Source of the DNA: Escherichia coli
Lineage (GTDB): Bacteria > Pseudomonadota > Gammaproteobacteria > Enterobacterales > Enterobacteriaceae
Length of the DNA: 64,000 nt
Direction: 5' to 3' (one strand)
NCBI RefSeq assembly: GCF_045037415.1
Contig: NZ_CP173438.1
How positions within the stretch are numbered: the first letter of the stretch is position 1; each line of letters starts with the position of its first letter. Shown piece by piece: positions 1-64,000 of the stretch. The notes below the pieces were generated by a model. It searched no databases and had not been told where the DNA came from. It saw only the letters and a list, made by a program, of their open reading frames with translations. Both the position numbers and the translations under genes were made by a program.

Positions 1-60
1 GTGTTGATAAATAACTTAACCGACCTGCTGGTCCGGCTGACCGATCCGAGGTTACGCTGA
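1..60 (+). CDS. ABC transporter permease, DppB/OppB-like (3' end only; rest lies outside the window)
   Basis: Frame 1 reads VLINNLTDLLVRLTDPRLR*, the usual C-terminal tail of peptide/nickel-type ABC permeases. Its TGA (58-60) shares one base with the ATG of the next permease (TGATG). Confidence 0.5.
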   Translation: MLINNLTDLLVRLTDPRLR

Positions 61-893
61 TGCCGATGTTTCTCTTTTTACGCCGTTTACGCCATTCACC
101 CGCCGCGTTTTGCGGGTTGATAATTATCCTGTTATTGATGCTAATTGCGCTCTTCGCGCCGTGGCTGGCACCTCACGATCCTAACTGGCAGGATGCGGCG
201 GCGCGATTACAAGCACCGAGTCGTCAGCACTGGCTCGGCACTGACAGTTACGGGCGAGACCTACTTTCACGTTTAATCTACGGCAGCCGCCCGGCACTGG
301 GGCTGGTGGCATTGGTGACAATCATTACACTCCCGGTCGGTCTGCTGATTGGCATTTTAGCCGGGTACTACGGCGGCTGGCTGGAACGCGTGCTGATGCG
401 TTTTACTGACATAGTAATGTCAATGCCGCGTTTAATTCTGGCTTTTGCTTTTGTTGCCATGCTGGGGCCGGGGCTGGTTAACGGCGCACTGGCCCTTGCA
501 TTAACCACCTGGCCTGCTTATGCGCGTCAGGCACGGAGTGAGATCCAACGTCTGCGACACAGTGATTATCTTGCCGCCGCAGAAATGATGGGCATCCGCG
601 GCAGGCGTCTGCTGGCTGGTCATATTTTGCCATTGTGCCTGCCATCTGCCATTGTCCGTCTGGCGCTGGATTTAGCGGGTATCATTCTGGCGGCTGCTGG
701 TCTGGGTTTTCTTGGGCTTGGTGCTCGCCCGCCAATGGCGGAATGGGGAGCCATGATCGCCGACGGTATGCAGGTCATTTTTGATCAATGGTGGATTGCC
801 GCCGCTCCCGGCGCAATTATCTTAATTGCCAGTCTGGCCTTTAATCTGCTGGGTGATGGCTTGCGCGATGTTCTGGAGCCTCAACATGACTGA
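60..893 (+). CDS. ABC transporter permease, DppC/OppC/NikC-like
   Basis: 277-aa hydrophobic ORF. Motifs LFAPWLAPHDP and HWLGTDSYGRDLLSRLIYG are typical of DppC-type permeases. Translationally coupled to both neighbours. Confidence 0.85.
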   Translation: MPMFLFLRRLRHSPAAFCGLIIILLLMLIALFAPWLAPHDPNWQDAAARLQAPSRQHWLGTDSYGRDLLSRLIYGSRPALGLVALVTIITLPVGLLIGILAGYYGGWLERVLMRFTDIVMSMPRLILAFAFVAMLGPGLVNGALALALTTWPAYARQARSEIQRLRHSDYLAAAEMMGIRGRRLLAGHILPLCLPSAIVRLALDLAGIILAAAGLGFLGLGARPPMAEWGAMIADGMQVIFDQWWIAAAPGAIILIASLAFNLLGDGLRDVLEPQHD

Positions 894-1722
894 CTCACGT
901 CTTAGTATCAACAATCTCTGCGTCGATTATCCGGAGTCCCGGGTCGTCAACAATGTCAGTTTTACATTAGGCAATGAACGTCTGGCGCTGGTCGGTGAGT
1001 CGGGTTCAGGTAAGTCCATGACCGCCCGCGCCCTGATGGGGCTGGTGCGTAAACCGGGTGTAGTAACCGCGGACACACTTAACATTCTGGGGCGTGATGC
1101 ACTCACCCTTAACGCGCGTGGATGGCAACAGTTGCGCGGTAACGATATCGCGATGGTATTGCAAGATCCGCGTTACGCGCTTAATCCAGTAAAGACAGTA
1201 AAAGCGCAACTGGAAGAGGCGCTTACGCTCCATCAACGTCTGAACCGCCGCGAGAAAGAAGAGAAAATAAACACCGCAATTCAGGCTGTCGGCCTCAATA
1301 CGCGAGTACTGCAAAGCTATCCTCGTGAACTTTCTGGCGGCATGGGGCAGCGAGTGATGATTGCAATTGCGCTCATCAACGATCCCCGGGTATTGATTGC
1401 CGATGAGCCAACATCAGCACTAGATGTGCGCCTGCGTAATCAGATTCTGGAACTGCTGGTTACCCAGTGTGAACAACGTCAGATGGCAATGTTGCTGATC
1501 AGTCACGACCTGCCATTAGTTGCCCAATTTTGCCATCGGGTGCTGGTGATGTATCAGGGAAATAAGGTGGATGAAATGCACGCTGCTGCGCTACCTACAG
1601 CAACGCATCCTTACACGCGCACACTGTGGACTTGCCGCCCAAATGCACAAACTTACGGGCAGATGCTGCCGACGCTGGACAGGACGGCAATGACGCCGGA
1701 GAAATACCATGACGATTGTTGA
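886..1722 (+). CDS. ABC transporter ATP-binding protein, DppD/OppD-like
   Basis: Walker A GESGSGKS, signature LSGGMGQR, Walker B LIADEPTSALD. Start moved to ATG 886 (MTDSRLSINNL), which overlaps the permease stop (ATGACTGA). The ORF-track start at 826 lies inside the permease gene. Confidence 0.85.
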   Translation: MTDSRLSINNLCVDYPESRVVNNVSFTLGNERLALVGESGSGKSMTARALMGLVRKPGVVTADTLNILGRDALTLNARGWQQLRGNDIAMVLQDPRYALNPVKTVKAQLEEALTLHQRLNRREKEEKINTAIQAVGLNTRVLQSYPRELSGGMGQRVMIAIALINDPRVLIADEPTSALDVRLRNQILELLVTQCEQRQMAMLLISHDLPLVAQFCHRVLVMYQGNKVDEMHAAALPTATHPYTRTLWTCRPNAQTYGQMLPTLDRTAMTPEKYHDDC

Positions 1723-2413
1723 AATTAATCACTTACAGGTGACTTTTGCTGAGAAAACCGCAGTTTCTGCCGCCAGTTTTTCGGTTAATGCCGGAGAGAC
1801 ATTTAGTTTAATTGGCGAATCAGGCTGCGGAAAATCCACGATTTTGCGCGTAATTGCTGGATTACAGCGCGACTGGCACGGTCAGGTGTCACTGTTTGGG
1901 CACACCATCAAACCAGGAATGCGTTTTCAGGGCGATCTCCGCCGCAATGTGCAAATGGTGTTTCAGGATCCCTATGCCTCGTTGCATCCCAATCATACTC
2001 TGTGGCGAACGCTGGCTGAACCACTCAAAATTCGTGGCGAAAGAGAAATAGAAAAACGCGTCCAGACTGCACTGGAACAGGTTGGCTTGCCTTTCGACGC
2101 CGCTCGTCGCTACCCACACCAGCTTTCCGGTGGTCAACGGCAACGTGTGGTTATTGCTCGCGCCCTGTTGTTACGACCACAACTTCTTCTGCTGGATGAA
2201 CCCACCTCGGCGTTGGATATGTCGGTACAAGCGGAAATCCTTAATTTGTTGAATCAACTTAAGCTGGAACACCAAATGACATATCTGCTGGTCAGTCACG
2301 ATGCCGATGTCATCGCGCATATGTCTGATCGAGCGGCATTGATGTCCGAGGGAAAAATTCAGCGATTTTTTGATCGCGACGCCATGGAAAAGGGGGAACA
2401 TCGGATGGATTAA
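1709..2413 (+). CDS. ABC transporter ATP-binding protein, DppF/OppF-like (short form, 234 aa)
   Basis: Walker A GESGCGKST, signature LSGGQRQR, Walker B LLLDEPTSALD. 14-nt overlap with the preceding ATPase gene. Confidence 0.85.
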   Translation: MTIVEINHLQVTFAEKTAVSAASFSVNAGETFSLIGESGCGKSTILRVIAGLQRDWHGQVSLFGHTIKPGMRFQGDLRRNVQMVFQDPYASLHPNHTLWRTLAEPLKIRGEREIEKRVQTALEQVGLPFDAARRYPHQLSGGQRQRVVIARALLLRPQLLLLDEPTSALDMSVQAEILNLLNQLKLEHQMTYLLVSHDADVIAHMSDRAALMSEGKIQRFFDRDAMEKGEHRMD

Positions 2414-2523
2414 AAAACCTGACATTGCATTAATTCATTCTGCTTTCAGGTCTTTTTACAGTTGTTTTTTTGTCCACCCGAACACTTTATACTGTCTCTC
2501 CCCTACCAAACTTCATTATCAAA

Positions 2524-3213
2524 ATGAAAAAAATTATCACTTTGATGTTGTTTTTGACATTCTTTGCCCACGCGAACGACTCCGAGCCTGGCAGCCAGTA
2601 TTTAAAGGCAGCAGAGGCCGGAAACCGACGCGCACAATATTTTCTTGCCGACAGCTGGTTTAGCTCCGGCGATTTGAGCAAAGCCGAATATTGGGCACAG
2701 AAAGCCGCCGACAGCGGTGATGCCGATGCCTGCGCGCTGTTGGCGCAGATCAAAATCACCAATCCGGTCAGTCTGGACTATCCACAAGCAAAAGTGCTTG
2801 CCGAGAAAGCAGCGCAAGCGGGCAGTAAAGAAGGTGAAGTAACGCTGGCGCATATTCTGGTAAATACGCAAGCGGGTAAACCGGATTATCCAAAGGCGAT
2901 TTCGCTGTTAGAAAACGCCTCGGAAGATCTGGAGAACGACTCTGCCGTCGATGCCCAAATGCTGCTTGGTTTGATTTACGCCAACGGCGTGGGCATTAAG
3001 GCCGACGATGACAAAGCAACCTGGTATTTCAAACGTAGCTCTGCGATTTCCCGAACCGGTTATTCCGAATACTGGGCGGGAATGATGTTCTTAAACGGTG
3101 AAGAGGGTTTTATCGAGAAGAATAAACAAAAGGCGCTGCACTGGTTGAATCTGAGCTGTATGGAAGGATTTGATACCGGTTGTGAAGAGTTTGAAAAATT
3201 AACTAACGGTTAA
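2524..3213 (+). CDS. yjcO: Sel1-repeat protein YjcO with signal peptide
   Basis: Signal sequence MKKIITLMLFLTFFAHA followed by repeated Sel1-like units (A..YW..KAA..GDA.A). From ATG 2524 it is 229 aa, as I recall for K-12 YjcO. Lies next to gltP. Confidence 0.85.
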   Translation: MKKIITLMLFLTFFAHANDSEPGSQYLKAAEAGNRRAQYFLADSWFSSGDLSKAEYWAQKAADSGDADACALLAQIKITNPVSLDYPQAKVLAEKAAQAGSKEGEVTLAHILVNTQAGKPDYPKAISLLENASEDLENDSAVDAQMLLGLIYANGVGIKADDDKATWYFKRSSAISRTGYSEYWAGMMFLNGEEGFIEKNKQKALHWLNLSCMEGFDTGCEEFEKLTNG

Positions 3214-3217
3214 GGTA

Positions 3218-3655
3218 GGCGCAGCAAACGTCGCATCAGGCATTGATGTCGGATGCGGCGTAAACGCCTTATCCGACCTACAAAAATCACGCCAAATCAG
3301 GCTATTGCGCTGTCTGACGTAGGCCTGATAAGACACGTCAGCATCGCATCAGACATTGATGCCGGATGCGGCGTAAACGCCTTATCCGACCTACAAAAAT
3401 CACGCCAAATCAGGCTATTGCGCTGTCTGGCGTAGGCCTGATAAGACGCGGCAAGCGTCGCATCAGGCGTTGATGTCGGATGCGGCGTAAACGCCTTATC
3501 CGACCTACAAAAATCACGCCAAATCAGGCTATTGCGCTGTCTGGCGTAGGCCTGATAAGACGCGTTAAGCGTCGCATCAGGCGTTGATGTCGGATGCGGC
3601 GTAAACGCCTTATCCGACCTACAAAAATCACGCTACATCAGGCTATTACTCAGTC
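3218..3655. repeat. BIME/REP array: about four tandem units of 113-114 bp, each carrying inverted REP palindromes
   Basis: Unit starts g[tc]cggatgcggcgtaaacgccttatccgacctac at about 3248, 3361, 3475 and 3589. The linker aaaatcacgccaaatcaggctattgcgctgtctg and the second REP gtaggcctgataagacgc are also repeated almost exactly. Confidence 0.9.
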
Positions 3656-3669
3656 AGGCATCCACACAT

Positions 3670-3693
3670 TGCCGGGTGGATATCCCCCCGGCA
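3670..3693 (-). terminator. Hairpin just downstream of the gltP stop (possible terminator)
   Basis: gccggg-N10-cccggc stem starts 9 nt after the gltP stop. No clear U-tract follows, so this is weak as an intrinsic terminator. Confidence 0.35.
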
Positions 3694-3701
3694 ATCTTCA
3701 A

Positions 3702-5015
3702 TTACTGATCTGCTGTTTTATCAAATTTGCCCAACATTTCACGCTCGTAGGCCAGCGCTTTTTTACGGTCAAATTTGTGTTCCCACTTGGCAATCACCAG
3801 CACCGCCAGCGCATTACCCACCACGTTCAGCGCAGTACGCGCCATATCGAGGATACGGTCAACACCGGCAATAAACGCCAGACCTTCCAGCGGAATACCT
3901 ACGCTACCCAGCGTTGCCAGCAGCACCACAAACGACACGCCCGGCACGCCAGCAATCCCTTTCGAGGTCACCATCAGCGTCAGCACCAGAATGATTTCCT
4001 GCCAGATGGACAGGTCAATGCCATACAGCTGAGCGATGAAAATAGCGGCAATACTTTGATACAGCGTCGAACCATCAAGGTTAAAAGAGTAACCGGTCGG
4101 CACCACGAAACTGGTGATCGACGCCGGTGCACCGTAGGCTTCCATCTTCTCAATAATTCGCGGCAGCACGCTTTCAGAACTGGCAGTAGAGTACGCCAGA
4201 ATCAGCTCATCTTTCAGAATACGAATCAGGATCCAGACACTTAACCCGCACAGGCGCGCCACAATTCCCAGTACGACCAGCGCGAAGAACAGAATGGCGA
4301 AATGCACCAGCAGCACCAGTTTCGCCAGTGGCCACAGAGAAGAGAAACCAAAGTTAGCCACCGTCACCGCAATCAGCGCAAACACACCCACCGGCGCATA
4401 ACGCATCACCATGTGAGTCACTTTAAACATGGTTTCAGAGATGGAGCGGAAAACGGTCACCAGCGGTTCACGATGCGTCGCGGGCAGGGATGAAAGCCCC
4501 AGACCAAACAGCACCGAGAAGAAGATGATCGGCAGCATTTCGCCTTTCGCCATCGACGCCACGATGTTCGTCGGCACCAGCGACAAAATCGTGCCCATAA
4601 TGCCGTGGGAACTGCTTTGTACCGCTTCCGTAGTGCTCTGATATTTCGAGATATCGACGGTCGCCAGCTGCGACATATCCACCCCGGCACCGGGCTGGAA
4701 GACGTTCGCCAGAGTGATCCCCAAAATGATGGCGACGGTGGTGATCACCTCGAAGTAGATAATGGTTTTCGCACCAATACGCCCGAGCTGTTTGGCATCA
4801 CCAACACCCGCGATACCCACCACCAGCGTGGAGATCACAATCGGCACAACAATCATTTTGATCAGATGGATGAAGATATCACCCGCCGGAGAGAGCAAAT
4901 TGACGACCAGCCAGTCGCGGCTGTCGCTATGGTAGTGCAGGTAGCTTCCCAGGAGAATGCCCAGCACCATAGCAAACAGAATCTGCCAGGCCAGGCTGAA
5001 TTTTATATTTTTCAT
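3702..5015 (-). CDS. gltP: Glutamate/aspartate:proton symporter (DAACS family)
   Basis: 437-aa ORF (MKNIKFSLAWQILFAMVLGILLGSYLH...) with the length and sequence I recognise as E. coli GltP. Conserved position between yjcO and nrfG. Confidence 0.95.
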   Translation of the reverse strand: MKNIKFSLAWQILFAMVLGILLGSYLHYHSDSRDWLVVNLLSPAGDIFIHLIKMIVVPIVISTLVVGIAGVGDAKQLGRIGAKTIIYFEVITTVAIILGITLANVFQPGAGVDMSQLATVDISKYQSTTEAVQSSSHGIMGTILSLVPTNIVASMAKGEMLPIIFFSVLFGLGLSSLPATHREPLVTVFRSISETMFKVTHMVMRYAPVGVFALIAVTVANFGFSSLWPLAKLVLLVHFAILFFALVVLGIVARLCGLSVWILIRILKDELILAYSTASSESVLPRIIEKMEAYGAPASITSFVVPTGYSFNLDGSTLYQSIAAIFIAQLYGIDLSIWQEIILVLTLMVTSKGIAGVPGVSFVVLLATLGSVGIPLEGLAFIAGVDRILDMARTALNVVGNALAVLVIAKWEHKFDRKKALAYEREMLGKFDKTADQ

Positions 5016-5357
5016 CAGAATAACTTCCTCAATGGAGCGCCGTTCCCCGTTCAGAAACGCGAGAACGTGACATACTGCCAGGGCATGAATTGTGTTGCGT
5101 TGGTTTGTAGATTTTTTTAACGCTTATGATCAGTATCATTTGCGCGGTATGTTGCGCAACCCTTTAACAACAGAGCTTTTCGCTGCATTAATGCATAATA
5201 ACGCGAGTTTATGGCAGGATTAATGAATAACCATTTGTTATAGAAGGATTTTTATTTGTTTAATCTGCAATAATACTGATTAGTGATTATTTTTGATTAT
5301 ATGTTCATTCGATTATTTTTTATGCAGCTCAATAACATAATCTTCATCACCAGATGA

Positions 5358-5954
5358 TTAATCTGATCTCCGCTGCAACAATTTCGCCATATTAATCGAC
5401 TCGACCAGCTGTGTCCGGTTGATCCGGGGTGAGTTGAGATCCATCACTTTTTGCCATAGTTCGATGGCTTGCGCGTAATTCGCCTGCATAAACGCATCGG
5501 AAGCCAGCAGCATCAGAGCGGTGATTTCGTTAGAGTCCAGCGCGAGGGCTTTGTCGATCATTGCGCGAGCCTGGACGGTCATATGTTGGCTGGCCTGGTA
5601 ATACAGCACCGTCGCCAGCGCCGCATACAGTTCAGCGTTCTCACCACGTAGTTGCAACGCCTGACGGTACGCCAGCAGCGAATTGCTGTAATCGTTTTGC
5701 CACAGATAATACTCGCCCAGTAACGCCCACTGTTCGCTGTTTTGTGGATTAGCACGGATTTTATCCTGCAATGCCTGAAGCTGCGCTTCCGGGGTTTGCT
5801 GGCTGGCAAACTGATGCAGCGGATCGCGCTGACGCTGATACTCCGCACGTACCGCCTGCCATTTTGGACTTAACAGATAACTGCCGACACAGAGAAATAC
5901 CATCAAAATCGTGAGTGTTGTCAGCATTTTCACCGGTATTTGGGGCTGTTTCAT
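5358..5954 (-). CDS. nrfG: NrfG, TPR protein for NrfA CXXCK haem attachment
   Basis: From ATG 5954 ([13 protein letters not shown]...) it is 198 aa, as in K-12. ATGA overlap with the nrfF stop. TPR-like repeats. The 22-codon upstream extension in the ORF track overlaps nrfF. Confidence 0.9.
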
Positions 5955-6334
5955 CGCTTCGCCCTCACTCGCCAGAGGATCAGTGCCATCAGCAGTAACA
6001 ACACTACTGGCAGCGCCCACAACACCAGAGTCTGACCCGTTAACGGTGGGTTATAGCGAACAAAATCTCCGTAGCGTTCGGTCATCCAGCCAATGATTTC
6101 GACTTCACTTTTCCCCTCTTCCACCATGGTGTAAACCTGATGGCGCATACTGACTGCCACCGGCGCATTGGATTCCAGTAAGTTCTGATTCTGGCACTGC
6201 GGACAACGTAACTGGCTGGCAATATTTAACGCCTGTTCCTGTTGTTGCGGATTAGCGAATTGCCAGGTGTCTACAACCTGAGCGCGCGCAAAACAGGTAA
6301 ATAACAGCAGTAGCGTGAGAAGCCCTTTATTCAT
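5951..6334 (-). CDS. nrfF: NrfF, CcmH-like thiol-disulfide protein
   Basis: 127 aa with a signal peptide and the CPQC motif (LRCPQCQNQ). Operon position. Confidence 0.9.
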
Positions 6335-8009
6335 CGCGCTTCCTTCCCCGCCATCCGCTTAACAATGCGCCCGCAATCATCAACAATCCTCCCCCCCAGA
6401 TCCAGCGCACACCGCTTTGTACATACAAACGAAATGCGTAACGATCCGCTCCGGTTTTCTCTCCCATGACCGCATACCAGTCATGGATGCCGTTCCAGCG
6501 AATCGAGGGTTCCATCATTTGCTGACGGCGTGCTTCGTAAAAACGCCGCTCCGGCGTTAATTCACCAATGCGTTGCTGATGGTCAAACAGTGCCACTATC
6601 GCTTTTTCGCTGGTGTAATTGCCTTTGGCTTGCAGATCGAGGCGCTCAAAACGGAAGGTGTATCCTGCCAGCGTCACCTGCTGACCCGGCTGTAAATTCA
6701 GGCTGATCTCCTGACGGCTGACGCTGGAAACCACGATCCCCGCGGCAAATAACAGCACGCCCGCATGCGCCAGCAGCGTCGGAAGCCGCGCGCGTTTGCC
6801 AGAGACAAACGTCGCCAGCACAATCACCACCAGCATCAACAGAGCAAACGGTAACGTCGCGCGGTTAAAATACGGCGCGCCAACGGAGAGGCGTCCCCAG
6901 CCCAGCAGGCCGTAAATCATCGGATAAAGCGTTCCCACCAGCACGATCAGTAGCACTGCGCAAAACAGCAACAGCGTAGCGAGGATTAACATTTCCCGCG
7001 ATAACCCCGAAAAACGCACCGCCGGGCCACCGTCCCGCGCTCGCCAGCCATACAGAGCCAGAGACGCAAGGCTAATCAGTACAAACAGGCCGAACAACGG
7101 CACGGCGCGGACGTTATCCAGCGCGAACGCATGAACCGAAACCAGAATGCCAGAACGGACAATCAACGTGCCCAGCAGCGACAGCATCAGAGTAACTATC
7201 GTCAGCAACAGCGACCAGTGGCGGAAAATCCCCCGCTGGCGTGTCAGGGATAAACTGTGCAGCAGCGCTGTGGCAGAAAGCCAGGGTAGTAAAGAGGCGT
7301 TTTCCACCGGATCCCAGAACCACCAGCCGCCCCAGCCCAGTTCGCAATAGGCCCACCAGGAACCGAGGATGATCCCCGCTGTTAATGCGCTCCAGCCAGG
7401 TAGTGCCCAACGCCAGCAAATTCGGGCGCAGGTACCATCAAACTCGCCGCGCAGTAAACTCGCCAGCGCCACGCTCGCCGCCACCATCAAACCGCCGTAG
7501 CCGAGATAAAGCAGCGGTGGATGAAAGATAAGACCGGGATGTTGCAGCATCGGATTGAGATCGCGGCCTTCGATTGCTGGTGGAAATATCCGCACGAAGG
7601 GATCGGACCACAGCACCACAAACAGTAGCAGTGCGGCGAGCATGAGAGATAAAACGGCTAGCGTCAGCGGAAATAGCGGATCGGTTTGCTGCCGGTAATG
7701 CCAGGCAAACAGCGCGCTCCAGGCGGAAAGCAGCAGCACCCAAAGCAACAGCGAACCTTCATGACCGCCCCACACCGCCGCCAGTTTGAGTTCCCACGAC
7801 AGCAGGCTATAGCTATGTTGGGCGACATAAATAACCGAGAAATCGCTGATGAGAAAACAATACGTCAGTACGCCAAAGGCGAGCAGCAGGAGCGCGAACT
7901 GCGCCAGAATGCCGATGCAAGTGAGTCGCATCATGGCAGGCCAGCGCAACCGCACTCCCGCGAAGGCCGTCAACGGGATCAACACGTTGACCCCGAGACT
8001 TAACAACAA
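6327..8009 (-). CDS. nrfE: NrfE, CcmF-like haem lyase
   Basis: Polytopic membrane protein with the W-rich motif GWGGWWFWDPVENASLLPW. The track ORF starts at TTG 8009. A GTG 8 codons downstream (7985) gives the 552 aa I recall for K-12. The true start is uncertain (see findings). Confidence 0.9.
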   Translation of the reverse strand: MLLSLGVNVLIPLTAFAGVRLRWPAMMRLTCIGILAQFALLLLAFGVLTYCFLISDFSVIYVAQHSYSLLSWELKLAAVWGGHEGSLLLWVLLLSAWSALFAWHYRQQTDPLFPLTLAVLSLMLAALLLFVVLWSDPFVRIFPPAIEGRDLNPMLQHPGLIFHPPLLYLGYGGLMVAASVALASLLRGEFDGTCARICWRWALPGWSALTAGIILGSWWAYCELGWGGWWFWDPVENASLLPWLSATALLHSLSLTRQRGIFRHWSLLLTIVTLMLSLLGTLIVRSGILVSVHAFALDNVRAVPLFGLFVLISLASLALYGWRARDGGPAVRFSGLSREMLILATLLLFCAVLLIVLVGTLYPMIYGLLGWGRLSVGAPYFNRATLPFALLMLVVIVLATFVSGKRARLPTLLAHAGVLLFAAGIVVSSVSRQEISLNLQPGQQVTLAGYTFRFERLDLQAKGNYTSEKAIVALFDHQQRIGELTPERRFYEARRQQMMEPSIRWNGIHDWYAVMGEKTGADRYAFRLYVQSGVRWIWGGGLLMIAGALLSGWRGRKRDE

Positions 8010-8064
8010 CGCCAGAAAACCGACTTCAGGAAGGAATACGTCCAGAAACCACCTCTGTTCTGGC

Positions 8065-9021
8065 TTACGCCACCGTTAACTGCCCGGCGTAGAGAATGAA
8101 AAAGCGCAGCATCAACACGCCGACCAGGCTGGCCCCACATGCCGCCAGCACGGCAGGAATGCCGGAACTGCGATTGACCCACGGTTTGAGCAACATTGGC
8201 ACAATCAGCCCCAGCCCGGCGACACCAAGCCAGAACCACCACGTCCAGAAACCGCCGCCCAATGCCGCCACCAGCGCACGCACTTTACCGTCATCGCCCA
8301 GCGCCAGACCGACAAAAAACGCCACCAGCAGGAAGATTTCACCCCATACCACGGGGATTTCCATACGGTGTACAAAGTGCGCTTCCGTGGAATGCGGGTT
8401 ACTGCGTTGGCGTATCGCCATGGCGATCAGCGCCACCGCCGCACCGGACGAGATGCCGGAGAAGAGGAACAGCACCGGCAGGATCGGGTTATTGAGGAAC
8501 GGATACGATTTCAGCGCCGACAGCAGAAAGCCGGTATAAGCCCCCAACAACACCGCCAGCACCAGCATCAATGTTTCCAGTCCGCGATGAACGGGCGTCA
8601 GCAGGCTCAAGACCTTTTGCACGATCCCCAGCTTCGGCAACCAGCGTTGTTGCAGGGCAAGCAAATCATGTTCAAAGATTTTCGCCAGCCACAGCACCAG
8701 CACCACCATGTAAAGCTGAAACAGCATCACCCCCATCGACATCACCGAGGTAAAACTGTAGTGGAACATCAGCTTCCAGAAGGTCCACGGTCTTGTCAGG
8801 TGGAAGACGAGGATCAACAGACCGAGGATCACCGCGCCAGGCCCGACAATCAGCGTGGTGCGCAGCAACGTACTGTCTGCACCGCCTGCCTGCGGGTAGA
8901 AGCGACGTAACAGCACGGCCAGTGTCACCAGACCGGCAGAAATACCAATCAAAAACAGGTAGATGGCAATCGGCCAGTCCCACACCAGCGATTCAAAATG
9001 AAATGCGGAAGTCTGCGTCAT
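8065..9021 (-). CDS. nrfD: NrfD, integral membrane quinol dehydrogenase subunit
   Basis: 318-aa polytopic ORF. ATGA-type overlap with the nrfC stop (9018-9021). Operon position. Confidence 0.9.
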   Translation of the reverse strand: MTQTSAFHFESLVWDWPIAIYLFLIGISAGLVTLAVLLRRFYPQAGGADSTLLRTTLIVGPGAVILGLLILVFHLTRPWTFWKLMFHYSFTSVMSMGVMLFQLYMVVLVLWLAKIFEHDLLALQQRWLPKLGIVQKVLSLLTPVHRGLETLMLVLAVLLGAYTGFLLSALKSYPFLNNPILPVLFLFSGISSGAAVALIAMAIRQRSNPHSTEAHFVHRMEIPVVWGEIFLLVAFFVGLALGDDGKVRALVAALGGGFWTWWFWLGVAGLGLIVPMLLKPWVNRSSGIPAVLAACGASLVGVLMLRFFILYAGQLTVA

Positions 9022-9690
9022 TGGCTCACCTCCCCGTATTTAAACGGTACGCGGTACAGCTTCGGTTTGGTGCCCAGCGCCAGCTTGTAGCGGTAAGTGG
9101 GCTTCTGGCGCAGCAGTTGCGAAATCTCACTGTTGGGATCGTCCAGATTGCCAAACGTCAGCGCCTTCGTCGGGCAAGCTTCAACGCACGCGGGCAGCTT
9201 ACCGGCCTGCAAATGGGTCTTACGGCAGAAATCGCATTTGTCCGCCGTCTTCGTGACCGGATGGATAAAGCGCACGCGGTACGGACAGGCGGCGATGCAG
9301 TACTGACAACCGACGCAGAGATCCGGATTAACATCGACAATCCCACTGGCAGCGTCGCGAAAAGACGCACCGGTCGGGCAGACGTCAACGCACGGCGCAT
9401 GATCGCAGTGCTGGCAAGACTTACGGAAGAAGCGATATTTCACATCAGGAAATTCGCCCTGCGGCTCGCTACGAATAATCGTCAGGCGCGAGACGCCTTC
9501 CGGCACCTTGTTCACTTTCCGACAAGCATCCATACAGGCGGTACAGCCGATGCATAACGACTCGTCATGCACCATGCCGTAACGCACCCCATTGATATTC
9601 AACGTTTTCGCCACCACGCGCCCTGCGGTGCCGCTGACGGCGGCCAGCACACCGACGCCGGTGAGAAACTGGCGACGAGAACCAGGTCAT
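9018..9690 (-). pseudogene. nrfC: nrfC (4x[4Fe-4S] ferredoxin subunit), with its start codon out of frame because of a 1-nt insertion after codon 3
   Basis: The body frame (9018-9686) encodes PGSRRQFLTGVGVLAAVSGTAGRVVAK... with cysteine clusters CIGCTACMDAC, CQHCDHAPC, CVGCQYCIAAC. The only ATG (9688-9690, ATGACCTGGTTCTCG) is in another frame. The ORF track therefore starts at GTG 9650, downstream of the twin-arginine motif. Confidence 0.6.
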
Positions 9691-10253
9691 GGCTGCTCCT
9701 TAAGCAACGGAACAGACGCCGGGTTAAAGTTCGGATTGGTGCGCTGATCGCTGTGGCAATCGACGCAAATCTTAATCCGTCCTTTGTCACTTAACGTCTG
9801 CATCGTATCTTGCTGTGGATGCAGGGAATGGCAGCTGGCGCACGCCACTTTGGTTACGTGGACATCGTGCGGCCAGAATGCTTTTTGCAACTGTTCCGGC
9901 AGATGGCAGGACATACAGACGCTGTTCTGCTCTCCAACCTTGTACATCGGCTCGTTAAAGCGCATCACATCTTTCACCCCTTCGCGGTGTTGCGGTGATG
10001 GCTGGCCGTGACAGTTGGTGCAGGTGACCGGCAGTTTGTTATTCGGGTTGATAACGGAAGCATGTTTGCCATGCATACCTTCGGTATCTGGCTTATGACA
10101 GTCCAGACAGGCGGCATCCGGGTTACGCTGCTGGGTAACTTCGTAGCGATCACCAGATGCCTGCGCCGCAGGGGTAGCGGTAATTCCGTTCAGGCTCCAC
10201 AACAGGCCCGACGCCAGCACCCCGGCAGTTAATAACGAACGTAATACGCTCAT
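9687..10253 (-). CDS. nrfB: NrfB, periplasmic pentahaem cytochrome c
   Basis: Five CxxCH motifs (CLDCH, CTNCH, CMSCH, CASCH, CVDCH) and a signal peptide. From ATG 10253 (MSVLRSLL) it is 188 aa. ATG 10259 is an alternative start. Confidence 0.9.
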
Positions 10254-10297
10254 ATTCACTCCATTGTGTTTTCCGCCCCTTGCGAGGCGGAACGGGG

Positions 10298-11740
<1,443 letters not shown>

Positions 11741-11860
11741 TCATCCGAATTGAGCCATTGTTGCAATGGCGGTTTTTATTGTTTTTCACGACAGTAACCG
11801 CACCTACACTGTCATGACATTGCTCGCCCCTATGTGTAACAAATAACCACACTATGAATG

Positions 11861-11874
11861 TTGTCTTTAATCAA
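11861..11874 (-). promoter_or_regulatory. FNR-box-like inverted repeat upstream of nrfA
   Basis: The minus strand reads TTGATTAAAGACAA (consensus TTGAT-N4-ATCAA, 8 of 10 half-site positions) about 127 bp upstream of the nrfA ATG. nrf is known to be FNR-activated. Confidence 0.45.
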
Positions 11875-12028
11875 TTGTAAGTGCATGTAAAATACCACTT
11901 TAGAGTTAGTCGGTATCTTCCTCTTTTTCAACAACATGCATAACTGCATGTTCCTCAAAGAATTAATCAACTTTTGTTGCTGACCTTCAAAAATTACCCT
12001 GCCGTTTATTTGCACAATTCTACTTTTG

Positions 12029-12044
12029 CGTGATCTGTCGCCCA
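12029..12044 (+). promoter_or_regulatory. Weak CRP-box-like site in the acs promoter region
   Basis: cGTGAtctgtcGCCCA against TGTGA-N6-TCACA, about 90 bp upstream of the acs ATG. acs is known to be CRP-dependent. The match is only partial. Confidence 0.3.
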
Positions 12045-12125
12045 AATACTAAACAAAACTGCCAATACCCCTACATTTAACGCTTATGCCACATATTATT
12101 AACATCCTACAAGGAGAACAAAAGC

Positions 12126-14084
12126 ATGAGTCAAATTCACAAACACACCATTCCTGCCAACATCGCAGACCGTTGCCTGATAAACCCTCAGCAGTACGAG
12201 GCGATGTATCAACAATCTATTGACGCACCAGATACCTTCTGGGGCGAACAGGGAAAAATTCTCGACTGGATCACACCGTACCAGAAGGTGAAAAACACCT
12301 CCTTTGCCCCCGGTAATGTGTCCATTAAATGGTACGAGGACGGCACGCTGAATCTGGCGGCAAACTGCCTTGACCGCCATCTGCAAGAAAACGGCGATCG
12401 TACCGCCATCATCTGGGAAGGCGACGACGCCAGCCAGAGCAAACATATTAGCTATAAAGAGCTGCACCGCGACGTCTGCCGCTTCGCCAATACCCTGCTC
12501 GAACTGGGCATTAAAAAAGGTGACGTAGTTGCGATTTATATGCCGATGGTACCGGAAGCCGCGGTCGCGATGCTGGCCTGCGCCCGCATTGGCGCGGTAC
12601 ATTCGGTGATTTTCGGCGGCTTCTCGCCGGAAGCCGTTGCCGGACGCATTATCGACTCCAGTTCACGACTGGTGATCACTTCCGACGAAGGTGTGCGTGC
12701 CGGGCGTAGTATTCCGCTGAAGAAAAACGTTGATGACGCGCTGAAAAACCCGAACGTCACCAGCGTAGAGCATGTGGTGGTACTGAAGCGTACTGGCGGA
12801 AAAATTGACTGGCAGGAAGGGCGCGACCTGTGGTGGCACGACCTGGTTGAGCAAGCCAGCGATCAGCACCAGGCGGAAGAGATGAACGCCGAAGATCCGC
12901 TGTTTATTCTCTATACCTCCGGTTCTACCGGTAAGCCAAAAGGCGTGCTGCACACTACCGGCGGTTATCTGGTGTACGCGGCGCTGACCTTTAAATATGT
13001 CTTTGATTATCATCCGGGCGACATCTACTGGTGCACCGCCGATGTGGGCTGGGTTACCGGACACAGTTATTTGCTGTATGGCCCGCTGGCCTGCGGCGCG
13101 ACCACGCTGATGTTTGAAGGCGTACCGAACTGGCCGACGCCTGCCCGTATGGCGCAGGTGGTGGACAAGCATCAGGTCAATATTCTCTATACCGCGCCCA
13201 CGGCGATTCGCGCGCTGATGGCGGAAGGCGATAAAGCGATCGAAGGCACCGACCGTTCGTCGCTGCGCATTCTCGGTTCCGTGGGCGAGCCAATTAACCC
13301 GGAAGCGTGGGAGTGGTACTGGAAGAAGATCGGCAACGAGAAATGCCCGGTGGTCGACACCTGGTGGCAGACCGAAACTGGCGGTTTCATGATCACACCA
13401 CTGCCTGGCGCTACCGAGCTGAAAGCCGGTTCGGCAACACGTCCGTTCTTCGGCGTGCAACCGGCGCTGGTCGATAACGAAGGTAACCCGCTGAAGGGGG
13501 CCACCGAAGGCAGTCTGGTGATCACCGACTCCTGGCCGGGTCAGGCGCGTACGCTGTTTGGCGATCACGAACGTTTTGAGCAGACCTACTTCTCCACCTT
13601 CAAAAATATGTATTTCAGCGGCGACGGCGCGCGTCGTGATGAAGATGGCTATTACTGGATCACCGGGCGCGTGGACGACGTGCTGAACGTCTCCGGTCAC
13701 CGCCTGGGGACGGCAGAGATTGAGTCGGCGCTGGTGGCGCATCCGAAAATTGCCGAAGCCGCTGTGGTCGGTATTCCGCACAATATTAAAGGTCAGGCGA
13801 TCTACGCCTACGTCACGCTTAATCACGGGGAGGAACCGTCACCAGAACTGTACGCAGAAGTCCGCAACTGGGTGCGTAAAGAGATTGGCCCGCTGGCGAC
13901 GCCAGACGTGCTGCACTGGACCGACTCCCTGCCTAAAACCCGCTCCGGCAAAATTATGCGCCGTATTCTGCGCAAAATTGCGGCGGGCGATACCAGCAAC
14001 CTGGGCGATACCTCGACGCTTGCCGATCCTGGCGTAGTCGAGAAGCTGCTTGAAGAGAAGCAGGCCATCGCGATGCCATCGTAA
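12126..14084 (+). CDS. acs: Acetyl-CoA synthetase
   Basis: 652 aa with the AMP-binding motif [11 protein letters not shown]. Sequence recognised as E. coli Acs. Confidence 0.95.
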
Positions 14085-14089
14085 CCCAC

Positions 14090-14216
14090 AATTGTCGGAT
14101 GCGCTCCGACCTACATCTGGCAACGGCTGTAGGTCGGATAAGATGCGCCAGCATCGCATCCGACAACAAGCGCCGGATGCGGCGTGAATGCCTTATCCGG
14201 CCTACATTCGGCAAGG
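14090..14216. repeat. REP/BIME elements between acs and yjcH
   Basis: gtcggatgcgctccgacctac ... gtaggtcggataagatgcgccagcatcgcatccgac ... gccggatgcggcgtgaatgccttatccggcctac: three REP palindromes. Confidence 0.85.
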
Positions 14217-14293
14217 GTTACCCAAGCGTTAACCTTCTCCCATAAGGGAGCGGGAATTAAAACAATCCCTACATTACCTCTGGAGAATCTGTG

Positions 14294-16254
<1,961 letters not shown>

Positions 16255-16292
16255 TCTCTCCCCTTCCCCGGTCGCTTGATCGGGGAATTTCT

Positions 16293-16982
16293 TCAGAACA
16301 TCATCCTGGCCACCAGCGGCGAAACCAATACCATCAATACACCTGAAAGCATCATGACCAGGCTTGCAACTACGCCTTCTTGTTGACCCAGTTCATACGA
16401 CCGCGCAGTCCCGGCACCATGAGATGCCGCGCCGAATCCAGCACCTTTCGCCATCCCTTCGCGAATAGAGAGACGTAAAAACAACACGTCGCCAATCGCC
16501 ATGCCAAACACACCGGTGACCACCACAAACAGCGCCACCAGATCAGGCTGTCCGCCGAGCGACTGGCTCGCTGCCAAAGCAAATGGCGTAGTGACCGAAC
16601 GCACCGCCAGGCTACGCTGGATCTCATCTGGCAGGGTAAACAATCGCGCCAGCCACACTGAGCTGGTCACTGCCACCACCGTTGCCGTCAGTACGCCTGC
16701 CGTCAACGACATCCAGTGACGCTTAATGATCGCCCGATTGTCATACACTGGTACCGCAAAGGCGATGGTGGCCGGACCTAATAGCCATAGTAACCAGTGC
16801 GCTTCGCCAATATAGTTTTGCCAGGAAATATTGCCAAAAACCAGCAGCATAACCAGTAGCGTAGGCGTCAGCACCAGAGGCATCAATGGCAATTTACGAA
16901 AGCGGCGATAAAGGCGTTTGTTAAGAAAATAGATAACTAGCGTAATTGCCAGACAGAGCATACTTAGCTGAAAATTAGCCAC
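16293..16982 (-). CDS. LrgB/CidB-family membrane protein (YohK paralogue)
   Basis: 229-aa polytopic ORF. 8-nt overlap with the upstream LrgA-like gene. Size and composition resemble E. coli YohK and LrgB. Confidence 0.75.
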   Translation of the reverse strand: MANFQLSMLCLAITLVIYFLNKRLYRRFRKLPLMPLVLTPTLLVMLLVFGNISWQNYIGEAHWLLWLLGPATIAFAVPVYDNRAIIKRHWMSLTAGVLTATVVAVTSSVWLARLFTLPDEIQRSLAVRSVTTPFALAASQSLGGQPDLVALFVVVTGVFGMAIGDVLFLRLSIREGMAKGAGFGAASHGAGTARSYELGQQEGVVASLVMMLSGVLMVLVSPLVARMMF

Positions 16983-17385
16983 GGTTTAACCTGCGCATTT
17001 CATAGCGATAGACTTTTTCCACTACCCAGGCAGTCGTGCCCAGCACCATCACCGTACTCAGCGCGATCACAGCAAAAATACGCCAGCCATCCACCAGTAA
17101 TAGTTGTGCATAGTTCACCACAGCCACCACGGCAGGGACAAAAAACAGCAACATTTCGGCCAATAGCCAACGCGCCCCGGCTCGAACCCATTGCAGAGGA
17201 AGAATGCGACAAACAATCAGCGCCAGCATCAGGATCATCCCCACCAGGTTGGCAGGCAGCGGCAAATGCAGCCAGGAGACGAGATACTGCGCAAAAATAA
17301 ATAAACCTGCATACAGCACAACCTGAAAAAATACCTGGATAGATTGCACTACGGCAGGGGTAATGCGGCGAAGCGCCACGGGCAT
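16975..17385 (-). CDS. LrgA/CidA-family small membrane protein (YohJ paralogue)
   Basis: 136 aa with four TM segments. Resembles YohJ (..LYAG.FIA..L....P..I.GM.L...). Confidence 0.7.
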   Translation of the reverse strand: MPVALRRITPAVVQSIQVFFQVVLYAGLFIFAQYLVSWLHLPLPANLVGMILMLALIVCRILPLQWVRAGARWLLAEMLLFFVPAVVAVVNYAQLLLVDGWRIFAVIALSTVMVLGTTAWVVEKVYRYEMRRLNRG

Positions 17386-17446
17386 GAGAGGATATCCTGA
17401 AAATAAAACAGAATGGTAAGTATAGAGAGCGCTCGCCCCTGACTGA

Positions 17447-17463
17447 AATGAATTAAAATCATT
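17447..17463. promoter_or_regulatory. Candidate LysR-type (T-N11-A) operator in the divergent intergenic region
   Basis: AATGA-attaaaa-TCATT dyad containing T-N11-A, 26 bp upstream of the LysR gene ATG and 62 bp from the lrgA-like start. Confidence 0.3.
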
Positions 17464-17488
17464 GCAGGTATAGTCAAAGGGAATAGTT

Positions 17489-18373
17489 ATGGATATCAGA
17501 ACGCTGCGTTATTTTGTCGAAGTCGTGCGCCAGCAAAGCTTCACCCGCGCAGCGGAGAAGTTGTTTGTCACCCAACCAACTATCAGCAAGATGCTGAAGA
17601 ATCTCGAAGATGAGCTGAACTGTATATTGTTGATCCGCGATGGTCGTCGGCTGCTTCTCACTGATACTGGTCGCGTCGTATTTGAGCGCGGGCTGGCTTT
17701 ACTGGCTGAGTTTCGGCAACTGGAAGCTGAGCTTAGCGATATCAATCAGCTTAAAACCGGCGTTTTGCGGCTGGGAATCCCGCCGATGGTTGGGATGTTG
17801 ATGGCCGGGCCGATTGGCCTTTTTCGCCAGCGTTACCCCGGCGTAGAATTGAAAATTTCGGAGTTTGGTGGTCTGACGGTACAACAAGCGGTGATGAACG
17901 GTGAACTGGATATGGCACTGACAGCCCTGCCAGTAGAAGAAAGCGGCCTGACAACGTTATCGCTGTTTAGTCATCCACTATGTGTACTGACGCCACATTC
18001 AGGTAAATGGCTTGAATGTGATGCCGTCTCACCGGAGACATTGGCGGAACATCCTCTACTTATCTATAACGAAGATTTTGCCTTAAGTAAGCAATTGATG
18101 AAGTTATTCGATGAACATGGCGTTAAGCCGAGAATTGCAGTTCGCAGCGGGCAATGGGATTTTCTCGCCGCGATGGTTCAGGCCGGTGTCGGAATAGCCA
18201 TATTGCCGGAACCCATTTGCCAGCGATTAGATAAAAACACCTTAAAATGGCTACCGCTGGAAAGCGAACTAAGCTGGAAATTAGGAATGATTTGGCGTGA
18301 GGGCGTTTACCTTTCCCACTCTGCCCACGCGTGGCTGAGCTGTTGTGAAGGATACTGGTTAACGCCAGAGTAA
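17489..18373 (+). CDS. LysR-family transcriptional regulator
   Basis: 294 aa. N-terminal HTH MDIRTLRYFVEVVRQQSFTRAAEKLFVTQPTISKMLKNLE. Divergent from the lrgAB-like pair. Confidence 0.85.
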   Translation: MDIRTLRYFVEVVRQQSFTRAAEKLFVTQPTISKMLKNLEDELNCILLIRDGRRLLLTDTGRVVFERGLALLAEFRQLEAELSDINQLKTGVLRLGIPPMVGMLMAGPIGLFRQRYPGVELKISEFGGLTVQQAVMNGELDMALTALPVEESGLTTLSLFSHPLCVLTPHSGKWLECDAVSPETLAEHPLLIYNEDFALSKQLMKLFDEHGVKPRIAVRSGQWDFLAAMVQAGVGIAILPEPICQRLDKNTLKWLPLESELSWKLGMIWREGVYLSHSAHAWLSCCEGYWLTPE

Positions 18374-18377
18374 GTCG

Positions 18378-18401
18378 GGTTGGCGGGCTCGCCCGCCAAC
18401 C
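18378..18401. terminator. GC-rich hairpin between the convergent LysR gene and yjcE
   Basis: ggttggcggg-ctcg-cccgccaacc, a perfect 10-bp stem. No U-tract on either side. Confidence 0.45.
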
Positions 18402-18408
18402 ATGCAGA

Positions 18409-20058
18409 TTACTGATTTTCCTCAATCAGCAACGCTTCAAGCAAATCGAGATCGTGCAGTAATTTTTGCAGCGTTTCGTTACTGATCTCCCGCGTGGCGC
18501 GCAGGTGGTACAGTTCAGCACGTTCAGAACGCAATGCCGCCAGACGGAAGCGACGCTCCAGGTTCTCTTCCAGGATTGAACTTTCTACATCATTACGTCC
18601 ATCGGCGCGACGACGCAGGTTACCAATGACGCGAGAACTAACCTCTGTGAGCAGCTGGTTATCGATATTCTCTTCGGTATCCGCCGCCAAACGCTCCTCC
18701 ATTTTCTGGATCGCCACAATCGCCACTTCTGCCGTTGCCGCTCGTGCAATACGTTCCTCTTTCAATTGTTGCGAATGGTCCGCGACTTCTATGTGTTGTA
18801 GCAGAATAGGCAACATCACCACGCCGACAAACAACGAGAAGAGAATGACGCCAGCCGCCAGGAACACCAACTCATAGCGCGCAGGGAAGACGTTACCATC
18901 CGGCAAGAGAAGCGGGATAGAGAGCACACCGGCCAGAGTGATCGCCCCACGCACCCCGGCGAAAGACGCGATCAGGATTTCTCGTGTAGTCCACGAACCA
19001 AACTCCATCGGCTTCTTCTTCAGGAAGCGGTTGCTGAACTTTTTCATCGTCCACAGCCAGCCGAAACGGACCAGCATCAGCGCCGCATATATCAGAATAA
19101 TATCGGTAAACAGCATCCAGATTTCGACGTTAGGATCGATTTCTGCCGCCATCAGCGACGTCTCCAGAATCCCCGGCAACTGCAGACCTAACAGCAGGAA
19201 CACCATGCCGTTAAAGACAAATTCCAGCATCGCCCAGGTGCTGTTTGCGCGCAGGCGCATTGCCAGCGGCGCACGGCGCATCACACCGGAGCGGGTGATG
19301 GTCATCCCGGCGGCAACCGCAGCGAGGATGCCGGAAACGCCAATATGTTCCGCAATCAGATAAGAAGCGAATGGCAGCAAGAACAGCAGAACGATCTGCG
19401 TCGCGGGTTCATCACCGCCCCAGCGGCTGAGGAATCGCAGCGAGCGACCATACAGCCAGCTCACCACAAAACCGGCGAGAATACCGCCTATTGCCACTTT
19501 CATAAATTCGACCGTCGCACCGCCGACGGTGAAGATCATTGTCCCCATCGCCACTGCCACGGCAAACTTCAACGACACCAGGCCGGAGGCGTCATTCATC
19601 AACGCTTCGCCCTGCAAAATGCCCATGATTTTTTTCGGGATGCGCCCCTCGCCAACAATCCCGGAGAGCGCTACAGCATCGGTCGGAGAAAGCACCGCAG
19701 CCAGCGCAAAGGCGGGGATCAGCGGAATGCCCGGCACCACCCAGTAAATAAGGAAGCCAATGCCGACCACGGTGACCACCACCAGCGCCAGCGCGAGGCC
19801 GAAAATCTCTCGCCCATGTTCGAGAAATTCACGGGTCGGCGTTTTCCAACCATCAGCGAACAGCAACGGCGGGATAAACAAGACTAAAAAGAGTTCAGGA
19901 TCAAACTCCACATGCAAACCAAACGTCGGCCACGCCAGTAGCGCACCGATGGCGATTTGCATAAGCGGAAGCGGGATCTGAAAGGGCATGACACGAGTGA
20001 CCACCCCGGACAGCGAGACCACGAGGGTCATTATCAGTATGGTGAAGAAGATTTCCAT
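18409..20058 (-). CDS. yjcE: Putative Na+/H+ exchanger (CPA1 family)
   Basis: 549-aa ORF (MEIFFTILIMTLVVSLSGVV...) with a polytopic N-terminal domain and a soluble C-terminal tail. K-12 length and position. Confidence 0.9.
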   Translation of the reverse strand: MEIFFTILIMTLVVSLSGVVTRVMPFQIPLPLMQIAIGALLAWPTFGLHVEFDPELFLVLFIPPLLFADGWKTPTREFLEHGREIFGLALALVVVTVVGIGFLIYWVVPGIPLIPAFALAAVLSPTDAVALSGIVGEGRIPKKIMGILQGEALMNDASGLVSLKFAVAVAMGTMIFTVGGATVEFMKVAIGGILAGFVVSWLYGRSLRFLSRWGGDEPATQIVLLFLLPFASYLIAEHIGVSGILAAVAAGMTITRSGVMRRAPLAMRLRANSTWAMLEFVFNGMVFLLLGLQLPGILETSLMAAEIDPNVEIWMLFTDIILIYAALMLVRFGWLWTMKKFSNRFLKKKPMEFGSWTTREILIASFAGVRGAITLAGVLSIPLLLPDGNVFPARYELVFLAAGVILFSLFVGVVMLPILLQHIEVADHSQQLKEERIARAATAEVAIVAIQKMEERLAADTEENIDNQLLTEVSSRVIGNLRRRADGRNDVESSILEENLERRFRLAALRSERAELYHLRATREISNETLQKLLHDLDLLEALLIEENQ

Positions 20059-20162
20059 GCGTTCCCTGTTTGCGATGTTTTTTATGATCTGAGAAAGGCG
20101 TTATGCCTGAATTCTCATTTTTTCAGAATATCGCAAAAGCTCACACAATGTGCGGAGAAAAT

Positions 20163-20191
20163 AAAAACGGGCAGCCATTGCCACCCGTTTT
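20163..20191 (-). terminator. Intrinsic terminator of ghxP
   Basis: The minus strand reads aaaacgggtggcaatggctgcccgtttttatttt: a stem (acggg/cccgt, extended) followed by a U-run, 18 nt after the ghxP stop. Confidence 0.75.
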
Positions 20192-20208
20192 CAGAATCCT
20201 ATGTAAGA

Positions 20209-21558
20209 TTAGATAGCCCAGCCACCCGCATAGAAGGTCACCAGCGCCACGGCAATAACGACCGTACCGATGTTCAACTTGCGCCATTCGCCGGAAACCA
20301 GACGACCAATCACCAGAGTCGCGAAGCCAATCATGATGCCTGTTACGATGTTACAGGTCAGCACGATGAATACCGCCGTAACCAGACCCGCCATCGCATC
20401 AACAAAATCAGCAAAGTCGATTTTCGCCACGTTGCTCAGCATCAGCAGGCCAACGTACATCAGCGCCGGAGCCGTTGCGTACCCCGGAACGAGGTAAGAG
20501 AGCGGAGAGAGGAACAGAATCAGCAGGAACAGCACGCCAACGGTGATAGCCGTCAAACCGGTTTTACCGCCCGCCGCCGTACCCGCCGCAGACTCGATGT
20601 ATACCGCTGCCGGAGCTGCACCCACCAGGCCAGAAAAAACGCTGCTCATGGAGTCGGTGGTCAGTGCTTTCCCGCCGTCGATGATCTGCCCATCTTTATC
20701 CAGCAGGTTCGCCTGACCGGCGACGGCACGGATAGTTCCGGTGGCATCAAATACTGCCGTCATCACCAGTGCCAGAACACTTGGCAGGACTACAGGATTC
20801 AGCGCGCCCATAATGTCCAGGCTGCCTATCAGTGAATTGCCGTTTTCATCGCTCAATGAAGGCATGGCGAAAACGCCGGAGAAATGGACGTTAGGATCGA
20901 AGATCAAACCGACAATTGAGATACCGATAATGGTCAGCAGAATGCCGCCAGGGACTTTCAGTTTTTCCAGGCCGATAATCACTGCCAGCCCCACCAACGA
21001 CATCATCACCGGAAAGGTCGTAAAATCCCCCAGCGCGACGGGCAGACCATCAAGCGGGTTTTTAATCACCAGACCGACACCATTAGCGGCAATGAGCAGC
21101 AGGAACAGACCGATACCAATCCCCGTGCCGTGCGCCACACCGTGCGGCAAGTTGCGCAAAATCCAGCTACGGATACCCGTGGCAGAAATTACCGTAAACA
21201 GCACACCCATCAGGAACACGGCACCCAGCGCGACAGGTACGCTAATATGTTGCCCCAGCACCAGACTGAATGCGGTAAACGCCGTCAGAGAGATGGCGCA
21301 ACCAATCGCCAACGGCAGATTAGCCCACAGACCCATCACGATAGAACCGAGTCCGGCAACCAGACAGGTTGCAACGAAAACTGCCGCAGGCGGGAAGCCC
21401 GCTTTACCCAACATGCCTGGAACGACGATAACCGAGTAGACCATCGCCAGAAACGTTGTTAACCCGGCAACCACTTCCTGACGGACAGTGCTTCCACGTT
21501 GTGAAATTTTAAACCAGGCGTCGAGTGAACCGCCGGTACGCGCTGATGGCGTAGACAT
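20209..21558 (-). CDS. ghxP: Guanine/hypoxanthine permease (NCS2/AzgA family)
   Basis: 449-aa ORF ([28 protein letters not shown]...). Recognised as YjcD/GhxP. Confidence 0.9.
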
Positions 21559-21617
21559 AAGAAAACATCCCCTGAGAGTTTAATTTTCGTCAAGATGCGT
21601 GGCGGACAATCCCCTGC

Positions 21618-21831
21618 CAGCGAAACGTTATCTTCCTGCTCCAGGTTTGCGACAATTTGCTGCGTCGCAAAAAAAGCAAACGTTTAGCTCCGCGCATACA
21701 AAACGGGTGGTAAAAAAAGCAAACGATTATCCGGCGATCATAGCGGCTTTTTCAACCGAAGTTTGCTGCTTTTTTCTCTTTTATTGTCTTGACGATGAAA
21801 AACCAGGCAATTGATGCGCAAACGTTATCGT
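21618..21831. promoter_or_regulatory. Cluster of four PurR-box-like motifs upstream of ghxP
   Basis: cagcgAAACGTTatct (21618-21633), aaGCAAACGTTTagct (21674-21689), aaGCAAACGaTTatcc (21717-21732), gcGCAAACGTTatcgt (21816-21831). Consensus is aNGCAAACGTTTNCNT. Confidence 0.45.
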
Positions 21832-21971
21832 CGATGCGCAAGATTGCAGCGTTATCGAGCCGTATACCGTTCAGGATTGCGATAAAAAATCGTCTGAGAT
21901 GACAAAAATATTGCGGCTAAAAAGTGTACTTTTACACTGGCGAAGAAACGCCGGTAACATACAATTAAAGC

Positions 21972-22112
21972 ATCAACACCAACCGGAACCTCCACCACGT
22001 GCTCGAATGAGGTGTGTTGACGTCGGGGGAAACCCTCCTGTGTACCAGCGGGATAGAGAGAAAGACAAAGACCGGAAAACAAACTAAAGCGCCCTTGTGG
22101 CGCTTTAGTTTT
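21972..22112 (+). ncRNA. ryjA: Probable RyjA small RNA, convergent with and overlapping the soxR 3' end
   Basis: Placed from my recollection of the K-12 map (about 140 nt, overlapping the last codons of soxR). Supported here by a TACAAT -10 at 21960-21965 and a strong terminator at 22081-22114. Confidence 0.4.
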
Positions 22113-22114
22113 GT
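22081..22114. terminator. Bidirectional intrinsic terminator (soxR and ryjA)
   Basis: aaactaaagcgcc-cttg-tggcgctttagttt, a perfect 13-bp stem flanked by an A-run and a T-run. Confidence 0.8.
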
Positions 22115-22569
22115 TCATCTTCCAGTAAGCGTGCGCCGGTACCTTCTTCTCCTAAGCGGTCGCCCGGGTTACGCAACGGGCAATCACTGCGCGAAAGGCA
22201 GCCACAACCAATACATCCATCCAGTTCGTCACGCAGCGCCACTAAGGTATGAATGCGCCGATCCAACTCTTCTCGCCATTGGGACGAAAGCTGTTTCCAC
22301 TCTTTCGCACTTAACGTATGCCCTTCTGGCAACACGCCAAACGCTTCACGAATGGTTGCGAGCGGAATGCCAATACGCTGAGCAATTTTGATAATTGCGA
22401 CATATCGCAACACATCACGTTTATATCGCCGCTGATTGCCGCTATTACGGATACTGGTAATCAACCCTTTGCTTTCATAGAAATGCAGCGCCGATACCGC
22501 CACACCGCTGCGTTTCGCCACTTCGCCGGGTGTTAGCAGCGCTTTAATGCGGGGTAATTTCTTTTCCAT
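22105..22569 (-). CDS. soxR: Redox-sensing MerR-family activator SoxR
   Basis: 154 aa with a MerR HTH and the [2Fe-2S] cysteine cluster [12 protein letters not shown]. Confidence 0.95.
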
Positions 22570-22580
22570 AAATCGCTTTA

Positions 22581-22607
22581 CCTCAAGTTAACTTGAGGAA
22601 TTATACT
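22581..22607 (+). promoter_or_regulatory. soxS promoter with the SoxR operator in the spacer
   Basis: Perfect palindrome CCTCAAGTTAACTTGAGG (22581-22598) followed by the TATACT -10 (22602-22607). This is the known SoxR binding architecture. Confidence 0.85.
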
Positions 22608-22654
22608 CCCCAACAGATGAATTAACGAACTGAACACTGAAAAGAGGCAGATTT

Positions 22655-22978
22655 ATGTCCCATCAGAAAATTATTCAGGATCTTATCGCATGGATTGACG
22701 AGCATATTGACCAGCCGCTTAACATTGATGTCGTCGCAAAAAAATCTGGCTATTCAAAGTGGTACTTGCAACGGATGTTCCGCACGGTGACGCATCAGAC
22801 GCTTGGCGATTACATTCGCCAGCGCCGTCTGTTACTGGCCGCCGTTGAGTTGCGCACCACCGAGCGTCCGATTTTTGATATCGCAATGGACCTGGGTTAT
22901 GTCTCTCAGCAGACCTTCTCCCGCGTTTTCCGTCGGCAGTTTGATCGCACTCCCAGCGATTATCGCCACCGCCTGTAG
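22655..22978 (+). CDS. soxS: AraC-family superoxide-response activator SoxS
   Basis: 107-aa ORF (MSHQKIIQDLIAWIDEHIDQPLNIDVVAKKSGYSKWYLQRMF...). Confidence 0.95.
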   Translation: MSHQKIIQDLIAWIDEHIDQPLNIDVVAKKSGYSKWYLQRMFRTVTHQTLGDYIRQRRLLLAAVELRTTERPIFDIAMDLGYVSQQTFSRVFRRQFDRTPSDYRHRL

Positions 22979-22980
22979 TT

Positions 22981-24567
22981 TTATTGCCCGCGCGTTAATT
23001 CCCGCGCGGGTAATTGCTCCATCCATTGCATAAACACCTGCGGCGGCATCGCCTTCGCGAAGAACCATCCCTGGCAATAGCGCACGCCGCGTTTGCGCAG
23101 CCAGTTAACCTGCGCCTCAGTTTCGACACCTTCAGCAATCGTTTTTAACCCCAGGCTGTGCGCCAGCTCGATGATGTGTTCCGCAATCAAATGACTGGTT
23201 TTGTGGGTGGTCAGCGTCTCAACAAACGATTTATCGATTTTCAAAATATCGACATTCAATGATTTAAGGTTATGCAAGTTAGAGTAGCCAATACCAAAAT
23301 CATCAATTGCCACTTCGTAACCGGCCTTGCGGAAAGCCAGAATAATCGGCGTCATTTTGTCGACATCAAGAAATGCATGTTCAGTCACTTCAAATTTAAT
23401 TTGCTGCGGGCGCACCGCATGTTGCTCTGTTTTCTGATTGGTTCGCGCTATCAACCGTGAGGTATGAAAATCGGAGGCTGACAGGTTAATAGAAACATAG
23501 CGATCGGCATGTGTTGCCAGATACGCGCCCAAATCGCGGAAGACATTATCAATAACATAATCAGTTACCTGTTCGATCATCCCCTCCTTTTCTGCCAGCG
23601 GAATAAACTCTGCCGGATTCATTACTTGCCCCTGCTCACCGGGCCAACGTAACAACGCTTCAGCGCCGATACATTTTTCTGTTTTGATATCGATTATTGG
23701 CTGGTAATAAAGGAAAAGTTGATGTTTTTCGAGGGCGCGTTGCAATTTGCGTTTGGGAGACAAATAGTTTTGTCGAATACGTAGCCAGAGTAATAGCAGA
23801 ACAAGACTCCCCAAAATACCGGCGGGCAACGCAAAAATAAGATGATTATAAAAATGGGTTATAAGACGTTGATATGAAGTCGCAACAATGGCCGCAATTG
23901 GGCGTTTTGTCGAATAAACTGTCGCATATAAATAGCCATTTCGTTGTACGGTTAAATCATTCAAACGAATCAGCGGAGAAAACGTTGCTGCCGAGGCCTC
24001 GTTGCTTAACGAGAAAAAGGTTTTCGTCACCGTATCATACACACCCCATTGCAATGTCGGATCATCAGACATCACTTCACTCCAGAAGAGAGGGTTAATG
24101 ACCGCTACATAATTCCCCCGCTGCATATAGGTCATTTTATAGCCTGAGAAAAAAGGCGTATCACGGTAATAATAGATAGAAACGTTAGGTTCACGCTTAT
24201 AATCGGCCGGTGCAATCGTATAGCCATTTACAGACGCTATCAGCGATGAGCATAAAAAATGGTTATCACGAGCATAAATCAATTCATTAATATAAAGATA
24301 GCCACGAATAATATTCAACATTCGCTTTTGATGGGCTGGAGTGCAAACTTGCCCCTGATAGCGTTCAGCTGCATCGCTCACTAAATCTGCCTGACGAATG
24401 ACCAGCTCAGATTTATCCAACGCCAGCTGAGCAAAAGTTCGGAGCTGATTATTCACTTCTGATTTTGCCCAAAAGAAGGCAATCCATAGCGACAGAATGA
24501 TGGGAAAGAGAACTAAAAAGATAATGCCCGGAAACGCCAGTAATTGGTGTCGTGCACGATGACTCAT
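22981..24567 (-). CDS. pdeC: c-di-GMP phosphodiesterase PdeC (CSS-motif sensor domain plus EAL domain)
   Basis: 528 aa from ATG 24567 ([11 protein letters not shown]). EAL motif in GAEALLRW and two TM segments. The stop lies only 2 nt from the convergent soxS stop. The hairpin cccgcgcg-N-cgcgcggg (22985-23012) lies inside its 3' end. Confidence 0.9.
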
Positions 24568-24850
24568 TGCTATCAATTCCCTGCCTGTTTATACCCGGTT
24601 ATTGCAAGGTGAAACCCTGGCTACCGACGTCTTTAGATAAATCTTACGGTATAAATAGCACTTTTGCCTGATATAAAATTGAGAACCTTTTTAATCGTCA
24701 CCAGGATGACGATAATTCATTGATCTTAAAAATTAATCACCTTCAGGAATGCAGAGGCGGCGGGAAGATATACCCTTAATGCCGCTGAAAAAACACATAA
24801 TCTGTACGGCAATAAAAGTCACGGCCTAATCTGGCTAACAAACAACCAAT

Positions 24851-24866
24851 TGTGATATAGTTCACA
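24851..24866. promoter_or_regulatory. Consensus CRP box in the pdeC-yjcB divergent region
   Basis: TGTGAtatagtTCACA. Both half-sites are perfect with correct N6 spacing. Confidence 0.6.
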
Positions 24867-24996
24867 AAATTCATGAAACAAACAGAGTGTTTCATTTTTG
24901 TGTTCTGCAAGCCCCGCGATAGCCAGAGTGTATCACGCCTCCCGTGAACAACGCCGCGCTGTCCAGGGCATCAGCTCTTTTTCGAGGAATTGTTTG

Positions 24997-25278
24997 ATGG
25001 CTACCCTCACCACTGGCGTGGTTCTTCTTCGCTGGCAACTTCTTAGTGCCGTAATGATGTTTCTGGCCAGCACGCTCAACATCCGTTTTCGTCGGGCTGA
25101 TTATGTCGGGCTTGCAGTGATCAGCAGCGGTTTGGGCGTAGTTTCCGCCTGCTGGTTCGCAATGGGGTTGCTTGGCATCACAATGGCGGATATCACCGCC
25201 ATCTGGCACAACATCGAGTCGGTGATGATAGAAGAGATGAATCAGACACCGCCACAATGGCCAATGATTTTGACTTGA
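24997..25278 (+). CDS. yjcB: Small membrane protein YjcB
   Basis: 93 aa from ATG 24997 (MATLTTGVVLLRWQLLSAVMMFLAS...). The upstream extension in the ORF track has no support. Confidence 0.75.
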   Translation: MATLTTGVVLLRWQLLSAVMMFLASTLNIRFRRADYVGLAVISSGLGVVSACWFAMGLLGITMADITAIWHNIESVMIEEMNQTPPQWPMILT

Positions 25279-25284
25279 TATGTA

Positions 25285-25314
25285 GAAGCCTCCATAACGG
25301 AGGCTTCTTTTTTA
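25285..25314 (+). terminator. Intrinsic terminator after yjcB
   Basis: gaagcctcc-ataac-ggaggcttc followed by ttttttt. Confidence 0.8.
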
Positions 25315-25376
25315 TGGCTGGCAGATGCTTTAATCATCCACCTTAAAACAATATACCCTATTGTTTTAAAGACAAA

Positions 25377-25913
25377 TCAGAACGGAATATCGTCATCAAA
25401 GTCCATCGGCGGCTCGTTAGACGGCGCTGCCGGAGCGGACTGCTGCGGGCGAGACTGCGCGCCGCCGCTGAACTGATTGCCACCCTGCGGCTGCTGAGGC
25501 TGACCCCAACCGCCCTGCGGCTGACCACCACCGATATTGCCACCTGCAGGAGCGCCACCACCCTGACGACCACCCAGCATCTGCATGGTGCCGCCAACGT
25601 TCACCACGACTTCTGTGGTATAGCGATCCTGACCGGATTGATCGGTCCATTTGCGGGTACGCAGCTGACCTTCGATATAAACCTGAGAACCTTTACGCAG
25701 ATATTCGCTGGCTACTTCTGCCAGTTTGCCGAACAGCACAACGCGGTGCCATTCAGTCTGCTCTTTCATCTCGCCGGTGGCTTTATCACGCCAGGATTCG
25801 GAAGTAGCCAGCGTAATGTTGGCAACTGCGCCACCATTTGGCATGTAGCGTACTTCCGGGTCCTGACCCAGATTACCAACGAGAATAACCTTGTTTACGC
25901 CTCTGCTGGCCAT
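25377..25913 (-). CDS. ssb: Single-stranded DNA-binding protein
   Basis: 178 aa. OB-fold N-terminus [28 protein letters not shown], Gly/Gln/Pro-rich linker and acidic tip DFDDDIPF. Confidence 0.97.
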
Positions 25914-26066
25914 GTTCGTGTCTCCTGAAAAAAAATCGTTCTGAATAAGTGTAAACGCGCGATTGTACCATTACCAATAGCGCTTTTACTATGTTGTGAC
26001 CTCGGTTCCGGGAAACAAACCTGGCCAGACATTGTTACACAACACTCCGGGTAATGCATTCCAATA

Positions 26067-26082
26067 CTGTATATTCATTCAG
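26067..26082. promoter_or_regulatory. LexA (SOS) box shared by the divergent ssb and uvrA promoters
   Basis: taCTGTATATTCATTCAGgt matches CTG-N10-CAG with an AT-rich core. Confidence 0.85.
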
Positions 26083-26167
26083 GTTAATTTGTGTCATAAT
26101 TAACCGTTTGTGATCGCCGGTAGCACCATGCCACCGGGCAAAAAAGCGTTTAATCCGGGAAAGGTGA

Positions 26168-28990
26168 ATGGATAAGATCGAAGTTCGGGGCGCCCGCACC
26201 CATAATCTCAAAAACATCAACCTCGTTATCCCCCGCGACAAGCTCATTGTCGTGACCGGGCTTTCGGGTTCTGGCAAATCCTCGCTCGCTTTCGACACCT
26301 TATATGCCGAAGGGCAGCGCCGTTACGTTGAATCCCTTTCCGCCTACGCGCGGCAGTTTCTGTCACTGATGGAGAAGCCGGACGTCGACCATATTGAGGG
26401 GCTTTCTCCTGCCATCTCAATTGAGCAGAAATCGACGTCTCATAACCCGCGCTCTACGGTGGGGACAATCACCGAAATCCACGACTATTTGCGTCTGCTG
26501 TACGCTCGCGTTGGTGAGCCGCGCTGCCCGGACCACGATGTACCGCTGGCGGCGCAAACCGTCAGTCAGATGGTGGATAACGTGTTGTCCCAGCCGGACG
26601 GCAAGCGTCTGATGCTGCTCGCGCCAATCATTAAAGAGCGCAAAGGCGAACACACCAAAACGCTGGAGAACCTGGCAAGCCAGGGTTACATCCGTGCTCG
26701 TATTGATGGCGAAGTCTGCGATCTTTCCGATCCGCCGAAACTGGAACTGCAAAAGAAACATACCATTGAAGTGGTGGTTGATCGCTTCAAAGTGCGTGAC
26801 GATCTTACCCAACGTCTTGCCGAGTCGTTTGAAACCGCGCTGGAGCTTTCCGGTGGTACCGCGGTAGTGGCGGATATGGACGACCCGAAAGCGGAAGAGC
26901 TGCTGTTCTCCGCCAACTTTGCCTGCCCGATTTGCGGTTACAGTATGCGCGAGCTGGAACCTCGCCTGTTTTCATTTAACAACCCGGCGGGAGCCTGCCC
27001 GACCTGTGACGGACTTGGCGTACAGCAATATTTCGATCCTGACCGCGTGATCCAGAATCCGGAATTATCGCTGGCTGGCGGTGCGATCCGTGGCTGGGAT
27101 CGCCGCAACTTCTATTATTTCCAGATGCTGAAATCGCTGGCAGATCACTATAAGTTCGACGTCGAAGCGCCGTGGGGCAGCCTGAGCGCGAACGTGCATA
27201 AAGTGGTGTTGTACGGTTCTGGCAAAGAAAATATTGAATTCAAATACATGAACGATCGTGGCGATACCTCCATTCGTCGTCATCCGTTCGAAGGCGTGCT
27301 GCACAATATGGAGCGCCGTTATAAAGAGACGGAATCCAGCGCGGTACGTGAAGAATTAGCCAAGTTTATCAGCAATCGTCCGTGCGCCAGCTGCGAAGGA
27401 ACCCGTCTGCGTCGGGAAGCACGCCACGTGTATGTCGAGAATACGCCGCTGCCCGCCATCTCCGACATGAGCATCGGTCATGCGATGGAATTCTTCAACA
27501 ATCTCAAACTCGCAGGTCAGCGGGCGAAGATTGCAGAAAAAATCCTTAAAGAGATCGGCGATCGTCTGAAATTCCTCGTTAACGTCGGCCTGAATTACCT
27601 GACACTTTCCCGCTCAGCAGAGACACTTTCCGGCGGTGAAGCCCAGCGTATTCGTCTGGCGAGCCAGATTGGTGCAGGCCTGGTTGGCGTGATGTACGTG
27701 CTGGATGAGCCGTCTATCGGCCTGCACCAGCGCGATAACGAGCGCCTGCTGGGTACGCTTATCCATCTGCGCGATCTCGGTAATACCGTGATTGTGGTGG
27801 AGCACGACGAAGACGCGATTCGCGCCGCTGATCATGTGATCGATATCGGTCCGGGTGCGGGTGTTCACGGCGGTGAAGTCGTCGCGGAAGGTCCGCTGGA
27901 AGCAATAATGGCGGTGCCTGAGTCGTTGACCGGGCAGTACATGAGCGGTAAACGCAAGATTGAGGTGCCGAAGAAACGCGTTCCGGCAAATCCGGAAAAA
28001 GTGCTGAAACTGACGGGCGCACGCGGCAACAACCTGAAAGACGTGACGCTGACGCTGCCGGTGGGTCTGTTTACCTGCATTACCGGAGTTTCAGGTTCCG
28101 GTAAATCAACGCTGATTAACGACACACTGTTCCCAATTGCCCAACGCCAGTTGAATGGTGCGACCATCGCCGAACCAGCACCGTATCGCGATATTCAGGG
28201 GCTGGAGCATTTCGATAAAGTGATCGATATCGACCAAAGCCCAATTGGTCGTACTCCGCGTTCTAACCCGGCGACCTATACCGGCGTGTTTACGCCTGTG
28301 CGCGAACTGTTTGCGGGCGTACCGGAATCCCGTGCGCGTGGTTATACGCCAGGACGTTTCAGCTTTAACGTTCGCGGCGGACGCTGCGAAGCCTGTCAGG
28401 GCGACGGCGTGATCAAAGTGGAGATGCACTTCCTGCCGGACATTTACGTACCGTGCGACCAGTGCAAAGGCAAACGCTATAACCGTGAAACGCTGGAGAT
28501 TAAGTACAAAGGCAAAACCATCCACGAAGTGCTGGATATGACCATCGAAGAGGCGCGTGAGTTCTTTGATGCGGTGCCAGCTCTGGCACGTAAGCTGCAA
28601 ACATTGATGGACGTTGGTCTGACGTATATTCGTCTGGGTCAGTCCGCAACCACACTTTCTGGTGGTGAAGCCCAGCGCGTGAAGCTGGCGCGTGAGCTGT
28701 CAAAACGCGGCACCGGGCAGACGCTGTATATTCTCGACGAGCCGACCACCGGTCTGCACTTCGCCGATATTCAGCAACTGCTCGACGTACTGCATAAACT
28801 GCGCGATCAGGGCAATACCATTGTGGTAATTGAGCACAATCTCGACGTGATCAAAACCGCTGACTGGATTGTCGACCTGGGACCAGAAGGCGGCAGTGGG
28901 GGCGGCGAAATCCTCGTCTCCGGTACGCCAGAAACCGTCGCAGAGTGCGAAGCTTCGCATACGGCGCGCTTCCTCAAGCCGATGCTGTAA
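26168..28990 (+). CDS. uvrA: Excinuclease ABC subunit A
   Basis: 940 aa with two ABC ATPase modules ([18 protein letters not shown]) and zinc-finger cysteines. Confidence 0.97.
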
Positions 28991-28995
28991 TCGTT

Positions 28996-29026
28996 AAGGC
29001 CGCTTTCTGAGCGGCCTTCTTCTTTC
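28996..29026. terminator. Terminator between convergent uvrA and yjbR
   Basis: aaggccgc-tttctga-gcggcctt followed by cttctttc. Confidence 0.7.
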
Positions 29027-29381
29027 AGAGTTGCACCAGCAATTTACGTTTTTCTTCCGGCAGCAAATTCACCGCCTGCTGATAAGACGCATCCACCAGA
29101 TAATAGATTTGCGAATCCGGCAGCGATCCGTCGAGATACACGGTGCTCCAGTGTGCTTTGTTCAGATGGCGGCTTGGACGCACATCGCTGTGCTGCTGAC
29201 GTAGCAGCTCCGCCAGCTCCGGGCTGGTTTTCAGCGAAACAGCTGGGCGATTTTCTACTTCTTTCACCATCGCAAACAGCACATCTTCCACTTTGATCTG
29301 CGTCGCTTTCCAGTCGTTATGCACGCTCTGTTCTGCGCCTGGTTTTGCCATGCAATATTGTAGCAACTCCAAAATGGTCAT
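29025..29381 (-). CDS. yjbR: YjbR (MmcQ/YjbR-family protein)
   Basis: 118-aa ORF with K-12 length and position. Confidence 0.85.
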   Translation of the reverse strand: MTILELLQYCMAKPGAEQSVHNDWKATQIKVEDVLFAMVKEVENRPAVSLKTSPELAELLRQQHSDVRPSRHLNKAHWSTVYLDGSLPDSQIYYLVDASYQQAVNLLPEEKRKLLVQL

Positions 29382-29384
29382 TTT

Positions 29385-29801
29385 TTACTCCCCTTGAAGT
29401 GTCGCGATGATGCGACGCGATCCGCCGTGGATGCGATGTTCCCCCAGCCAGATGCCTTGCCAGGTGCCGGTCTGAATACGCCCTTTATGCACCGGCAATA
29501 CAAGCGATGTTCCCAGCATTGAGGATTTGATATGAGAAGGCATATCGTCTGCTCCCTCATAGTCATGCTCATAATTTCCGTTGTCGGGAACGGCGCGGAG
29601 GAAAAAACGCTCCATGTCGTGGCGTACGGTGGGATCGCAGTTCTCATTAAGTGTCAGAGAGGCGGAGGTATGTTGCAGCAACAGATGCAGTAAACCGATG
29701 TTAACGCGCGGCATATCAGCCAGCTGATTCAGAATTTCATCCGTTACCAGATGAAACCCACGAGATTTGGCGCTAAGCGTGAGCGTCTTTTGATACCACA
29801 T
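29385..29801 (-). CDS. yjbQ: YjbQ (UPF0047 family)
   Basis: 138-aa ORF ([23 protein letters not shown]...). Confidence 0.85.
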
Positions 29802-29911
29802 GTGCTGCTCCTTGATAAAACTCTCTTAATCAGTTTGCAGCAAGACAGCGAAAGGATAAAGGTGTGATTAAAAAAACAGCATTCGGGAGAGTATTACGCT
29901 CTCCCGCTCTG

Positions 29912-30721
<810 letters not shown>

Positions 30722-30901
30722 TTATCTGCGGATTTGTCACATAAAAAGAGCATGATCACATTTGGAATACCTGTGCGATAAACCACACATTGCCACGGTT
30801 ATTCTGCTTACACATTCACACAATGGCACTCTTTTGGTTCTCGCAAACATTGTTCAGGGAATATACTGATGATAAATATAAATGCATTCAATGGATGATG
30901 A

Positions 30902-32722
30902 ATGAAAATATCGTGGAATTATATATTTAAGAACAAATGGCGATTTCACATTACAAGCATTTCACTTTTTCTTATCATGCTCGCGGTTTCAATCGCTTTT
31001 TTGCACTTGCGTTTTAATACCTTGTCCGGTACCGATAAAATGCGGCTTGAAATGTATAAGTCCACATTATATTCCACCATCGAGCAATTTTATGTTTTAC
31101 CCTATATGCTCTCAACAGACCATATCATCCGTCAGGCGGTAATTACGCCTGACGATATGACGTCCAGCGAACTCAATCAACGAATTGCACATTTCAATAC
31201 TCAACTCAAAACCGCAGCAATATTTATTCTGGATACCCAAGGTAAGGCCATCGCTTCTAGTAACTGGCAGGACCCCGGCAGCTATGTAGGGCAAAATTAT
31301 AGCTATCGCCCCTATTATAAACACGCCATGTCTGGCTTAAATGGACGCTTTTACGGTATTGGTAGCACTACGAATACACCGGGATTCTTCCTCTCTACAA
31401 GTATAAAAGATAAAGGAAAAATTGTCGGTGTTGTAGTAGTAAAAATAAGTCTTAATGAAATTGAAAAAGCATGGGCCGAAGGTCCTGAAAATATTATCGT
31501 GAATGATGAACATGGGATTATATTTTTAAGTTCAAAATCGCCATGGCGAATGCGAACACTGCAACCGTTACCTGTTCAGGCAAAACAAAAACTACAATCT
31601 ACCCGCCAATATAGTCTCGACAATCTTTTACCGGCGGATTATTATCCCTGTTATACCGTGAGCAATTTTACTTTCCTGAAAGATAAAAAAGAACAACTCT
31701 GTTTATTCCCGCAATATTATACGCAACAAATAGCCATTCCAGAATTTAACTGGAAAATGACAATTATGGTCCCCTTAGATAACCTGTACTGGTCATGGGC
31801 TATTTCGTTAGTCATTACACTAATTATTTACCTGCTGTTTTTGTTATTTATTAAATACTGGAGAATGCGATCTCATGCACAACAATTATTAACACTGGCG
31901 AATGAAACATTAGAAAAACAGGTTAAAGAGCGTACATCTGCCCTGGAATTGATCAATCAAAAATTAATACAGGAGATAAAAGAGCGCAGTCAGGCTGAAC
32001 AAGTATTACAAATTACGCGTAGTGAACTGGCAGAGTCCAGCAAACTGGCGGCGCTTGGACAGATGGCAACCGAAATTGCCCATGAACAAAATCAACCGTT
32101 AGCCGCCATTCACGCACTTACTGATAACGCGCGTACTATGCTAAAAAAAGAGATGTATCCACAGGTTGAACAGAATCTGAAACACATTATTTCCGTGATT
32201 GAGCGGATGACGCAGCTCATTTCCGAACTTAAAGCATTTGCCTCGCGCCATCGCGTACCTAAAGGTTCTGCCGATGTCATCAAAGTGATGTATAGCGCCG
32301 TGGCGTTACTTAATCACAGCATGGAGAAAAATAACATTGAGCGACGAATAAAAGCCCCATCCATGCCGTTATTTGTCAATTGCGATGAACTCGGTCTTGA
32401 ACAGATATTCAGTAATTTAATTAGCAACGCCTTAGATTCTATGGAAGGTAGCTCTTACAAACGACTGGATATCGCCATTCGCCAGGCAAATAACAAAGTT
32501 ATTATTACCATTAAAGACAGCGGTGGCGGTTTTGCACCTGAAGTTGTCGATCGCATATTTGAACCATTTTTTACCACTAAACGTAGAGGAATGGGGTTGG
32601 GACTGGCAATAGTCAGCGAAATTGTCCGAAATTCGAACGGCGCACTCCACGCCAGTAATCATCCTGAAGGCGGCGCAGTAATGACATTAACCTGGCCTGA
32701 ATGGGGAGAAAAACATGAATAA
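30902..32722 (+). CDS. kguS: DctB-like sensor histidine kinase (periplasmic sensor domain, HisKA, HATPase_c). Matches the UPEC alpha-ketoglutarate sensor KguS as I recall it.
   Basis: 606 aa with two TM segments flanking a periplasmic domain of about 260 aa. H-box EIAHEQNQPLAAI; N/G boxes NLISNALDSM and DSGGGF. 8-nt overlap with the regulator gene. Confidence 0.75.
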   Translation: MKISWNYIFKNKWRFHITSISLFLIMLAVSIAFLHLRFNTLSGTDKMRLEMYKSTLYSTIEQFYVLPYMLSTDHIIRQAVITPDDMTSSELNQRIAHFNTQLKTAAIFILDTQGKAIASSNWQDPGSYVGQNYSYRPYYKHAMSGLNGRFYGIGSTTNTPGFFLSTSIKDKGKIVGVVVVKISLNEIEKAWAEGPENIIVNDEHGIIFLSSKSPWRMRTLQPLPVQAKQKLQSTRQYSLDNLLPADYYPCYTVSNFTFLKDKKEQLCLFPQYYTQQIAIPEFNWKMTIMVPLDNLYWSWAISLVITLIIYLLFLLFIKYWRMRSHAQQLLTLANETLEKQVKERTSALELINQKLIQEIKERSQAEQVLQITRSELAESSKLAALGQMATEIAHEQNQPLAAIHALTDNARTMLKKEMYPQVEQNLKHIISVIERMTQLISELKAFASRHRVPKGSADVIKVMYSAVALLNHSMEKNNIERRIKAPSMPLFVNCDELGLEQIFSNLISNALDSMEGSSYKRLDIAIRQANNKVIITIKDSGGGFAPEVVDRIFEPFFTTKRRGMGLGLAIVSEIVRNSNGALHASNHPEGGAVMTLTWPEWGEKHE

Positions 32723-34073
32723 TAAATTCAGTGAAATTACTATAGTTTATATTGAGGATAGTGACGATGTACGTTTTGCCTGTGAACAAACGCTCACGCT
32801 GGCTGGTTATCGCGTTATTTCCTGTTGCGATGCAGAACACAGTATTCCCCTTATTCAAAGTCAGGCCAACATTATTATACTGACCGATGTCAGGTTACCT
32901 GGAATATCAGGACTAGAGCTCCTCAGTTACATCAACGAAATGGATAGCAAAATTCCGGTTATTTTAATTACCGGACACGGTGACGTGGAAATGGCGGTGG
33001 ATGCCATGCGTAATGGTGCATTCGATTTCATTGAGAAACCAAGTAGCTCAGATAAATTATTGAGTATTATTGCCAGAGCGGTAGAAAAACGGCGATTGGT
33101 TTTAGAAAATCAGCAATTACTGGCGAATCTGCAACAGGAAAATGGCCCGGTGCTGATTGGTCGTAGTCCGCAGATGCAGCAACTGCGTAAAATGATCCTT
33201 AATGTCGCAGATACCGGTGCCGATGTCCTTATTTATGGTGAAACAGGTTGTGGTAAAGAAGTCGTCGCCAGAATGCTGCATCACTGGAGTACCCGCCGTC
33301 AGGGGCAGTTTGTTGCCTTAAACTGTGCAGGCTTACCAGAAACGTTGTTTGAAAGCGAAATATTTGGTCATGAGGCGGGCGCATTTACCGGTGCGGTTAA
33401 AAAGCGTATTGGAAAAATTGAACATGCAAATGGTGGTACGTTATTTCTCGATGAAATAGAGGGAATGCCATCAGGAATGCAGGTAAAACTGCTACGTGTA
33501 TTGCAGGAAAGAACCATTGAACGATTAGGTGCCAATCAATTAATTCCGGTGAATTGCCGTGTTATTGCAGCGACCAAGGAAGATTTACTGCGTCGCAGCG
33601 AAGAACATCTGTTTCGTCTCGATCTCTATTATCGTCTGAATGTGGTTAGCCTGAATATTCCACCTCTACGCCAGCGACGAGAAGATATCCCTGAACTGTT
33701 TTACTGGTTCGCCAGTCAGGCGGCACAAAAATATAATCGTCCTCTGCCTGATATTTCTCCCATGTTACTGGCCTGGTTGCAGTCACAAAGTTGGCCTGGC
33801 AATGTACGTGAACTTAAACACAATGCAGAGCGTTTTGTTCTCGGTTTACTGACCCACCACCAGCCAGTGCCAATGACTCAGCAAGAAGAGAGTGGTCTTA
33901 CCGCCTGCATTGATGCTTTCGAGAAAAAGTTAATCGAAGATATGCTGCGACAAACGGAAGGCCAGGTCAGTTTGACAGCGCGGCTATTACAGCTGCCGCG
34001 CAAGACTTTATATGACAAACTCAACAAACATCAGATTCAACCGCAAGTTTATCGACCAGAATCATCCAGCTAA
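32715..34073 (+). CDS. kguR: Sigma54-dependent response regulator (REC, AAA+, Fis-HTH), DctD/NtrC-like. KguR as I recall it.
   Basis: 452 aa. Receiver Asp in LTDVRLPGISG, Walker A GETGCGKE, the sigma54-contact motif GAFTGA, and a C-terminal HTH. Confidence 0.8.
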   Translation: MNNKFSEITIVYIEDSDDVRFACEQTLTLAGYRVISCCDAEHSIPLIQSQANIIILTDVRLPGISGLELLSYINEMDSKIPVILITGHGDVEMAVDAMRNGAFDFIEKPSSSDKLLSIIARAVEKRRLVLENQQLLANLQQENGPVLIGRSPQMQQLRKMILNVADTGADVLIYGETGCGKEVVARMLHHWSTRRQGQFVALNCAGLPETLFESEIFGHEAGAFTGAVKKRIGKIEHANGGTLFLDEIEGMPSGMQVKLLRVLQERTIERLGANQLIPVNCRVIAATKEDLLRRSEEHLFRLDLYYRLNVVSLNIPPLRQRREDIPELFYWFASQAAQKYNRPLPDISPMLLAWLQSQSWPGNVRELKHNAERFVLGLLTHHQPVPMTQQEESGLTACIDAFEKKLIEDMLRQTEGQVSLTARLLQLPRKTLYDKLNKHQIQPQVYRPESSS

Positions 34074-35135
34074 TGCTGATTCCTGAGGATGTAACCCCAA
34101 ATCGATACCTTTGCGGGCGTAATGTTCAACTACCCAGGACCAGAATGATACCGGGATCGTAATCATCTTCGCATTGCGTTCCCGGTTGGCAGCTTCTGGC
34201 ATACCGGGGTAAATCACCGGATTGCCGCCAGGTTGAGGCTGCGTAGCTAACAGATAATCCGCAAAGAACTGCCCTTTCTCCCCTGCCAGATCGGTGAATT
34301 GATCAGGATCGATAATCAACGCAAAAAGATGATTATGCGCAGATCCATCCGTCTGATGATCTTCGGCGATCGTGTCACCACCAGATAAGATCCCCGCCAT
34401 CATTTCAATCATCAGTGCCAGGCCAAATCCTTTATGCTCACCAAATGGCAGTAACGCCCCTGGAGGATTGCTGAATAACACCCCAGGATCATTGCTTGGA
34501 TTCCCCTGTGCATCAATCAATTGTCCCGGCGCGGCCTGCTTCCCGGTGGACGACATTACCCGTGCTTTATTTAGCGCCATGCTACTGGTGGCAAAATCAA
34601 CCAGAATCGGCGGACGCCCATCACTGAACGGCCAGGCAAAGCAGAAAGGGTTAGTGGTCATACGCGGTTCCGCACCGCCCCACGGGGCGACCAGTGCAGG
34701 ACGCCCGGTGACGTTACTCATGGCCAGCATCGCCAGGCCTTGATCAGCAACCATTTGCCCGTAATGCCCCATACGCCCTAAATGATGCGCATGGCACAAC
34801 GTTAACAGGCAAAAACCGCGGTGTTTTGTTTGTTCGATGGCAGCATTTACCGCCACTTTTCCGGCGTGTTGACCAAAGCCATTGTGGGCATGAAAACGCT
34901 GTAAATTACCTTCACTTGTTAAGCATTCCGGGCGGGCATTCGCGGTTACATCGCCACGAGCGATATTTTCCAGATATTTCGGTAGCAGCGTGACGCCGTG
35001 GCTGGCAAAGCCATAACGTTCCGCTTCAATCATATGTTCCGCCACATCCTGAGCGATATCGGCATCACAGCCATTAAGTTCCAGCAGCCCGGCAGCTAAC
35101 CAACGCACTTTTTCAACAGCAATTTGTAATGACAT
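34062..35135 (-). CDS. Ldh_2-family (malate/L-lactate/sulfolactate-type) NAD(P)-dependent 2-hydroxyacid dehydrogenase
   Basis: 357 aa from ATG 35135 (MSLQIAVEKVRWLAAGLLE...) with an SD gaggaaa. Family resemblance to AllD/DlgD/YlbC (..GFASHGV.., ..HAHHLGRMG.., ..PFGEHKGFGLALM..). The longer track ORF overlaps the transporter gene. Confidence 0.75.
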   Translation of the reverse strand: MSLQIAVEKVRWLAAGLLELNGCDADIAQDVAEHMIEAERYGFASHGVTLLPKYLENIARGDVTANARPECLTSEGNLQRFHAHNGFGQHAGKVAVNAAIEQTKHRGFCLLTLCHAHHLGRMGHYGQMVADQGLAMLAMSNVTGRPALVAPWGGAEPRMTTNPFCFAWPFSDGRPPILVDFATSSMALNKARVMSSTGKQAAPGQLIDAQGNPSNDPGVLFSNPPGALLPFGEHKGFGLALMIEMMAGILSGGDTIAEDHQTDGSAHNHLFALIIDPDQFTDLAGEKGQFFADYLLATQPQPGGNPVIYPGMPEAANRERNAKMITIPVSFWSWVVEHYARKGIDLGLHPQESALAG

Positions 35136-35146
35136 CGTTGGTTTCC

Positions 35147-36646
35147 TCACATTAGACCTAAAATTTTCCACCAGGTGGCGGCAAACAGTAGCAACAACAG
35201 GTAGCCGATTACCGTCAGGTACAGTCCCACACGGGTAAACTGGCGTGGCGTGAAGGTATCCGTACCCATACACACCATATTTTGTGGCGCGTTAATCGGC
35301 AGGATGAAGCCAAAACTGACACTGAAGGCGAGCAGAATGGTCATGCCGACCGGGTTAACGCCGAGTTCTGGCGGCAGACTGCTTAACAGGCTAATCAGGA
35401 TGGGCAGCAATGCGGCAGTTAGCGCAGTGGCACTGGCAAACCCCAGGTGAATGATTATCAAGAAAGCGGCGAGAATCGCGAAGATGGCAAGTGATGGTAA
35501 ACCGTCAAGACCAAAACCTTTCACCACATAGTTCGCCATCCATGAAGCTGCCTGTGTATCAAGCAACGTGGACCCCAGGCTGATACCAATACCAAACATC
35601 AGCAACGTGCCCCACTGCACACGTTTTTCGACCTCTTTCCAGCTCATTACACCGATGCCTGGCAGCAACATAATCGCCAGTCCGGCAAGGGTGACAGAGG
35701 TGGTATCAATACTGTGTAATTTTCCGCCAGTAGACCAAAAGAGCAGTAACAACAGCGAAATACCGATCAAGCGTTTTTCTTTACCGGTGGTTGGCCCTAA
35801 CTCTGCGAGTGCTTTTTTAATGGCCTCGCTCCCCCCTTCAACAGCTTCCGTTTCTGGCGGCAACAATTTACGTGCGAGGAAATAGAGGATCACCGACATG
35901 GTGAGGCTCCAGGGCGCGCCCGCTAACAGCCAGTCAAGCCAGCTGACAGAATGCCCGGCGCCGAAAGTTTTATTGATAAAACCGATAGAAAGCAGGTTTT
36001 GCGCCGACGAAGTTTGAATACCAACGTTCCAGATACTGGTCGCCTGGGCGATAACAATCATCATTGACGCCGCTAAACGTGAATGTTTATCCACCTTAAA
36101 TGCCGCAATGACCCCCATCATAATCGGCACCACGCAAGCCGTACGGGCAGTGGCACTGGGTACGACCAGGCTCAGGACGATGGTCACCACAATGGCACCG
36201 ATAATAATGCTGCGGCTACTGGCACCTATTTTCGACATAGTAAACAGCGCAATACGTTTATCCAGCCCGGTAATGGTCATTGCCGCCGCGATAAACATTG
36301 CTGCTGCCACCAGCGCCAGAGCAGAATTAGAAAAACCCGACAGAGTCATTTTCAGCGCTTTCGCGGTGCCAAGGATCGTGTCCGGGTGATTCATATCCGG
36401 GGCAAAACCAACCATAAAGATAATCAGTGCGGAAATAACAATTGCACTGGCGGTGTAATCCATCGCTTCGCTGATCCAGACAATAATGGCAAACACCAGA
36501 ATGGCGATCATATTTTGTCCGGCGACGGGCAAGGTATCGCCCAGAGGCAGAAGAGTAATAATAATTCCGGCAATGATCGCCAACCACAGGCCGGGATTAG
36601 GGATAATTCGACGCTTTTGTGGTGCGCCATGTGATATTGATGACAT
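35147..36646 (-). CDS. DASS-family (SLC13/CitT-like) di/tricarboxylate transporter
   Basis: About 499-aa polytopic ORF with two hairpin-tip motifs (VPSATART and LPINAPQN) typical of DASS carriers. ATG 36646 is preferred because GAGGTG lies 5 nt upstream. GTG 36652 is the ORF-track start. Confidence 0.75.
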   Translation of the reverse strand: MSSISHGAPQKRRIIPNPGLWLAIIAGIIITLLPLGDTLPVAGQNMIAILVFAIIVWISEAMDYTASAIVISALIIFMVGFAPDMNHPDTILGTAKALKMTLSGFSNSALALVAAAMFIAAAMTITGLDKRIALFTMSKIGASSRSIIIGAIVVTIVLSLVVPSATARTACVVPIMMGVIAAFKVDKHSRLAASMMIVIAQATSIWNVGIQTSSAQNLLSIGFINKTFGAGHSVSWLDWLLAGAPWSLTMSVILYFLARKLLPPETEAVEGGSEAIKKALAELGPTTGKEKRLIGISLLLLLFWSTGGKLHSIDTTSVTLAGLAIMLLPGIGVMSWKEVEKRVQWGTLLMFGIGISLGSTLLDTQAASWMANYVVKGFGLDGLPSLAIFAILAAFLIIIHLGFASATALTAALLPILISLLSSLPPELGVNPVGMTILLAFSVSFGFILPINAPQNMVCMGTDTFTPRQFTRVGLYLTVIGYLLLLLFAATWWKILGLM

Positions 36647-36686
36647 ATTCACCTCATTGTGAAAAATAAAAAACCTGCCTGGCTAT

Positions 36687-36702
36687 TGCAGGAGCTATGC
36701 CA
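36687..36702 (-). promoter_or_regulatory. Sigma54 (-24/-12) promoter of the transporter and Ldh_2 operon
   Basis: The minus strand reads TGGCAT-AGCTC-CTGCA. GG and GC have the exact consensus spacing (TGGCAC-N5-TTGCW). It lies 35-40 nt upstream of the start codon. Confidence 0.75.
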
Positions 36703-36762
36703 TCTTTAATTTTTTAATAATGCTTTGTTATTTAATGATTTTATTATTTATTCTTTTTATTT

Positions 36763-36782
36763 TGTGCGCGGTTTTCCGCACA
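36763..36782. promoter_or_regulatory. Candidate enhancer (UAS) dyad for the sigma54 activator
   Basis: TGTGCG-cggttttc-CGCACA, roughly 100 bp upstream of the predicted sigma54 start site. An extremely AT-rich tract (possible bending region) separates the two. Confidence 0.35.
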
Positions 36783-36813
36783 GTAAATAAAAGGTGATTC
36801 TCTTACCACACAG

Positions 36814-36841
36814 ATAAAAAAAGGGAGCGATATGCTCCCTT
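36814..36841 (-). terminator. Intrinsic terminator after the sucD-like gene
   Basis: The minus strand reads agggagc-atat-cgctccct followed by tttttttatc, 17 nt after the stop. Confidence 0.8.
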
Positions 36842-36857
36842 GATATTCATTTATGGA

Positions 36858-37730
36858 TTACTTAATAACATTCCATAACGTTTCGCCAAGCAACGCCGGG
36901 TTTCTTGTCCATGCCATGCCTGCTTTATCGAACGCACGGAATTTATCCTCTGCACTGCCGCTACCGCCAGAAATAATGGCTCCGGCGTGTCCCATGCGTT
37001 TTCCTTTTGGTGCAGTAACACCGGCAATATAACCTACGACCGGTTTATTCATATCATGGCGAATAAATTCCGCGGCCCGTTCTTCCGCATTACCACCAAT
37101 TTCACCGATCATAATTACCGCGTCTGTTTGCGGATCATTTTCGAATAAACGCAGCGCATCAATAAAGTTAGTCCCCGGAACCGGATCGCCGCCAATACCA
37201 ATACAGGTGGATTGCCCAAGTCCCAGCGCCGTGGTTTGCGCTACAGCTTCGTAGGTTAATGTACCGGAGCGGGAAACAATCCCAATACGCCCTGGGCGGT
37301 GGATTTCACCAGGCATAATCCCGATTTTGCACTCACCCGGCGTGATAACTCCTGGGCAGTTTGGCCCAATCAGCCGCACATCCGGGTGGCAGTCAAGCAG
37401 CCGACGAACTTTCACCATATCCAGTGTCGGTACACCTTCAGTGATCACCACAACCAATTTGACGCCAGCTTCAATAGCCTCAACAACAGAATCCAGCACA
37501 AACGGTGCAGGCACATAAATCACGCTGGCATCGGCCTCAGTTTGTCGCATCGCATCTTTCATTGAATCAAAAACCGGGCGATCCAGATGCCGTTGCCCGC
37601 CCTTACCAGGCGTCACTCCACCCACAATCTGCGTGCCATACGCAATAGCCTGCTCTGTATGAAATGTGCCGTTTTTGCCGGTAATGCCCTGCACCAGTAC
37701 CCGCGTGTGTTTGTTGATCAAAACGCTCAT
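36858..37730 (-). CDS. Succinyl-CoA synthetase alpha subunit paralogue
   Basis: 290 aa. CoA-binding [21 protein letters not shown], and the phosphohistidine loop MGHAGAII. Confidence 0.9.
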
Positions 37731-37742
37731 CTTAACCTCCTG

Positions 37743-38912
37743 TTAATTCAGTAACGCAATGATGCGTTTCGCGGCATCATCCAGAGAATCGACGGCTTCC
37801 ACCGTCAGACCACTTTCTGCCAGTAACCGCTGCCCTTCGGCGGCGTTATTACCGGAGAGACGCACCACGACAGGCAGGGTGATGCTGGCCTCATTCAGAG
37901 CATGAATAATGGCTCTGGCGATCATGTCGCAACGGACAATCCCACCAAAAATATTAACCAGAATGGCTTTCACTTTGCTGTCGGAAACAATCAGCCGAAA
38001 GGCTTCACTGACGCGCTCCTGGGTTGCGCCACCGCCAACATCCAGGAAGTTTGCGGGTTGTTCACCGTATAGCTTGATGATGTCCATGGTTGCCATAGCC
38101 AGCCCTGCACCATTGACCATGCAGCCGATATTTCCGTCCAGCGAGACATAATTAAGATCAAGCTTCGCTGCCTGGCTTTCGCGTGGATCTTCCTGGGTTT
38201 CATCACGTAGCACCTGGAGTTCCGGGTGACGATACAGCGCGTTATCATCCAGCGATACTTTCGCGTCTGCACACATAAATTCGCCCGTTTCCCGCAACAC
38301 CAGAGGGTTAATTTCCAGCAGGGCAAAATCCAGTTCGTTAAAGGCTTTCCACGCCTGATTAACCAGGCGACTAAAGGCAGCAAATAGTCCGTGTTCCAGT
38401 TGCAGAACAGCAAACATTTCGCGGATATGGCAAGGCTGCACGCCTGTCAGTGGATCAATGCTGACACTGCTGATTTTCTCCGGTGTCTCATGGGCGACTT
38501 TTTCAATTTCCACACCACCTTCCGGGCTGACAATAAACGTGACCCGCTGGCTTTCACGATCCACCACCATGCCAAAATAGAGTTCCTGGCGTACCGGATA
38601 AATGTTTTCGCACAGTAAAATACTGCTGACATACTGTCCTTCTGGCCCGGTCTGATAAGTCACCAGTTGCGATCCCAACATTTGCTGTACAAAAGCCTGT
38701 GCTTCCGGCAGCTGCTTAAGCACTTTTACGCCGCCAGCTTTACCGCGCCCACCAGCATGTACCTGCGCTTTAAGTACCGCGCCTTTACTCGGGCAAGCAA
38801 TATGTTGCCAGGCATCTGCCAGTTGCGAAATCTGTTGGATAGCTATCTCTTTTGGACACGGCATCCCCATGCCAGCCAGTAACGATTTGGCCTGATACTC
38901 ATGTAAATTCAT
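37743..38912 (-). CDS. Succinyl-CoA synthetase beta subunit paralogue
   Basis: 389 aa. ATP-grasp N-terminus MNLHEYQAKSLLA and the motif NIGCMVNGAGLAMATMD. Confidence 0.9.
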   Translation of the reverse strand: MNLHEYQAKSLLAGMGMPCPKEIAIQQISQLADAWQHIACPSKGAVLKAQVHAGGRGKAGGVKVLKQLPEAQAFVQQMLGSQLVTYQTGPEGQYVSSILLCENIYPVRQELYFGMVVDRESQRVTFIVSPEGGVEIEKVAHETPEKISSVSIDPLTGVQPCHIREMFAVLQLEHGLFAAFSRLVNQAWKAFNELDFALLEINPLVLRETGEFMCADAKVSLDDNALYRHPELQVLRDETQEDPRESQAAKLDLNYVSLDGNIGCMVNGAGLAMATMDIIKLYGEQPANFLDVGGGATQERVSEAFRLIVSDSKVKAILVNIFGGIVRCDMIARAIIHALNEASITLPVVVRLSGNNAAEGQRLLAESGLTVEAVDSLDDAAKRIIALLN

Positions 38913-38933
38913 ATATTCCCTCAGTGGTGTGTG

Positions 38934-40352
38934 TTATCCGTGTAATGCTTTATTATTCAAGGCCATTGCTGCTTCGTGGATGACTTCGCTTAATGTCGGA
39001 TGCGCATGGATCGCACAGGCAATATCCTCGCCAGAGGCGCTAAAAGTCATCGCCAGCGCAATTTCATTAATCAGCTCCGATGCCTGCGGGCCAACAATCG
39101 CTCCGCCAAGTACGCGGTCAGTGTGTTTATCACTGTATAACGTGCAACGCCCACCTTCCTGGCCTAATGCTAAGGCGCGACCGTTACCGGCAAACAGAGA
39201 ATTTCCTTTGTTAAAGACTCTGCCAGCGGCTTTCAGTGAGGCCTCGTTTTCCCCTACCCACGCAACTTCCGGTTGGGTGTAAATCACCGAAGGGATCAGC
39301 GCAAAATTAATCGGCTCTACCACCAGTCCGGCAATTTGATCAGCCACCACTACACCTTCAGCCATCGCTTTATGCGCCAGCATCGGCCCTCGCACGACAT
39401 CACCAATTGCCCACAGCCCGGCTTTCCCGGTACGGCATAAGTTATCGACGGCAATACCGCCACGGTTATCGGCTTCAAGACCGAGTTGCACGAGATCGAC
39501 ACCAGAAAGTCGCGGTACACGTCCAATGGCAAGAATTAATTTATCGAAGCGGCTTTCTTCTCGCTTCTCACCCTGCCGCCAGCGCACATGCACACCGTCA
39601 TCCCGTTGTTCAATAGCCTCAATCTCTACTGCCAGTTGCATTTTCATCCCACTGGCAATCATTGCTTTACGGACTTCGTTCGACAGGCGAGCTTCCAGTG
39701 CAGGCAAGAACGTTGGCGCCATCTCCAGCAACGTGACGTCTGAACCAACCCGATTCCACACAGACCCCAGTTCAAGGCCAATCACGCCAGCGCCGATCAC
39801 ACCGAGACGCGGCGGCACTTCGCTCAATGCCAGGGCGCCACGATTGTCGAGGATCTGTTGATTATCAATGGTAACGCCAGGCAGCTGACGCGGCTGAGAA
39901 CCTGTTGCAATCACTACATTACGGGCGTGAAGGTGTTGATCGTTTACACGTAATTGCCAAATCTCATCCTGAGCACATTCTAACGTTGCGAGGCCGCACA
40001 GGTGCTTCACTTTATTTTTCTTAAACAGCAAGCTGATGCCCATTGTCAGGCGGCTTACTATGGCGTCTTTACGTTGAATCATCGCAGCTGCATTGAAAGA
40101 TACGCCGTCAACATTAACGCCATGAATGCTCGCCTCATGCTGCACTTGCGCGTACAGTTCGGAAGATTGCAGCAACGATTTTGACGGAATACAGCCGACA
40201 TTGAGACACGTACCGCCCGGCGAAGGTTCGCCCTGTGCATTAACACCATCATCAATACATACTACGGAAAGCCCATTCTGCGCAGCCCGCAGTGCCGCTA
40301 CGTAACCACCTGGCCCCCCCCCCATAACTGCCACATCAAAAATTGTACTCAT
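38934..40352 (-). CDS. Dihydrolipoyl dehydrogenase (E3) paralogue
   Basis: 472 aa. FAD fold GGGPGGY, redox disulfide GGTCLNVGCIPSK, C-terminal HAHPTLSE. Confidence 0.9.
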   Translation of the reverse strand: MSTIFDVAVMGGGPGGYVAALRAAQNGLSVVCIDDGVNAQGEPSPGGTCLNVGCIPSKSLLQSSELYAQVQHEASIHGVNVDGVSFNAAAMIQRKDAIVSRLTMGISLLFKKNKVKHLCGLATLECAQDEIWQLRVNDQHLHARNVVIATGSQPRQLPGVTIDNQQILDNRGALALSEVPPRLGVIGAGVIGLELGSVWNRVGSDVTLLEMAPTFLPALEARLSNEVRKAMIASGMKMQLAVEIEAIEQRDDGVHVRWRQGEKREESRFDKLILAIGRVPRLSGVDLVQLGLEADNRGGIAVDNLCRTGKAGLWAIGDVVRGPMLAHKAMAEGVVVADQIAGLVVEPINFALIPSVIYTQPEVAWVGENEASLKAAGRVFNKGNSLFAGNGRALALGQEGGRCTLYSDKHTDRVLGGAIVGPQASELINEIALAMTFSASGEDIACAIHAHPTLSEVIHEAAMALNNKALHG

Positions 40353-40363
40353 CGGCGCCCTCC

Positions 40364-41518
40364 TTAAAGATCCAGCAACAGTTGTTCCGGTGATTCCAGT
40401 AGCTCACGTATTGCCACCAATGTATGCACGGCTTCCTGACCATCGATAATGCGATGGTCATAGCTGAGAGCAAGGTACATCATGGGACGAATAACAACCT
40501 GACCGTTTTCTGCGACCGGGCGCGGCGTGATGGCATGCATCCCAAGAATGGCCGACTGCGGCGGGTTAATGATTGGCGTTGACATCATCGAACCAAAAGT
40601 ACCGCCGTTGGTGATAGAGAACGTGCCGCCCTGTAACGCCTCCAGCGGCAATTTGCCATTGCGTGCCTGTGTGGCGTATTCGGCAATTTGCCGTTCAATT
40701 TCCACCAAAGAGAGTGATTGCGCATTGCGTAACACAGGCACTACCAGGCCGCGGTTGCTGCTCACTGCAATGCCGATATCGCAATAATCACGCCAGATAA
40801 TCTCGTTGCCATCGACGCTGGCATTCACTACAGGGAAGCGCTCCAGCGCCCGGGTAACGGCCTTAACAAAGAAGGACATAAAGCCCAGCTTCACGCCGTG
40901 CTTCTCGGCAAAACGATCTTTCCAGCGGGCGCGTAAGTCCATCACGCTCTGCATGTTTACTTCGTTGAATGTGGTAAGAATGGCGTTATTTTGTTGGGAA
41001 GCCAGCAGACGCTCAGCAATTCGCTGACGTAAGCGCGACATCGGCTCACGACGTTCCTGACGAGCACCCGGTGTCAAGGGTTTAGCTGGCGCGATCTCCG
41101 CCACCCGTTCAGGCTGAATGGCTGGTGCAGGAGTAACGCGCTGCACATCCTCTTTCAGGATACGTCCATTTCTCCCGCTCCCCGCAACGTCAGCAAGTTC
41201 GACACCACTACGCTGTGCCTCCAGCCGTGCGGAAGGCATCGCCAGGGTTTCGGTGACTGGTGTGACGGTTTCTTCTATGACAGCTTGCGGCTTAAGATGC
41301 GCCAACAGTTGCGCGGACGTGACCGTGCTACCTTCGCTGACGATAATATTGCTTAACACGCCATCGTGCGGGGCCGGTATTTCCAGAATGACTTTATCGG
41401 TTTCCAGCTCGGCAATCACATCATCGCGTTTTACGTGCTCGCCTTCTTGTTTACACCAGGTTGTCAGCGTGCCTTCCGTGACAGATTCCGGTAATACAGG
41501 GACAGTAATTTCGATCAT
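40364..41518 (-). CDS. Dihydrolipoyllysine succinyltransferase (E2o) paralogue
   Basis: 384 aa. One lipoyl domain ([13 protein letters not shown]), a linker, and a catalytic domain with the SYDHRIIDG active site. Confidence 0.9.
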
Positions 41519-41550
41519 AAAATGTTCTCCTTATTATTTTTGTGCGCCTT

Positions 41551-44295
41551 TCATGGCTGAATATCTGCAAACGCAGCAGCAAGAAATTCGTCGATTTGTT
41601 GTTTATGTACACGCCCATACCCTGTCGCTGGTGCTGCCGCTGCCGGGCGGCCTGCATACTGCCAGTAAGGAGTGTTAATTTTCAGTGCCGCCAGCTCATG
41701 ACGAATCTGCCGCCACGCGCCCTGGTTTTCTGGCTCTTCCTGCAACCAAATCCATTCGCAGCAGTTCGGCCAACTCGCCAGAACATCATTCAGTTCTGCG
41801 ACCGGGAACGGGTAGAGTTGCTCCAGGCGAACAATCGCTACCTCGTCTTCATGCTCACGCTGCTTACGGGCTTCCAGTACGTCGTAATAGACCTGGCCGC
41901 TACACAAAATAACGCGCTTAACTTTCTGGGACTGATGCAATTGCGGATCGGTGATTACCGGTTTATAAGCGTCATCAGTGAATTCACAAAGCTCGCTCAT
42001 CGCGCCTTTAAACCGAAGTAAACGCTTACTCATCATTATCACTAACGGTTTGCGCATTGGGCGTAATGCCTGACCGCGCAACAAATGGAACATTTGTGCT
42101 GACTCACTGGGCATCACCACCTGCATGTTGTTTTCTGCGCACAGTTGCAGCCAGCGCTCAGGACGTGCGGAAGAGTGCTCCGGCCCTTGTCCGTCATAGC
42201 CATGCGGCAGAAGAATGGTTAAACCGCTATAGCGATCCCACTTGGTTTCGCCAGACGAGATAAATTGGTCAATAGCAACCTGAGCGCCGTTGGCAAAGTC
42301 ACCAAACTGTGCTTCCCAAATAACCAGTTGCTGAGGCGCAGACGTTGAATAGCCATATTCAAAGGCTAAGAGCGCTTCTTCATTAAGCACCGAATCATAA
42401 ACATCGAAAGATGCCTGACCAGCGCGGATATGCTGTAACGGCAGATAACGACGGGCTTCCGTTTGATGATGTACCACTGCATGGCGATGACTGAACGTGC
42501 CACGCCCTGAGTCTTCACCAGAAAGACGCACACCAACACCCGCATCCACAAGCGATGCATAGGCCAGCATTTCAGCCATTCCCCAGTCTACTGGCTGAGT
42601 ACCTGCGGCCATATCCTGGCGTAACGCCAGTTGCCGTTTAATGGTAGGATGTGCGACCACATCGGGTGGCAGTGTAGAAATGATTTCACCATACGCTGCC
42701 AGCTTTTGCCGAGGCAATGCCGTAGATACCGGGGCGCTCCAGTGAGGGTTGGTCAACCCATACCAGTTAGCGCTAAAAGAGTGAATTGCAGGTTTGAGAG
42801 GCTGCGGTTCACGTTTCTGGCAGCTATCCAGCCAGTCGCGATAGCGTGCCGTCATCTCATCTTGTTGCGCCTGAGTTAACAGGCCGCGGCGGGCAAGAGA
42901 TTCACCATAACGGGCGAGCGTACCAGGGTGAGCATCCACTGCCTGATACATTTGTGGCTGGGTAAGACGTGGCTCATCGCTTTCGTTGTGTCCGTGCTTA
43001 CGGAAGCAGCAAATATCGATGATGATGTCACGCCGGAAGGTGTCTCGCCATTCGCACGCCAGTTCCATTACCTGGCAAACAGCGTCAACGTCATCGCCAT
43101 TAACGTGGATAATTGGGGCCGCTACCATTTTGGCAATATCGGTGCAGTACCGTGAAGAACGCATATCCTGCAAGCGGGAAGTGGTGAAGCCAATCTGATT
43201 GTTAATCACCAGATGTAGCGTACCGCCAGTGCCGTAGCCCTGAGTCTGCGATAAGTTAAACGTGGTTTGGTTGACGCCGAGGCCGCCCAACGCGGAATCC
43301 CCATGAATAAGTACGCCCACCACTTTTGCCTGACCATCCTCACCACGGCGTTCCTGCCTGGCTCGCACCTGGCCCAGCACCACCGGATTCACGATCTCCA
43401 GATGTGAGGGGTTATACGCCAGCGCCACATGCAGCGAACCGGCAGGTGTTTCCAGATTGCTGGAATACCCCATGTGGTATTTCACATCGCCTGAACCACT
43501 GCCGATCGTCTGCTTGCCTTCAAACTCAGCAAAAAGCTGTGCCGGGTCTTTATTCAACAGATTAACCAGAACATTAAGTCTTCCCCGGTGCGCCATGCCA
43601 ATGACCATTTCCTCCACACCTTGCGCACGCAGGCGTTTTGTCAGCGTATCGAGCGCCGGGATTGCACTTTCGCCCCCTTCCAGAGAAAACCGTTTCTGCC
43701 CAACATAACGGGTATGCAGATAACGCTCTAACGTCTCTGCCGCCATCAGTTTTTCAAAACGAGCAATACAGGTTTGGGCATCAGCTTGTGGCGCATTGCT
43801 GCTCTCAATCCGTGATAACAACCAGTTGATTTCTTCACGATTTTCCAGATGAGCAAGTTCATAAGCCTGGCTACTGGCCCAGGCTTGCTCCAGCAGGTTA
43901 AGCAGTTGCTTAAGTGGCATTTGCGTGGTGTGTGCGCCAAAGGTGACGCTAAACTCCTGCAACAAGTCTTCTTCGCTTAATCCCCAAAAACCAGGCTGGA
44001 GGGAGGGAACGTCAGCCGGGGGATTCAAACCAAGTGGATCAAGCTTTGCGCGCAGATGCCCCTGCGTGCGCCAGGCATTGATCAGTTGTATTACCGCAGC
44101 CTGTTTTTTTAAGGTCGCACCGCTGATATTGTTATCACCGGATACGCTTTGGACAGTCAGTTCAGGTGAAAGAAAAAAACGCCGCCAGTCTTCCGGGAGT
44201 TGTTCCGGCGTACGCAACCAGGTCTGGTAGTACTCTTCAAGCCAGGTCGCGTTATCTCCACTAAGCAGCGTGCCGGGCGAGGTCATGTTCTCCAT
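41551..44295 (-). CDS. 2-oxoglutarate dehydrogenase E1 component paralogue
   Basis: 914 aa from ATG 44295 (MENMTSPGTLLSGDNATWLEEYY, SD aggaga). SucA-like throughout (HRGRLNVL, GDVKYH, LIHGD). The 41-codon upstream extension in the track runs through the promoter. Confidence 0.9.
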   Translation of the reverse strand: MENMTSPGTLLSGDNATWLEEYYQTWLRTPEQLPEDWRRFFLSPELTVQSVSGDNNISGATLKKQAAVIQLINAWRTQGHLRAKLDPLGLNPPADVPSLQPGFWGLSEEDLLQEFSVTFGAHTTQMPLKQLLNLLEQAWASSQAYELAHLENREEINWLLSRIESSNAPQADAQTCIARFEKLMAAETLERYLHTRYVGQKRFSLEGGESAIPALDTLTKRLRAQGVEEMVIGMAHRGRLNVLVNLLNKDPAQLFAEFEGKQTIGSGSGDVKYHMGYSSNLETPAGSLHVALAYNPSHLEIVNPVVLGQVRARQERRGEDGQAKVVGVLIHGDSALGGLGVNQTTFNLSQTQGYGTGGTLHLVINNQIGFTTSRLQDMRSSRYCTDIAKMVAAPIIHVNGDDVDAVCQVMELACEWRDTFRRDIIIDICCFRKHGHNESDEPRLTQPQMYQAVDAHPGTLARYGESLARRGLLTQAQQDEMTARYRDWLDSCQKREPQPLKPAIHSFSANWYGLTNPHWSAPVSTALPRQKLAAYGEIISTLPPDVVAHPTIKRQLALRQDMAAGTQPVDWGMAEMLAYASLVDAGVGVRLSGEDSGRGTFSHRHAVVHHQTEARRYLPLQHIRAGQASFDVYDSVLNEEALLAFEYGYSTSAPQQLVIWEAQFGDFANGAQVAIDQFISSGETKWDRYSGLTILLPHGYDGQGPEHSSARPERWLQLCAENNMQVVMPSESAQMFHLLRGQALRPMRKPLVIMMSKRLLRFKGAMSELCEFTDDAYKPVITDPQLHQSQKVKRVILCSGQVYYDVLEARKQREHEDEVAIVRLEQLYPFPVAELNDVLASWPNCCEWIWLQEEPENQGAWRQIRHELAALKINTPYWQYAGRPAAAAPATGYGRVHKQQIDEFLAAAFADIQP

Positions 44296-44330
44296 GTTTT
44301 TCTCCTGATGGTCATAGACAGCTGCATTAC

Positions 44331-44346
44331 TGCACAATCCGTACCA
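44331..44346 (-). promoter_or_regulatory. Sigma54 (-24/-12) promoter of the sucA-like operon
   Basis: The minus strand reads TGGTAC-GGATT-GTGCA with correct GG/GC spacing, 35 nt upstream of ATG 44295. Confidence 0.7.
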
Positions 44347-44444
44347 ACAGTTAAAAACACTAATTTTCAAAAACTTATAGAAAAGAGATGATGTAAAAGT
44401 GGGCGAAAAAAGGGACAAAATAGTAGGGAGTGGCTGGAGTCAGG

Positions 44445-44468
44445 AACAGGCGGAGAGATCCGCCTGTT
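44445..44468 (-). terminator. Hairpin after tyrB (probable terminator)
   Basis: aacaggcgg-N6-ccgcctgtt, a perfect 9-bp stem 9 nt after the tyrB stop. No U-run follows. Confidence 0.5.
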
Positions 44469-44476
44469 GATTAAAA

Positions 44477-45670
44477 TCACATCACCGCAGCAAACGCCTT
44501 TGCCACGCGATGCACATTTTGCGTGTTAAGCCCGGCGACACACATGCGACCGCTGGCGATGAGATAGACACCAAATTCTTCACGTAGTTGGTCAACCTGA
44601 GCGGCACTTAAACCGGTATAACTGAACATGCCGCGCTGATTAAGCAGATAATCGAAATTGCGTTCTGGCATCTCTGTGCTCAATACCTTCACCAGTTCCT
44701 GACGCATTGCCAGAATGCGAGTTCGCATCTCTTCTACTTCCACCAGCCAGCTGGCTTTCAATGCCTCGTCATTCAGCACCGCAGCCACCACCTGCGCACC
44801 AAAATTCGGCGGGCTGGAGTAGTTGCGGCGAACAGTTGCTTTCAATTGCCCCAGTACGCGGCCTGCGGCTTCGGCATCTTCACACAGAACAGAAAGTCCG
44901 CCGACGCGCTCGCCGTAAAGGGAGAAAATTTTCGAGAACGAATTGCTCACCAGAGCGGGTAATCCAGCGCTGGCAATGGCGCGAATGGCGTAGGCATCCT
45001 CTTCCATACCGGCACCAAATCCTTGATAGGCAATATCAAGAAATGGGATAAGCTCACGGGCTTTGAGAATTTCAATCACCGCATCCCACTGCTCATTAGT
45101 GAGATCGGCACCCGTTGGGTTGTGGCAACATGGATGCAGCAACACAATACTGCGGGCAGGTAATGTTTTCAGCGTCGCCAACAGGTCATTAAAGCGCACG
45201 CCGTTAGTCGCTTCGTCATACCAGGGGTAAGTACTTACTTCGAATCCAGCCCCGGCGAATATTGCTACGTGGTTTTCCCAGGTAGGATCGCTGACCCAGA
45301 CGCTTGATTCCGGGAAGTAGCGTTTCAGGAAATCTGCGCCCACTTTCAATGCCCCTGAGCCGCCAAGGGTTTGAATGGTTGCTACGCGCTGTTGTTGCAG
45401 TACCGGATGGTCCGCACCAAACAGCAGCGGCGCAATGGCATGGCGATAGCTGTTAAGCCCTTCCATCGGTAAATAAAGCGAAGCACCATGAGGCTGCGCA
45501 TTCAGGCGCGCTTCCGCATCCGCCACGGCTTTCAGTTGTGGAATAATTCCGTCTTCGTTGTAGTACAGACCGATACTTAAATTCACTTTGTCGCTGCGAG
45601 GGTCTTCTTTAAAACGCTCCATAAGCGTAAGAATCGGGTCGCCAGCGTAGGCGTCAACTTTTTGAAACAC
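44477..45670 (-). CDS. tyrB: Aromatic-amino-acid aminotransferase
   Basis: 397 aa from GTG 45670 ([14 protein letters not shown]). PLP lysine in [16 protein letters not shown]. Confidence 0.95.
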
Positions 45671-45751
45671 GCGATGGTTCTCCAGGTTTACGGGCAGGTG
45701 GTTAAACCACAATAAACCGGAAGAAGGCGAAGATCGAGAGGATGTTCAAAG

Positions 45752-46756
45752 TCAGTCGGGAAGTTGGCGAAGAATTTGCTCCACTCGCTCTTGCAGTGGC
45801 CCCGAAACCGAAAGATAAGGAATGTTCCTGCGCGACAATTCCTGTTCATACCACACCTGTTGCCGTGCGCGAAATACCTCTCCTTGCCGGGTGCCATCCT
45901 GCACGAAGGGAAATTCTGCGCCGCAAAGCACTACCAGAGAGTATTCCCGCTCCGCCAGTTGGTGAAGTTCTTGCGGAGCATGACCATATTGATCAAGGGC
46001 ATAGAATAAGGTCGTGAGTGGCGACGTGTCACATATAAGATAGTGATTAGCTTCTGCTTGTTGTTCCCGGCGTACCTGTTCGCAGGCGATATGCAACAAA
46101 TCATCCGCAGTTAAGATACCGTTTTTTTCTTCCCAATAGTCGCGGCCAAATTCAGCGACATACACCGTATCAAGCACGCCCGCCAGCGCTTTTGAAAGCG
46201 TGCTTTTACCGGTAGATTCGCCACCAAGCAGACAGATACGGCGAACGAAACTGTAATAAACATCATTCGCCAACATGTAGCGATAGCGGTGAACATCGGA
46301 ACGAATAAGCGTTCCCGAAGGCGCTTCATCGCCAACTGGGCGCGCCATTCGAACGTGTTCAACGGGTTGGGCAAAACGCCGCGCCAGCACGTTAGCAAAG
46401 CCATCGCCATAGTCTTCTGCAGTAAATACAGCGTGTGGGCGGCAACGTAATATCTGCAAGCATAGCGTCGCCACATAATGACGGTGGATGTCGGCATCAG
46501 CATTGTTATGCGGGATAGCAGGTAAGTTATAACGCGCAACAAGCTCTGGCGTCAGTACCAAAAACGTCGCTTGCGGGAAGCGCACTTGCAGCCACGTCAG
46601 GCGCTTTTCAGGTTCACAGTCAGGCATTTCCGGCACGGAATAACTGATGATGAACAGTTCTTCACATTGCGCCAGTGCGGTATTGATCAACTTTTCATGA
46701 CCACAATGCAAAGGCGCGAATTTACCAACCACCAGACCCGTTGCAAAAGGCTTCAT
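45752..46756 (-). CDS. NadR-like bifunctional NMN adenylyltransferase / ribosylnicotinamide kinase lacking the N-terminal HTH domain
   Basis: 334 aa from ATG 46756 (ATGA overlap with the upstream gene). Nucleotidyltransferase motif GKFAPLHCGHEKLI. P-loop LLGGESTGKSTL in the C-terminal half. Confidence 0.7.
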   Translation of the reverse strand: MKPFATGLVVGKFAPLHCGHEKLINTALAQCEELFIISYSVPEMPDCEPEKRLTWLQVRFPQATFLVLTPELVARYNLPAIPHNNADADIHRHYVATLCLQILRCRPHAVFTAEDYGDGFANVLARRFAQPVEHVRMARPVGDEAPSGTLIRSDVHRYRYMLANDVYYSFVRRICLLGGESTGKSTLSKALAGVLDTVYVAEFGRDYWEEKNGILTADDLLHIACEQVRREQQAEANHYLICDTSPLTTLFYALDQYGHAPQELHQLAEREYSLVVLCGAEFPFVQDGTRQGEVFRARQQVWYEQELSRRNIPYLSVSGPLQERVEQILRQLPD

Positions 46757-47310
46757 GATGTTTGCAACTCTTTGCGCCATTGATACAAACCATACCAGGC
46801 GTTAATCCAGAACAGGAAATATAAGCCAGCGGTCAGGTTTAAACCGCGCGTCATATACAGTGGCACCGCCAGGGTATTCACCGCTAACCAGACGTACCAG
46901 TTTTCGATACGTCTTCCCATCAACATGAATTGTGCCAGAACGCTGAAGGTCAAAATCAACGAATCCAGCCAGGGTGCCCAAGCATTGGTAAAGGTGTGGA
47001 GTAAAAAGCCGTAACCGCCTGCCACGACGACAGCACAGAGCAACAAAAGGAAAAAGTGACTGGCTTGCGTTCGGCGCACCGGCAAGATGTCGCCACCCTG
47101 ACCTTTCAGCCAGTGGATCCAGCCAGTGATGCTGGTCACGATGAAGAATAACTGGAGCGTAACGTCGGCATAGAGTTGCACGGACCAAAAAACCCAGCCG
47201 TACAATATGCTGCCAATTATGCCGATCCACCATGTATGCACATTGTTTCTGGCAGCCAGCCAGACGGAAACCGCGTATGCCAGACACGCGGCGATTTCTG
47301 AATAAGACAT
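46753..47310 (-). CDS. PnuC-family (nicotinamide riboside-type) transporter, short form
   Basis: 185-aa Trp-rich polytopic ORF (..NNVHTWWIGIIGSILYGWVFW..; ..WYVWLAVN..) with SD gggaggga. It starts 22 nt after the alr stop. Confidence 0.65.
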   Translation of the reverse strand: MSYSEIAACLAYAVSVWLAARNNVHTWWIGIIGSILYGWVFWSVQLYADVTLQLFFIVTSITGWIHWLKGQGGDILPVRRTQASHFFLLLLCAVVVAGGYGFLLHTFTNAWAPWLDSLILTFSVLAQFMLMGRRIENWYVWLAVNTLAVPLYMTRGLNLTAGLYFLFWINAWYGLYQWRKELQTS

Positions 47311-47332
47311 TGTCCCTCCCTGGAGACGAATA

Positions 47333-48412
47333 TTAATCCACGTATTTCATCGCGACTCTTGAAGTCAGGCGCGTAATAAGTTCGTAAGCACTTACCTTCG
47401 TCATTTCAGCGATACGTTCTACGGGCAAACCTTCGCCCCATAAAATGACCGGGGCCCCGGCTTTATCCTGCGCCTGTGGACCTAAGTCTACGCAGATCAT
47501 ATCCATCGCCACGCGCCCGACAATCGGCACTTCGCGACCGTTCACCAGCACTGGCGTACCGGACGGCGCGGCGCGCGGATAACCATCGCCATAGCCCATC
47601 GCGACTACGCCAAGACGAGTATCACGTTCGCTTACCCAGGTTCCACCATAACCGACAGGCTCTCCGGCTTTATGCTCACGCACGGCAATCAGGCTGGAGG
47701 TTAGCGACATCACTGGCTGACAGCCAAAATCGGCACCGGTGGAGCGATCTTCCAGCGGAGATACGCCGTAAAGAATGATGCCCGGGCGCACCCAGTCAAA
47801 ATGCGACTGTGGCCAGAGTAAAATGCCACCCGACGCGGCAATGGAACGTTGACCAGGCTTGCCTTCGCAAAAGGTATTAAAGATAGCGAGTTGCTTCTCG
47901 GTTGCGCCACATTTTGGTTCATCCGCGCGCGCAAAATGGCTGACGATATTCACCGGCTGACGAACGTTTTTGCACTGGGTCAGACGATGATAAAACGCCT
48001 CAGCCTGTTCCGGCCTTACGCCCAGACGGTGCATACCGGTATCGAGTTTCATCCAGACGGTAACCGGCTCGTCCAGGTTAGCCTCTTCCAGCGCAGCAAG
48101 CTGTTCTTCGTTATGCACGGCGGTATGAAAATGTTGCGCAGAAATCGTCGGTAGATCTCTGGCATCAAAAAAGCCTTCGAGTAAAAGTACAGGTTTGGTG
48201 ATTCCCCCCGCACGCAGTCGCAGAGCTTCTTCGAGACGGGCTACGCCAAAGGCGTCAGCATCGGGGAGCGTTCGCGCGGTCTCAAGAAGACCGTGACCAT
48301 AAGCGTTCGCTTTCACCACCGCAACCATTTTACTGGCAGGTGCCAGTTCACGAAGACGTTGCAGGTTGTGTCGCAGAGCGCGGCGGTTAATCACAACAGT
48401 TGCCGCTTGCAT
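47333..48412 (-). CDS. alr: Alanine racemase (biosynthetic)
   Basis: 359 aa. PLP-lysine motif [10 protein letters not shown]. Confidence 0.95.
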
Positions 48413-48464
48413 TTGTGTTCCTTGATAAGTGTTTGCTTTAATTACCTAATTCATAAAATAATTA

Positions 48465-49880
48465 TTATTCGTCGTCGTACTGCGGCCCCGCATAGTTGTC
48501 GAAGCGCGACCATTGACCGTTAAAGGTCAGGCGTACCGTCCCGATTGGGCCGTTACGTTGTTTACCGATAATAATTTCCGCGATGCCTTTTAAATCACTG
48601 TTTTCGTGATACACCTCATCACGATAGATAAACATGATCAAGTCCGCATCCTGCTCGATAGAGCCAGATTCACGCAGGTCGGAGTTGACCGGGCGTTTGT
48701 CGGCACGTTGTTCCAGAGAACGGTTCAACTGGGACAGCGCCACCACCGGCACGTTCAGTTCTTTCGCCAGTGCTTTCAGCGAGCGGGAGATTTCTGCAAT
48801 TTCCAGCGTACGGTTATCGGAAAGCGCCGGTACGCGCATCAGTTGCAGGTAGTCGATCATGATAAGCCCGATGCCGCCGTGTTCACGGGCAATACGGCGT
48901 GCGCGGGAACGCACTTCCGTTGGCGTCAGGCCGGAGGAATCATCGATATAGATATTGCGTTTTTCGAGCAAAATACCCATGGTGCCGGAAATGCGTGCCC
49001 AATCTTCATCATCGAGCTGCCCGGTACGGATTTTAGTCTGGTCAACACGCGACAGCGACGCCAGAGAACGCATCATAATCTGTTCTGATGGCATCTCCAG
49101 CGAGAAGATAAGTACCGGTTTATCCTGCAACATCGCCGCGTTTTCGACGAGGTTCATCGCAAATGTCGTTTTACCCATCGACGGACGCGCGGCAACGATG
49201 ATCAAATCCGACGGCTGCAAGCCAGCGGTTTTTTTGTTGAGATCGTCATAACCGGTGTTTACCCCGGTAACGCCATCGTGTGGCTGCTGAAACAACTGCT
49301 CAATACGCGCCACGGTTGCGTCGAGCACATCGGCGATGTTCTTCGGCCCTTCGTCTTTGTTTGCACGACTTTCGGCAATTTTGAAGACGCGGGATTCAGC
49401 AAGGTCCAGCAGATCTTCACTGGTACGCCCTTGTGGATCAAAACCGGCTTCGGCAATCTCATTCGCAACGGAGATCATCTCACGGACAACGGCACGTTCG
49501 CGCACGATATCCGCATAGGCACTGATGTTCGCCGCACTTGGCGTATTTTTTGACAGCTCTGCCAGATAAGCAAAACCACCGACGCTATCGAGTTGCCCCT
49601 GGCGTTCCAGCGATTCCGCAAGGGTAATCAGATCGATAGGACTACCGCTTTCCTGCAAACGCGCCATTTCAGTAAAGATATGACGGTGTGGGCGGGTGTA
49701 AAAATCGTCTGCCACCACACGCTCGGCTACATCATCCCAGCGTTCGTTATCCAGCATTAAACCGCCCAACACCGACTGCTCCGCTTCGATCGAGTGCGGA
49801 GGCACTTTCAGCCCGGCAACTTGTGGATCGCGTTCGCGGTTATCAGTCTGTTGTTTGTTGAAAGGTCTATTGCCTGCCAT
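48465..49880 (-). CDS. dnaB: Replicative DNA helicase
   Basis: 471 aa from ATG 49880 (MAGNRPFNKQQ). Walker A ARPSMGKTTF. Confidence 0.97.
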   Translation of the reverse strand: MAGNRPFNKQQTDNRERDPQVAGLKVPPHSIEAEQSVLGGLMLDNERWDDVAERVVADDFYTRPHRHIFTEMARLQESGSPIDLITLAESLERQGQLDSVGGFAYLAELSKNTPSAANISAYADIVRERAVVREMISVANEIAEAGFDPQGRTSEDLLDLAESRVFKIAESRANKDEGPKNIADVLDATVARIEQLFQQPHDGVTGVNTGYDDLNKKTAGLQPSDLIIVAARPSMGKTTFAMNLVENAAMLQDKPVLIFSLEMPSEQIMMRSLASLSRVDQTKIRTGQLDDEDWARISGTMGILLEKRNIYIDDSSGLTPTEVRSRARRIAREHGGIGLIMIDYLQLMRVPALSDNRTLEIAEISRSLKALAKELNVPVVALSQLNRSLEQRADKRPVNSDLRESGSIEQDADLIMFIYRDEVYHENSDLKGIAEIIIGKQRNGPIGTVRLTFNGQWSRFDNYAGPQYDDE

Positions 49881-49952
49881 AACGAATGGTGTTACCTGCT
49901 GTTGAATGGGGGACAAGAGAGTATAGCGAGAAACAGTTTCTCGCTACAGCAT

Positions 49953-50987
49953 TTAACGCCCCCGCTTTCCGGTGGAAGCGCGAATTTGCAGGGTCGGGCG
50001 ATAGATGTAATGGCTGAGCGGTGCGTCTGGTTGCGCAATACGCCGTAAAATTTGCTGCGCCGCCTGTTTCCCCAGAGCCAATGGTTCTACCGCAATTGTG
50101 GTTAACGGCGGGTTACTGTAAGCACAAGCCGCCACGCCATCATTACCAATCAACGAAATATCTTCCCCGGCAAATAATCCTCTTTCGCCTAGTGCCGACT
50201 CCGCGCCAAAAGCCATTAAATCGTTATAACAAATCACCGCTGTGGGTGGCGAAGGCATATCCAACAGCTGTTGCATCAACTGGTAGCCGTTGGCCTGAGT
50301 CGGTTCAGCACGCAGCGAAAAAGCATCAGTACTCCACGGCTGTAAACCATGGTGATTCATCGCCTCAAGGTATCCCTGATAACGCATATGGTGCGTAAGA
50401 CCACCAATAAACACGATATCTCTGTGCCCTTGTTGAATGAGATATTCCGTCGCTTCCCGTACACCTGCGTGGCTGTCCACGCCAACGTAATCGACGGGCA
50501 ATTGTTGCCAATCCAGAGGGCGCATCGTGATTAATAAGGGTGTGGAACTGTTGGCATAACGCTGTAAATCGGCTTCTGAGGTACTGTTCACTGGACAGAG
50601 GACAATGCCCGCGACGTGGTGTTCCAGCAAGGTATCAAGCACCTGTTTTTGCCGGTCACTACGCTGGGAGGTATTGGACATCACGGTGATAAAACCGTGC
50701 TCCGCCAGCGTCATCTCAAGACCCATAGTAAATTCAGCGAAGAAAGGATTTATCAAATCGTCAATGACTACGCCGATAGTTAGCGATTTTTGCGAACGCA
50801 GATTGGCAGCAAAACGGTTATAGACATAGCCTAATTGTTCAATGGCTTGCTGGACTTTTTGTTGCGTCTCTTTTTTGATAAGTGAACTGTCGTTGAGAAC
50901 CAGCGATACAGTCGATTTCGAAACGCCAGCCGCACGCGCAACATCGGTTAATGTTACCCGCTTTCTTCCTGTATCCGACTTCGCCAT
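49953..50987 (-). CDS. LacI/GalR-family transcriptional repressor
   Basis: 344 aa from ATG 50987 (SD ggag). HTH VTLTDVARAAGVSKSTVSLVLN followed by a periplasmic-binding-protein-like effector domain. Confidence 0.85.
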   Translation of the reverse strand: MAKSDTGRKRVTLTDVARAAGVSKSTVSLVLNDSSLIKKETQQKVQQAIEQLGYVYNRFAANLRSQKSLTIGVVIDDLINPFFAEFTMGLEMTLAEHGFITVMSNTSQRSDRQKQVLDTLLEHHVAGIVLCPVNSTSEADLQRYANSSTPLLITMRPLDWQQLPVDYVGVDSHAGVREATEYLIQQGHRDIVFIGGLTHHMRYQGYLEAMNHHGLQPWSTDAFSLRAEPTQANGYQLMQQLLDMPSPPTAVICYNDLMAFGAESALGERGLFAGEDISLIGNDGVAACAYSNPPLTTIAVEPLALGKQAAQQILRRIAQPDAPLSHYIYRPTLQIRASTGKRGR

Positions 50988-51048
50988 GCCTGCTCCAAAC
51001 CCCCATAAGATCAAGGCAATTACTTTATCATAATCTCCTTTTACTCAT

Positions 51049-51073
51049 GCGATCCGTTAACGCAAGGGATCGC
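51049..51073. promoter_or_regulatory. Inverted repeat in the divergent control region (candidate operator)
   Basis: GCGATCC-gttaacgcaag-GGATCGC, 7-bp arms. It sits between the LacI-family gene and the CoA-transferase operon, and an AT-rich tract follows. Confidence 0.25.
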
Positions 51074-51242
51074 AGGAGATCGTCGTTTCGATCACAGATT
51101 CGCACTTCCCTTGTTGTGTTTTTTACACCCTAATCGTACAAATTACGCATAAATTAGATCGTTCCAATTAATTTATGAAAATTATCATATTGTTTTAAAT
51201 GTATATTTTTAATTATTTTTATATCGAAACAAGGAAATTATT

Positions 51243-52814
51243 ATGTGCTCTGTACGCACGATCACTGCACCGGAAGCTGCAGATTTGATTGTTGATGGCG
51301 CAGTTGTCACCGTCTCCTCCTCCAGTGGAATGGGGTGTCCGGATGCGGTGCTGGCAGCAATAGGTGAACGCTTTCAACGTGCCGGACATCCGCAAAACAT
51401 CACCTCCATCCACCCTATCGCCGCTGGTGATATGTATGGCGTAAAAGGCATCGATCATCTGGCGCAACCGGGCTTACTGGCAAAAGTGATCGCTGGCTCC
51501 TACCCCTCCGGTCCATCATCAATGACGCCTCCGTTAATCTGGCAAATGATCAATGACAACGCGATCCCCGCCTGGAATCTGCCTTCCGGGATCTTATTTG
51601 ATATGCACCGGGAAGCGGCGGCTCATCGTCCTGGCGTGCTGACACAAACAGGCATGGATACCTATGTGGATCCCCTGTTGCAGGGCGGTGCAATGAATGA
51701 AAAAGCGGCGCAACAATCTCTGGTTGAACGTGTTCGATTTGCTAACGACGACTGGCTGTTTTTCCCCAGTATCGTGCCGCAGGTGGCGATCATTCGCGCT
51801 ACCACTGCCGATGAACGCGGCAACCTGACTTATGAACATGAAGGGGCTTATCTGGGGCCACTGGAACAGGCTACTGCCGTTCGCAATAATGGTGGCATCA
51901 TAATTGCGCAAGTAAAACGACAGGTTGCCGCCGGAAGTCTGAAACCAAAAGAGGTGCGTATTCCGGGTGTACTGGTGGATTACATCGTGATTGCGCCGGA
52001 ACAAACACAAACGACACAAACGCAATATGAACCTGCCATTTCCGGCGAAATCAGTCGTCCGCTGTCAGCCTTTCGTTATATGGAACATGGCCCGGCGCGA
52101 GTTATTGCCCAGCGAGTCGCGCAAGAACTACAAAGTGGAGATGCGGTAAATATTGGCTTTGGTATTTCTGCCAACGTACCACGCATTTTACTGGAACAAG
52201 GTCGCCACGGTGACGTCACCTGGCTGCTGGAACAGGGCGCGATTGGCGGAGTTCCACTGCTGGAATTTCAGTTCGGTTGTGCCTCTAATGCAGAAGCATT
52301 TTTGCCCTCTCCCCAGCAGTTCACCTATTTCCAGGGTGGTGGTTTTGATCTCACTCTGATGTCGTTTTTACAAATCGGCGCAGATGGCTCAGTGAACGTC
52401 TCACATCTCCCCGCTCGTCCACATGTCACTGCCGGATGCGGTGGATTTATTGATATCACCTCACATGCGAAACGCATTATTTTCTCTGGCTTTTTCAATG
52501 CCGGTGCCCAACTGCAACTGGAAGAGGGTCAGCTGCGTATCATTAAAGAAGGCAAAGCCAAAAAACTGGTACAGGACGTCGCCCACGTGACGTTCTCCGG
52601 CAAACGCGCAATAAGACTCGGGCAACAAGTACAGTACATTACTGAACGCTGCGTTCTGGAATTAACCCCAGACGGGCTACTGGTCACAGAAATTGCCCCA
52701 GGTATTGATCCTGAACGCGACATTCTCGCCCAAAGCGATGCCCCACTCCGTCTGGCAGACGATCTCAAACTAATGAATCCCCTCTATTTTCAACAAGGAA
52801 GTCACCATGAATAA
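51243..52814 (+). CDS. Family-I acyl-CoA:carboxylate CoA-transferase, fused alpha/beta (YdiF / propionate CoA-transferase-like)
   Basis: 523 aa, collinear with E. coli YdiF as I recall it (..NLPSGILFDMHREAAAHRPGVLTQTGMDTYVDP.., ..IIRATTADERGNLTYEHE.., ..GCGGFIDIT.., ..YITERCVLELTPDGL..). Confidence 0.8.
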   Translation: MCSVRTITAPEAADLIVDGAVVTVSSSSGMGCPDAVLAAIGERFQRAGHPQNITSIHPIAAGDMYGVKGIDHLAQPGLLAKVIAGSYPSGPSSMTPPLIWQMINDNAIPAWNLPSGILFDMHREAAAHRPGVLTQTGMDTYVDPLLQGGAMNEKAAQQSLVERVRFANDDWLFFPSIVPQVAIIRATTADERGNLTYEHEGAYLGPLEQATAVRNNGGIIIAQVKRQVAAGSLKPKEVRIPGVLVDYIVIAPEQTQTTQTQYEPAISGEISRPLSAFRYMEHGPARVIAQRVAQELQSGDAVNIGFGISANVPRILLEQGRHGDVTWLLEQGAIGGVPLLEFQFGCASNAEAFLPSPQQFTYFQGGGFDLTLMSFLQIGADGSVNVSHLPARPHVTAGCGGFIDITSHAKRIIFSGFFNAGAQLQLEEGQLRIIKEGKAKKLVQDVAHVTFSGKRAIRLGQQVQYITERCVLELTPDGLLVTEIAPGIDPERDILAQSDAPLRLADDLKLMNPLYFQQGSHHE

Positions 52815-53586
52815 CGGCACCATTGACCTCCAGCGCAACGGTTTCATTGCCACTTTGGTGATTAATCGCCCGGCGAAACTCAACGCATTAACCCCAGAGA
52901 TGCTCGAACAACTGCTGGCGCATTGCCACACGTTGGAAACTGATTCGGAGATCCGCGTAGTACTGCTGACCAGTGCCAGTGAAAAAGCGTTTTGTGTCGG
53001 CGCGGATATTCATCGCTGGACCTCTCTTTCTGCACTCGATATGTGGCGCAACTGGATCCGCCGCGGTCATCAGGCATTTGATGCTCTGGCACAACTGCCA
53101 CAGCCCGTAATCGCCCTGTTGCACGGCCTGGCTTATGGCGGTGGTCTGGAACTGGCTGCTACCGCCGATATCCGTATTTGTAGCGCCGAAGCACAAATGG
53201 CACTACCAGAAACCGGGCTGGCGACAGTGCCTGGCTGGTCAGGAACGCAGCGGCTGACGGCACTGCTTGGGCGCTCACTGGTGAAAGAACTGGTATTTAC
53301 CGGTGAACCACTGGATGCACAGCGGGCACTGTCCTGCGGGCTGGTGAATCGCGTTGTCGCCAGGGAGGCGTTACACGACGCCGGACTGCAACTGGCACAA
53401 CGTATCGCCCAGCGTGCTCCCGTTGCAGTGCAGATCGCCAAGCAGGTTATTGATGCCGGAGAAGGTATTGCTGTGGCCTCGACGCTTGAAGCACTGGCTG
53501 GCGCTTTTTCCGCCACGACTGAAGATGCTCATGAAGGCAGTCAGGCATTTACTGAGAAGCGTCAACCGCACTTTCAGGCACGCTGA
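52807..53586 (+). CDS. Enoyl-CoA hydratase/isomerase (crotonase fold)
   Basis: 259 aa with oxyanion-hole segments FCVGADI and LHGLAYGGGLELA. 8-nt overlap with the CoA-transferase gene. Confidence 0.85.
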   Translation: MNNGTIDLQRNGFIATLVINRPAKLNALTPEMLEQLLAHCHTLETDSEIRVVLLTSASEKAFCVGADIHRWTSLSALDMWRNWIRRGHQAFDALAQLPQPVIALLHGLAYGGGLELAATADIRICSAEAQMALPETGLATVPGWSGTQRLTALLGRSLVKELVFTGEPLDAQRALSCGLVNRVVAREALHDAGLQLAQRIAQRAPVAVQIAKQVIDAGEGIAVASTLEALAGAFSATTEDAHEGSQAFTEKRQPHFQAR

Positions 53587-53612
53587 TCGCCTCTTACAAG
53601 GAAAGAAAGATA

Positions 53613-54893
53613 ATGAATATGACAACCTCTGTTCCCCAAACGCCTTCTTTATTTCGGCGAATAATGACAAAACTCGCGGCCTTTGCACCTGGCATCTTTC
53701 TTATTGGCTACAGCATCGGAACAGGCAGCATCACCACTATGGCTAAAGCAGGTGCTAACTATGGTGTCTCGCTCATGTGGGCCGTGGCGCTTTCTTGCAT
53801 TGTTACCTGGTTTTTAATCCGTATTTATGGTCGTTATGCTTCCGTCACTGGTGAACGCGCGTTGACTGCATTTCGTCGCCATATCCATCCCGGCGTTGCG
53901 ATGTTGTTTCTGATCGGGTTAACCGTTGCCGTGAGCGGTTCCATTATGGGGGTAATGGGTATTCTGGCGGATGTAATGGCAACATGGTCCACGACCTGGT
54001 TTAGTGGCGGTATCTCAGCTCTCGCCTGGGCTATCGCGATGGTCATTATGATTAACGTGATGCTCTGGACCAACAGCAACGCCGGGTTCGACAAAATCCT
54101 CTCCGCGCTGGTTGGCATTATGGGGCTGGCGTTTGTGATTAATTTTTTCATTATGATGCCGCCGGTCGCAGATCTGCTGGCCGGATTTATTCCGTCTGTT
54201 CCCGATCCTGTCGCTGGCGATAACAGTACGCCATTTCTGATAATTTCTGGCATGGTGGGTACCACCGTAGCACCAGCAATGTTTCTTATGCGCACGACCC
54301 TGGTAAAAAGTAATGGTTGGGGTGTGGACAATTTGCCTCATCAAAATCGTGATGCCATTGTCAGTGCAGGAATGATGTTCATCATCAGTGCGGCGGTGAT
54401 GGCTGCGGCTGCGGGTACGTTGTACCAAACTGGCACAGGTTTAAATAATGCCTCGCAAATGGTCATTATTCTCGAACCTATTGCTGGCTCAGCTGCCGTG
54501 GGGCTCTTTGTTATTGGTATTGTTGCAGCCGGGCTTTCCAGCCAGTTCCCAAATTTGCTGTTAACGCCCTGGCTGCTGGCTGACTGGCGTGATACCAGCA
54601 ACGAAGTTAGCCCAGGTTACCGTATCCTGATGACGGTTATGTCTCTGCTTTGTCTGGTTGTGCCGCTGTTCCACGCACGCCCGGTATTGGTGATGATTGC
54701 CAGCCAGGCCTTTAACGCCATTATTCTGCCGCTGACTGTTTTATGTATGTTCTGGCTGGCGAACAAGCCTTCGTTAATGGGCAAATATCGTTGCTCACGC
54801 TGGGAAAACGTCATGTTTATTGCCATAAGCGTATTTACGCTAATCATGGGCTATATGGCAATGAGCGGCTTAATCGAAAGTCTGATGAAATAG
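53613..54893 (+). CDS. NRAMP-fold (MntH-related) permease lacking the metal-coordinating residues
   Basis: 426 aa. Aligns by eye to E. coli MntH TM1 and TM6, but DPGN is replaced by GTGS and MPH by APA (see findings). Confidence 0.7.
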   Translation: MNMTTSVPQTPSLFRRIMTKLAAFAPGIFLIGYSIGTGSITTMAKAGANYGVSLMWAVALSCIVTWFLIRIYGRYASVTGERALTAFRRHIHPGVAMLFLIGLTVAVSGSIMGVMGILADVMATWSTTWFSGGISALAWAIAMVIMINVMLWTNSNAGFDKILSALVGIMGLAFVINFFIMMPPVADLLAGFIPSVPDPVAGDNSTPFLIISGMVGTTVAPAMFLMRTTLVKSNGWGVDNLPHQNRDAIVSAGMMFIISAAVMAAAAGTLYQTGTGLNNASQMVIILEPIAGSAAVGLFVIGIVAAGLSSQFPNLLLTPWLLADWRDTSNEVSPGYRILMTVMSLLCLVVPLFHARPVLVMIASQAFNAIILPLTVLCMFWLANKPSLMGKYRCSRWENVMFIAISVFTLIMGYMAMSGLIESLMK

Positions 54894-54903
54894 GTGGGAC
54901 GCA

Positions 54904-56940
54904 ATGATTGACGAAACGCTAACGGCGCTCACTGATATCAAAATGCCCCATTACGCACCGCTGGCTCAAGCCAGCGGTAGTATCGACCTTAACGGTACCA
55001 TTTTACCAGAGTACTGCTGCAACACGCTGGTTCTGGGCAGTGGCGCGGCAGGATGGCGAGCTGCCGTCGAGCTGAAACGGCAAAATGTCGATGTAATGGT
55101 CGCCTCCAGCAAAGCCTTCTGGGGCACTTCCGCCTGTTCTGGTTCCGATAAACAAACGCTTCACACCGCGAATACGCGTGCAAATGGTGACCATTTTCTG
55201 ACATTAAGTAACACCCTGGCGGCAGGTGGTGCGATGGATCATGACACCGCATATGTTGAGGCGGTCGGATCGGTGAACACCTGTGAAGTACTGAAATATC
55301 TGGGTCTGGATCTGCCTGAAGATCTCTTTGGCGCAACGTTGCGTTATCAAACCGATCACGATGAATTTGGCCGTGCCACTAGCTGCGGTCCTCGAACATC
55401 GCGCCTGATGGTGAAGGTGCTGGCCCAGGAGGCAATGCGCCTTAATATTCCTCTTTGCGATCACACAACGGCGATTCATATCCTGACCAGTGGTGAAGGG
55501 GAAAATCGACGAGTCGTGGGGGTGATCGCCATCGATAAAGCCTGTCGGGATAATCCCTGGCGAATGGTCGTGATTCGCTGCCAGCATCTGGTTTTAGCCA
55601 CGGGCGGACCAGGTGAACTTTATCGTGACAGTGTTTATCCGGTGAACTGTTTTAGTGCGTTGGGCATGGCACTGGAAGCAGGTATAACTCTGGTTAATCT
55701 TACGGAAAGTCAGTTTGGTATCGGTACACCGCGCAGCCAGTTTCCGTGGAATCTTTCCGGTACTTACATGCAGGCGATGCCGCGCATCTATTCGCAGGAC
55801 CACTCCGGGCGTCAGTATAATTTTCTGGCAGCTTATTACCCCACGACTCGTATGCTGGCCTCCGCAATATTTCGTAAAGGTTACCAGTGGCCGTTTCACG
55901 CGGAACGAATGCTGGAATATGGCTCCAGCCTGCTGGATGTCGCAGTTTATGAAGAGACTCAAAAAGGGCGCGATGTTTTTCTTGATTTTCTACGGGAACC
56001 AGAACCCGCAGCGGACGGAACGTCATTCAACCTGCAAGAACTGGATGATGATGTCATCGACTATCTGCAACAAAATCACGCCCTGTTGGCACAACCGCTG
56101 GCGAGATTAACACAGATGAATCCTCTGGCTATTCGTTTGTATCAGATGCACGGTCATGATCTCACAGCCTCACCGCTCAAGTTTACGCTAAATAATCAAC
56201 ATCTTAATGGCGGAATTGAAGTTGATATTTGGGGACGTACATCGCTAACTGGTTGTTATGCTGCCGGAGAAAATGCCGGAACACATGGTGTCACGCGCCC
56301 AGGTGGAGCAGCGCTCAATGCCGGGCAAGTTTTCGCCCGCCGCTGTGCATTACATATTGCTCATCAGAAAAGCCAGGACCGGCCTCTCGAGAGGCAACAA
56401 ATTCTCAGTACGATTAATGAGGCGCAACAGTACCTGAATCAGGGGCTGCTACGTGACGACGTGCGAGAAACGATACAAAATACCATGAGCCACCATGCCG
56501 CAATTTTGTGTCATACACAGGGGATCAACACTGCCGCGCAAACCCTGGCAACACTTTGTGAAGATATTCGCCGGGAAGGTATTCAATGCGATGAAAACAG
56601 CCTGGCACAATCTTTCCAGTGGCGGCAAAGTGCGCAACTGGCGCTGGCTGTACTGCGTTCTTTACAATGTTATGTCGAAAACGGTGGTGGGAGTCGTGGT
56701 GCCAGGGCTATCTATGATGGCGAAGCCGGTATTGCACCGCAAACACCAGGTGGGCCACTCCTGGCCTGGCGTTTTCGGCCAGAAAATCAGGATGCCAGGC
56801 AATATATGATTTGTGTTTGTCGGGAAGCTAATGATTACCAAACCTGGACTCGCCCGTGCCGTGAACGGGGCGTATTAACGCTAACCAACTTTGAGCGCCA
56901 GTGGCAAAACTGGATTGCGGCGACGCCGTTTCAATACTGA
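54904..56940 (+). CDS. Stand-alone FAD-dependent oxidoreductase of the fumarate reductase/succinate dehydrogenase/L-aspartate oxidase flavoprotein family
   Basis: 678 aa. Dinucleotide fold LVLGSGAAGWRAA, FAD-closing motif AAGENAGTHGVTRPGGAALNAGQVF, helical C-terminal domain. No signal peptide and no adjacent Fe-S subunit. Confidence 0.75.
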   Translation: MIDETLTALTDIKMPHYAPLAQASGSIDLNGTILPEYCCNTLVLGSGAAGWRAAVELKRQNVDVMVASSKAFWGTSACSGSDKQTLHTANTRANGDHFLTLSNTLAAGGAMDHDTAYVEAVGSVNTCEVLKYLGLDLPEDLFGATLRYQTDHDEFGRATSCGPRTSRLMVKVLAQEAMRLNIPLCDHTTAIHILTSGEGENRRVVGVIAIDKACRDNPWRMVVIRCQHLVLATGGPGELYRDSVYPVNCFSALGMALEAGITLVNLTESQFGIGTPRSQFPWNLSGTYMQAMPRIYSQDHSGRQYNFLAAYYPTTRMLASAIFRKGYQWPFHAERMLEYGSSLLDVAVYEETQKGRDVFLDFLREPEPAADGTSFNLQELDDDVIDYLQQNHALLAQPLARLTQMNPLAIRLYQMHGHDLTASPLKFTLNNQHLNGGIEVDIWGRTSLTGCYAAGENAGTHGVTRPGGAALNAGQVFARRCALHIAHQKSQDRPLERQQILSTINEAQQYLNQGLLRDDVRETIQNTMSHHAAILCHTQGINTAAQTLATLCEDIRREGIQCDENSLAQSFQWRQSAQLALAVLRSLQCYVENGGGSRGARAIYDGEAGIAPQTPGGPLLAWRFRPENQDARQYMICVCREANDYQTWTRPCRERGVLTLTNFERQWQNWIAATPFQY

Positions 56941-57045
56941 TCAGAGATATTCCGGGTTGTGACCGCAGCCCGGAAAAAATCCCCGCGCGGCCTGGCGACT
57001 ACTGTTAGGCTTAAAACAGATATGTCGCTCAGTAAAGGAGTTTAA

Positions 57046-58029
57046 ATGGCAACGCGCATCGAATTTCACAAGCACGGTGGCCCGGAAGTACTTCAGGCCG
57101 TGGAGTTCACTCCTGCCGATCCGGCGGAGAATGAAATCCAGGTCAAAAATAAAGCCATCGGCATCAATTTTATCGACACGTATATCCGCAGCGGCCTTTA
57201 CCCGCCACCATCGCTACCCAGCGGATTAGGCACCGAAGCGGCAGGCATCGTGAGTAAAGTCGGCAGTGGTGTAAAGCATATTAAGGCAGGCGATCGCGTA
57301 GTCTATGCACAATCGGCATTAGGCGCTTACAGCTCTATGCATAACATTAATGCGGATAAAGCGGCGATTCTGCCTGCGGCAATTTCTTTTGAGCAAGCTG
57401 CGGCATCCTTCCTGAAAGGCTTAACGGTTTATTATCTGCTGCGCAAAACCTATGAAATTAAACCCGATGAACAGTTCCTGTTCCACGCAGCGGCTGGCGG
57501 CGTTGGCTTGATTGCCTGCCAGTGGGCAAAAGCCCTGGGCGCGAAACTTATCGGCACCGTGGGAACCGCGCAAAAAGCGCAGAGTGCGCTAAAAGCGGGC
57601 GCATGGCAGGTTATTAACTATCGTGAAGAGAATCTGGTCGAGCGGTTAAAAGAGATCACCGGTGGCAAGAAAGTGCGCGTGGTGTACGATTCAGTGGGCA
57701 GAGACACCTGGGAACGGTCGCTGGATTGCCTGCAACGCCGCGGCTTAATGGTGAGTTTTGGCAACTCATCAGGTGCGGTTACCGGTGTGAACTTAGGCAT
57801 TCTCAATCAGAAAGGCTCGTTGTATGTGACACGCCCTTCCCTGCAAGGCTATATCACCACGCGGGAGGAATTAACCGAGGCCAGTAATGAACTGTTCTCT
57901 TTGATTGCCAGCGGTGTGATTAAGGTCGATGTCGCCGAGCAGCAGAAATATCCGCTGAAGGATGCGCGGCGTGCGCATGAGATTCTGGAAAGCCGGGCGA
58001 CGCAGGGTTCCAGCCTGTTGATTCCATAA
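57046..58029 (+). CDS. qorA: NADPH:quinone oxidoreductase (zeta-crystallin family)
   Basis: 327-aa ORF (MATRIEFHKHGGPEVLQ...) with the nucleotide motif AAAGGVG. Confidence 0.93.
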   Translation: MATRIEFHKHGGPEVLQAVEFTPADPAENEIQVKNKAIGINFIDTYIRSGLYPPPSLPSGLGTEAAGIVSKVGSGVKHIKAGDRVVYAQSALGAYSSMHNINADKAAILPAAISFEQAAASFLKGLTVYYLLRKTYEIKPDEQFLFHAAAGGVGLIACQWAKALGAKLIGTVGTAQKAQSALKAGAWQVINYREENLVERLKEITGGKKVRVVYDSVGRDTWERSLDCLQRRGLMVSFGNSSGAVTGVNLGILNQKGSLYVTRPSLQGYITTREELTEASNELFSLIASGVIKVDVAEQQKYPLKDARRAHEILESRATQGSSLLIP

Positions 58030-58037
58030 AAGAAATT

Positions 58038-58066
58038 GGGCTTCCACCTGGGAAGCCCTTTCTTTT
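58038..58066 (+). terminator. Intrinsic terminator of qorA
   Basis: gggcttcc-acctg-ggaagccc followed by tttctttt. Confidence 0.85.
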
Positions 58067-58193
58067 ATAGTTCGGCTGTATGTAGGGTACAGCTCGATGA
58101 ATTTGTTTGACACGCAATAGTGACAGATTTGATTATCAATTCCTATTTTGTTCTAAGGATAAAACCTTAGGTTGTGATCATCCGCACAATCCC

Positions 58194-58436
58194 TTAGTAA
58201 CGCCAGCGGTCATAATGCTGATATTTCGGCACTTTTGGTGCTTTAATCGCCCTGATCACCCACACCACCGCAACCGCCAACAGCAGCCACGGCAGCAACT
58301 TAATCATCAATGCCAGCATACCGCCGAGGAACATAAAGGCCGTCGCCACAATCAGCGCGGCGATAATACCCAGCAACGAAACACCAGTGACCATCAGCAT
58401 GACAAAAAAGCCAATTACAAAAAGTAGTTCCAGCAT
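58194..58436 (-). CDS. pspG: Phage-shock protein G
   Basis: 80 aa from ATG 58436 (MLELLFVIGFFVMLMVTGVSLLG...). The longer track ORF runs through its promoter. Confidence 0.9.
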   Translation of the reverse strand: MLELLFVIGFFVMLMVTGVSLLGIIAALIVATAFMFLGGMLALMIKLLPWLLLAVAVVWVIRAIKAPKVPKYQHYDRWRY

Positions 58437-58471
58437 GATGCTCTCCCAAATATGAAATCTCTTGCTGGCAT

Positions 58472-58487
58472 TACAAGAATCATGCCA
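58472..58487 (-). promoter_or_regulatory. Sigma54 promoter of pspG
   Basis: The minus strand reads TGGCAT-GATTC-TTGTA, 35 nt upstream of the pspG ATG. pspG is a known PspF/sigma54 target. Confidence 0.7.
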
Positions 58488-58569
58488 AAAATAATCTATT
58501 GATTTAACAGCAAAACGCCCCGCGACGGTGCGCAGGGCGTGGTGAATTTGACTACTTTTTGGTGAAAAG

Positions 58570-59565
58570 TTAACGCTTATCCGCCACCAGTTTGAGCGCG
58601 TGTTCCAGCACATTAATGTCTGCACCCGCTTTATGGGCATTTTCACTTAAATAACGTCGCCACTGCCGCGCGCCAGGAATACCCTGGAACAAGCCCAGCA
58701 TATGCCGGGTAATATGGCCGAGATACGTCCCCTGGCTGAGTTCACGCTCAATGTACGGATACATGGCGCGCACTACCGCCACCGGATCGGCATCGGTATC
58801 CGAGGAACCAAAAATCTCTCGGTCTACCGCCGCCAGAATCCCCGGATTCTGATACGCCTCGCGCCCGACCATCACGCCATCCATATGTTGCAAATGCGCT
58901 TTAGCTTCTTCCAGCGACTTGATACCACCGTTAATCGACATCGTCAGATGCGGAAAGTCACGCTTCAGTTGATACACACGCGGATAATCGAGCGGCGGGA
59001 TCTCACGGTTTTCTTTCGGACTTAACCCAGAAAGCCAGGCTTTACGTGCGTGGATGATGAACATCTCACACTCACCTTTGCCGGAAACGGTGTTGATGAA
59101 ATCGCAGAGAAATTCATAGCTGTCCTGATCATCGATGCCAATACGCGTTTTCACCGTCACCGGAATCGACACCACATCGCGCATCGCTTTCACGCAGTCG
59201 GCAACCAGCTGCGCATTACCCATCAGACACGCACCAAACATGCCGTTCTGCACCCGGTCAGACGGGCAGCCGACATTCAGGTTGATCTCATCATATCCGC
59301 GCGCTTCTGCCAGCTTCGCACACTGTGCCAGCGCCGCCGGATCGCTACCCCCGAGTTGCAACGCTACCGGATGTTCTTCTTCACTGTACGCCAGGTAATC
59401 ACCTTTACCGTGAATAATCGCCCCTGTGGTCACCATTTCGGTATACAGCAACGTATTGCGGGAAAGCAGACGCAGGAAATAACGGCAATGTCTGTCCGTC
59501 CAGTCAAGCATCGGGGCAATCGAGAAACGGTAAGCGGGATAAACAGTGTGTGATTCTGCTGGCAT
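58570..59565 (-). CDS. dusA: tRNA-dihydrouridine(20/20a) synthase
   Basis: 331-aa ORF (..[17 protein letters not shown]..) of the Dus family TIM-barrel type. Confidence 0.9.
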
Positions 59566-59720
59566 GGCGACTTTTTAAGCATCTGGTAAATTGGGGGCGC
59601 TACTATAGCATAACGAATATGCGATCAGGCAATGTGACAGCCATGACACCCTGTTCTCGGCGTTTAAGTGAGAACTATGGTAAAGTAAGGACATTCTTAA
59701 CCCCACTGTCGAGGTGCCCA

Positions 59721-60236
59721 ATGGAAAAGACCACAACGCAGGAGTTATTAGCGCAGGCTGAAAAAATCTGCGCACAGCGTAATGTGCGCCTGACCCCACA
59801 GCGTCTCGAAGTGTTGCGCCTGATGAGTCTGCAGGATGGCGCTATCAGCGCTTATGATCTGCTTGATTTGCTGCGCGAAGCTGAACCGCAAGCCAAGCCG
59901 CCAACGGTTTATCGCGCGCTGGAGTTTCTGCTTGAACAAGGTTTTGTGCATAAGGTGGAATCCACCAACAGTTATGTGCTCTGTCATCTGTTCGATCAGC
60001 CCACCCATACTTCAGCCATGTTTATTTGCGATCGCTGCGGCGCGGTGAAAGAAGAATGTGCTGAAGGCGTGGAAGACATCATGCATACGCTGGCGGCAAA
60101 AATGGGTTTTGCCCTGCGGCATAATGTTATTGAAGCACATGGATTATGTTCAGCATGTGTAGAAGTAGAAGCGTGTCGTCATCCTGAACAGTGCCATCAT
60201 GACCACTCTATTCAGGTGAAAAAGAAACCTCGCTAA
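59721..60236 (+). CDS. zur: Zinc uptake regulator (Fur family)
   Basis: 171 aa from ATG 59721 (MEKTTTQELLAQAEKICAQRNVRLTPQRLEV). Cys pairs CDRCG and CSAC. Confidence 0.93.
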   Translation: MEKTTTQELLAQAEKICAQRNVRLTPQRLEVLRLMSLQDGAISAYDLLDLLREAEPQAKPPTVYRALEFLLEQGFVHKVESTNSYVLCHLFDQPTHTSAMFICDRCGAVKEECAEGVEDIMHTLAAKMGFALRHNVIEAHGLCSACVEVEACRHPEQCHHDHSIQVKKKPR

Positions 60237-60277
60237 AAGGGTGTACATCCTTGTACATGTCGGGCAGGAGGGATTAA

Positions 60278-60487
60278 TTACCAGCGGTAATCATGGCGTT
60301 TTTCCCAACTATCAACCTCTTTTTCTGCCTGATCTTTCTGATAACCGTAGCGTTCCTGGATTTTACCCACTAACTGATCACGTTTTCCTTCAATGATCGT
60401 CATATCATCATCGGTCAGTTTGCCCCATTGCTCTTTCACTTTACCTTTAAACTGTTTCCAGTTACCGCCGGCTTCATCTTTATTCAT
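60278..60487 (-). CDS. yjbJ: CsbD-like stress protein YjbJ
   Basis: 69 aa from ATG 60487 (MNKDEAGGNWKQFKGKVKEQWGKLTDDD). Confidence 0.9.
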   Translation of the reverse strand: MNKDEAGGNWKQFKGKVKEQWGKLTDDDMTIIEGKRDQLVGKIQERYGYQKDQAEKEVDSWEKRHDYRW

Positions 60488-60602
60488 AATCAAGACCTCA
60501 TCGTTAGGTTGTGAATGAGAGTACGTTCACTTTTCTTCTGAACGTGAGATTAAGTGTAGTCAGCAATTTGGCTTAGGATTATTTATTCAGAATTTTTAAC
60601 CG

Positions 60603-61982
60603 TCACGTTGCGACAAACCAGGTATCGTTACGCCAGTGACGCCGCCAGATAGCCGCCAGAGAAAGCCCGCGTAACGCCAGAAAGACGGTTAACGCCAGCC
60701 ACAAACCATGATTCCCCAGCCACGGCAGCGTAAGGAGCGTCAGTGCAAAACCTGCGGCGGCCACCGCCATACTGTTACGCATTTCGGCGGCACGCGTTGC
60801 GCCTATAAACATGCCGTCCAGCAGATAACACCAGACGCCGACCAACGGCAAAATCACCTGCCAGATAAGATAGCGGTCAGCCAGCTGCTGAATCTGGGTT
60901 AACGACGTCAGCAACGCAATGATGTGTTCCCCTGCCAGCAAATAAACCACCGAAAACAGTAACGCTACGATCCCCGACTGGCGGCACGCTGCCCGCCAGA
61001 CATCCAGCAATTGACTACCGTCGCGCGCACCGTATGCCTGACCGGAATGTGCTTCAACCGCGTAGGCAAAACCATCCAGCGCATAGGCGGTAAAGGTGAG
61101 TAGCGTCATCAGAACCGCGTTAACAGCGATAATGTCACTCCCCAGTCGCGCGCCAAGTACAGTGATCGCGCCGAAACAGAGTTGCAGCAACAGCGAGCGC
61201 AGCATGATATCGCGGTTAAGCGCCAGCAAGTGACGGAAGTTTCCTCGCCAGGCTGTTTTCAGCATTTCGCCGGAGATTCCGCGTAGTTTGAGAATTTTAC
61301 GCACCATTAGCAGACCAATCAGCAATGTTGCATATTCCGCAATAACCGTCGCCAGAGCCGCGCCCTGCACGTTCATATGCAGCCCCATCACCAGCCAGAC
61401 ATCCAGCACAATGTTGAGGATATTGCCGACCACTAACAAAATTACTGGCGCACGGGCATATTGCACGCCGAGTAACCAGCCAAGTAATACCAGATTCGCC
61501 AGCGACGCCGGTGCGCTTAACCAGCGGATTTCAAGAAAGCGTCGCGCCTGTTCCAGGACTGCTTCACTACCACCAACAATATGCAGCGCCAGATCGATAA
61601 TCGGCGTACGCAGCAGCGCAATTAACGCCCCGGCCCCCAACGCCAACAGCAACGGTTGCACCAGCGCACGGGCTAATGCCTGAGGATTTTTGGCACCATA
61701 AGCCTGTGCAGTCAGCCCGGTGGTGCTCATGCGTAAAAACAGCAACAACATAAAGAGAAAGCTGGTCGCCGTTGCACCAACCGCCACGCCGCCTAAATAA
61801 ACCGGACTATCAAGATGACCAATTACCGCCGTATCGACCAGTCCCAGCAACGGAACGGTGATATTGGAGAAAATCATGGGTAAGGCGAGATGCCAGAGTG
61901 CTTTATCAGATGAAGTGAGGAATGCCATGCAGACAAGCCTGATGAAGAGAGATGAAAAACAAACCGCGACGCCAGGCGGCAT
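60603..61982 (-). CDS. dinF: MATE-family efflux protein DinF (SOS regulon)
   Basis: 459-aa polytopic ORF, 17 nt downstream of lexA. An internal ATG at 61928 (MAFLTSSDK) is an alternative start. Confidence 0.9.
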   Translation of the reverse strand: MPPGVAVCFSSLFIRLVCMAFLTSSDKALWHLALPMIFSNITVPLLGLVDTAVIGHLDSPVYLGGVAVGATATSFLFMLLLFLRMSTTGLTAQAYGAKNPQALARALVQPLLLALGAGALIALLRTPIIDLALHIVGGSEAVLEQARRFLEIRWLSAPASLANLVLLGWLLGVQYARAPVILLVVGNILNIVLDVWLVMGLHMNVQGAALATVIAEYATLLIGLLMVRKILKLRGISGEMLKTAWRGNFRHLLALNRDIMLRSLLLQLCFGAITVLGARLGSDIIAVNAVLMTLLTFTAYALDGFAYAVEAHSGQAYGARDGSQLLDVWRAACRQSGIVALLFSVVYLLAGEHIIALLTSLTQIQQLADRYLIWQVILPLVGVWCYLLDGMFIGATRAAEMRNSMAVAAAGFALTLLTLPWLGNHGLWLALTVFLALRGLSLAAIWRRHWRNDTWFVAT

Positions 61983-61999
61983 CGCGGTTCAGAGATATG

Positions 62000-62608
62000 T
62001 TACAGCCAGTCGCCGTTGCGAATAACCCCAACCGCCAGCCCCTCAATGGTGAAGCTCTGCTGACGAAGGTCAACGACAATTGGTTTAAACTCGCTGTTTT
62101 CTGGCAACAGTTCGACTTTATTGCCCTGTTTTTTCAGGCGTTTAACGGTAACTTCGTCATCAATACGTGCGACAACGACCTGACCGTTACGTACATCCTG
62201 AGTTTTATGCACTGCCAGCAAATCGCCATCCATAATGCCGATATCTTTCATCGACATCCCGCTGACACGCAGCAGGAAATCAGCATTCGGCTTGAACAAG
62301 GAAGGATCGACCTGATAATGACCTTCAATATGCTGTTGCGCCAGAAGCGGTTCACCGGCAGCCACACGACCTACCAGCGGCAACCCTTCTTCCTCTTCCT
62401 GCAATAAACGAATCCCGCGTGATGCGCCGGAAACAATTTCAATAACGCCTTTGCGTGCCAGCGCCTTCAGATGTTCTTCAGCCGCGTTTGGGGAACGGAA
62501 CCCCAAACGCTGCGCGATTTCCGCACGCGTCGGCGGCATACCTGTCTGGCTGATGTGATCACGGATGAGATCAAACACCTCTTGTTGCCTGGCCGTTAAC
62601 GCTTTCAT
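62000..62608 (-). CDS. lexA: LexA repressor
   Basis: 202-aa ORF ([37 protein letters not shown]...) with an S24 peptidase domain. Confidence 0.97.
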
Positions 62609-62616
62609 TCCGCCCC

Positions 62617-62632
62617 CTGGGTGTATATACAG
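62617..62632. promoter_or_regulatory. LexA box (proximal) of the lexA promoter
   Basis: CTGggtgtatataCAG, matching CTG-N10-CAG. Confidence 0.85.
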
Positions 62633-62637
62633 TTATG

Positions 62638-62653
62638 CTGTGAGTATATACAG
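62638..62653. promoter_or_regulatory. LexA box (distal) of the lexA promoter
   Basis: CTGtgagtatataCAG, matching CTG-N10-CAG. Confidence 0.85.
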
Positions 62654-62717
62654 CAAAAGGCGATTTTGGAACCATAAACTGCACAATAAACCAGAGATTT
62701 ATCGAAATCTGGAAGGG

Positions 62718-63086
62718 TTATCCAAAATGCGACCATAACAGGATGCACCAGGTAATCACGGCGACGATAATGGCAATCAGCACTGCGGCAGATCCCATAT
62801 CTTTAGCGCGTCCGGAAAGCTCATGGTATTCAGAGCCAATTCGGTCAACCACAGCTTCGATGGCGCTATTGAGAATTTCCACAATCATCACCAGCATCAC
62901 GGAGCTGATAAGCAGCACGCGGGTAATCGCGTCCACATCCAGCCAGCAGGCGATAACCACCGCTAACAATACCGCTACGCCTTCCTGACGGAATGCCGCT
63001 TCGTTGATCCATGCAGCGCGTAAACCTTTCCAGGAATAGCCAGCAGCTTTAATAATTCGGATGAATCCAGTGGTATTATTGGCCAT
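62718..63086 (-). CDS. dgkA: Diacylglycerol kinase
   Basis: 122-aa ORF (MANNTTGFIRIIKAAGYSWKGLRAAW...). Confidence 0.95.
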   Translation of the reverse strand: MANNTTGFIRIIKAAGYSWKGLRAAWINEAAFRQEGVAVLLAVVIACWLDVDAITRVLLISSVMLVMIVEILNSAIEAVVDRIGSEYHELSGRAKDMGSAAVLIAIIVAVITWCILLWSHFG

Positions 63087-63256
63087 TGAAAGAACCTTTT
63101 TACATTATGAGCGTCAATATCAGTGTACCGTTAAATCCGATGATTCGGGTTTGCGTAACGCCGCGCGAAACATGAGCGGATACCACAGAATTTCCCATGA
63201 CTTTCTGCTATCCTTGCCGCGCATTTGCATTATTAACCAGAGGCTTTACATCGTTT

Positions 63257-64000
63257 ATGTCCGGCTGGCCACGAATTTACTACAAATTACTGAATTTACC
63301 ATTAAGCATCCTGGTAAAAAGCAAGTCTATTCCGGCGGATCCTGCCCCGGAACTGGGGCTGGATACCTCTCGTCCAATTATGTACGTTTTACCGTACAAC
63401 TCGAAAGCTGACTTGCTGACGTTGCGCGCCCAGTGTCTGGCACATGACCTGCCTGACCCGTTAGAACCGCTGGAAATCGACGGCACGCTACTGCCGCGCT
63501 ATGTGTTCATTCACGGCGGGCCGCGTGTGTTCACCTATTACACGCCGAAAGAAGAGTCTATTAAGCTGTTCCACGACTATCTCGATTTGCACCGCAGCAA
63601 CCCAAATCTGGATGTGCAGATGGTGCCAGTATCGGTGATGTTTGGTCGCGCGCCGGGGCGTGAAAAAGGCGAAGTGAACCCGCCGCTGCGTATGCTTAAC
63701 GGCGTACAGAAATTTTTCGCTGTACTGTGGCTCGGTCGCGACAGTTTTGTGCGTTTCTCGCCGTCAGTTTCACTGCGCCGTATGGCGGATGAACACGGCA
63801 CGGATAAAACTATCGCTCAGAAACTGGCGCGCGTGGCGCGTATGCACTTTGCCCGTCAACGTCTGGCTGCCGTGGGTCCACGTCTGCCTGCTCGTCAGGA
63901 TCTGTTTAATAAGCTGCTCGCCTCCCGCGCCATTGCGAAAGCGGTAGAAGATGAAGCACGCAGCAAAAAAATCTCCCATGAAAAAGCGCAGCAGAACGCG
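63257..64000 (+). CDS. plsB: Glycerol-3-phosphate acyltransferase (5' part; runs off the window)
   Basis: ATG 63257 opens [54 protein letters not shown]... The frame stays open to position 64000. It is not in the ORF track because no stop lies in the window. Confidence 0.93.

What the first reader, a model, noticed from the sequence alone, without database searches (positions are those of the whole stretch)
9640..9700. A 1-nt insertion separates the nrfC start codon from its twin-arginine signal peptide; the nrfC body is now in frame with nrfB
The NrfC N-terminus as I recall it is MTWSRRQFLTGVGVLAAV. Here the minus strand reads ATG ACC TGG T TCT CGT CGC CAG TTT, with GGTTCT where GGTCT is expected.

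As a result, SRRQFLTGVGVLAAVSG... and the whole Fe-S protein lie in a different frame from the only ATG (9688-9690). The supplied ORF track agrees with this. The nrfC ORF starts at GTG 9650, after the RR motif, and the overlapping ORF 9599-9790 reads ...[15 protein letters not shown] through the extra base.

In the body frame the sequence is ...KEQP-TGA-PGSRRQFL.... This means nrfB and the nrfC body are now in one frame, separated only by the nrfB stop codon.

Three explanations are possible. The gene may be a real pseudogene, giving loss of NrfCD quinol oxidation and hence of formate-dependent nitrite ammonification. It may be an assembly error in a short T run. Or expression may depend on a +1 shift or stop read-through.
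Basis: partly seen in the sequence, partly recalled or inferred. Interest (0 to 1): 0.5.

Follow-up and report, generated by a model that had tools for sequence, protein, structure and literature searches.

The report
False nrfC frameshift at methylated site
The extra base that seems to break the nitrite-reductase gene nrfC is almost certainly a sequencing error at a methylated restriction-enzyme site (GGTCTC), so the gene is probably intact; the same error creates false broken genes in several public E. coli genomes.

Summary
The minus strand reads ATGACCTGGTTCTCG, where K-12 and the ST131 reference EC958 read ATGACCTGGTCTCG. The extra T separates the ATG from the SRRQFL Tat motif and puts the nrfC body in frame with nrfB.

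It is very unlikely to be biology. Against EC958, the 64-kb window has only three indels, and all three lie inside GGTCTC/GAGACC. That is the site of the Eco31I-type restriction-modification system of ST131, reported as 100% m6A-methylated and predicted m5C-methylated on the other strand.

Only 9 of 5,426 complete E. coli genomes share the nrfC insertion. All four independent carrier lineages encode both Eco31I methyltransferases, which only 633 of 5,426 genomes have. Clonal sister isolates disagree on which GGTCTC sites are "mutated". An artificial insertion at an untouched site matched one real genome from the same clone. Two near-motif controls matched none. In the carriers, 25 of 33 small indels lie at this motif.

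Best explanation (confidence 0.92): a methylation-induced long-read consensus error. nrfC is intact and identical to EC958's WP_000220293.1. A real pseudogene, a frameshift or read-through are all unlikely. Biological interest is low. The practical point is that RefSeq carries false "frameshifted" genes at Eco31I sites.

The parts
9677..9683 (+). Eco31I recognition site with one extra base: GAGAACC where EC958 and K-12 have GAGACC (minus strand GGTTCTC versus GGTCTC). The extra A/T is position 9680 or 9681. The site overlaps nrfC codons 3-5 and abuts a Dcm site (CCTGG).
   Evidence: Motif identity and methylation come from PMC4659465.
9018..9690 (-). nrfC (Fe-S subunit of the NrfCD quinol dehydrogenase), 673 nt as written. 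With the extra base removed it is 672 nt and identical to EC958 nrfC (WP_000220293.1), starting MTWSRRQFLTGVG (Tat signal).
   Evidence: (no other difference from EC958 in 9018-9690).
9687..10253 (-). nrfB (pentahaem cytochrome). Its TGA stop at 9689-9687 overlaps the nrfC ATG (ATGA). The gene is intact.
24681..24687 (+). Second Eco31I site with the same extra base (GAGAACC where EC958 has GAGACC), in the pdeC-yjcB intergenic region.
   Evidence: The same insertion occurs in 14 of 5,426 genomes.
61986..61990 (+). Third aberrant Eco31I site: GGTTC where EC958 has GGTCTC. The lost base is the cytosine predicted to be 5-methylated. It lies about 10 nt beyond the lexA stop, in the lexA-dinF intergenic region.
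256..261 (+). Eco31I site (GAGACC) unaltered in the window. The same site reads GAGAACC in strain 447.
20015..20020 (+). Eco31I site (GAGACC) in yjcE, unaltered in the window. It reads GAGAACC in strain 446, where yjcE is annotated 'frameshifted'.
48278..48283 (-). Eco31I site in alr, unaltered in the window. Strain A1.S1.126 has an extra base next to it, and alr is annotated 'frameshifted' there.
2621..2626 (+). Former Eco31I site in yjcO, lost in the window by a substitution (GAAACC where EC958 has GAGACC). The substitution is shared with WP3-S18-ESBL-08. In the Esc isolates and strain 439 the site reads GAGAACC and yjcO is annotated 'frameshifted'.

Best explanation
The extra T in nrfC is a consensus or basecalling artefact of sequencing native DNA with long reads (nanopore-type). 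It is not a change in the genome.

The source strain belongs to, or is very close to, E. coli ST131. ST131 carries the Eco31I-type IIS restriction-modification system on GI-leuX. That system methylates every GGTCTC/GAGACC site as GAG(m6A)CC, and is predicted to make GGT(m5C)TC on the other strand.

The doubly modified hexamer distorts the signal. As a result the consensus at a fraction of these sites gains or loses one base, most often by duplicating the modified A (T on the other strand). One such site happens to span nrfC codons 3-5 (TGG TCT CGT). The error there mimics a frameshift that cuts the start codon off from the twin-arginine signal.

The true gene is the normal 672-nt nrfC, and the Nrf pathway is expected to be intact.

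Shown here: the motif specificity, the scatter among clonal isolates, the restriction to methylase-carrying genomes, and the predictive test with its controls. Inferred: that the sequencing platform was nanopore-type, that the window's own genome carries the methylases, and that methylation is the proximate cause.
For: 1. The window differs from EC958 over 64 kb by 2 substitutions and 3 single-base indels. All 3 indels lie inside Eco31I sites, of which the EC958 reference has only 7 in this stretch. By my arithmetic the chance of this is about (49/64000)^3, or roughly 5e-10.

2. GAGACC is reported as 100% m6A-methylated in ST131 strain EC958, with m5C predicted on the other strand (PMC4659465). 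Both marks were also called from nanopore data in ATCC 25922 (PMC12679398).

3. Clonal isolates disagree.
- Esc2 and Esc26 have the nrfC insertion but not the one at 24684. Esc3 and Esc22 show the reverse.
- In the Taiwanese clone the annotated frameshifts differ: yjcO, nrfC and uvrA in 439; nrfC, yjcE and lpdA in 446; nrfC alone in 463. The yjcO, nrfC and yjcE ones are at the motif. The lpdA one is a C10 homopolymer deletion and the uvrA one lies in neither a motif nor a homopolymer.

4. An insertion-specific 45-mer finds the nrfC insertion in only 9 of 5,426 complete genomes. These are four independent lineages, and each encodes intact M1 and M2 Eco31I methyltransferases. Only 633 of 5,426 genomes have those genes. 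This includes strain 98212, whose nrf region is K-12-like.

5. A prediction held. An artificial GAGAACC 45-mer for site 256, which is untouched in the window, matched exactly one real genome: strain 447 of the same Taiwanese clone. Two near-motif controls (GAGACG to GAGAACG, CAGACC to CAGAACC) matched none.

6. The insertion at site 24684 occurs in 14 genomes. Four of them are nrfC carriers and five are their clonal siblings or Esc-series isolates (447, Esc3, Esc4, Esc22, Esc29).

7. In the carrier loci, 25 of 33 small indels are at Eco31I sites and 4 are in homopolymers of 5 or more bases. The forms at the motif vary (+A, -C, -G, +G). The comparison genome WP3-S18-ESBL-08 has none.

8. avs4 is split at GGTCTC to GGTTCTC in 98212 and in three UID genomes. 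It is annotated intact in every one of the other listed matches (one search lists 25 of the 374 matching records), and intact strain AR_451 has GGTCTC at that position.

9. Methylation-induced nanopore errors specific to strain and motif are established in general (PMC11610573).
Against: - No raw reads and no record of the sequencing platform were available for the window or the carriers, so the artefact is inferred from pattern alone.
- The Eco31I locus lies outside the window, so its presence in the source genome is assumed from the ST131-identical sequence.
- The published methylation-induced nanopore errors I could read are substitutions, not indels.
- No paper in the searchable library reports indels at this motif.
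- The nrfC site is hit more often than most other sites. All three sequenced members of the Taiwanese clone that carry it agree with each other, so inheritance within that one clone cannot be excluded.
- The window itself shows no homopolymer errors.
Confidence: 0.92

Rival explanations
1. The strain has a genuine 1-nt insertion, making nrfC a pseudogene. The ATG yields a 41-aa out-of-frame peptide. Any NrfC made from GTG 9650 lacks the twin-arginine signal and cannot be exported by Tat. NrfCD quinol oxidation is lost, and with it formate-dependent nitrite ammonification.
For: The deposited sequence does contain the base. The consequences for the reading frame are exactly as described. All three sequenced carriers of the Taiwanese clone agree at this site, as inheritance would predict. 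nrf is dispensable under many conditions (general knowledge).
Against: - The same insertion would have to have arisen independently in four or more lineages, and to be gained or lost among clonal Esc isolates that differ by no substitution over 50 kb.
- It lies in the same 6-bp motif as the window's only two other indels.
- The same genomes carry similar 'mutations' at this motif in yjcO, yjcE, alr, avs4, fecB, fecD and others.
- It was not found in 5,417 other genomes.
Confidence: 0.05
2. The indels are real and come from a biological process aimed at Eco31I sites, such as error-prone repair after nicking or cleavage by the restriction enzyme, or methylation-dependent mutagenesis. This would produce heterogeneous single-base changes at GGTCTC within clones.
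For: The events show extreme motif specificity and variability within clones. They are restricted to genomes that carry the system.
Against: - The changes are inside the recognition hexamer. Eco31I/BsaI cuts 1 and 5 nt outside it (established enzymology).
- Carriers with a disrupted endonuclease gene show the same events. In A1.S1.126 the gene is split by ISEc52. In Esc2 it is truncated next to an ISEcp1-blaCTX-M-15 insertion.
- About 620 other genomes with the same R-M genes show nothing at the nrfC site.
- The implied rate, 20-50% of sites per isolate, would quickly inactivate many genes.
- The same assemblies also contain homopolymer errors.
Confidence: 0.015
3. Expression is rescued by recoding: either a +1 ribosomal frameshift near TGG-TTC-T, or read-through of the nrfB UGA giving an NrfB-NrfC fusion.
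For: nrfB and the nrfC body are in one frame, separated only by UGA followed by C. From general knowledge, that is a comparatively leaky stop context.
Against: - This arrangement is not conserved. 5,417 of 5,426 genomes did not match the insertion probe, and those I read have the ordinary overlapping ATGA junction.
- There is no slippery or stimulatory element.
- A fusion would be exported by Sec with NrfB and could not receive its cytoplasmically assembled Fe-S clusters (inference from known Tat and Sec biology).
- The premise, a real extra base, is itself unlikely.
Confidence: 0.005
4. The extra base is a generic assembly error unrelated to Eco31I methylation, for example caused by the adjacent Dcm site (CCTGG) or by ordinary short-homopolymer slippage.
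For: The nrfC site directly abuts a Dcm site, and it is among the most frequently affected sites.
Against: - Dcm and this junction sequence are present in K-12-like and other lineages. Yet all nine carriers fall within lineages that carry the Eco31I genes, which only 11.7% of genomes have.
- The other affected sites (24684, 61988, yjcO, yjcE, avs4) have no adjacent Dcm site.
- Near-motif controls gave no hits.
Confidence: 0.01

Closest known systems
Methylation-induced nanopore basecalling and consensus errors in bacterial genomes (e.g. Lohde et al. 2024, PMC11610573)
   Same: The errors recur at one short sequence motif. They depend on the strain's methyltransferases, vary between isolates of one clone, and mislead downstream analysis.
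   Different: The published cases I could read are purine or pyrimidine substitutions. Here the errors are single-base indels, at a hexamer methylated on both strands (m6A plus predicted m5C). They therefore appear as frameshifted 'pseudogenes' in annotation. I found no report for this motif.
Eco31I/BsaI-type IIS restriction-modification system (RM.EcoMI of ST131, on GI-leuX; Forde et al. 2015, PMC4659465)
   Same: The recognition sequence GGTCTC/GAGACC is exactly the motif where every indel in the window lies. The inserted base is the adenine reported as methylated.
   Different: The system is the presumed cause of a sequencing artefact and is not part of the nrf locus. It lies outside the window and could only be confirmed in the public carrier genomes.
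E. coli nrfABCDEFG operon and Tat-exported NrfC
   Same: Gene order, the overlapping nrfB stop and nrfC start (ATGA), and, once the extra base is removed, the MTWSRRQFLTGVG signal are identical to K-12 and EC958.
   Different: Only the single extra base in the deposited sequence.
Programmed +1 frameshifting (prfB type) and UGA read-through
   Same: An in-frame UGA or a one-base offset separates two coding segments.
   Different: The offset is not conserved across strains and there are no recoding signals. The offset is probably not in the DNA at all.

Membership tests
Methylation-motif-associated long-read consensus error | The discrepancy coincides with a motif known to be methylated in this lineage. 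| tested here: met
   The extra base duplicates the A of GAG(A)CC. GAGACC is reported 100% m6A-methylated in EC958, with m5C predicted on the other strand.
Methylation-motif-associated long-read consensus error | Other discrepancies in the same assembly fall on the same motif. | tested here: met
   All 3 indels in the 64-kb window are at Eco31I sites, and 3 of the 6 sites expected in this lineage are affected.
Methylation-motif-associated long-read consensus error | The genome encodes the cognate methyltransferase. | not testable with these tools
   The locus (GI-leuX) lies outside the window. It is met in all four independent public carrier lineages, Esc2, 98212, A1.S1.126 and 439. Only 633 of 5,426 genomes have the genes.
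Methylation-motif-associated long-read consensus error | Occurrence is stochastic among clonal isolates and does not follow descent. | tested here: met
   Esc2 and Esc26 versus Esc3 and Esc22, and strains 439, 446, 463 and 447, differ in which sites are hit, while being identical or nearly so elsewhere.
Methylation-motif-associated long-read consensus error | The error is absent when the same DNA is read by an orthogonal method or after amplification. | not testable with these tools
   No reads or platform metadata were available. Indirectly, EC958 (whose methylome was read with PacBio SMRT sequencing) and 5,417 other genomes lack the insertion.
Genuine loss-of-function pseudogene of nrfC | The lesion is inherited by descent within a clade. 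| tested here: not met
   Clonal Esc isolates are discordant. Carriers come from four unrelated sources, including one with a K-12-like nrf region.
Genuine loss-of-function pseudogene of nrfC | The lesion is physically present in genomic DNA. | not testable with these tools
   This needs Sanger or Illumina reads of the junction.
Programmed ribosomal frameshift or stop read-through gene | The out-of-frame arrangement is conserved among orthologues and has a recoding signal. | tested here: not met
   5,417 of 5,426 genomes did not match the insertion-specific probe, and those I read are in frame. No slippery motif is seen.
Tat-exported NrfC Fe-S protein | A twin-arginine motif (S/T-R-R-x-F-L) sits directly after the start codon. 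| tested here: inconclusive
   As written, the motif is out of frame with the ATG. With the suspect base removed, the gene is identical to EC958 nrfC and starts MTWSRRQFLTGVG.

The most novel reading that the evidence does not exclude
The single-base changes at GGTCTC are real and reflect site-directed mutagenesis of Eco31I recognition sequences in cells that carry the system. That would be a self-inflicted hypermutation that erodes restriction sites and incidentally switches genes such as nrfC, yjcO, yjcE and avs4 on and off within a clone.
Probability: 0.015. Interest if true: 0.85.

Novelty: not a real feature. Interest (0 to 1): 0.12.

Why it matters
For biology this matters little. nrfC, and with it formate-dependent nitrite ammonification, should be regarded as intact in this strain.

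For data quality it is worth knowing. Assemblies of E. coli that carry the Eco31I-type methylases (633 of 5,426 complete genomes, about 12%, mostly ST131) can gain or lose one base at GGTCTC sites. RefSeq then records false "frameshifted" pseudogenes. Those traced to the motif here are nrfC, yjcO, yjcE, alr, avs4, fecB, fecD, a GTPase gene and a GRP-family sugar transporter gene.

Such errors could inflate pseudogene counts and distort cgMLST or SNP/indel distances in outbreak tracing of a major pandemic clone. They could also be misread as adaptive gene loss.

There is a simple screen: look for GGTTCTC or GAGAACC where close relatives have GGTCTC or GAGACC.

Tried and rejected
- **Real clade-specific pseudogene.** I first treated the 8 identical public genomes as a possible clade sharing a real mutation. 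I rejected this when clonal Esc26 and Esc22 proved discordant.
- **Dcm or T-run slippage.** I considered the adjacent Dcm site (CCTGG) or a short T run as the cause. I rejected it because the other affected sites lack both, and all carriers belong to the Eco31I-positive minority.
- **EcoP1-like type III motif (AGACC).** I considered this from memory. It was superseded by the documented Eco31I assignment, and the CAGACC control gave no hits.
- **Finding the window's own genome.** No record matches the first 25 kb exactly, so the source assembly is not in that collection and its platform is unknown.
- **Locating the Eco31I locus.** The paper's old locus tags (EC958_0008-10) did not help, because the current record starts at thrL. 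Fixed syntenic offsets also missed. Anchoring on leuX worked.
- **Phylogeny from the window.** ST131 genomes differ by only 0-2 substitutions in 64 kb, so I used clonal markers instead: the soxR allele, the ghxP-soxS deletion and the ssb1 allele.
- **Literature on this motif's error.** Searches returned nothing specific.
- **Depletion of GAGACC in the window.** There are 3 sites against about 16 expected. K-12 is similarly poor in them, with 4 in 45 kb, so this is not informative here.

Full report
**1. The observation**

The window's minus strand at 9690-9666 reads ATGACCTGGTTCTCGTCGCCAGTTT. K-12 MG1655 and the ST131 reference EC958 read ATGACCTGGTCTCG, and both translate to MTWSRRQFLTGVGVLAAVSGTAGR.

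- From the ATG, the window encodes only a 41-residue out-of-frame peptide.
- The mechanically listed nrfC ORF begins at GTG 9650, after the twin-arginine motif.
- In the nrfB frame the sequence reads ...LLKEQP*PGSRRQFLTGVG....

Every sequence-level statement in the finding is confirmed.

**2. Distribution in public genomes**

The window is ST131-like. Its first 25 kb and next 25 kb match hundreds of ST131 chromosomes at essentially 100%.

A 241-nt query over the junction is identical in only 8 of 5,426 complete E. coli genomes. The next-best hits are one base shorter.

I then built an insertion-specific 45-mer. Its flanks are shorter than the 28-nt megablast word, so only genomes carrying the insertion can seed a hit. 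It finds 9 genomes:

- A1.S1.126 (Poland)
- 439, 446 and 463 (Taiwan, one clone)
- Esc2, Esc14, Esc25 and Esc26 (one clone)
- 98212 (Egypt)

NCBI's pipeline marks nrfC "frameshifted" in every one of these whose annotation I read.

**3. The key observation**

I aligned the whole 64-kb window to EC958. There are 2 substitutions and exactly 3 single-base indels:

- +A at 9680, in nrfC
- +A at 24684, in the pdeC-yjcB spacer
- -C at about 61988, just past lexA

All three lie inside the hexamer GAGACC/GGTCTC. EC958 has only seven copies of it in this stretch. By my own arithmetic, three random indels would all land in those roughly 49 positions of 64,000 with probability about 5e-10.

**4. What the motif is**

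Forde et al. 2015 (PMC4659465) show that GGTCTC is the recognition site of the Eco31I-type IIS restriction-modification system of ST131 (RM.EcoMI, on GI-leuX).

- In EC958, 100% of GAGACC sites carry m6A (GAG-m6A-CC).
- The partner enzyme is predicted to make GGT-m5C-TC on the other strand.

The base duplicated in the window is exactly the methylated adenine. The base lost at about 61988 is the cytosine predicted to be methylated. Both marks were also called from nanopore data in E. coli ATCC 25922 (PMC12679398).

**5. Discordance within clones**

The Esc isolates share a soxR allele and have genome sizes within a few tens of bases of each other. Yet Esc2 and Esc26 carry the nrfC insertion and not the one at 24684, while Esc3 and Esc22 show the reverse.

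The Taiwanese isolates share a 1.9-kb ghxP-soxS deletion and an ssb1 allele. Their annotated frameshifts in this stretch differ:

| Isolate | Genes annotated "frameshifted" |
|---|---|
| 439 | yjcO, nrfC, uvrA |
| 446 | nrfC, yjcE, lpdA |
| 463 | nrfC |

The yjcO, nrfC and yjcE frameshifts, and an extra base at the intergenic site 24684 in all three isolates, are at the motif. The lpdA frameshift is a deletion in a C10 run, and the uvrA one lies in neither a motif nor a homopolymer.

Apart from these indels, the sisters differ by zero or one substitution over 50 kb. A heritable mutation does not behave like this. A stochastic consensus error does.

**6. A prediction and its controls**

If the motif causes the error, other Eco31I sites should occasionally be hit in the same sequencing batches.

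- The insertion at 24684 occurs in 14 genomes. Four are nrfC carriers. Five are their clonal siblings or Esc-series isolates (447, Esc3, Esc4, Esc22, Esc29).
- I built an artificial GAGAACC 45-mer for site 256, which is intact in the window and in all ten genomes first examined. It matched exactly one real record: strain 447 of the Taiwanese clone.
- Two near-motif controls with the same kind of A duplication matched nothing in 28 Gb. They were GAGACG to GAGAACG inside nrfC, and CAGACC to CAGAACC inside nrfA.

**7. Link to the methylases**

The M1 and M2 Eco31I genes occur in 633 of 5,426 genomes, or 11.7%. All four independent carrier lineages encode both, with proteins identical to EC958's: Esc2, 98212, A1.S1.126 and 439.

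Strain 98212 is the informative one. Its nrf region is K-12-like at 99.94%, so the nrfC insertion there cannot be shared ST131 ancestry at this locus. Yet it carries the ST131-type GI-leuX with the full R-M system. It also has a second GGTCTC to GGTTCTC event that splits avs4. That gene is annotated intact in all the other listed matching genomes (one search lists 25 of the 374 matching records), and intact strain AR_451 has GGTCTC at that position.

In two carriers the endonuclease gene is disrupted: split by ISEc52 in A1.S1.126, and truncated next to an ISEcp1-blaCTX-M-15 insertion in Esc2. Cleavage by the enzyme is therefore not needed.

**8. Wider tally**

I compared all carrier loci I had fetched with EC958.

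- 25 of 33 small indels lie at Eco31I sites. Their forms vary: +A, -C, -G and +G.
- 4 lie in homopolymers of five or more bases.
- 2 of the rest sit at the edge of a structural difference.
- The comparison genome WP3-S18-ESBL-08 has no indels.
- A1.S1.126 alone has alr, lpdA, nrfC, nrfE and nrfG "frameshifted" within 50 kb, and six more frameshifted genes in another 50 kb.

This is the profile of noisy long-read assemblies.

**9. Interpretation**

The most economical account is this. Native DNA doubly methylated at GGTCTC confuses the basecaller or polisher. One such site spans nrfC codons 3-5, and the resulting extra T imitates a frameshift. With that base removed, the window's nrfC is identical to EC958's over its whole length. 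I put this at 0.92.

Strain- and motif-specific methylation errors in nanopore assemblies are well documented (PMC11610573). The cases I could read are substitutions, however. I found no report of indels at this motif.

**10. Rivals**

- **Real pseudogene (0.05).** It needs the same insertion to recur in four lineages, to flicker within a clone, and to coincide with the motif that holds the window's only other indels.
- **Real mutagenesis directed at Eco31I sites (0.015).** This would be remarkable. But the changes lie inside the recognition site, not at the cleavage position. They occur in strains with a broken endonuclease gene. About 620 other genomes with the system show nothing at nrfC.
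- **Recoding by +1 frameshift or UGA read-through (0.005).** The arrangement is not conserved and has no recoding signals. A Sec-exported NrfB-NrfC fusion could not carry Fe-S clusters (inference).
- **Generic error from the neighbouring Dcm site (0.01).** This does not explain the other sites, or the restriction to methylase carriers.

**11. Limits**

I had no reads and no platform metadata. The methylase locus lies outside the window. No public record is identical to the window, so its source assembly could not be inspected. The decisive test is trivial: Sanger or short-read sequence of the junction.

**12. Verdict**

The biological interpretation of gene loss or recoding is not supported. 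The feature is best classed as not real. Its residual value is practical: it flags a systematic source of false frameshifts at GGTCTC sites in public genomes of Eco31I-positive E. coli.

Noticed in passing
window 10731 (nrfA, minus strand): A substitution (G to A on the + strand) that none of the four compared genomes (EC958, Esc26, Esc22, WP3-S18-ESBL-08) shares. It changes NrfA ...RKQSINDL... to ...RKQLINDL... (Ser to Leu). It could be a real private SNP or a G-to-A long-read substitution error.
   Followed up: partly
window 2623 (yjcO): A G-to-A substitution turns an Eco31I site GAGACC into GAAACC. It is shared with strain WP3-S18-ESBL-08, where yjcO is annotated as an intact allele (WP_032153517.1), so it is probably a real lineage marker that removes a restriction site.
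   Followed up: partly
window, whole (GAGACC sites at 256, 20015, 48278): GAGACC/GGTCTC is strongly under-represented: 3 copies against about 16 expected from dinucleotide-preserving shuffles. K-12 is similarly poor, with 4 copies in 45 kb. This could be long-term restriction avoidance or codon bias; I did not resolve which.
   Followed up: partly
L024 (Esc2, NZ_OZ369324.1) 5798-15253: An ISEcp1-blaCTX-M-15 unit, plus IS26, aac(6')-Ib-cr and blaOXA-1, is inserted in the chromosome between the Eco31I cytosine methylase and the endonuclease gene. It truncates the endonuclease and leaves both methylases intact.
   Followed up: no
L027 (A1.S1.126, NZ_CP146588.1) 31187-34179: The Eco31I endonuclease gene is split by an ISEc52 copy into two 'hypothetical proteins', while both methylases remain intact. 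This makes an orphan-methylase state.
   Followed up: no
L016, L025, L026 (strain 98212, NZ_CP173524.1): This genome is a mosaic. The nrf-fdhF-als region is 99.94% K-12-like, with K-12-type gene content (espX5/yjcF, fdhF, mdtNOP). The leuX flank and GI-leuX carry ST131 protein alleles. This suggests large-scale recombination between phylogroups. gltP also carries a 5-bp tandem duplication (GTAAT) that looks like a real frameshift.
   Followed up: partly
L011-L013 (strains 439, 446, 463), corresponding to window ~20874-22822: The Taiwanese ST131 clone has a 1,949-bp deletion that removes the 5' part of ghxP, all of soxR and part of soxS. This would be loss of the SoxRS superoxide response if real; all three assemblies agree on it.
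   Followed up: no
window 25001-50000 versus one search hits: Many ST131 genomes carry an island of about 11.9 kb here, absent from the window and from EC958. Its annotated genes include the anti-phage gene avs4. In 98212 and three UID genomes avs4 is falsely split at a GGTCTC site.
   Followed up: partly
window 8009-8045 (nrfE start): RefSeq annotates nrfE in EC958 as starting 36 nt upstream of the first ATG/GTG/TTG that the ORF lister found (8045 versus 8009), and 20 codons longer than the K-12 annotation. The true start is unclear.
   Followed up: no

Follow-up and report, generated by a model that had tools for sequence, protein, structure and literature searches.

The window, the whole 64,000-nucleotide stretch of Escherichia coli DNA that was analyzed, contains five intact open reading frames between dnaB and qorA. 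A LacI/GalR-family transcriptional regulator of 344 residues (49953-50987, minus strand; Pfam LacI HTH and Peripla_BP_1/3) is divergent from four plus-strand genes. These encode a fused-subunit family-I CoA-transferase of the YdiF type (51243-52814, 523 residues; Pfam CoA_trans, 3.6e-25), a crotonase-fold enoyl-CoA hydratase (52807-53586, 259 residues; Pfam ECH_1, 4.7e-54), an Nramp-fold permease without metal-binding residues (53613-54893, 426 residues; Pfam Nramp, 1.7e-56), and a stand-alone SdhA/FrdA/NadB-fold flavoprotein (54904-56940, 678 residues; Pfam FAD_binding_2, 3.3e-19). The RefSeq start of the permease lies at 53664, which gives 409 residues. An 8-nt overlap is followed by gaps of 26 and 10 nt, and this tight packing argues for an operon whose four genes would be transcribed together. 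A preliminary description of this DNA had the five positions, the overlap, and both gaps right, and its gene identities and folds hold up in Pfam searches and structure comparison. It had also called the pathway uncharacterized, and no published characterization was found in the literature searched for the operon.

Boundaries, distribution, and age

In K-12 MG1655, 82 bp lie between qorA and dnaB, and positions 49897-57045 of the window (7149 bp) stand for 66 bp of that spacer. These measurements agree with the earlier statement that the two genes are less than 100 bp apart in K-12 and that the block is absent there. Homology to K-12 stops at 49896, 16 nt upstream of the dnaB ATG, and restarts exactly at the qorA ATG (57046). 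The 105-bp spacer before qorA (56941-57045, plus strand) replaces the K-12 qorA upstream region, and a scan for terminator-like sites found none on its plus strand. At the other end, the scan found a hairpin with a 12-bp stem (49922-49948, minus strand) that immediately follows the stop codon of the LacI-family gene, within the 72-bp spacer separating this gene from dnaB. Its tail is not T-rich, and its assignment as a terminator is uncertain.

In 5426 complete E. coli genomes, the block shows a binary distribution: 826 (~15%) carry it, including ST131, CFT073, and Nissle 1917, and 4597 have the K-12-type empty site. The preliminary description had raised the constancy of the insertion site and the possible decay of the genes in most carriers. 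All 826 E. coli carriers share the dnaB-qorA site, and 825 of them cover at least 80% of the block. Its statement that the borders bear no marks of mobility is also borne out. No tRNA was found, border repeats did not rise above chance level, and the annotated record identical to the window holds no integrase or IS. No Rfam family matched.

Citrobacter murliniae carries the block at the same dnaB-qorA site. The block genes are under purifying selection (dN/dS 0.04-0.09 against Citrobacter murliniae and a related block on contig L003), and their synonymous divergence is saturated, as in the flanking core genes. The GC content of the block is 51.2% vs. 51.6% for the window. Because of the shared site, the saturated synonymous divergence, and the matching GC content, these comparisons are better explained by an old locus that most lineages have lost than by a recent insertion, and the earlier term "inserted" appears misplaced. 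Recent acquisition of the block as a genomic island, by insertion at the dnaB-qorA promoter region in phylogroup B2, would suit the absence of the block from 4597 of 5426 genomes, its sharp boundaries relative to K-12, and the location of the L003 block at another chromosomal site, adjoining fimbrial genes. However, such an island is very unlikely given the identical site in Citrobacter murliniae, a GC content equal to that of the surroundings, and the lack of integrase, tRNA, and repeats. Moreover, the block proteins share 77-92% identity with their Citrobacter counterparts, a greater divergence than that of the flanking core proteins (89-97%), with dS saturated in both.

Regulation and protein families

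The LacI-family regulator scores below every NCBIfam equivalog cut-off. Both its recognition helix (AGVSKSTVSLVL) and its hinge (LGYVYNRxAAxLR) recur almost unchanged in flavoprotein-linked LacI genes of Alpha- and Gammaproteobacteria. The 255-bp divergent control region (50988-51242), aligned with CFT073, Citrobacter murliniae, and contig L003, contains conserved blocks amid diverged sequence. The block GAGATCG-N5-TCGATCACA (51076-51096), with arms invariant and spacer variable in the four sequences, is possibly a second regulator site. The candidate LacI operator, TTAGATCGTTCCAA (51154-51167), lies 76-89 bp upstream of the CoA-transferase ATG and is two mismatches from the 14-bp perfect palindrome TTGGAACGTTCCAA. 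It is the sole match at two or fewer mismatches in the 64-kb window, and in E. coli both mismatches fall in one half-site. Within 1.54 Mb of fetched DNA, the exact palindrome occurs in the equivalent intergenic region of six homologous loci from two proteobacterial classes (L003, L011, and the alphaproteobacterial L057, L082, L084, and L088). In most LacI-linked loci, copies with one or two mismatches immediately precede the flavoprotein or Gfo genes. Since operator and recognition helix are conserved together across homologous loci, the comparison supports LacI control of the operon, as had been proposed.

The CoA-transferase aligns over its full length with E. coli YdiF (PDB 2ahu, 3.2e-100), including the catalytic-Glu segment (vEtGpiGG in YdiF, lEqGaiGG in the block) and the GGFIDI motif. 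It is 64-69% identical to alphaproteobacterial transferases that neighbor the same flavoprotein. The best solved relative of the crotonase is the 3-hydroxypropionyl-CoA dehydratase 5zai (2.6e-55), and it aligns with this enzyme at each of the two catalytic Glu motifs (GGGLELA and LPE). Its short-chain relatives also include clostridial crotonase and short-chain enoyl-CoA hydratase.

The top Foldseek matches of the flavoprotein are FrdA, SdhA, AprA, and NadB at 14-20% identity, with TM scores of 0.6-0.7 to FrdA and SdhA; the underlying model is of moderate quality (pLDDT 75.5) and poor around conserved residues 75-96 and 133-162. The protein falls below every NCBIfam cut-off. It keeps the equivalents of NadB His351 and Arg386 in the invariant motifs NNQHLNGG and HGVTRPGG, and its family-specific invariant motifs are GTSACSGSDKQTLHTA, FPWNLSGTY, KGYQWP, and GGGSRGAR. 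At least 7988 homologues were scored, most of them 52-56% identical. Plant-associated bacteria, for example Brenneria, Pectobacterium, Rhizobium, Phytobacter, and Kosakonia, are the main source of the homologues. As described earlier, the flavoprotein has no Fe-S or anchor partner, and none is present in the annotated identical record. Most of the family occurs without a CoA enzyme, partnered by SDR, Gfo/Idh/MocA, and xylose-isomerase-like proteins or by GMC oxidoreductases. In Pseudovibrio and Cohaesibacter, the flavoprotein is accompanied by a transporter and a regulator alone. Judged from these neighborhoods, a very large, widespread, uncharacterized family has the flavoprotein as its constant core, and the CoA-transferase with the crotonase is just one among several sets of partners that alternate around it. 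In Rhizobium, the flavoprotein of a CoA-type locus shares 85% identity with that of a non-CoA locus. Because of this pair and the family's general lack of CoA enzymes, a dedicated acyl-CoA role is unlikely. The same observations speak against the earlier proposal of a carnitine- or acrylate-type logic with the flavoprotein acting on an enoyl thioester.

In the Nramp-fold permease, GTGS stands in place of DPGN and APA in place of MPH, with the loss of every metal ligand, and both replacement motifs are invariant across its clade. Relatives occur in uxuA/uxuB/uxaC, mannose, and SusCD contexts. The closest, at 64% identity, adjoins uxuA, a fructuronate reductase gene (passing its cut-off at 726 bits), uxaC, and a UxuR-like regulator. 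The permease slot holds the Nramp-fold form in 546 of the 826 carriers and an MFS protein in the other 280. The ST131-type transporter cassette (53575-54927, plus strand, 1353 bp) corresponds to 1528 bp with an MFS gene in the CFT073-type block; the two versions part 12 nt ahead of the crotonase stop codon and become homologous again 24 nt into the flavoprotein gene. The MFS protein of CFT073 and Citrobacter is a metabolite:H+ symporter, nearest to the shikimate transporter model (267 bits vs. a cut-off of 538). CUT1 sugar ABC systems are found in alphaproteobacterial loci of the flavoprotein family. The transporters associated with the family all belong to sugar or sugar-acid types. A sugar-type regulator with an Nramp-fold importer, a pairing previously called unexpected, is in fact the norm, every family context being sugar- or sugar-acid-flavored.

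A paralogous operon lies at ytfB-rplI in E. coli and is likewise uncharacterized. It comprises a TetR gene and genes for an SDR, a xylose-isomerase-like protein, a crotonase, a CoA-transferase, a flavoprotein, and a transporter that is swapped between strains, being a TRAP system in some and a D-galactonate-family MFS protein in others. Among the best solved relatives of its TRAP binding protein (1e-71 to 1e-56) are the galacturonate-binding 4N8Y and the glucuronate-binding 4X8R. Nissle 1917 holds both operons.

Candidate pathways

We give a probability of about one half to the reading of the block as a chromosomal catabolic operon that is repressed by its LacI-family regulator and serves the breakdown of a polar carboxylate, with a hexuronate- or aldonate-like sugar acid or similar polyhydroxy acid as the likeliest substrate. 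The repressor would sit on the TGGAACGTTCCA-type palindrome between the divergent genes until released by the substrate or an early product. The acid would be imported by the permease, whether MFS or non-metal Nramp-fold, and converted to a thioester by the YdiF-type CoA-transferase, for which the donor would be acetyl-CoA or the product-CoA of the pathway itself. The crotonase would then add or remove water across C2-C3 of the thioester. If CoA were handed back, these steps would amount to a catalytic CoA cycle, as in AcuN/AcuK. The flavoprotein, with non-covalent FAD and no Fe-S partner, would carry out a two-electron oxidation or reduction next to the carboxylate, probably on the free acid rather than the thioester. 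As counterpoints, the short-chain-type crotonase and CoA-transferase suit small C3-C4 acids no less than a bulky sugar acid, and the uronate hint stems from a paralogous operon whose CoA-transferase and crotonase share only 38% and 37% identity with those of the block.

The preliminary description had favored a short-chain acid (3-hydroxypropionate, acrylate, crotonate, a hydroxybutyrate, or a carnitine-like compound) that is activated as a thioester, (de)hydrated across C2-C3, and then reduced or oxidized at the enoyl bond by the flavoprotein. The similarity of the crotonase to 3-hydroxypropionyl-CoA dehydratase and short-chain enoyl-CoA hydratase, the YdiF-like transferase, and the interconversion of acrylate and 3-hydroxypropionate by AcuN/AcuK through a transient thioester (PMC3338564) are consistent with such a pathway. 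It is nevertheless rather unlikely, given a flavoprotein family found mostly without CoA enzymes, the 85%-identical Rhizobium pair, a regulator and four transporter types that all point to sugars or sugar acids, and the absence of the defining Cai enzymes (family-III CaiB and the acyl-CoA dehydrogenase CaiA). A hydroaromatic acid such as shikimate, quinate, or dihydroshikimate is an improbable substrate. In that case the ring carboxylate would be the target of the flavoprotein as a soluble enoate reductase or dehydrogenase, with ring (de)hydration left to the CoA enzymes. Non-covalent FAD enzymes of the SdhA/NadB fold are typically enoate reductases, and K-12 ydiF presumably adjoins ydiB and aroD. 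The ancestral MFS of the block scores best, if below cut-off, with the shikimate transporter model, and the homologues are largely from plant-associated bacteria. However, no dehydroquinase or shikimate dehydrogenase gene occurs in any locus examined, a crotonase requires a beta-hydroxyl or 2-enoyl group that quinate does not offer, and the TRAP and Nramp-fold contexts indicate uronates rather than cyclitol acids.

The flavoprotein and transporter may also form a unit functionally separate from the CoA enzymes. In the CFT073 type and in TetR-type operons, their genes directly adjoin or overlap each other, they occur with a regulator alone in Pseudovibrio and Cohaesibacter, and the transferases and crotonases of the two E. 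coli operons are 37-38% identical vs. 52% for the flavoproteins. That the two units merely share a promoter and act on different compounds or distant steps is, however, quite improbable. The set of CoA-transferase, crotonase, LacI regulator, and flavoprotein recurs in Alphaproteobacteria, with the 64-69%-identical transferases and the same operator. Rhodocyclaceae and Escherichia show the CoA-transferase/crotonase/flavoprotein association once more, in their TetR-type operon. This repeated co-occurrence favors one pathway.

Comparison with known systems

The flavoprotein shares the FAD_binding_2 domain and overall fold of the SdhA/FrdA/NadB family, which includes soluble fumarate reductases. 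However, the alignment, read by eye, places Ser where SdhA has its covalent-FAD His, QFHPT is replaced by QFGIGT, and the RGEGG motif is not visible in the alignment. The ytfB-rplI operon has the same CoA-transferase/crotonase/flavoprotein trio (38%, 37%, and 52% identical, respectively) and a sugar-acid-type transporter, but uses TetR instead of LacI and has extra SDR and TIM-barrel genes. The block transferase has the fused alpha/beta family-I architecture of YdiF, an acyl-CoA:acetate/3-ketoacid CoA-transferase, and of clostridial propionate CoA-transferase. It is nonetheless a paralogue distinct from YdiF, partnered with a crotonase and an SdhA-fold flavoprotein, unlike K-12 YdiF, whose partners we take to be the ydiO/ydiQRST acyl-CoA dehydrogenase and ETF set.

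The carnitine pathway (CaiB/CaiD/CaiA) shares with the block a formal scheme in which transfer and (de)hydration are combined with flavin redox. The block crotonase matches the CaiD model at 3.6e-43 but stays far short of the 500-bit cut-off of that model. In the carnitine pathway, the transferase CaiB belongs to family III and CaiA is an acyl-CoA dehydrogenase, whereas the block encodes a family-I transferase and an SdhA/NadB-fold flavoprotein; membership of the block in the carnitine pathway was rejected on these differences. The hexuronate systems (UxaC/UxuA/UxuB with ExuT or TRAP uptake) are linked to the block by the Nramp-fold homologue inside a uxu cluster and by the paralogous operon, whose binding protein has uronate-binding TRAP proteins as its nearest solved relatives. 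However, the block has no Uxa/Uxu isomerase, dehydratase, or reductase, and, to our knowledge, CoA chemistry is part of no known hexuronate pathway.

In Halomonas HTNK1 and Alcaligenes faecalis, AcuN and AcuK convert acrylate to 3-hydroxypropionate using a CoA-transferase and a hydratase through a transient thioester (PMC3338564). The likeness to the block is one of chemistry; the block lacks the ddd/acu context and differs in regulator, transporters, and flavoprotein partner. By analogy, its transferase-crotonase pair could achieve net hydration of a free acid via a transient thioester. Because the block encodes no ligase, thiolase, or acyl-CoA dehydrogenase, an AcuN/AcuK-type cycle is the most economical reading of this pair.

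The block between dnaB and qorA

The block is flanked by dnaB (48465-49880, minus strand) and qorA (57046-58029, plus strand). It comprises a minus-strand gene for a LacI/GalR-type protein (49953-50987, 344 aa) and plus-strand genes for a CoA-transferase (51243-52814, 523 aa), a crotonase (52807-53586, 259 aa, overlapping the CoA-transferase gene by 8 nt), an Nramp-fold protein (53613-54893, 426 aa; the RefSeq start is the ATG at 53664) and an FAD_binding_2 flavoprotein (54904-56940, 678 aa). The ORF list agrees exactly with the gene set and coordinates of the preliminary description. The family and structure comparison that it had proposed confirmed the families of all five proteins by Pfam and NCBIfam, and the fold of the flavoprotein by Foldseek. 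None of the block's proteins reaches an NCBIfam equivalog cut-off.

As the preliminary description had stated, K-12 lacks the block: qorA and dnaB are only 82 bp apart in MG1655. In the alignment, K-12 homology ends at 49896 and starts again at the qorA ATG, so that 7149 bp stand in place of 66 bp in K-12. A deletion scar was rejected, because the best local alignment of these 66 K-12-specific bases to the block scores no higher than shuffled sequence. Among 5426 complete E. coli genomes, 826 carry the block and 4597 have the empty K-12-type site. The block is single-copy, except in one genome with two matching places, one on a plasmid, and dnaB-qorA is its position in every record inspected. 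Among the carriers are CFT073, Nissle 1917 and ST131 strains with 100% identity to the window. Two versions exist, with the Nramp-fold gene in 546 genomes and a major facilitator superfamily (MFS) gene in the same slot in 280. The swapped transporter cassette corresponds to 53575-54927; it begins 12 nt short of the crotonase stop and ends 24 nt inside the flavoprotein gene. One of the 827-828 block matches, an MFS version, belongs to a plasmid record and not a chromosome.

The preliminary description regarded the block as inserted, a view that is not supported. The same dnaB-qorA site in Citrobacter murliniae carries an MFS version of the block, dS is saturated in block and flanks alike, and GC content is 51.2% in the block versus 51.6% in the window. 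Block proteins are 77-92% identical to their C. murliniae counterparts and flanking proteins 89-97%, and dN/dS of the block genes is 0.04-0.09. Searches of the borders agree with the earlier observation that no integrase, IS element, tRNA or border repeat pair is present; nor does the block deviate in composition, and an Rfam search of it gave no match. A horizontally acquired genomic island is not supported: the block lacks mobility marks, is of ordinary composition and occupies the same site in Citrobacter. A 78%-identical block adjoins fimbrial genes at a different site in another contig (L003), which indicates that the unit moved at some time. For E. coli B2 and Citrobacter, the evidence is in keeping with a locus that has long been resident and was lost from other lineages, and the MFS version at the C. 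murliniae site suggests that the MFS form is probably older than the Nramp-fold form. At the C. murliniae locus (L011 2812-5670), the LacI-family protein (242/344 aa) and the CoA-transferase (490/523 aa) appear as partial single-frame matches, which could reflect frameshifts or an artefact of ORF extension.

Both spacers of the block differ from K-12. The 72-bp spacer upstream of the essential dnaB (49881-49952) does so beyond 16 nt and contains a 12-bp-stem hairpin directly after the LacI-family stop codon. A promoter scan gave no sigma-70-like match for the operon (plus strand) or for dnaB, which may be transcribed by read-through from the regulator gene or from an unrecognised promoter. The 105-bp spacer after the flavoprotein gene (56941-57045) entirely replaces the K-12 qorA upstream region. 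Its plus strand shows no terminator-like site, and in carriers the operon transcript may extend into qorA.

Several other loci in the window are of separate interest. The aphA-tyrB interval (30903-44295) holds the alpha-ketoglutarate utilisation (Kgu) island, with genes for a sensor kinase, a sigma-54 regulator, an Ldh-family oxidoreductase, a DASS symporter, sucCD and a second 2-oxoglutarate dehydrogenase set. CFT073 tags c5035-c5040, considered as the block, belong to this island and hence to a separate locus. The record of strain SK1144 matches the block at 100% and annotates the Kgu lpdA-like gene (38935-40352 in window coordinates) as frameshifted. Genes for an AAA-family ATPase and the nicotinamide riboside transporter PnuC (45752-47310) separate tyrB from alr, its direct neighbour in K-12. 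The IS3-family element IS1397 (12789-14137) lies between acs and yjcH, and an LrgB/LrgA-like pair with a divergent LysR regulator (16295-18375) between actP and yjcE. At 59550-60236, yjbM is missing and zur directly follows dusA; the K-12 region (L091 1-700) has yjbM upstream of dusA.

The flavoprotein family and its gene neighbourhoods

The flavoprotein has an FAD_binding_2 domain (Pfam) and the capping and helical domains of the corresponding fold. In Foldseek, its AlphaFold model matches FrdA, SdhA and NadB (probability 1.00, TM scores of 0.5-0.75); identity to FrdA, SdhA, AprA and NadB is 14-20%. The model has a pLDDT of 75.5, and it is precisely the conserved loops 75-96 and 133-162 that are poorly modelled. 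Equivalents of NadB His351 and Arg386 are kept in the alignment, inside motifs invariant in 15 homologues. The NadB alignment stops at 'QF', which is followed by 'GIGTPRSQFPWNLSGTY', and the His of 'QFHPT' is Gly. No RGEGG motif with the capping-domain catalytic Arg is seen in the flavoprotein alignments. Lacking this dicarboxylate-site His and RGEGG, the protein is not a fumarate reductase, succinate dehydrogenase or aspartate oxidase. By eye, the position of the covalent-FAD His of SdhA reads Ser. Block and flanks contain no complex II-type Fe-S or membrane-anchor partner genes, as had been noted earlier.

Homologues are abundant, with at least 7988 cluster representatives matched, most of them 52-56% identical and about 690 aa long. 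Neighbouring genes were mapped by tblastn and Pfam at 80 flavoprotein loci from different species. In this large family the flavoprotein is the constant element, around which four layouts recur. Type A (Enterobacter, Yokenella, Yersinia, Brenneria, Pectobacterium and others) combines a TetR gene with SDR, Gfo/Idh/MocA, xylose-isomerase-like TIM barrel, MFS and flavoprotein genes. Type B (Rhodocyclaceae, Escherichia) has TetR with (MaoC), SDR, TIM barrel, crotonase, CoA-transferase, flavoprotein and TRAP genes. Type C comprises LacI, CoA-transferase, crotonase, transporter and flavoprotein genes; it is the layout of the block, of C. murliniae and of Alphaproteobacteria with transferases that share 64-69% identity with the block's own. 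Type D (roseobacters, rhizobia) consists of a CUT1 ABC transporter, two GMC oxidoreductases, LacI, a levoglucosan-dehydrogenase-like Gfo protein and the flavoprotein. In Pseudovibrio and Cohaesibacter, the flavoprotein occurs with a transporter and a regulator only. A type C and a type D flavoprotein of Rhizobium share 85% identity, so that the flavoprotein tracks taxonomy and not its partner set. This argues against a dedicated role as enoyl-CoA reductase or dehydrogenase, and thus against the preliminary description's proposal that the flavoprotein acts on the enoyl thioester. A characterised member was not found among the at least 7988 representatives, so that thousands of genes in bacteria associated with plants, algae and the gut would gain an annotation from a single substrate assignment.

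A second, paralogous E. coli operon of type B lies at ytfB-rplI (2501-12284 of locus L096, NZ_OW968124.1; 4001-12280 of the Nissle 1917 locus L099). It encodes TetR, an SDR, a xylose-isomerase-like protein, a crotonase, a CoA-transferase, a 690-aa flavoprotein and a TRAP system, and it is matched at 80% coverage or more in 1448 of the 5426 genomes. Nissle 1917 has an MFS protein of the D-galactonate transporter family in place of the TRAP system, one strain has an internal stop in the transferase gene, and about 400 bp of the TetR gene is all that K-12 retains. Solved relatives of the type B TRAP binding protein include 4N8Y, which binds galacturonate, and 4X8R, which binds glucuronate (PMC11668362). 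The best 14 solved relatives match at 1e-71 to 1e-51. The others among its solved relatives presumably bind hexuronates as well. For Sinorhizobium SMc04130, a solved relative of the TIM-barrel protein, no informative literature was found.

Regulator, acyl-CoA enzymes and transporters

The regulator contains a LacI helix-turn-helix (Pfam, 4.7e-18) and a Peripla_BP_3 effector domain (2e-32). When the 255-bp divergent region is aligned with those of CFT073, C. murliniae and L003, conserved blocks stand out. A 14-bp palindrome with a central CG, TTGGAACGTTCCAA, is perfect in the C. murliniae and L003 control regions; the window version, TTAGATCGTTCCAA at 51154-51167, is the sole match with two or fewer mismatches in 64 kb. 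Four alphaproteobacterial type C loci also have the exact palindrome in their control regions, and most type C and D loci have copies with one or two mismatches immediately in front of the flavoprotein or Gfo genes. In total, 1.54 Mb of collected loci contain six exact copies, far above the approximately 0.01 expected by chance on our own estimate. The recognition helix and hinge of the regulator are nearly invariant across the same LacI-linked loci. Conservation of both palindrome and recognition helix makes a good comparative case for a single orthologous LacI regulon with a putative palindromic operator, and the proposed LacI control stands on this predicted site. The conserved putative operator also offers a direct handle for effector screening.

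The CoA-transferase is a fusion of alpha and beta halves, the N-terminal half matching the pcaI/scoA model and the C-terminal half the pcaJ/scoB model. It aligns with YdiF over its full length (residues 5-516, 3.2e-100). Its 'LLEQGAIGG' aligns with the YdiF segment 'TVETGPIGG', which contains the catalytic glutamate that forms the enzyme-CoA thioester, and 'GCGGFIDIT' with the GGF oxyanion motif 'GTGGFIDIS'. By its fused halves, catalytic Glu segment and GGF motif, the protein is a family-I transferase of the YdiF/Pct type. The crotonase (Pfam ECH_1, 4.7e-54) has 3-hydroxypropionyl-CoA dehydratase and a clostridial short-chain hydratase as its nearest solved relatives, and it shares with 5zai and 5z7r the motifs 'GGGLELA' and 'LPE' of the two catalytic glutamates (equivalents of rat ECH Glu144 and Glu164). 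With these catalytic motifs kept, both enzymes look functional, and the acyl-CoA chemistry proposed earlier remains the predicted one.

The Nramp-fold protein matches Pfam Nramp at 1.7e-56 over positions 1-356 of the 357-position profile, in keeping with a LeuT-type fold. Relative to a solved Nramp protein, DPGN of TM1 is replaced by GTGS and MPH of TM6 by APA; 10 clade members from four phyla all show the two substitutions without variation. Identity as an NRAMP/SLC11 metal transporter (MntH) was rejected, the metal-binding Asp/Asn of TM1 and Met of TM6 being absent; the score against the MntH model is 83.7 bits (cut-off 430). The protein passes the generic model NF037982 (Nramp_1) with 60.8 bits (cut-off 50), which explains its RefSeq name, 'Nramp family divalent metal transporter'. 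This systematic misannotation of a metal-ligand-free clade is corrected here. The GTGS-type clade has at least 2107 homologues lacking the MPH methionine and histidine (window 53613-54893 and the relatives' loci L092-L095). Its members come from Bacteroidota, Verrucomicrobiota, Alpha- and Gammaproteobacteria and are encoded in uxuA/uxuB/uxaC, mannose and SusCD contexts. One 64%-identical relative adjoins uxuA, a fructuronate reductase gene (above the NCBIfam cut-off), uxaC and a UxuR-like regulator gene, and more distant relatives adjoin uxuA and a mannitol-dehydrogenase-family gene, or SusCD and mannose-6-phosphate isomerase. Such a clade in sugar-acid clusters would widen the SLC11 substrate range.

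Substrate, mechanism and known systems

The Escherichia transporters linked to the flavoprotein family are all of sugar-acid or organic-acid type. Together with the uxu context of the Nramp-fold relatives, they favour a sugar-acid-like carboxylate as the probable substrate. Small hydroxy or enoyl acids are a live rival because the block's crotonase and CoA-transferase resemble short-chain enzymes. Hydroaromatic acids may also be considered, since the CFT073 MFS protein, a metabolite:H+ symporter, is nearest to the shikimate transporter model. Among ABC binding proteins, no solved relative was found for that of Pseudovibrio. The binding protein encoded beside the crotonase gene at locus L041 is a close relative of PDB 4r2b (3e-151), presumably a glucose-binding protein, and may be part of a neighbouring glucose system.

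For a sugar-acid-like substrate, a five-step mechanism can be proposed with moderate confidence (about 0.5); the order and direction of the steps are those we infer. The repressor would let go at the palindrome, and the substrate would enter via the MFS or Nramp-fold permease. CoA transfer would then yield a thioester, across whose C2-C3 bond the crotonase would add or remove water, with CoA recycled. The flavoprotein would carry out a two-electron step next to a carboxylate, most likely on the free acid. AcuN/AcuK provide a precedent for a transferase-hydratase step with CoA recycling (PMC3338564). More tentatively, and with the whole rather unlikely to hold, the block might be the E. coli member of an undescribed Proteobacteria-wide pathway with a new SdhA/NadB-fold flavoenzyme acting on sugar-derived carboxylates, a LacI regulon with the operator TGGAACGTTCCA, and an ST131-type importer belonging to the first Nramp/SLC11 clade to move an organic sugar acid and not a metal ion.

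The interpretation in the preliminary description is thus partly supported: an uncharacterised, LacI-controlled operon of acyl-CoA chemistry is retained, and insertion and a flavoprotein acting on an enoyl thioester are not. The operon is found in major extraintestinal pathogenic lineages (ST131, CFT073) and in the probiotic Nissle 1917, not in K-12, and is a candidate niche-adaptation trait in the gut or urinary tract. It is a well-defined, testable case in lineages of clinical importance and belongs to a wider family that has yet to be annotated.

A literature search by RefSeq protein accession and enzyme combinations found no characterised pathway with the block's gene set, in agreement with its description as uncharacterised. 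The Cai (carnitine) pathway was rejected because it needs the family-III CaiB and the acyl-CoA dehydrogenase CaiA, whereas the block has a family-I transferase (PF01144) and an FAD_binding_2 protein. The deoxyribonate cluster of Klebsiella michiganensis encodes a CoA-synthetase, a beta-hydroxyacyl-CoA dehydrogenase, a thiolase and a glycerate kinase but no crotonase or SdhA-fold flavoprotein (PMC6365646); it was likewise rejected, as none of its four genes is in the block. Nothing so far shows chemistry outside known categories. The block is a repressor-controlled catabolic operon whose proteins have known folds, but its flavoenzyme belongs to an uncharacterised family and its permease is atypical.

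Follow-up and report, generated by a model that had tools for sequence, protein, structure and literature searches.

The window analysed here, a 64,000-nucleotide stretch of an Escherichia coli chromosome, carries a five-gene island between dnaB and qorA: a LacI regulator, a YdiF-like CoA-transferase, an enoyl-CoA hydratase, a permease and a 678-aa flavoprotein. The permease, encoded by the ORF at 53613..54893 (+), is a 426-aa protein of the Nramp family (PF01566) and the sole transporter of the operon. The features discussed below are, in window coordinates:

49953..50987, minus strand: LacI-family regulator, divergent, presumed operon repressor (profile match, annotation)
51243..52814, plus strand: fused family-I CoA-transferase, YdiF-like, first gene of the operon (PDB 2ahu, E=3e-100)
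52807..53586, plus strand: crotonase-family enoyl-CoA hydratase/dehydratase, 259 aa, overlapping the CoA-transferase gene by 8 bp
53575..54927, no strand: swapped cassette, comprising the last hydratase codons, a spacer, the transporter gene and the first 8 flavoprotein codons
53613..54893, plus strand: Nramp-related permease, 426 aa, 11 predicted TM helices
53718..53729, plus strand: TM1 helix-break motif G36-T-G-S39, in place of D-P-G-N (alignment, direct translation, AlphaFold2 model)
54258..54278, plus strand: TM6 motif G216-T-T-V-A-P-A222, in place of G-A-x-x-M-P-H (alignment, direct translation, AlphaFold2 model)
54291-54293, plus strand: R227, family-invariant, in place of the second TM6b His (alignment)
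54904..56940, plus strand: FAD_binding_2 flavoprotein, 678 aa, distant relative of NadB/SdhA/FrdA (profile match)

Only 26 bp separate the permease gene from the enoyl-CoA hydratase gene upstream and 10 bp from the flavoprotein gene downstream, and every other gene of the operon is annotated intact. These gaps, together with the CoA-transferase, hydratase and flavoprotein, bear out an earlier note on this DNA, made from the sequence by eye, which had placed the gene within an acyl-CoA catabolic operon. The pathway itself is not reconstructible from the genes, as the flavoprotein lacks the dicarboxylate motif of its relatives. It carries QFGIGT at the place of QFHPT in NadB, SdhA and FrdA, which we take to be the substrate-binding (dicarboxylate) motif of these characterised proteins, and its profile alignment with SdhA, FrdA and NadB covers the FAD-binding parts only, with the capping domain unaligned; its substrate therefore cannot be inferred. 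By family assignment, none of the three enzymes belongs to a typically Mn-dependent family. An Rfam scan of the E. coli island and of six loci of homologues found no metal riboswitch (M-box or Mn), and the genes adjoining the permease are those of the catabolic operon, with no MgtE N-domain gene among them. Literature searches by gene name and by guessed CFT073 tags, including c5021-c5026, returned no functional study of the E. coli operon; tags c5032-c5041 correspond to the neighbouring KguS/KguR island.

Throughout RefSeq the permease gene is named "Nramp family divalent metal transporter", and its NCBI record (WP_023141302.1) bears this name with a start at 53664, corresponding to M18. The longer ORF, from 53613, is a plausible true start since its N-terminus is conserved in the orthologue of a related enterobacterium (locus L090) and M18 is not. 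The formal alignment to PF01566 that the earlier note had proposed runs end to end, with residues 40-395 on model positions 1-356 of 357 (E=1.7e-56; 192.3 bits, cutoff 29.8). The broad NCBIfam model NF037982 ('Nramp_1') is also passed, at 60.8 bits for a cutoff of 50, whereas the curated MntH model NF001923 (83.7 bits, cutoff 430) and TIGR01197 (nramp; 33.6 bits, cutoff 272.5) are both failed. The gene is under purifying selection and is not decaying: the ORF is full length in 545 of 546 E. coli copies, and dN/dS is about 0.03 against the 91.5%-identical L090 orthologue. The gene has been interpreted in a pangenome study as a second allele of mntH, puzzling in being fixed in ST131 (PMC9836092); this interpretation is probably wrong.

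Separate HMMER alignments to BfraNramp (10ky), EleNRMT (7qia) and ScaDMT (7phq/5m94) agree on a single register, which places G36, T37, G38 and S39 opposite the canonical TM1 residues D, P, G and N. In TM6, T217 lies opposite the canonical Ala, A220 opposite Met, P221 opposite Pro and A222 opposite His; the second TM6b His position is R227. The metal and proton ligands D, N, M and H thus become G, S, A and A, all small and uncharged. The by-eye alignment to MntH on which the earlier note had based the loss of both metal motifs was therefore correct: no conserved Asp, Asn or Met falls at the site, and direct translation gives GTGS and GTTVAPA. Of the two peptides quoted there, the second is exact and the first is one residue off, reading FAPGIFLIGY... 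instead of GPGIFLIGY. Within the TM3/TM9 proton-pathway network only D120 aligns, with the conserved TM3 Glu; the mapping of the TM9 Arg pair is unreliable. An AlphaFold2 model (pLDDT 83.7, pTM 0.82) breaks its helices at residues 35-36 and 219-220, the positions of the TM1 and TM6 motifs. Foldseek ranks DraNramp, EleNRMT and BfraNramp as the structures closest to it (TM-scores 0.76-0.85). As modelled, the permease shows the Nramp/LeuT fold with discontinuous TM1 and TM6. Loss of the motifs does not by itself exclude metal transport, since B. subtilis YcsG/MntG, from another motif-less group, is reported to raise cellular Mn (PMC10448178).

The evidence on function is comparative throughout, and its key part is a natural replacement of the gene. 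The operon is present in 826 of 5,426 complete genomes of E. coli; the Nramp-like gene is found in 546 of these (ST131 and others) and an MFS gene occupies the same slot in the other 280 (Nissle 1917, CFT073 and others), so that the two are strict alternatives accounting for all 826 operons. In Nissle, CFT073 and the 278 further genomes, the cassette is replaced by 1,528 bp that code for an MFS transporter of the MHS family, 466 aa long. The breakpoints lie at 53574/53575 and 54927/54928, and the flanks are 99.4% (3,622 bp) and 98.1% (3,173 bp) identical between alleles; recombination apparently brought in a piece of the flavoprotein gene together with the cassette. The MFS protein matches TIGR00883, metabolite/H+ symporter (E=1.8e-104), has ShiA, ProP and TcuC as its best named relatives, and is called 'MHS family MFS transporter' in the NCBI record of one copy. 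The dimorphism extends to related enterobacteria: locus L091 has the order alr-dnaB-LacI-CoAT-ECH-MFS-FAD-qor at the identical chromosomal site, L086 likewise has the operon with an MFS gene, and L090 carries the 91.5%-identical Nramp-like gene. Megablast with the L091 MFS gene gave zero E. coli matches owing to nucleotide divergence, and the count was made with the Nissle allele. A common slot is no proof of a common substrate.

The permease belongs to a clade of Nramp-related proteins, defined here by the motifs IGTGS(V/I)T...MAKAGA (TM1), MVGTT...R (TM6) and AAG(L/I)SSQFPN (TM8), all of which it contains. GTGS, K45, R227 and K232 are invariant in 24 diverse members; among 116 close members tabulated, GTGS and R227 occur in all 116, and K45 and K232 each in 114. 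No conserved acidic residue replaces the TM1 Asp, and the invariant charged residues of TM1b and TM6b are cationic. This GTGS clade counts at least 558 relatives across species-representative genomes and is common in marine polysaccharide degraders, whose homologues, about 50% identical, retain GTGS invariantly. In 42 of 78 marine loci, the homologue has an immediate same-strand neighbour that encodes mannonate dehydratase (UxuA), a ManD-like dehydratase, or a mannose-type isomerase or epimerase (PMI-like cupin, AGE family); a gene of sugar-acid or alginate metabolism lies no more than 5 kb away in 61 of them. UxuA is the commonest neighbour, accompanied by genes of assimilatory sugar-acid pathways including KdgK. 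UxuA is a Mn/Fe-dependent enzyme and cupins are usually metalloproteins, so the adjacency could also reflect cofactor supply. The nearest outside relative (64% identity, Psychromonas-like), which has the APA variant, adjoins uxuA/uxuB/uxaC and a GntR regulator; the suggestion that the APA variant marks a clade linked to CoA-transferase genes does not survive this finding, as such 64%-identical APA relatives sit beside uxu/uxa genes. The wider family is thus linked to sugar-acid catabolism, not to metal-homeostasis contexts. The cluster members of distant representatives all bear automatic "Mn2+/Fe2+ NRAMP" labels, which are uninformative. An 'Nramp' gene is included in an alginolytic cluster of Alteromonas (PMC6431674). 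Another motif-less group follows this catabolic pattern: on Haloferax pHV4, its gene overlaps by 1 bp the first gene of an adjacent hydantoinase/oxoprolinase pair. Our literature searches found no functional study tying Nramp to mannonate, alginate, uxuA or glucuronate, nor PF01566 to a non-metal role. The GTGS clade is probably one of the 'G-motif' groups of a published phylogeny (PMC12873925).

With its metal-binding residues absent and its gene in the exact slot of an organic-acid transporter in other strains, the permease is most likely a secondary-active, ion-coupled importer of the operon's organic carboxylate and not a metal transporter (probability about 0.7). The earlier note had likewise judged a metal function unlikely and suggested import of an organic substrate; the MFS swap, the sugar-acid and alginate clusters and the lack of a metal riboswitch at the loci searched all support that suggestion. 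We lean, with less confidence, towards extending it to the entire GTGS clade as importers of organic anions or sugar acids, one of which ST131 would have gained through a precise, MFS-displacing cassette swap. The substrate is most likely a hydroxylated carboxylate, sugar-acid-like or cyclitol-like, given the uxuA/uxuB/uxaC neighbours of the nearest outside relatives, the ShiA-type displaced MFS transporter and the LacI-type regulator. One lead, by analogy, is that the operon might degrade or reduce shikimate or quinate: the MFS protein is ShiA-like, K-12 ydiF adjoins ydiB/aroD, and shikimate is a 2-enoate. The glycine-rich TM1 break (IGTGS), through its backbone amides, and the TM6 break (GTT) would together hold the substrate carboxylate, in a site resembling the G-S/T-G motif of APC amino-acid transporters. 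The conserved cationic residues K45 (TM1b), R227 and K232 (TM6b) may help anion binding, and the TM8 SSQxPN cluster may bind hydroxyl groups or the coupling ion. Transport would follow a rocking-bundle cycle driven by H+ or Na+, after which the acid would be converted inside the cell to a CoA thioester by the YdiF-like transferase and passed to the crotonase and the flavoprotein.

On the closest competing reading, the permease still imports divalent cations (Mn2+, Fe2+ or Mg2+), through an unconventional site, and would supply cofactor to the neighbouring enzymes as proposed for YcsG/MntG. In its favour, the permease is a full-length Nramp-family member that passes the 'Nramp_1' cutoff, its GTTVAP stretch in TM6 is similar to GTTIAP in EleNRMT, a carrier of Mg2+ and Mn2+, and the UxuA and cupin neighbours of the marine clade are metal-dependent enzymes. 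We nevertheless consider it unlikely. The TM1 Asp retained even in NRMTs is Gly in the permease, with no conserved acidic substitute and with cationic invariant charges in TM1b and TM6b; scores fall far under both MntH models; and the E. coli operon offers neither a typically Mn-dependent enzyme nor, like the six homologue loci, a metal riboswitch. A cation importer would moreover leave the ST131 operon without a substrate importer and the Nissle/CFT073 operon without a metal supplier, although each operon has one gene or the other and never both. The precedent remains YcsG/MntG: because it raised Mn when overexpressed (PMC10448178), a motif-less Nramp relative in a catabolic operon can still be read as a metal importer, but YcsG belongs to another group (PMC12873925), with 16% identity in structural alignment. 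A metal-organic acid chelate carrier, for instance of a Mn- or Fe-sugar-acid complex, would reconcile Nramp ancestry with the sugar-acid catabolic context, and metal-citrate carriers do exist in other transporter families. This is very unlikely: conserved liganding acidic residues are missing, the MHS transporters that replace the permease are not known to carry chelates, and the metal-regulatory signal is absent from the loci tested.

A precursor/product antiporter or product exporter instead of a simple symporter is suggested by CaiT, the transporter of the carnitine operon caiTABCDE, whose composition (transporter, CoA-transferase, crotonase, reductase) parallels that of the present operon; the flavoprotein, a member of the fumarate-reductase superfamily, could then be a terminal reductase whose reduced product is excreted. 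This seems quite improbable to us, as the alternative occupant of the slot belongs to a metabolite/H+ symporter family and the marine relatives take part in assimilatory sugar-acid pathways (UxuA, KdgK) with no product needing export. Arrival of the cassette by recombination, apparently together with part of the flavoprotein gene, would also suit a passenger gene that the operon does not use or that disables the operon in ST131. The chance of this is slight: 545 of the 546 genomes have an intact copy, the gene is constrained relative to the orthologue in the same operon of another enterobacterium (dN/dS about 0.03), the 26-bp and 10-bp spacings are preserved, and the remaining operon genes are annotated intact.

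Nramp/SLC11 is a textbook metal-transporter family. If import of an organic acid by the permease is correct, it would represent the first non-metal substrate class demonstrated in PF01566, and an organic-acid clade would inform the evolution of metal selectivity in the LeuT fold. The ST131 swap may then have changed how an acid from host or diet is taken up, in affinity or in energetics. In marine bacteria, the homologues may carry products of the uronate or mannonate type, derived from alginate and further algal glycans, across the inner membrane, an uptake step that has been overlooked. Strains with the two alleles, ST131 for the Nramp-like gene and Nissle or CFT073 for the MFS gene, are all genetically tractable and form a natural near-isogenic comparison, in which a large branch of the Nramp family that is as yet uncharacterised becomes accessible to tests.

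Compared with canonical Nramp/MntH proteins (SLC11; DraNramp, BfraNramp 10ky), the permease belongs to the same Pfam family and shares the LeuT-type architecture of 11 TM helices, TM1 and TM6 being broken; GxxYG in TM1b is conserved, and the conserved Glu of TM3 is matched by another acidic residue, D120. It differs in the replacement of DPGN by GTGS, of MPH by APA and of the TM6b His by Arg, in its low identity (18-23% in Foldseek structural alignments), and in its location in a catabolic operon with a LacI-type regulator. The MHS-family MFS transporter of Nissle and CFT073 (WP_001183175.1) presents the opposite picture: it occupies the identical slot in an operon otherwise 98-99% identical, and presumably has the substrate and role of the permease, but it has an unrelated fold (MFS, 12 TM) and no sequence similarity to it. 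NRMTs (EleNRMT 7qia; C. acetobutylicum NrmT) are motif-divergent Nramp relatives too, and transport Mg2+. The TM6 sequences, GTTIAP in EleNRMT and GTTVAP in the permease, are almost identical and both lack the canonical Met and His; NRMTs, however, retain the TM1 Asp, with Gly for Asn, and G36 stands opposite this Asp of EleNRMT. NRMT genes are frequently, though not universally, accompanied by an M-box riboswitch or MgtE-like fragments (PMC4072509); neither was found at the permease island.

Specialist papers call the motif-less Nramp relatives "orphan" or "entirely uncharacterized" (PMC10606218, PMC12873925). The 'orphan outgroup' of Cellier (PMC9606685, PMC10606218) also has Gly at the Asp position, with Thr at the TM6 Ala position. 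Its motifs are IGPGT (TM1), AAYEAGNxSG (TM3; Y, N and four invariant Gly) and TTVVPYNLFLH (TM6), whereas the GTGS clade has IGTGS, GVMGIxxD and TT(V)xxx...R, at only 25-30% identity. In a motif table of 55 representatives, with Haloferax and Pseudoalteromonas members, the permease lacks the GPGT signature of this outgroup. YcsG/MntG, of 'G-motif 3' (PMC12873925, PMC10448178), is motif-less like the permease and lies within a catabolic operon, pxpABC (5-oxoprolinase). Formerly annotated as an importer of an organic substrate, 5-oxoproline, it was renamed a Mn importer and is reported to raise cellular Mn; it belongs to a different group from the permease, with 16% identity in a Foldseek structural alignment (YcsG model 9a52). 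In published phylogenies (PMC12873925) the groups without the motifs are paraphyletic and branch basally to canonical Nramps; a non-metal function could therefore be ancestral instead of derived. The earlier note's picture of an Nramp relative "repurposed" for a non-metal solute may thus run in the wrong direction. The absence of metal motifs is already known from the orphan and G-motif groups; what is new here is the comparative evidence on function.

The window lies on the E. coli chromosome and is 100% identical to strain SK1144 across the compared 7-kb operon region; annotation for the remainder was taken from the same SK1144 record. Between dnaB and qorA sits a five-gene island whose sole transporter gene encodes the Nramp-like permease:

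Divergent: LacI-family regulator
Fused family-I CoA-transferase, YdiF-like (PDB 2ahu match, E=3e-100)
Crotonase-family enoyl-CoA hydratase
53613-54893, + strand: Nramp-like permease ORF, 426 aa, 26 bp downstream of the hydratase gene and 10 bp upstream of the flavoprotein gene
53718-53729, + strand: TM1 motif GTGS of the permease, by direct translation
54258-54278, + strand: TM6 motif GTTVAPA of the permease, by direct translation
FAD_binding_2 flavoprotein, 678 aa

An earlier note had aligned this permease by eye with MntH and read its metal-site residues as G, S, A and A, and both observations are confirmed. HMMER alignments to three solved structures, clade-B BfraNramp of Bacteroides fragilis (10ky), the Mg2+ carrier EleNRMT (7qia) and ScaDMT, share one register with the by-eye alignment: I-G36-T-G-S39 of TM1 falls onto I-D-P-G-N, G-T217-T-V-A220-P-A222 of TM6 onto G-A-x-x-M-P-H, and R227 occupies the second TM6b histidine position. 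The quoted peptides were correct except for one mistyped residue, the sequence having APG, not GPG. Pfam PF01566 (Nramp) is covered over its whole model (192 bits, E=1.7e-56). An AlphaFold2 model built with 24 homologues as input (pLDDT 83.7, pTM 0.82) has 11 long helices, and its only intramembrane helix breaks, at residues 35-36 and 219-220, are the motif positions. Its top Foldseek matches are DraNramp, EleNRMT and BfraNramp (TM-scores 0.76-0.85), with the NKCC, AdiC and CAT carriers ranking below the Nramp/NRMT structures. Curated MntH models are failed widely (83.7 vs 430 bits; 33.6 vs 272.5), and the RefSeq name 'Nramp family divalent metal transporter' is due to a narrow pass of the broad NCBIfam model 'Nramp_1' (60.8 vs 50).

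RefSeq starts the protein at M18 (53664). The first 17 residues are kept in the orthologue of another enterobacterium (L090, same operon, 91.5% identical) and M18 is not, which makes the ATG at 53613, preceded by a purine-rich stretch, appear the more likely start. Comparison with this orthologue gives a dN/dS of about 0.03, that is, strong purifying selection, and the G+C content of the gene (0.50) does not depart from that of its neighbours. One copy among 546, in E. coli BRG214 (NZ_CM188609.1), is broken by an IS5-family transposase and corresponds roughly to window 53613-54137. A 361-aa protein from an ENA contig (P0006) joins enoyl-CoA hydratase domains to a segment 100% identical to the last 257 residues of the permease; the probable cause is a frameshift or an assembly error in that contig.

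The decisive evidence on the role of the permease, as we read these genomes, is a natural transporter swap. Among complete E. coli genomes, 826 of 5,426 contain the 7-kb operon region. The Nramp-like gene, at least 99% identical in every copy, occurs in 546 of them, several labelled O25b:H4-ST131, and a 466-aa MFS transporter gene takes the same position in the remaining 280, including Nissle 1917, CFT073, UPEC 26-1 and an APEC O2:K1:H5 strain; together the two sets account for all 826. The MFS protein belongs to the metabolite/H+ symporter (MHS) family (TIGR00883, E=1.8e-104), with ShiA, ProP and TcuC as best named relatives. The slot therefore takes either of two folds that are not related to each other, strictly one or the other, and the MFS member is of a kind already known to carry organic acids. 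Relative to Nissle, the flanks are 99.4% (left, 3,622 bp) and 98.1% (right, 3,173 bp) identical; homology ends at 53574, twelve bases short of the hydratase stop codon, and restarts at 54928, eight codons inside the flavoprotein gene. Mismatches are near zero up to the left junction, and on the right reach 2-4% for about 1.35 kb before almost vanishing, a pattern that fits homologous recombination with a donor that had the same operon and supplied the cassette along with a portion of the flavoprotein gene. The two-way alternation recurs beyond E. coli: next to the L090 operon with its Nramp-like gene, one locus (L086) has an MFS gene in the transporter slot of this operon, and another (L091) reads alr-dnaB-LacI-CoAT-ECH-MFS-FAD-qor at the same chromosomal site (DnaB 98% and CoA-transferase 87% identical). 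The locus is also present on CP054241.1, an 834-kb E. coli record listed as a plasmid in PLSDB and probably a mislabelled chromosome fragment.

Elsewhere in the window, the IS3-family element IS1397 (12789-14137) parts acs from yjcH-actP, which normally form one operon with it. An AAA-family ATPase gene overlaps pnuC, for a nicotinamide riboside transporter, between tyrB and alr (45752-47310); this accessory pair is not known from that site in K-12. A further island is the following:

30903-44295: KguS/KguR alpha-ketoglutarate utilisation island

It comprises a sensor kinase, a sigma-54 regulator, an Ldh-family oxidoreductase, a DASS symporter, sucDC, lpdA, odhB and a second 2-oxoglutarate dehydrogenase E1, and corresponds to c5032-c5041 of CFT073 (PMC3694859). 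The lpdA copy of this island (38935-40352) carries an annotated frameshift in this strain.

The enzymes beside the permease, and the neighbours of its homologues, bear on the substrate. SdhA (succinate dehydrogenase), FrdA (fumarate reductase) and NadB (aspartate oxidase) bind substrate through QFHPT, whereas the island flavoprotein has QFGIGT at this place (residues 270-275, window 55711-55728), invariant throughout its family of about 690 aa, and its capping domain aligns with no solved relative; both features argue that it is not a fumarate or aspartate enzyme. It belongs to an uncharacterised flavoenzyme family found beside sugar-type transporters, adjoining MFS or ABC sugar-type genes in Enterobacter and Pseudovibrio. 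Permease homologues number more than 2,000. Beyond the enterobacterial copies, which are near-identical or about 90% identical, the nearest is Psychromonas-like (64% identical) and adjoins uxuA, uxuB, uxaC and a GntR/FCD regulator; most are 46-55% identical and come from marine polysaccharide degraders (Zobellia, Formosa, Winogradskyella, Paraglaciecola, Colwellia, Pontiella, Pirellulaceae, Saprospiraceae, Hyphomonadaceae). Clustering of neighbour genes across 78 homologue loci places UxuA mannonate dehydratase within 5 kb in 33, directly adjoining and co-directional in 23, a PMI-like cupin adjoining in 18 and an AGE-family epimerase in 5. The immediate co-directional neighbour is one of these or a ManD-like dehydratase in 42/78, and a sugar-acid or alginate gene (UxuB, KdgK, SDR, PL6/PL7/PL17-like lyases) lies within 5 kb in 61/78. 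A Formosa homologue follows SusC/SusD, and a published Alteromonas alginolytic cluster contains an 'Nramp' gene (PMC6431674).

The main rival reading is that the permease imports a metal, as was concluded for B. subtilis YcsG/MntG, and the metal dependence of UxuA and the cupins would suit such a supply. YcsG lies within the pxpABC 5-oxoprolinase operon and was originally annotated as a 5-oxoproline importer; it was renamed MntG because its overexpression raised cellular Mn and an mntH mntA ycsG triple mutant was unobtainable (PMC10448178). There is thus a precedent for interpreting an Nramp relative that lacks the motifs and lies in a catabolic operon as an importer of metal. However, YcsG is just 16% identical to the permease by structural alignment and belongs to a different group, and the permease's own GTGS clade conserves no acidic residue at the site and has invariant cationic residues in TM1b and TM6b. 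A strict either/or with an MHS carrier is also hard to explain under cofactor supply. The E. coli island and six homologue loci gave no match to an M-box or Mn riboswitch. The earlier note's proposal of a non-metal importer of an organic substrate is supported by independent comparative evidence, although short of proof.

Fold, residues, operon position, swap and family context are direct results; the transport mechanism of such an organic-substrate importer can be sketched conditionally. GTGS, TM6 MVGTT and R227 are invariant in 116/116 close sequences, TM1b MAKAGAxYG is nearly so (K45 in 114/116), K232 occurs in 114/116, and S309, S310, Q311, P313 and N314 of TM8 (SSQFPN) are likewise invariant in a 24-sequence alignment. 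A substrate carboxylate would be bound at both helix breaks, in TM1 through the backbone amides of a glycine-rich stretch, resembling the G-S/T-G motif of APC-superfamily amino-acid carriers, with K45, R227 and K232 aiding anion binding. The TM8 Ser-Ser-Gln-x-Pro-Asn cluster may touch hydroxyl groups or the coupling ion in a rocking-bundle cycle driven by H+ or Na+. Once inside, the acid would become a CoA thioester for the crotonase and flavoprotein to act on.

Among 1.8 billion representative proteins searched, 1,689 matched at E<1e-3, and a motif table splits the PF01566 relatives in two. Group A, that of the permease, has TM1 IGTGS, TM3 GVMGI..D and TM6 MVGTT...R (33-48% identity to it); group B has IGPGT, AAYEAGN.SG and GTTVVPYNLFLH (25-30%). 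On Haloferax volcanii pHV4 (L092, 4992-9828), a GPGT gene of group B shares 1 bp with the first gene of an adjacent hydantoinase/oxoprolinase pair (A and B), and 28 haloarchaeal megaplasmids carry similar genes. This arrangement parallels YcsG-PxpABC of Bacillus with a non-homologous enzyme system, a hint that the association there, too, may rest on an organic cyclic-amide substrate.

A January 2026 preprint describes Nramp-related proteins as paraphyletic and lacking DPGN and MPH, and names 'G-motif' groups, all 'entirely uncharacterized' except the NRMT-like and B. subtilis MntG groups (PMC12873925). Motif loss is therefore known, and the novelty lies in functional context: the permease is a new functional variant of a known, uncharacterised kind of Nramp relative. 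A published 'second mntH allele', described as belonging to the ST131 core (PMC9836092), is very probably the permease gene, a likely misreading that our finding corrects. Cellier's 'orphan outgroup', whose helix 3 has Y, N and four invariant Gly and whose helix 6 has V..Y (PMC10606218), fits group B by its motifs. The GTGS clade is therefore separate from that outgroup, from NRMT, which retains the TM1 Asp that the clade lacks, and from canonical Nramps.
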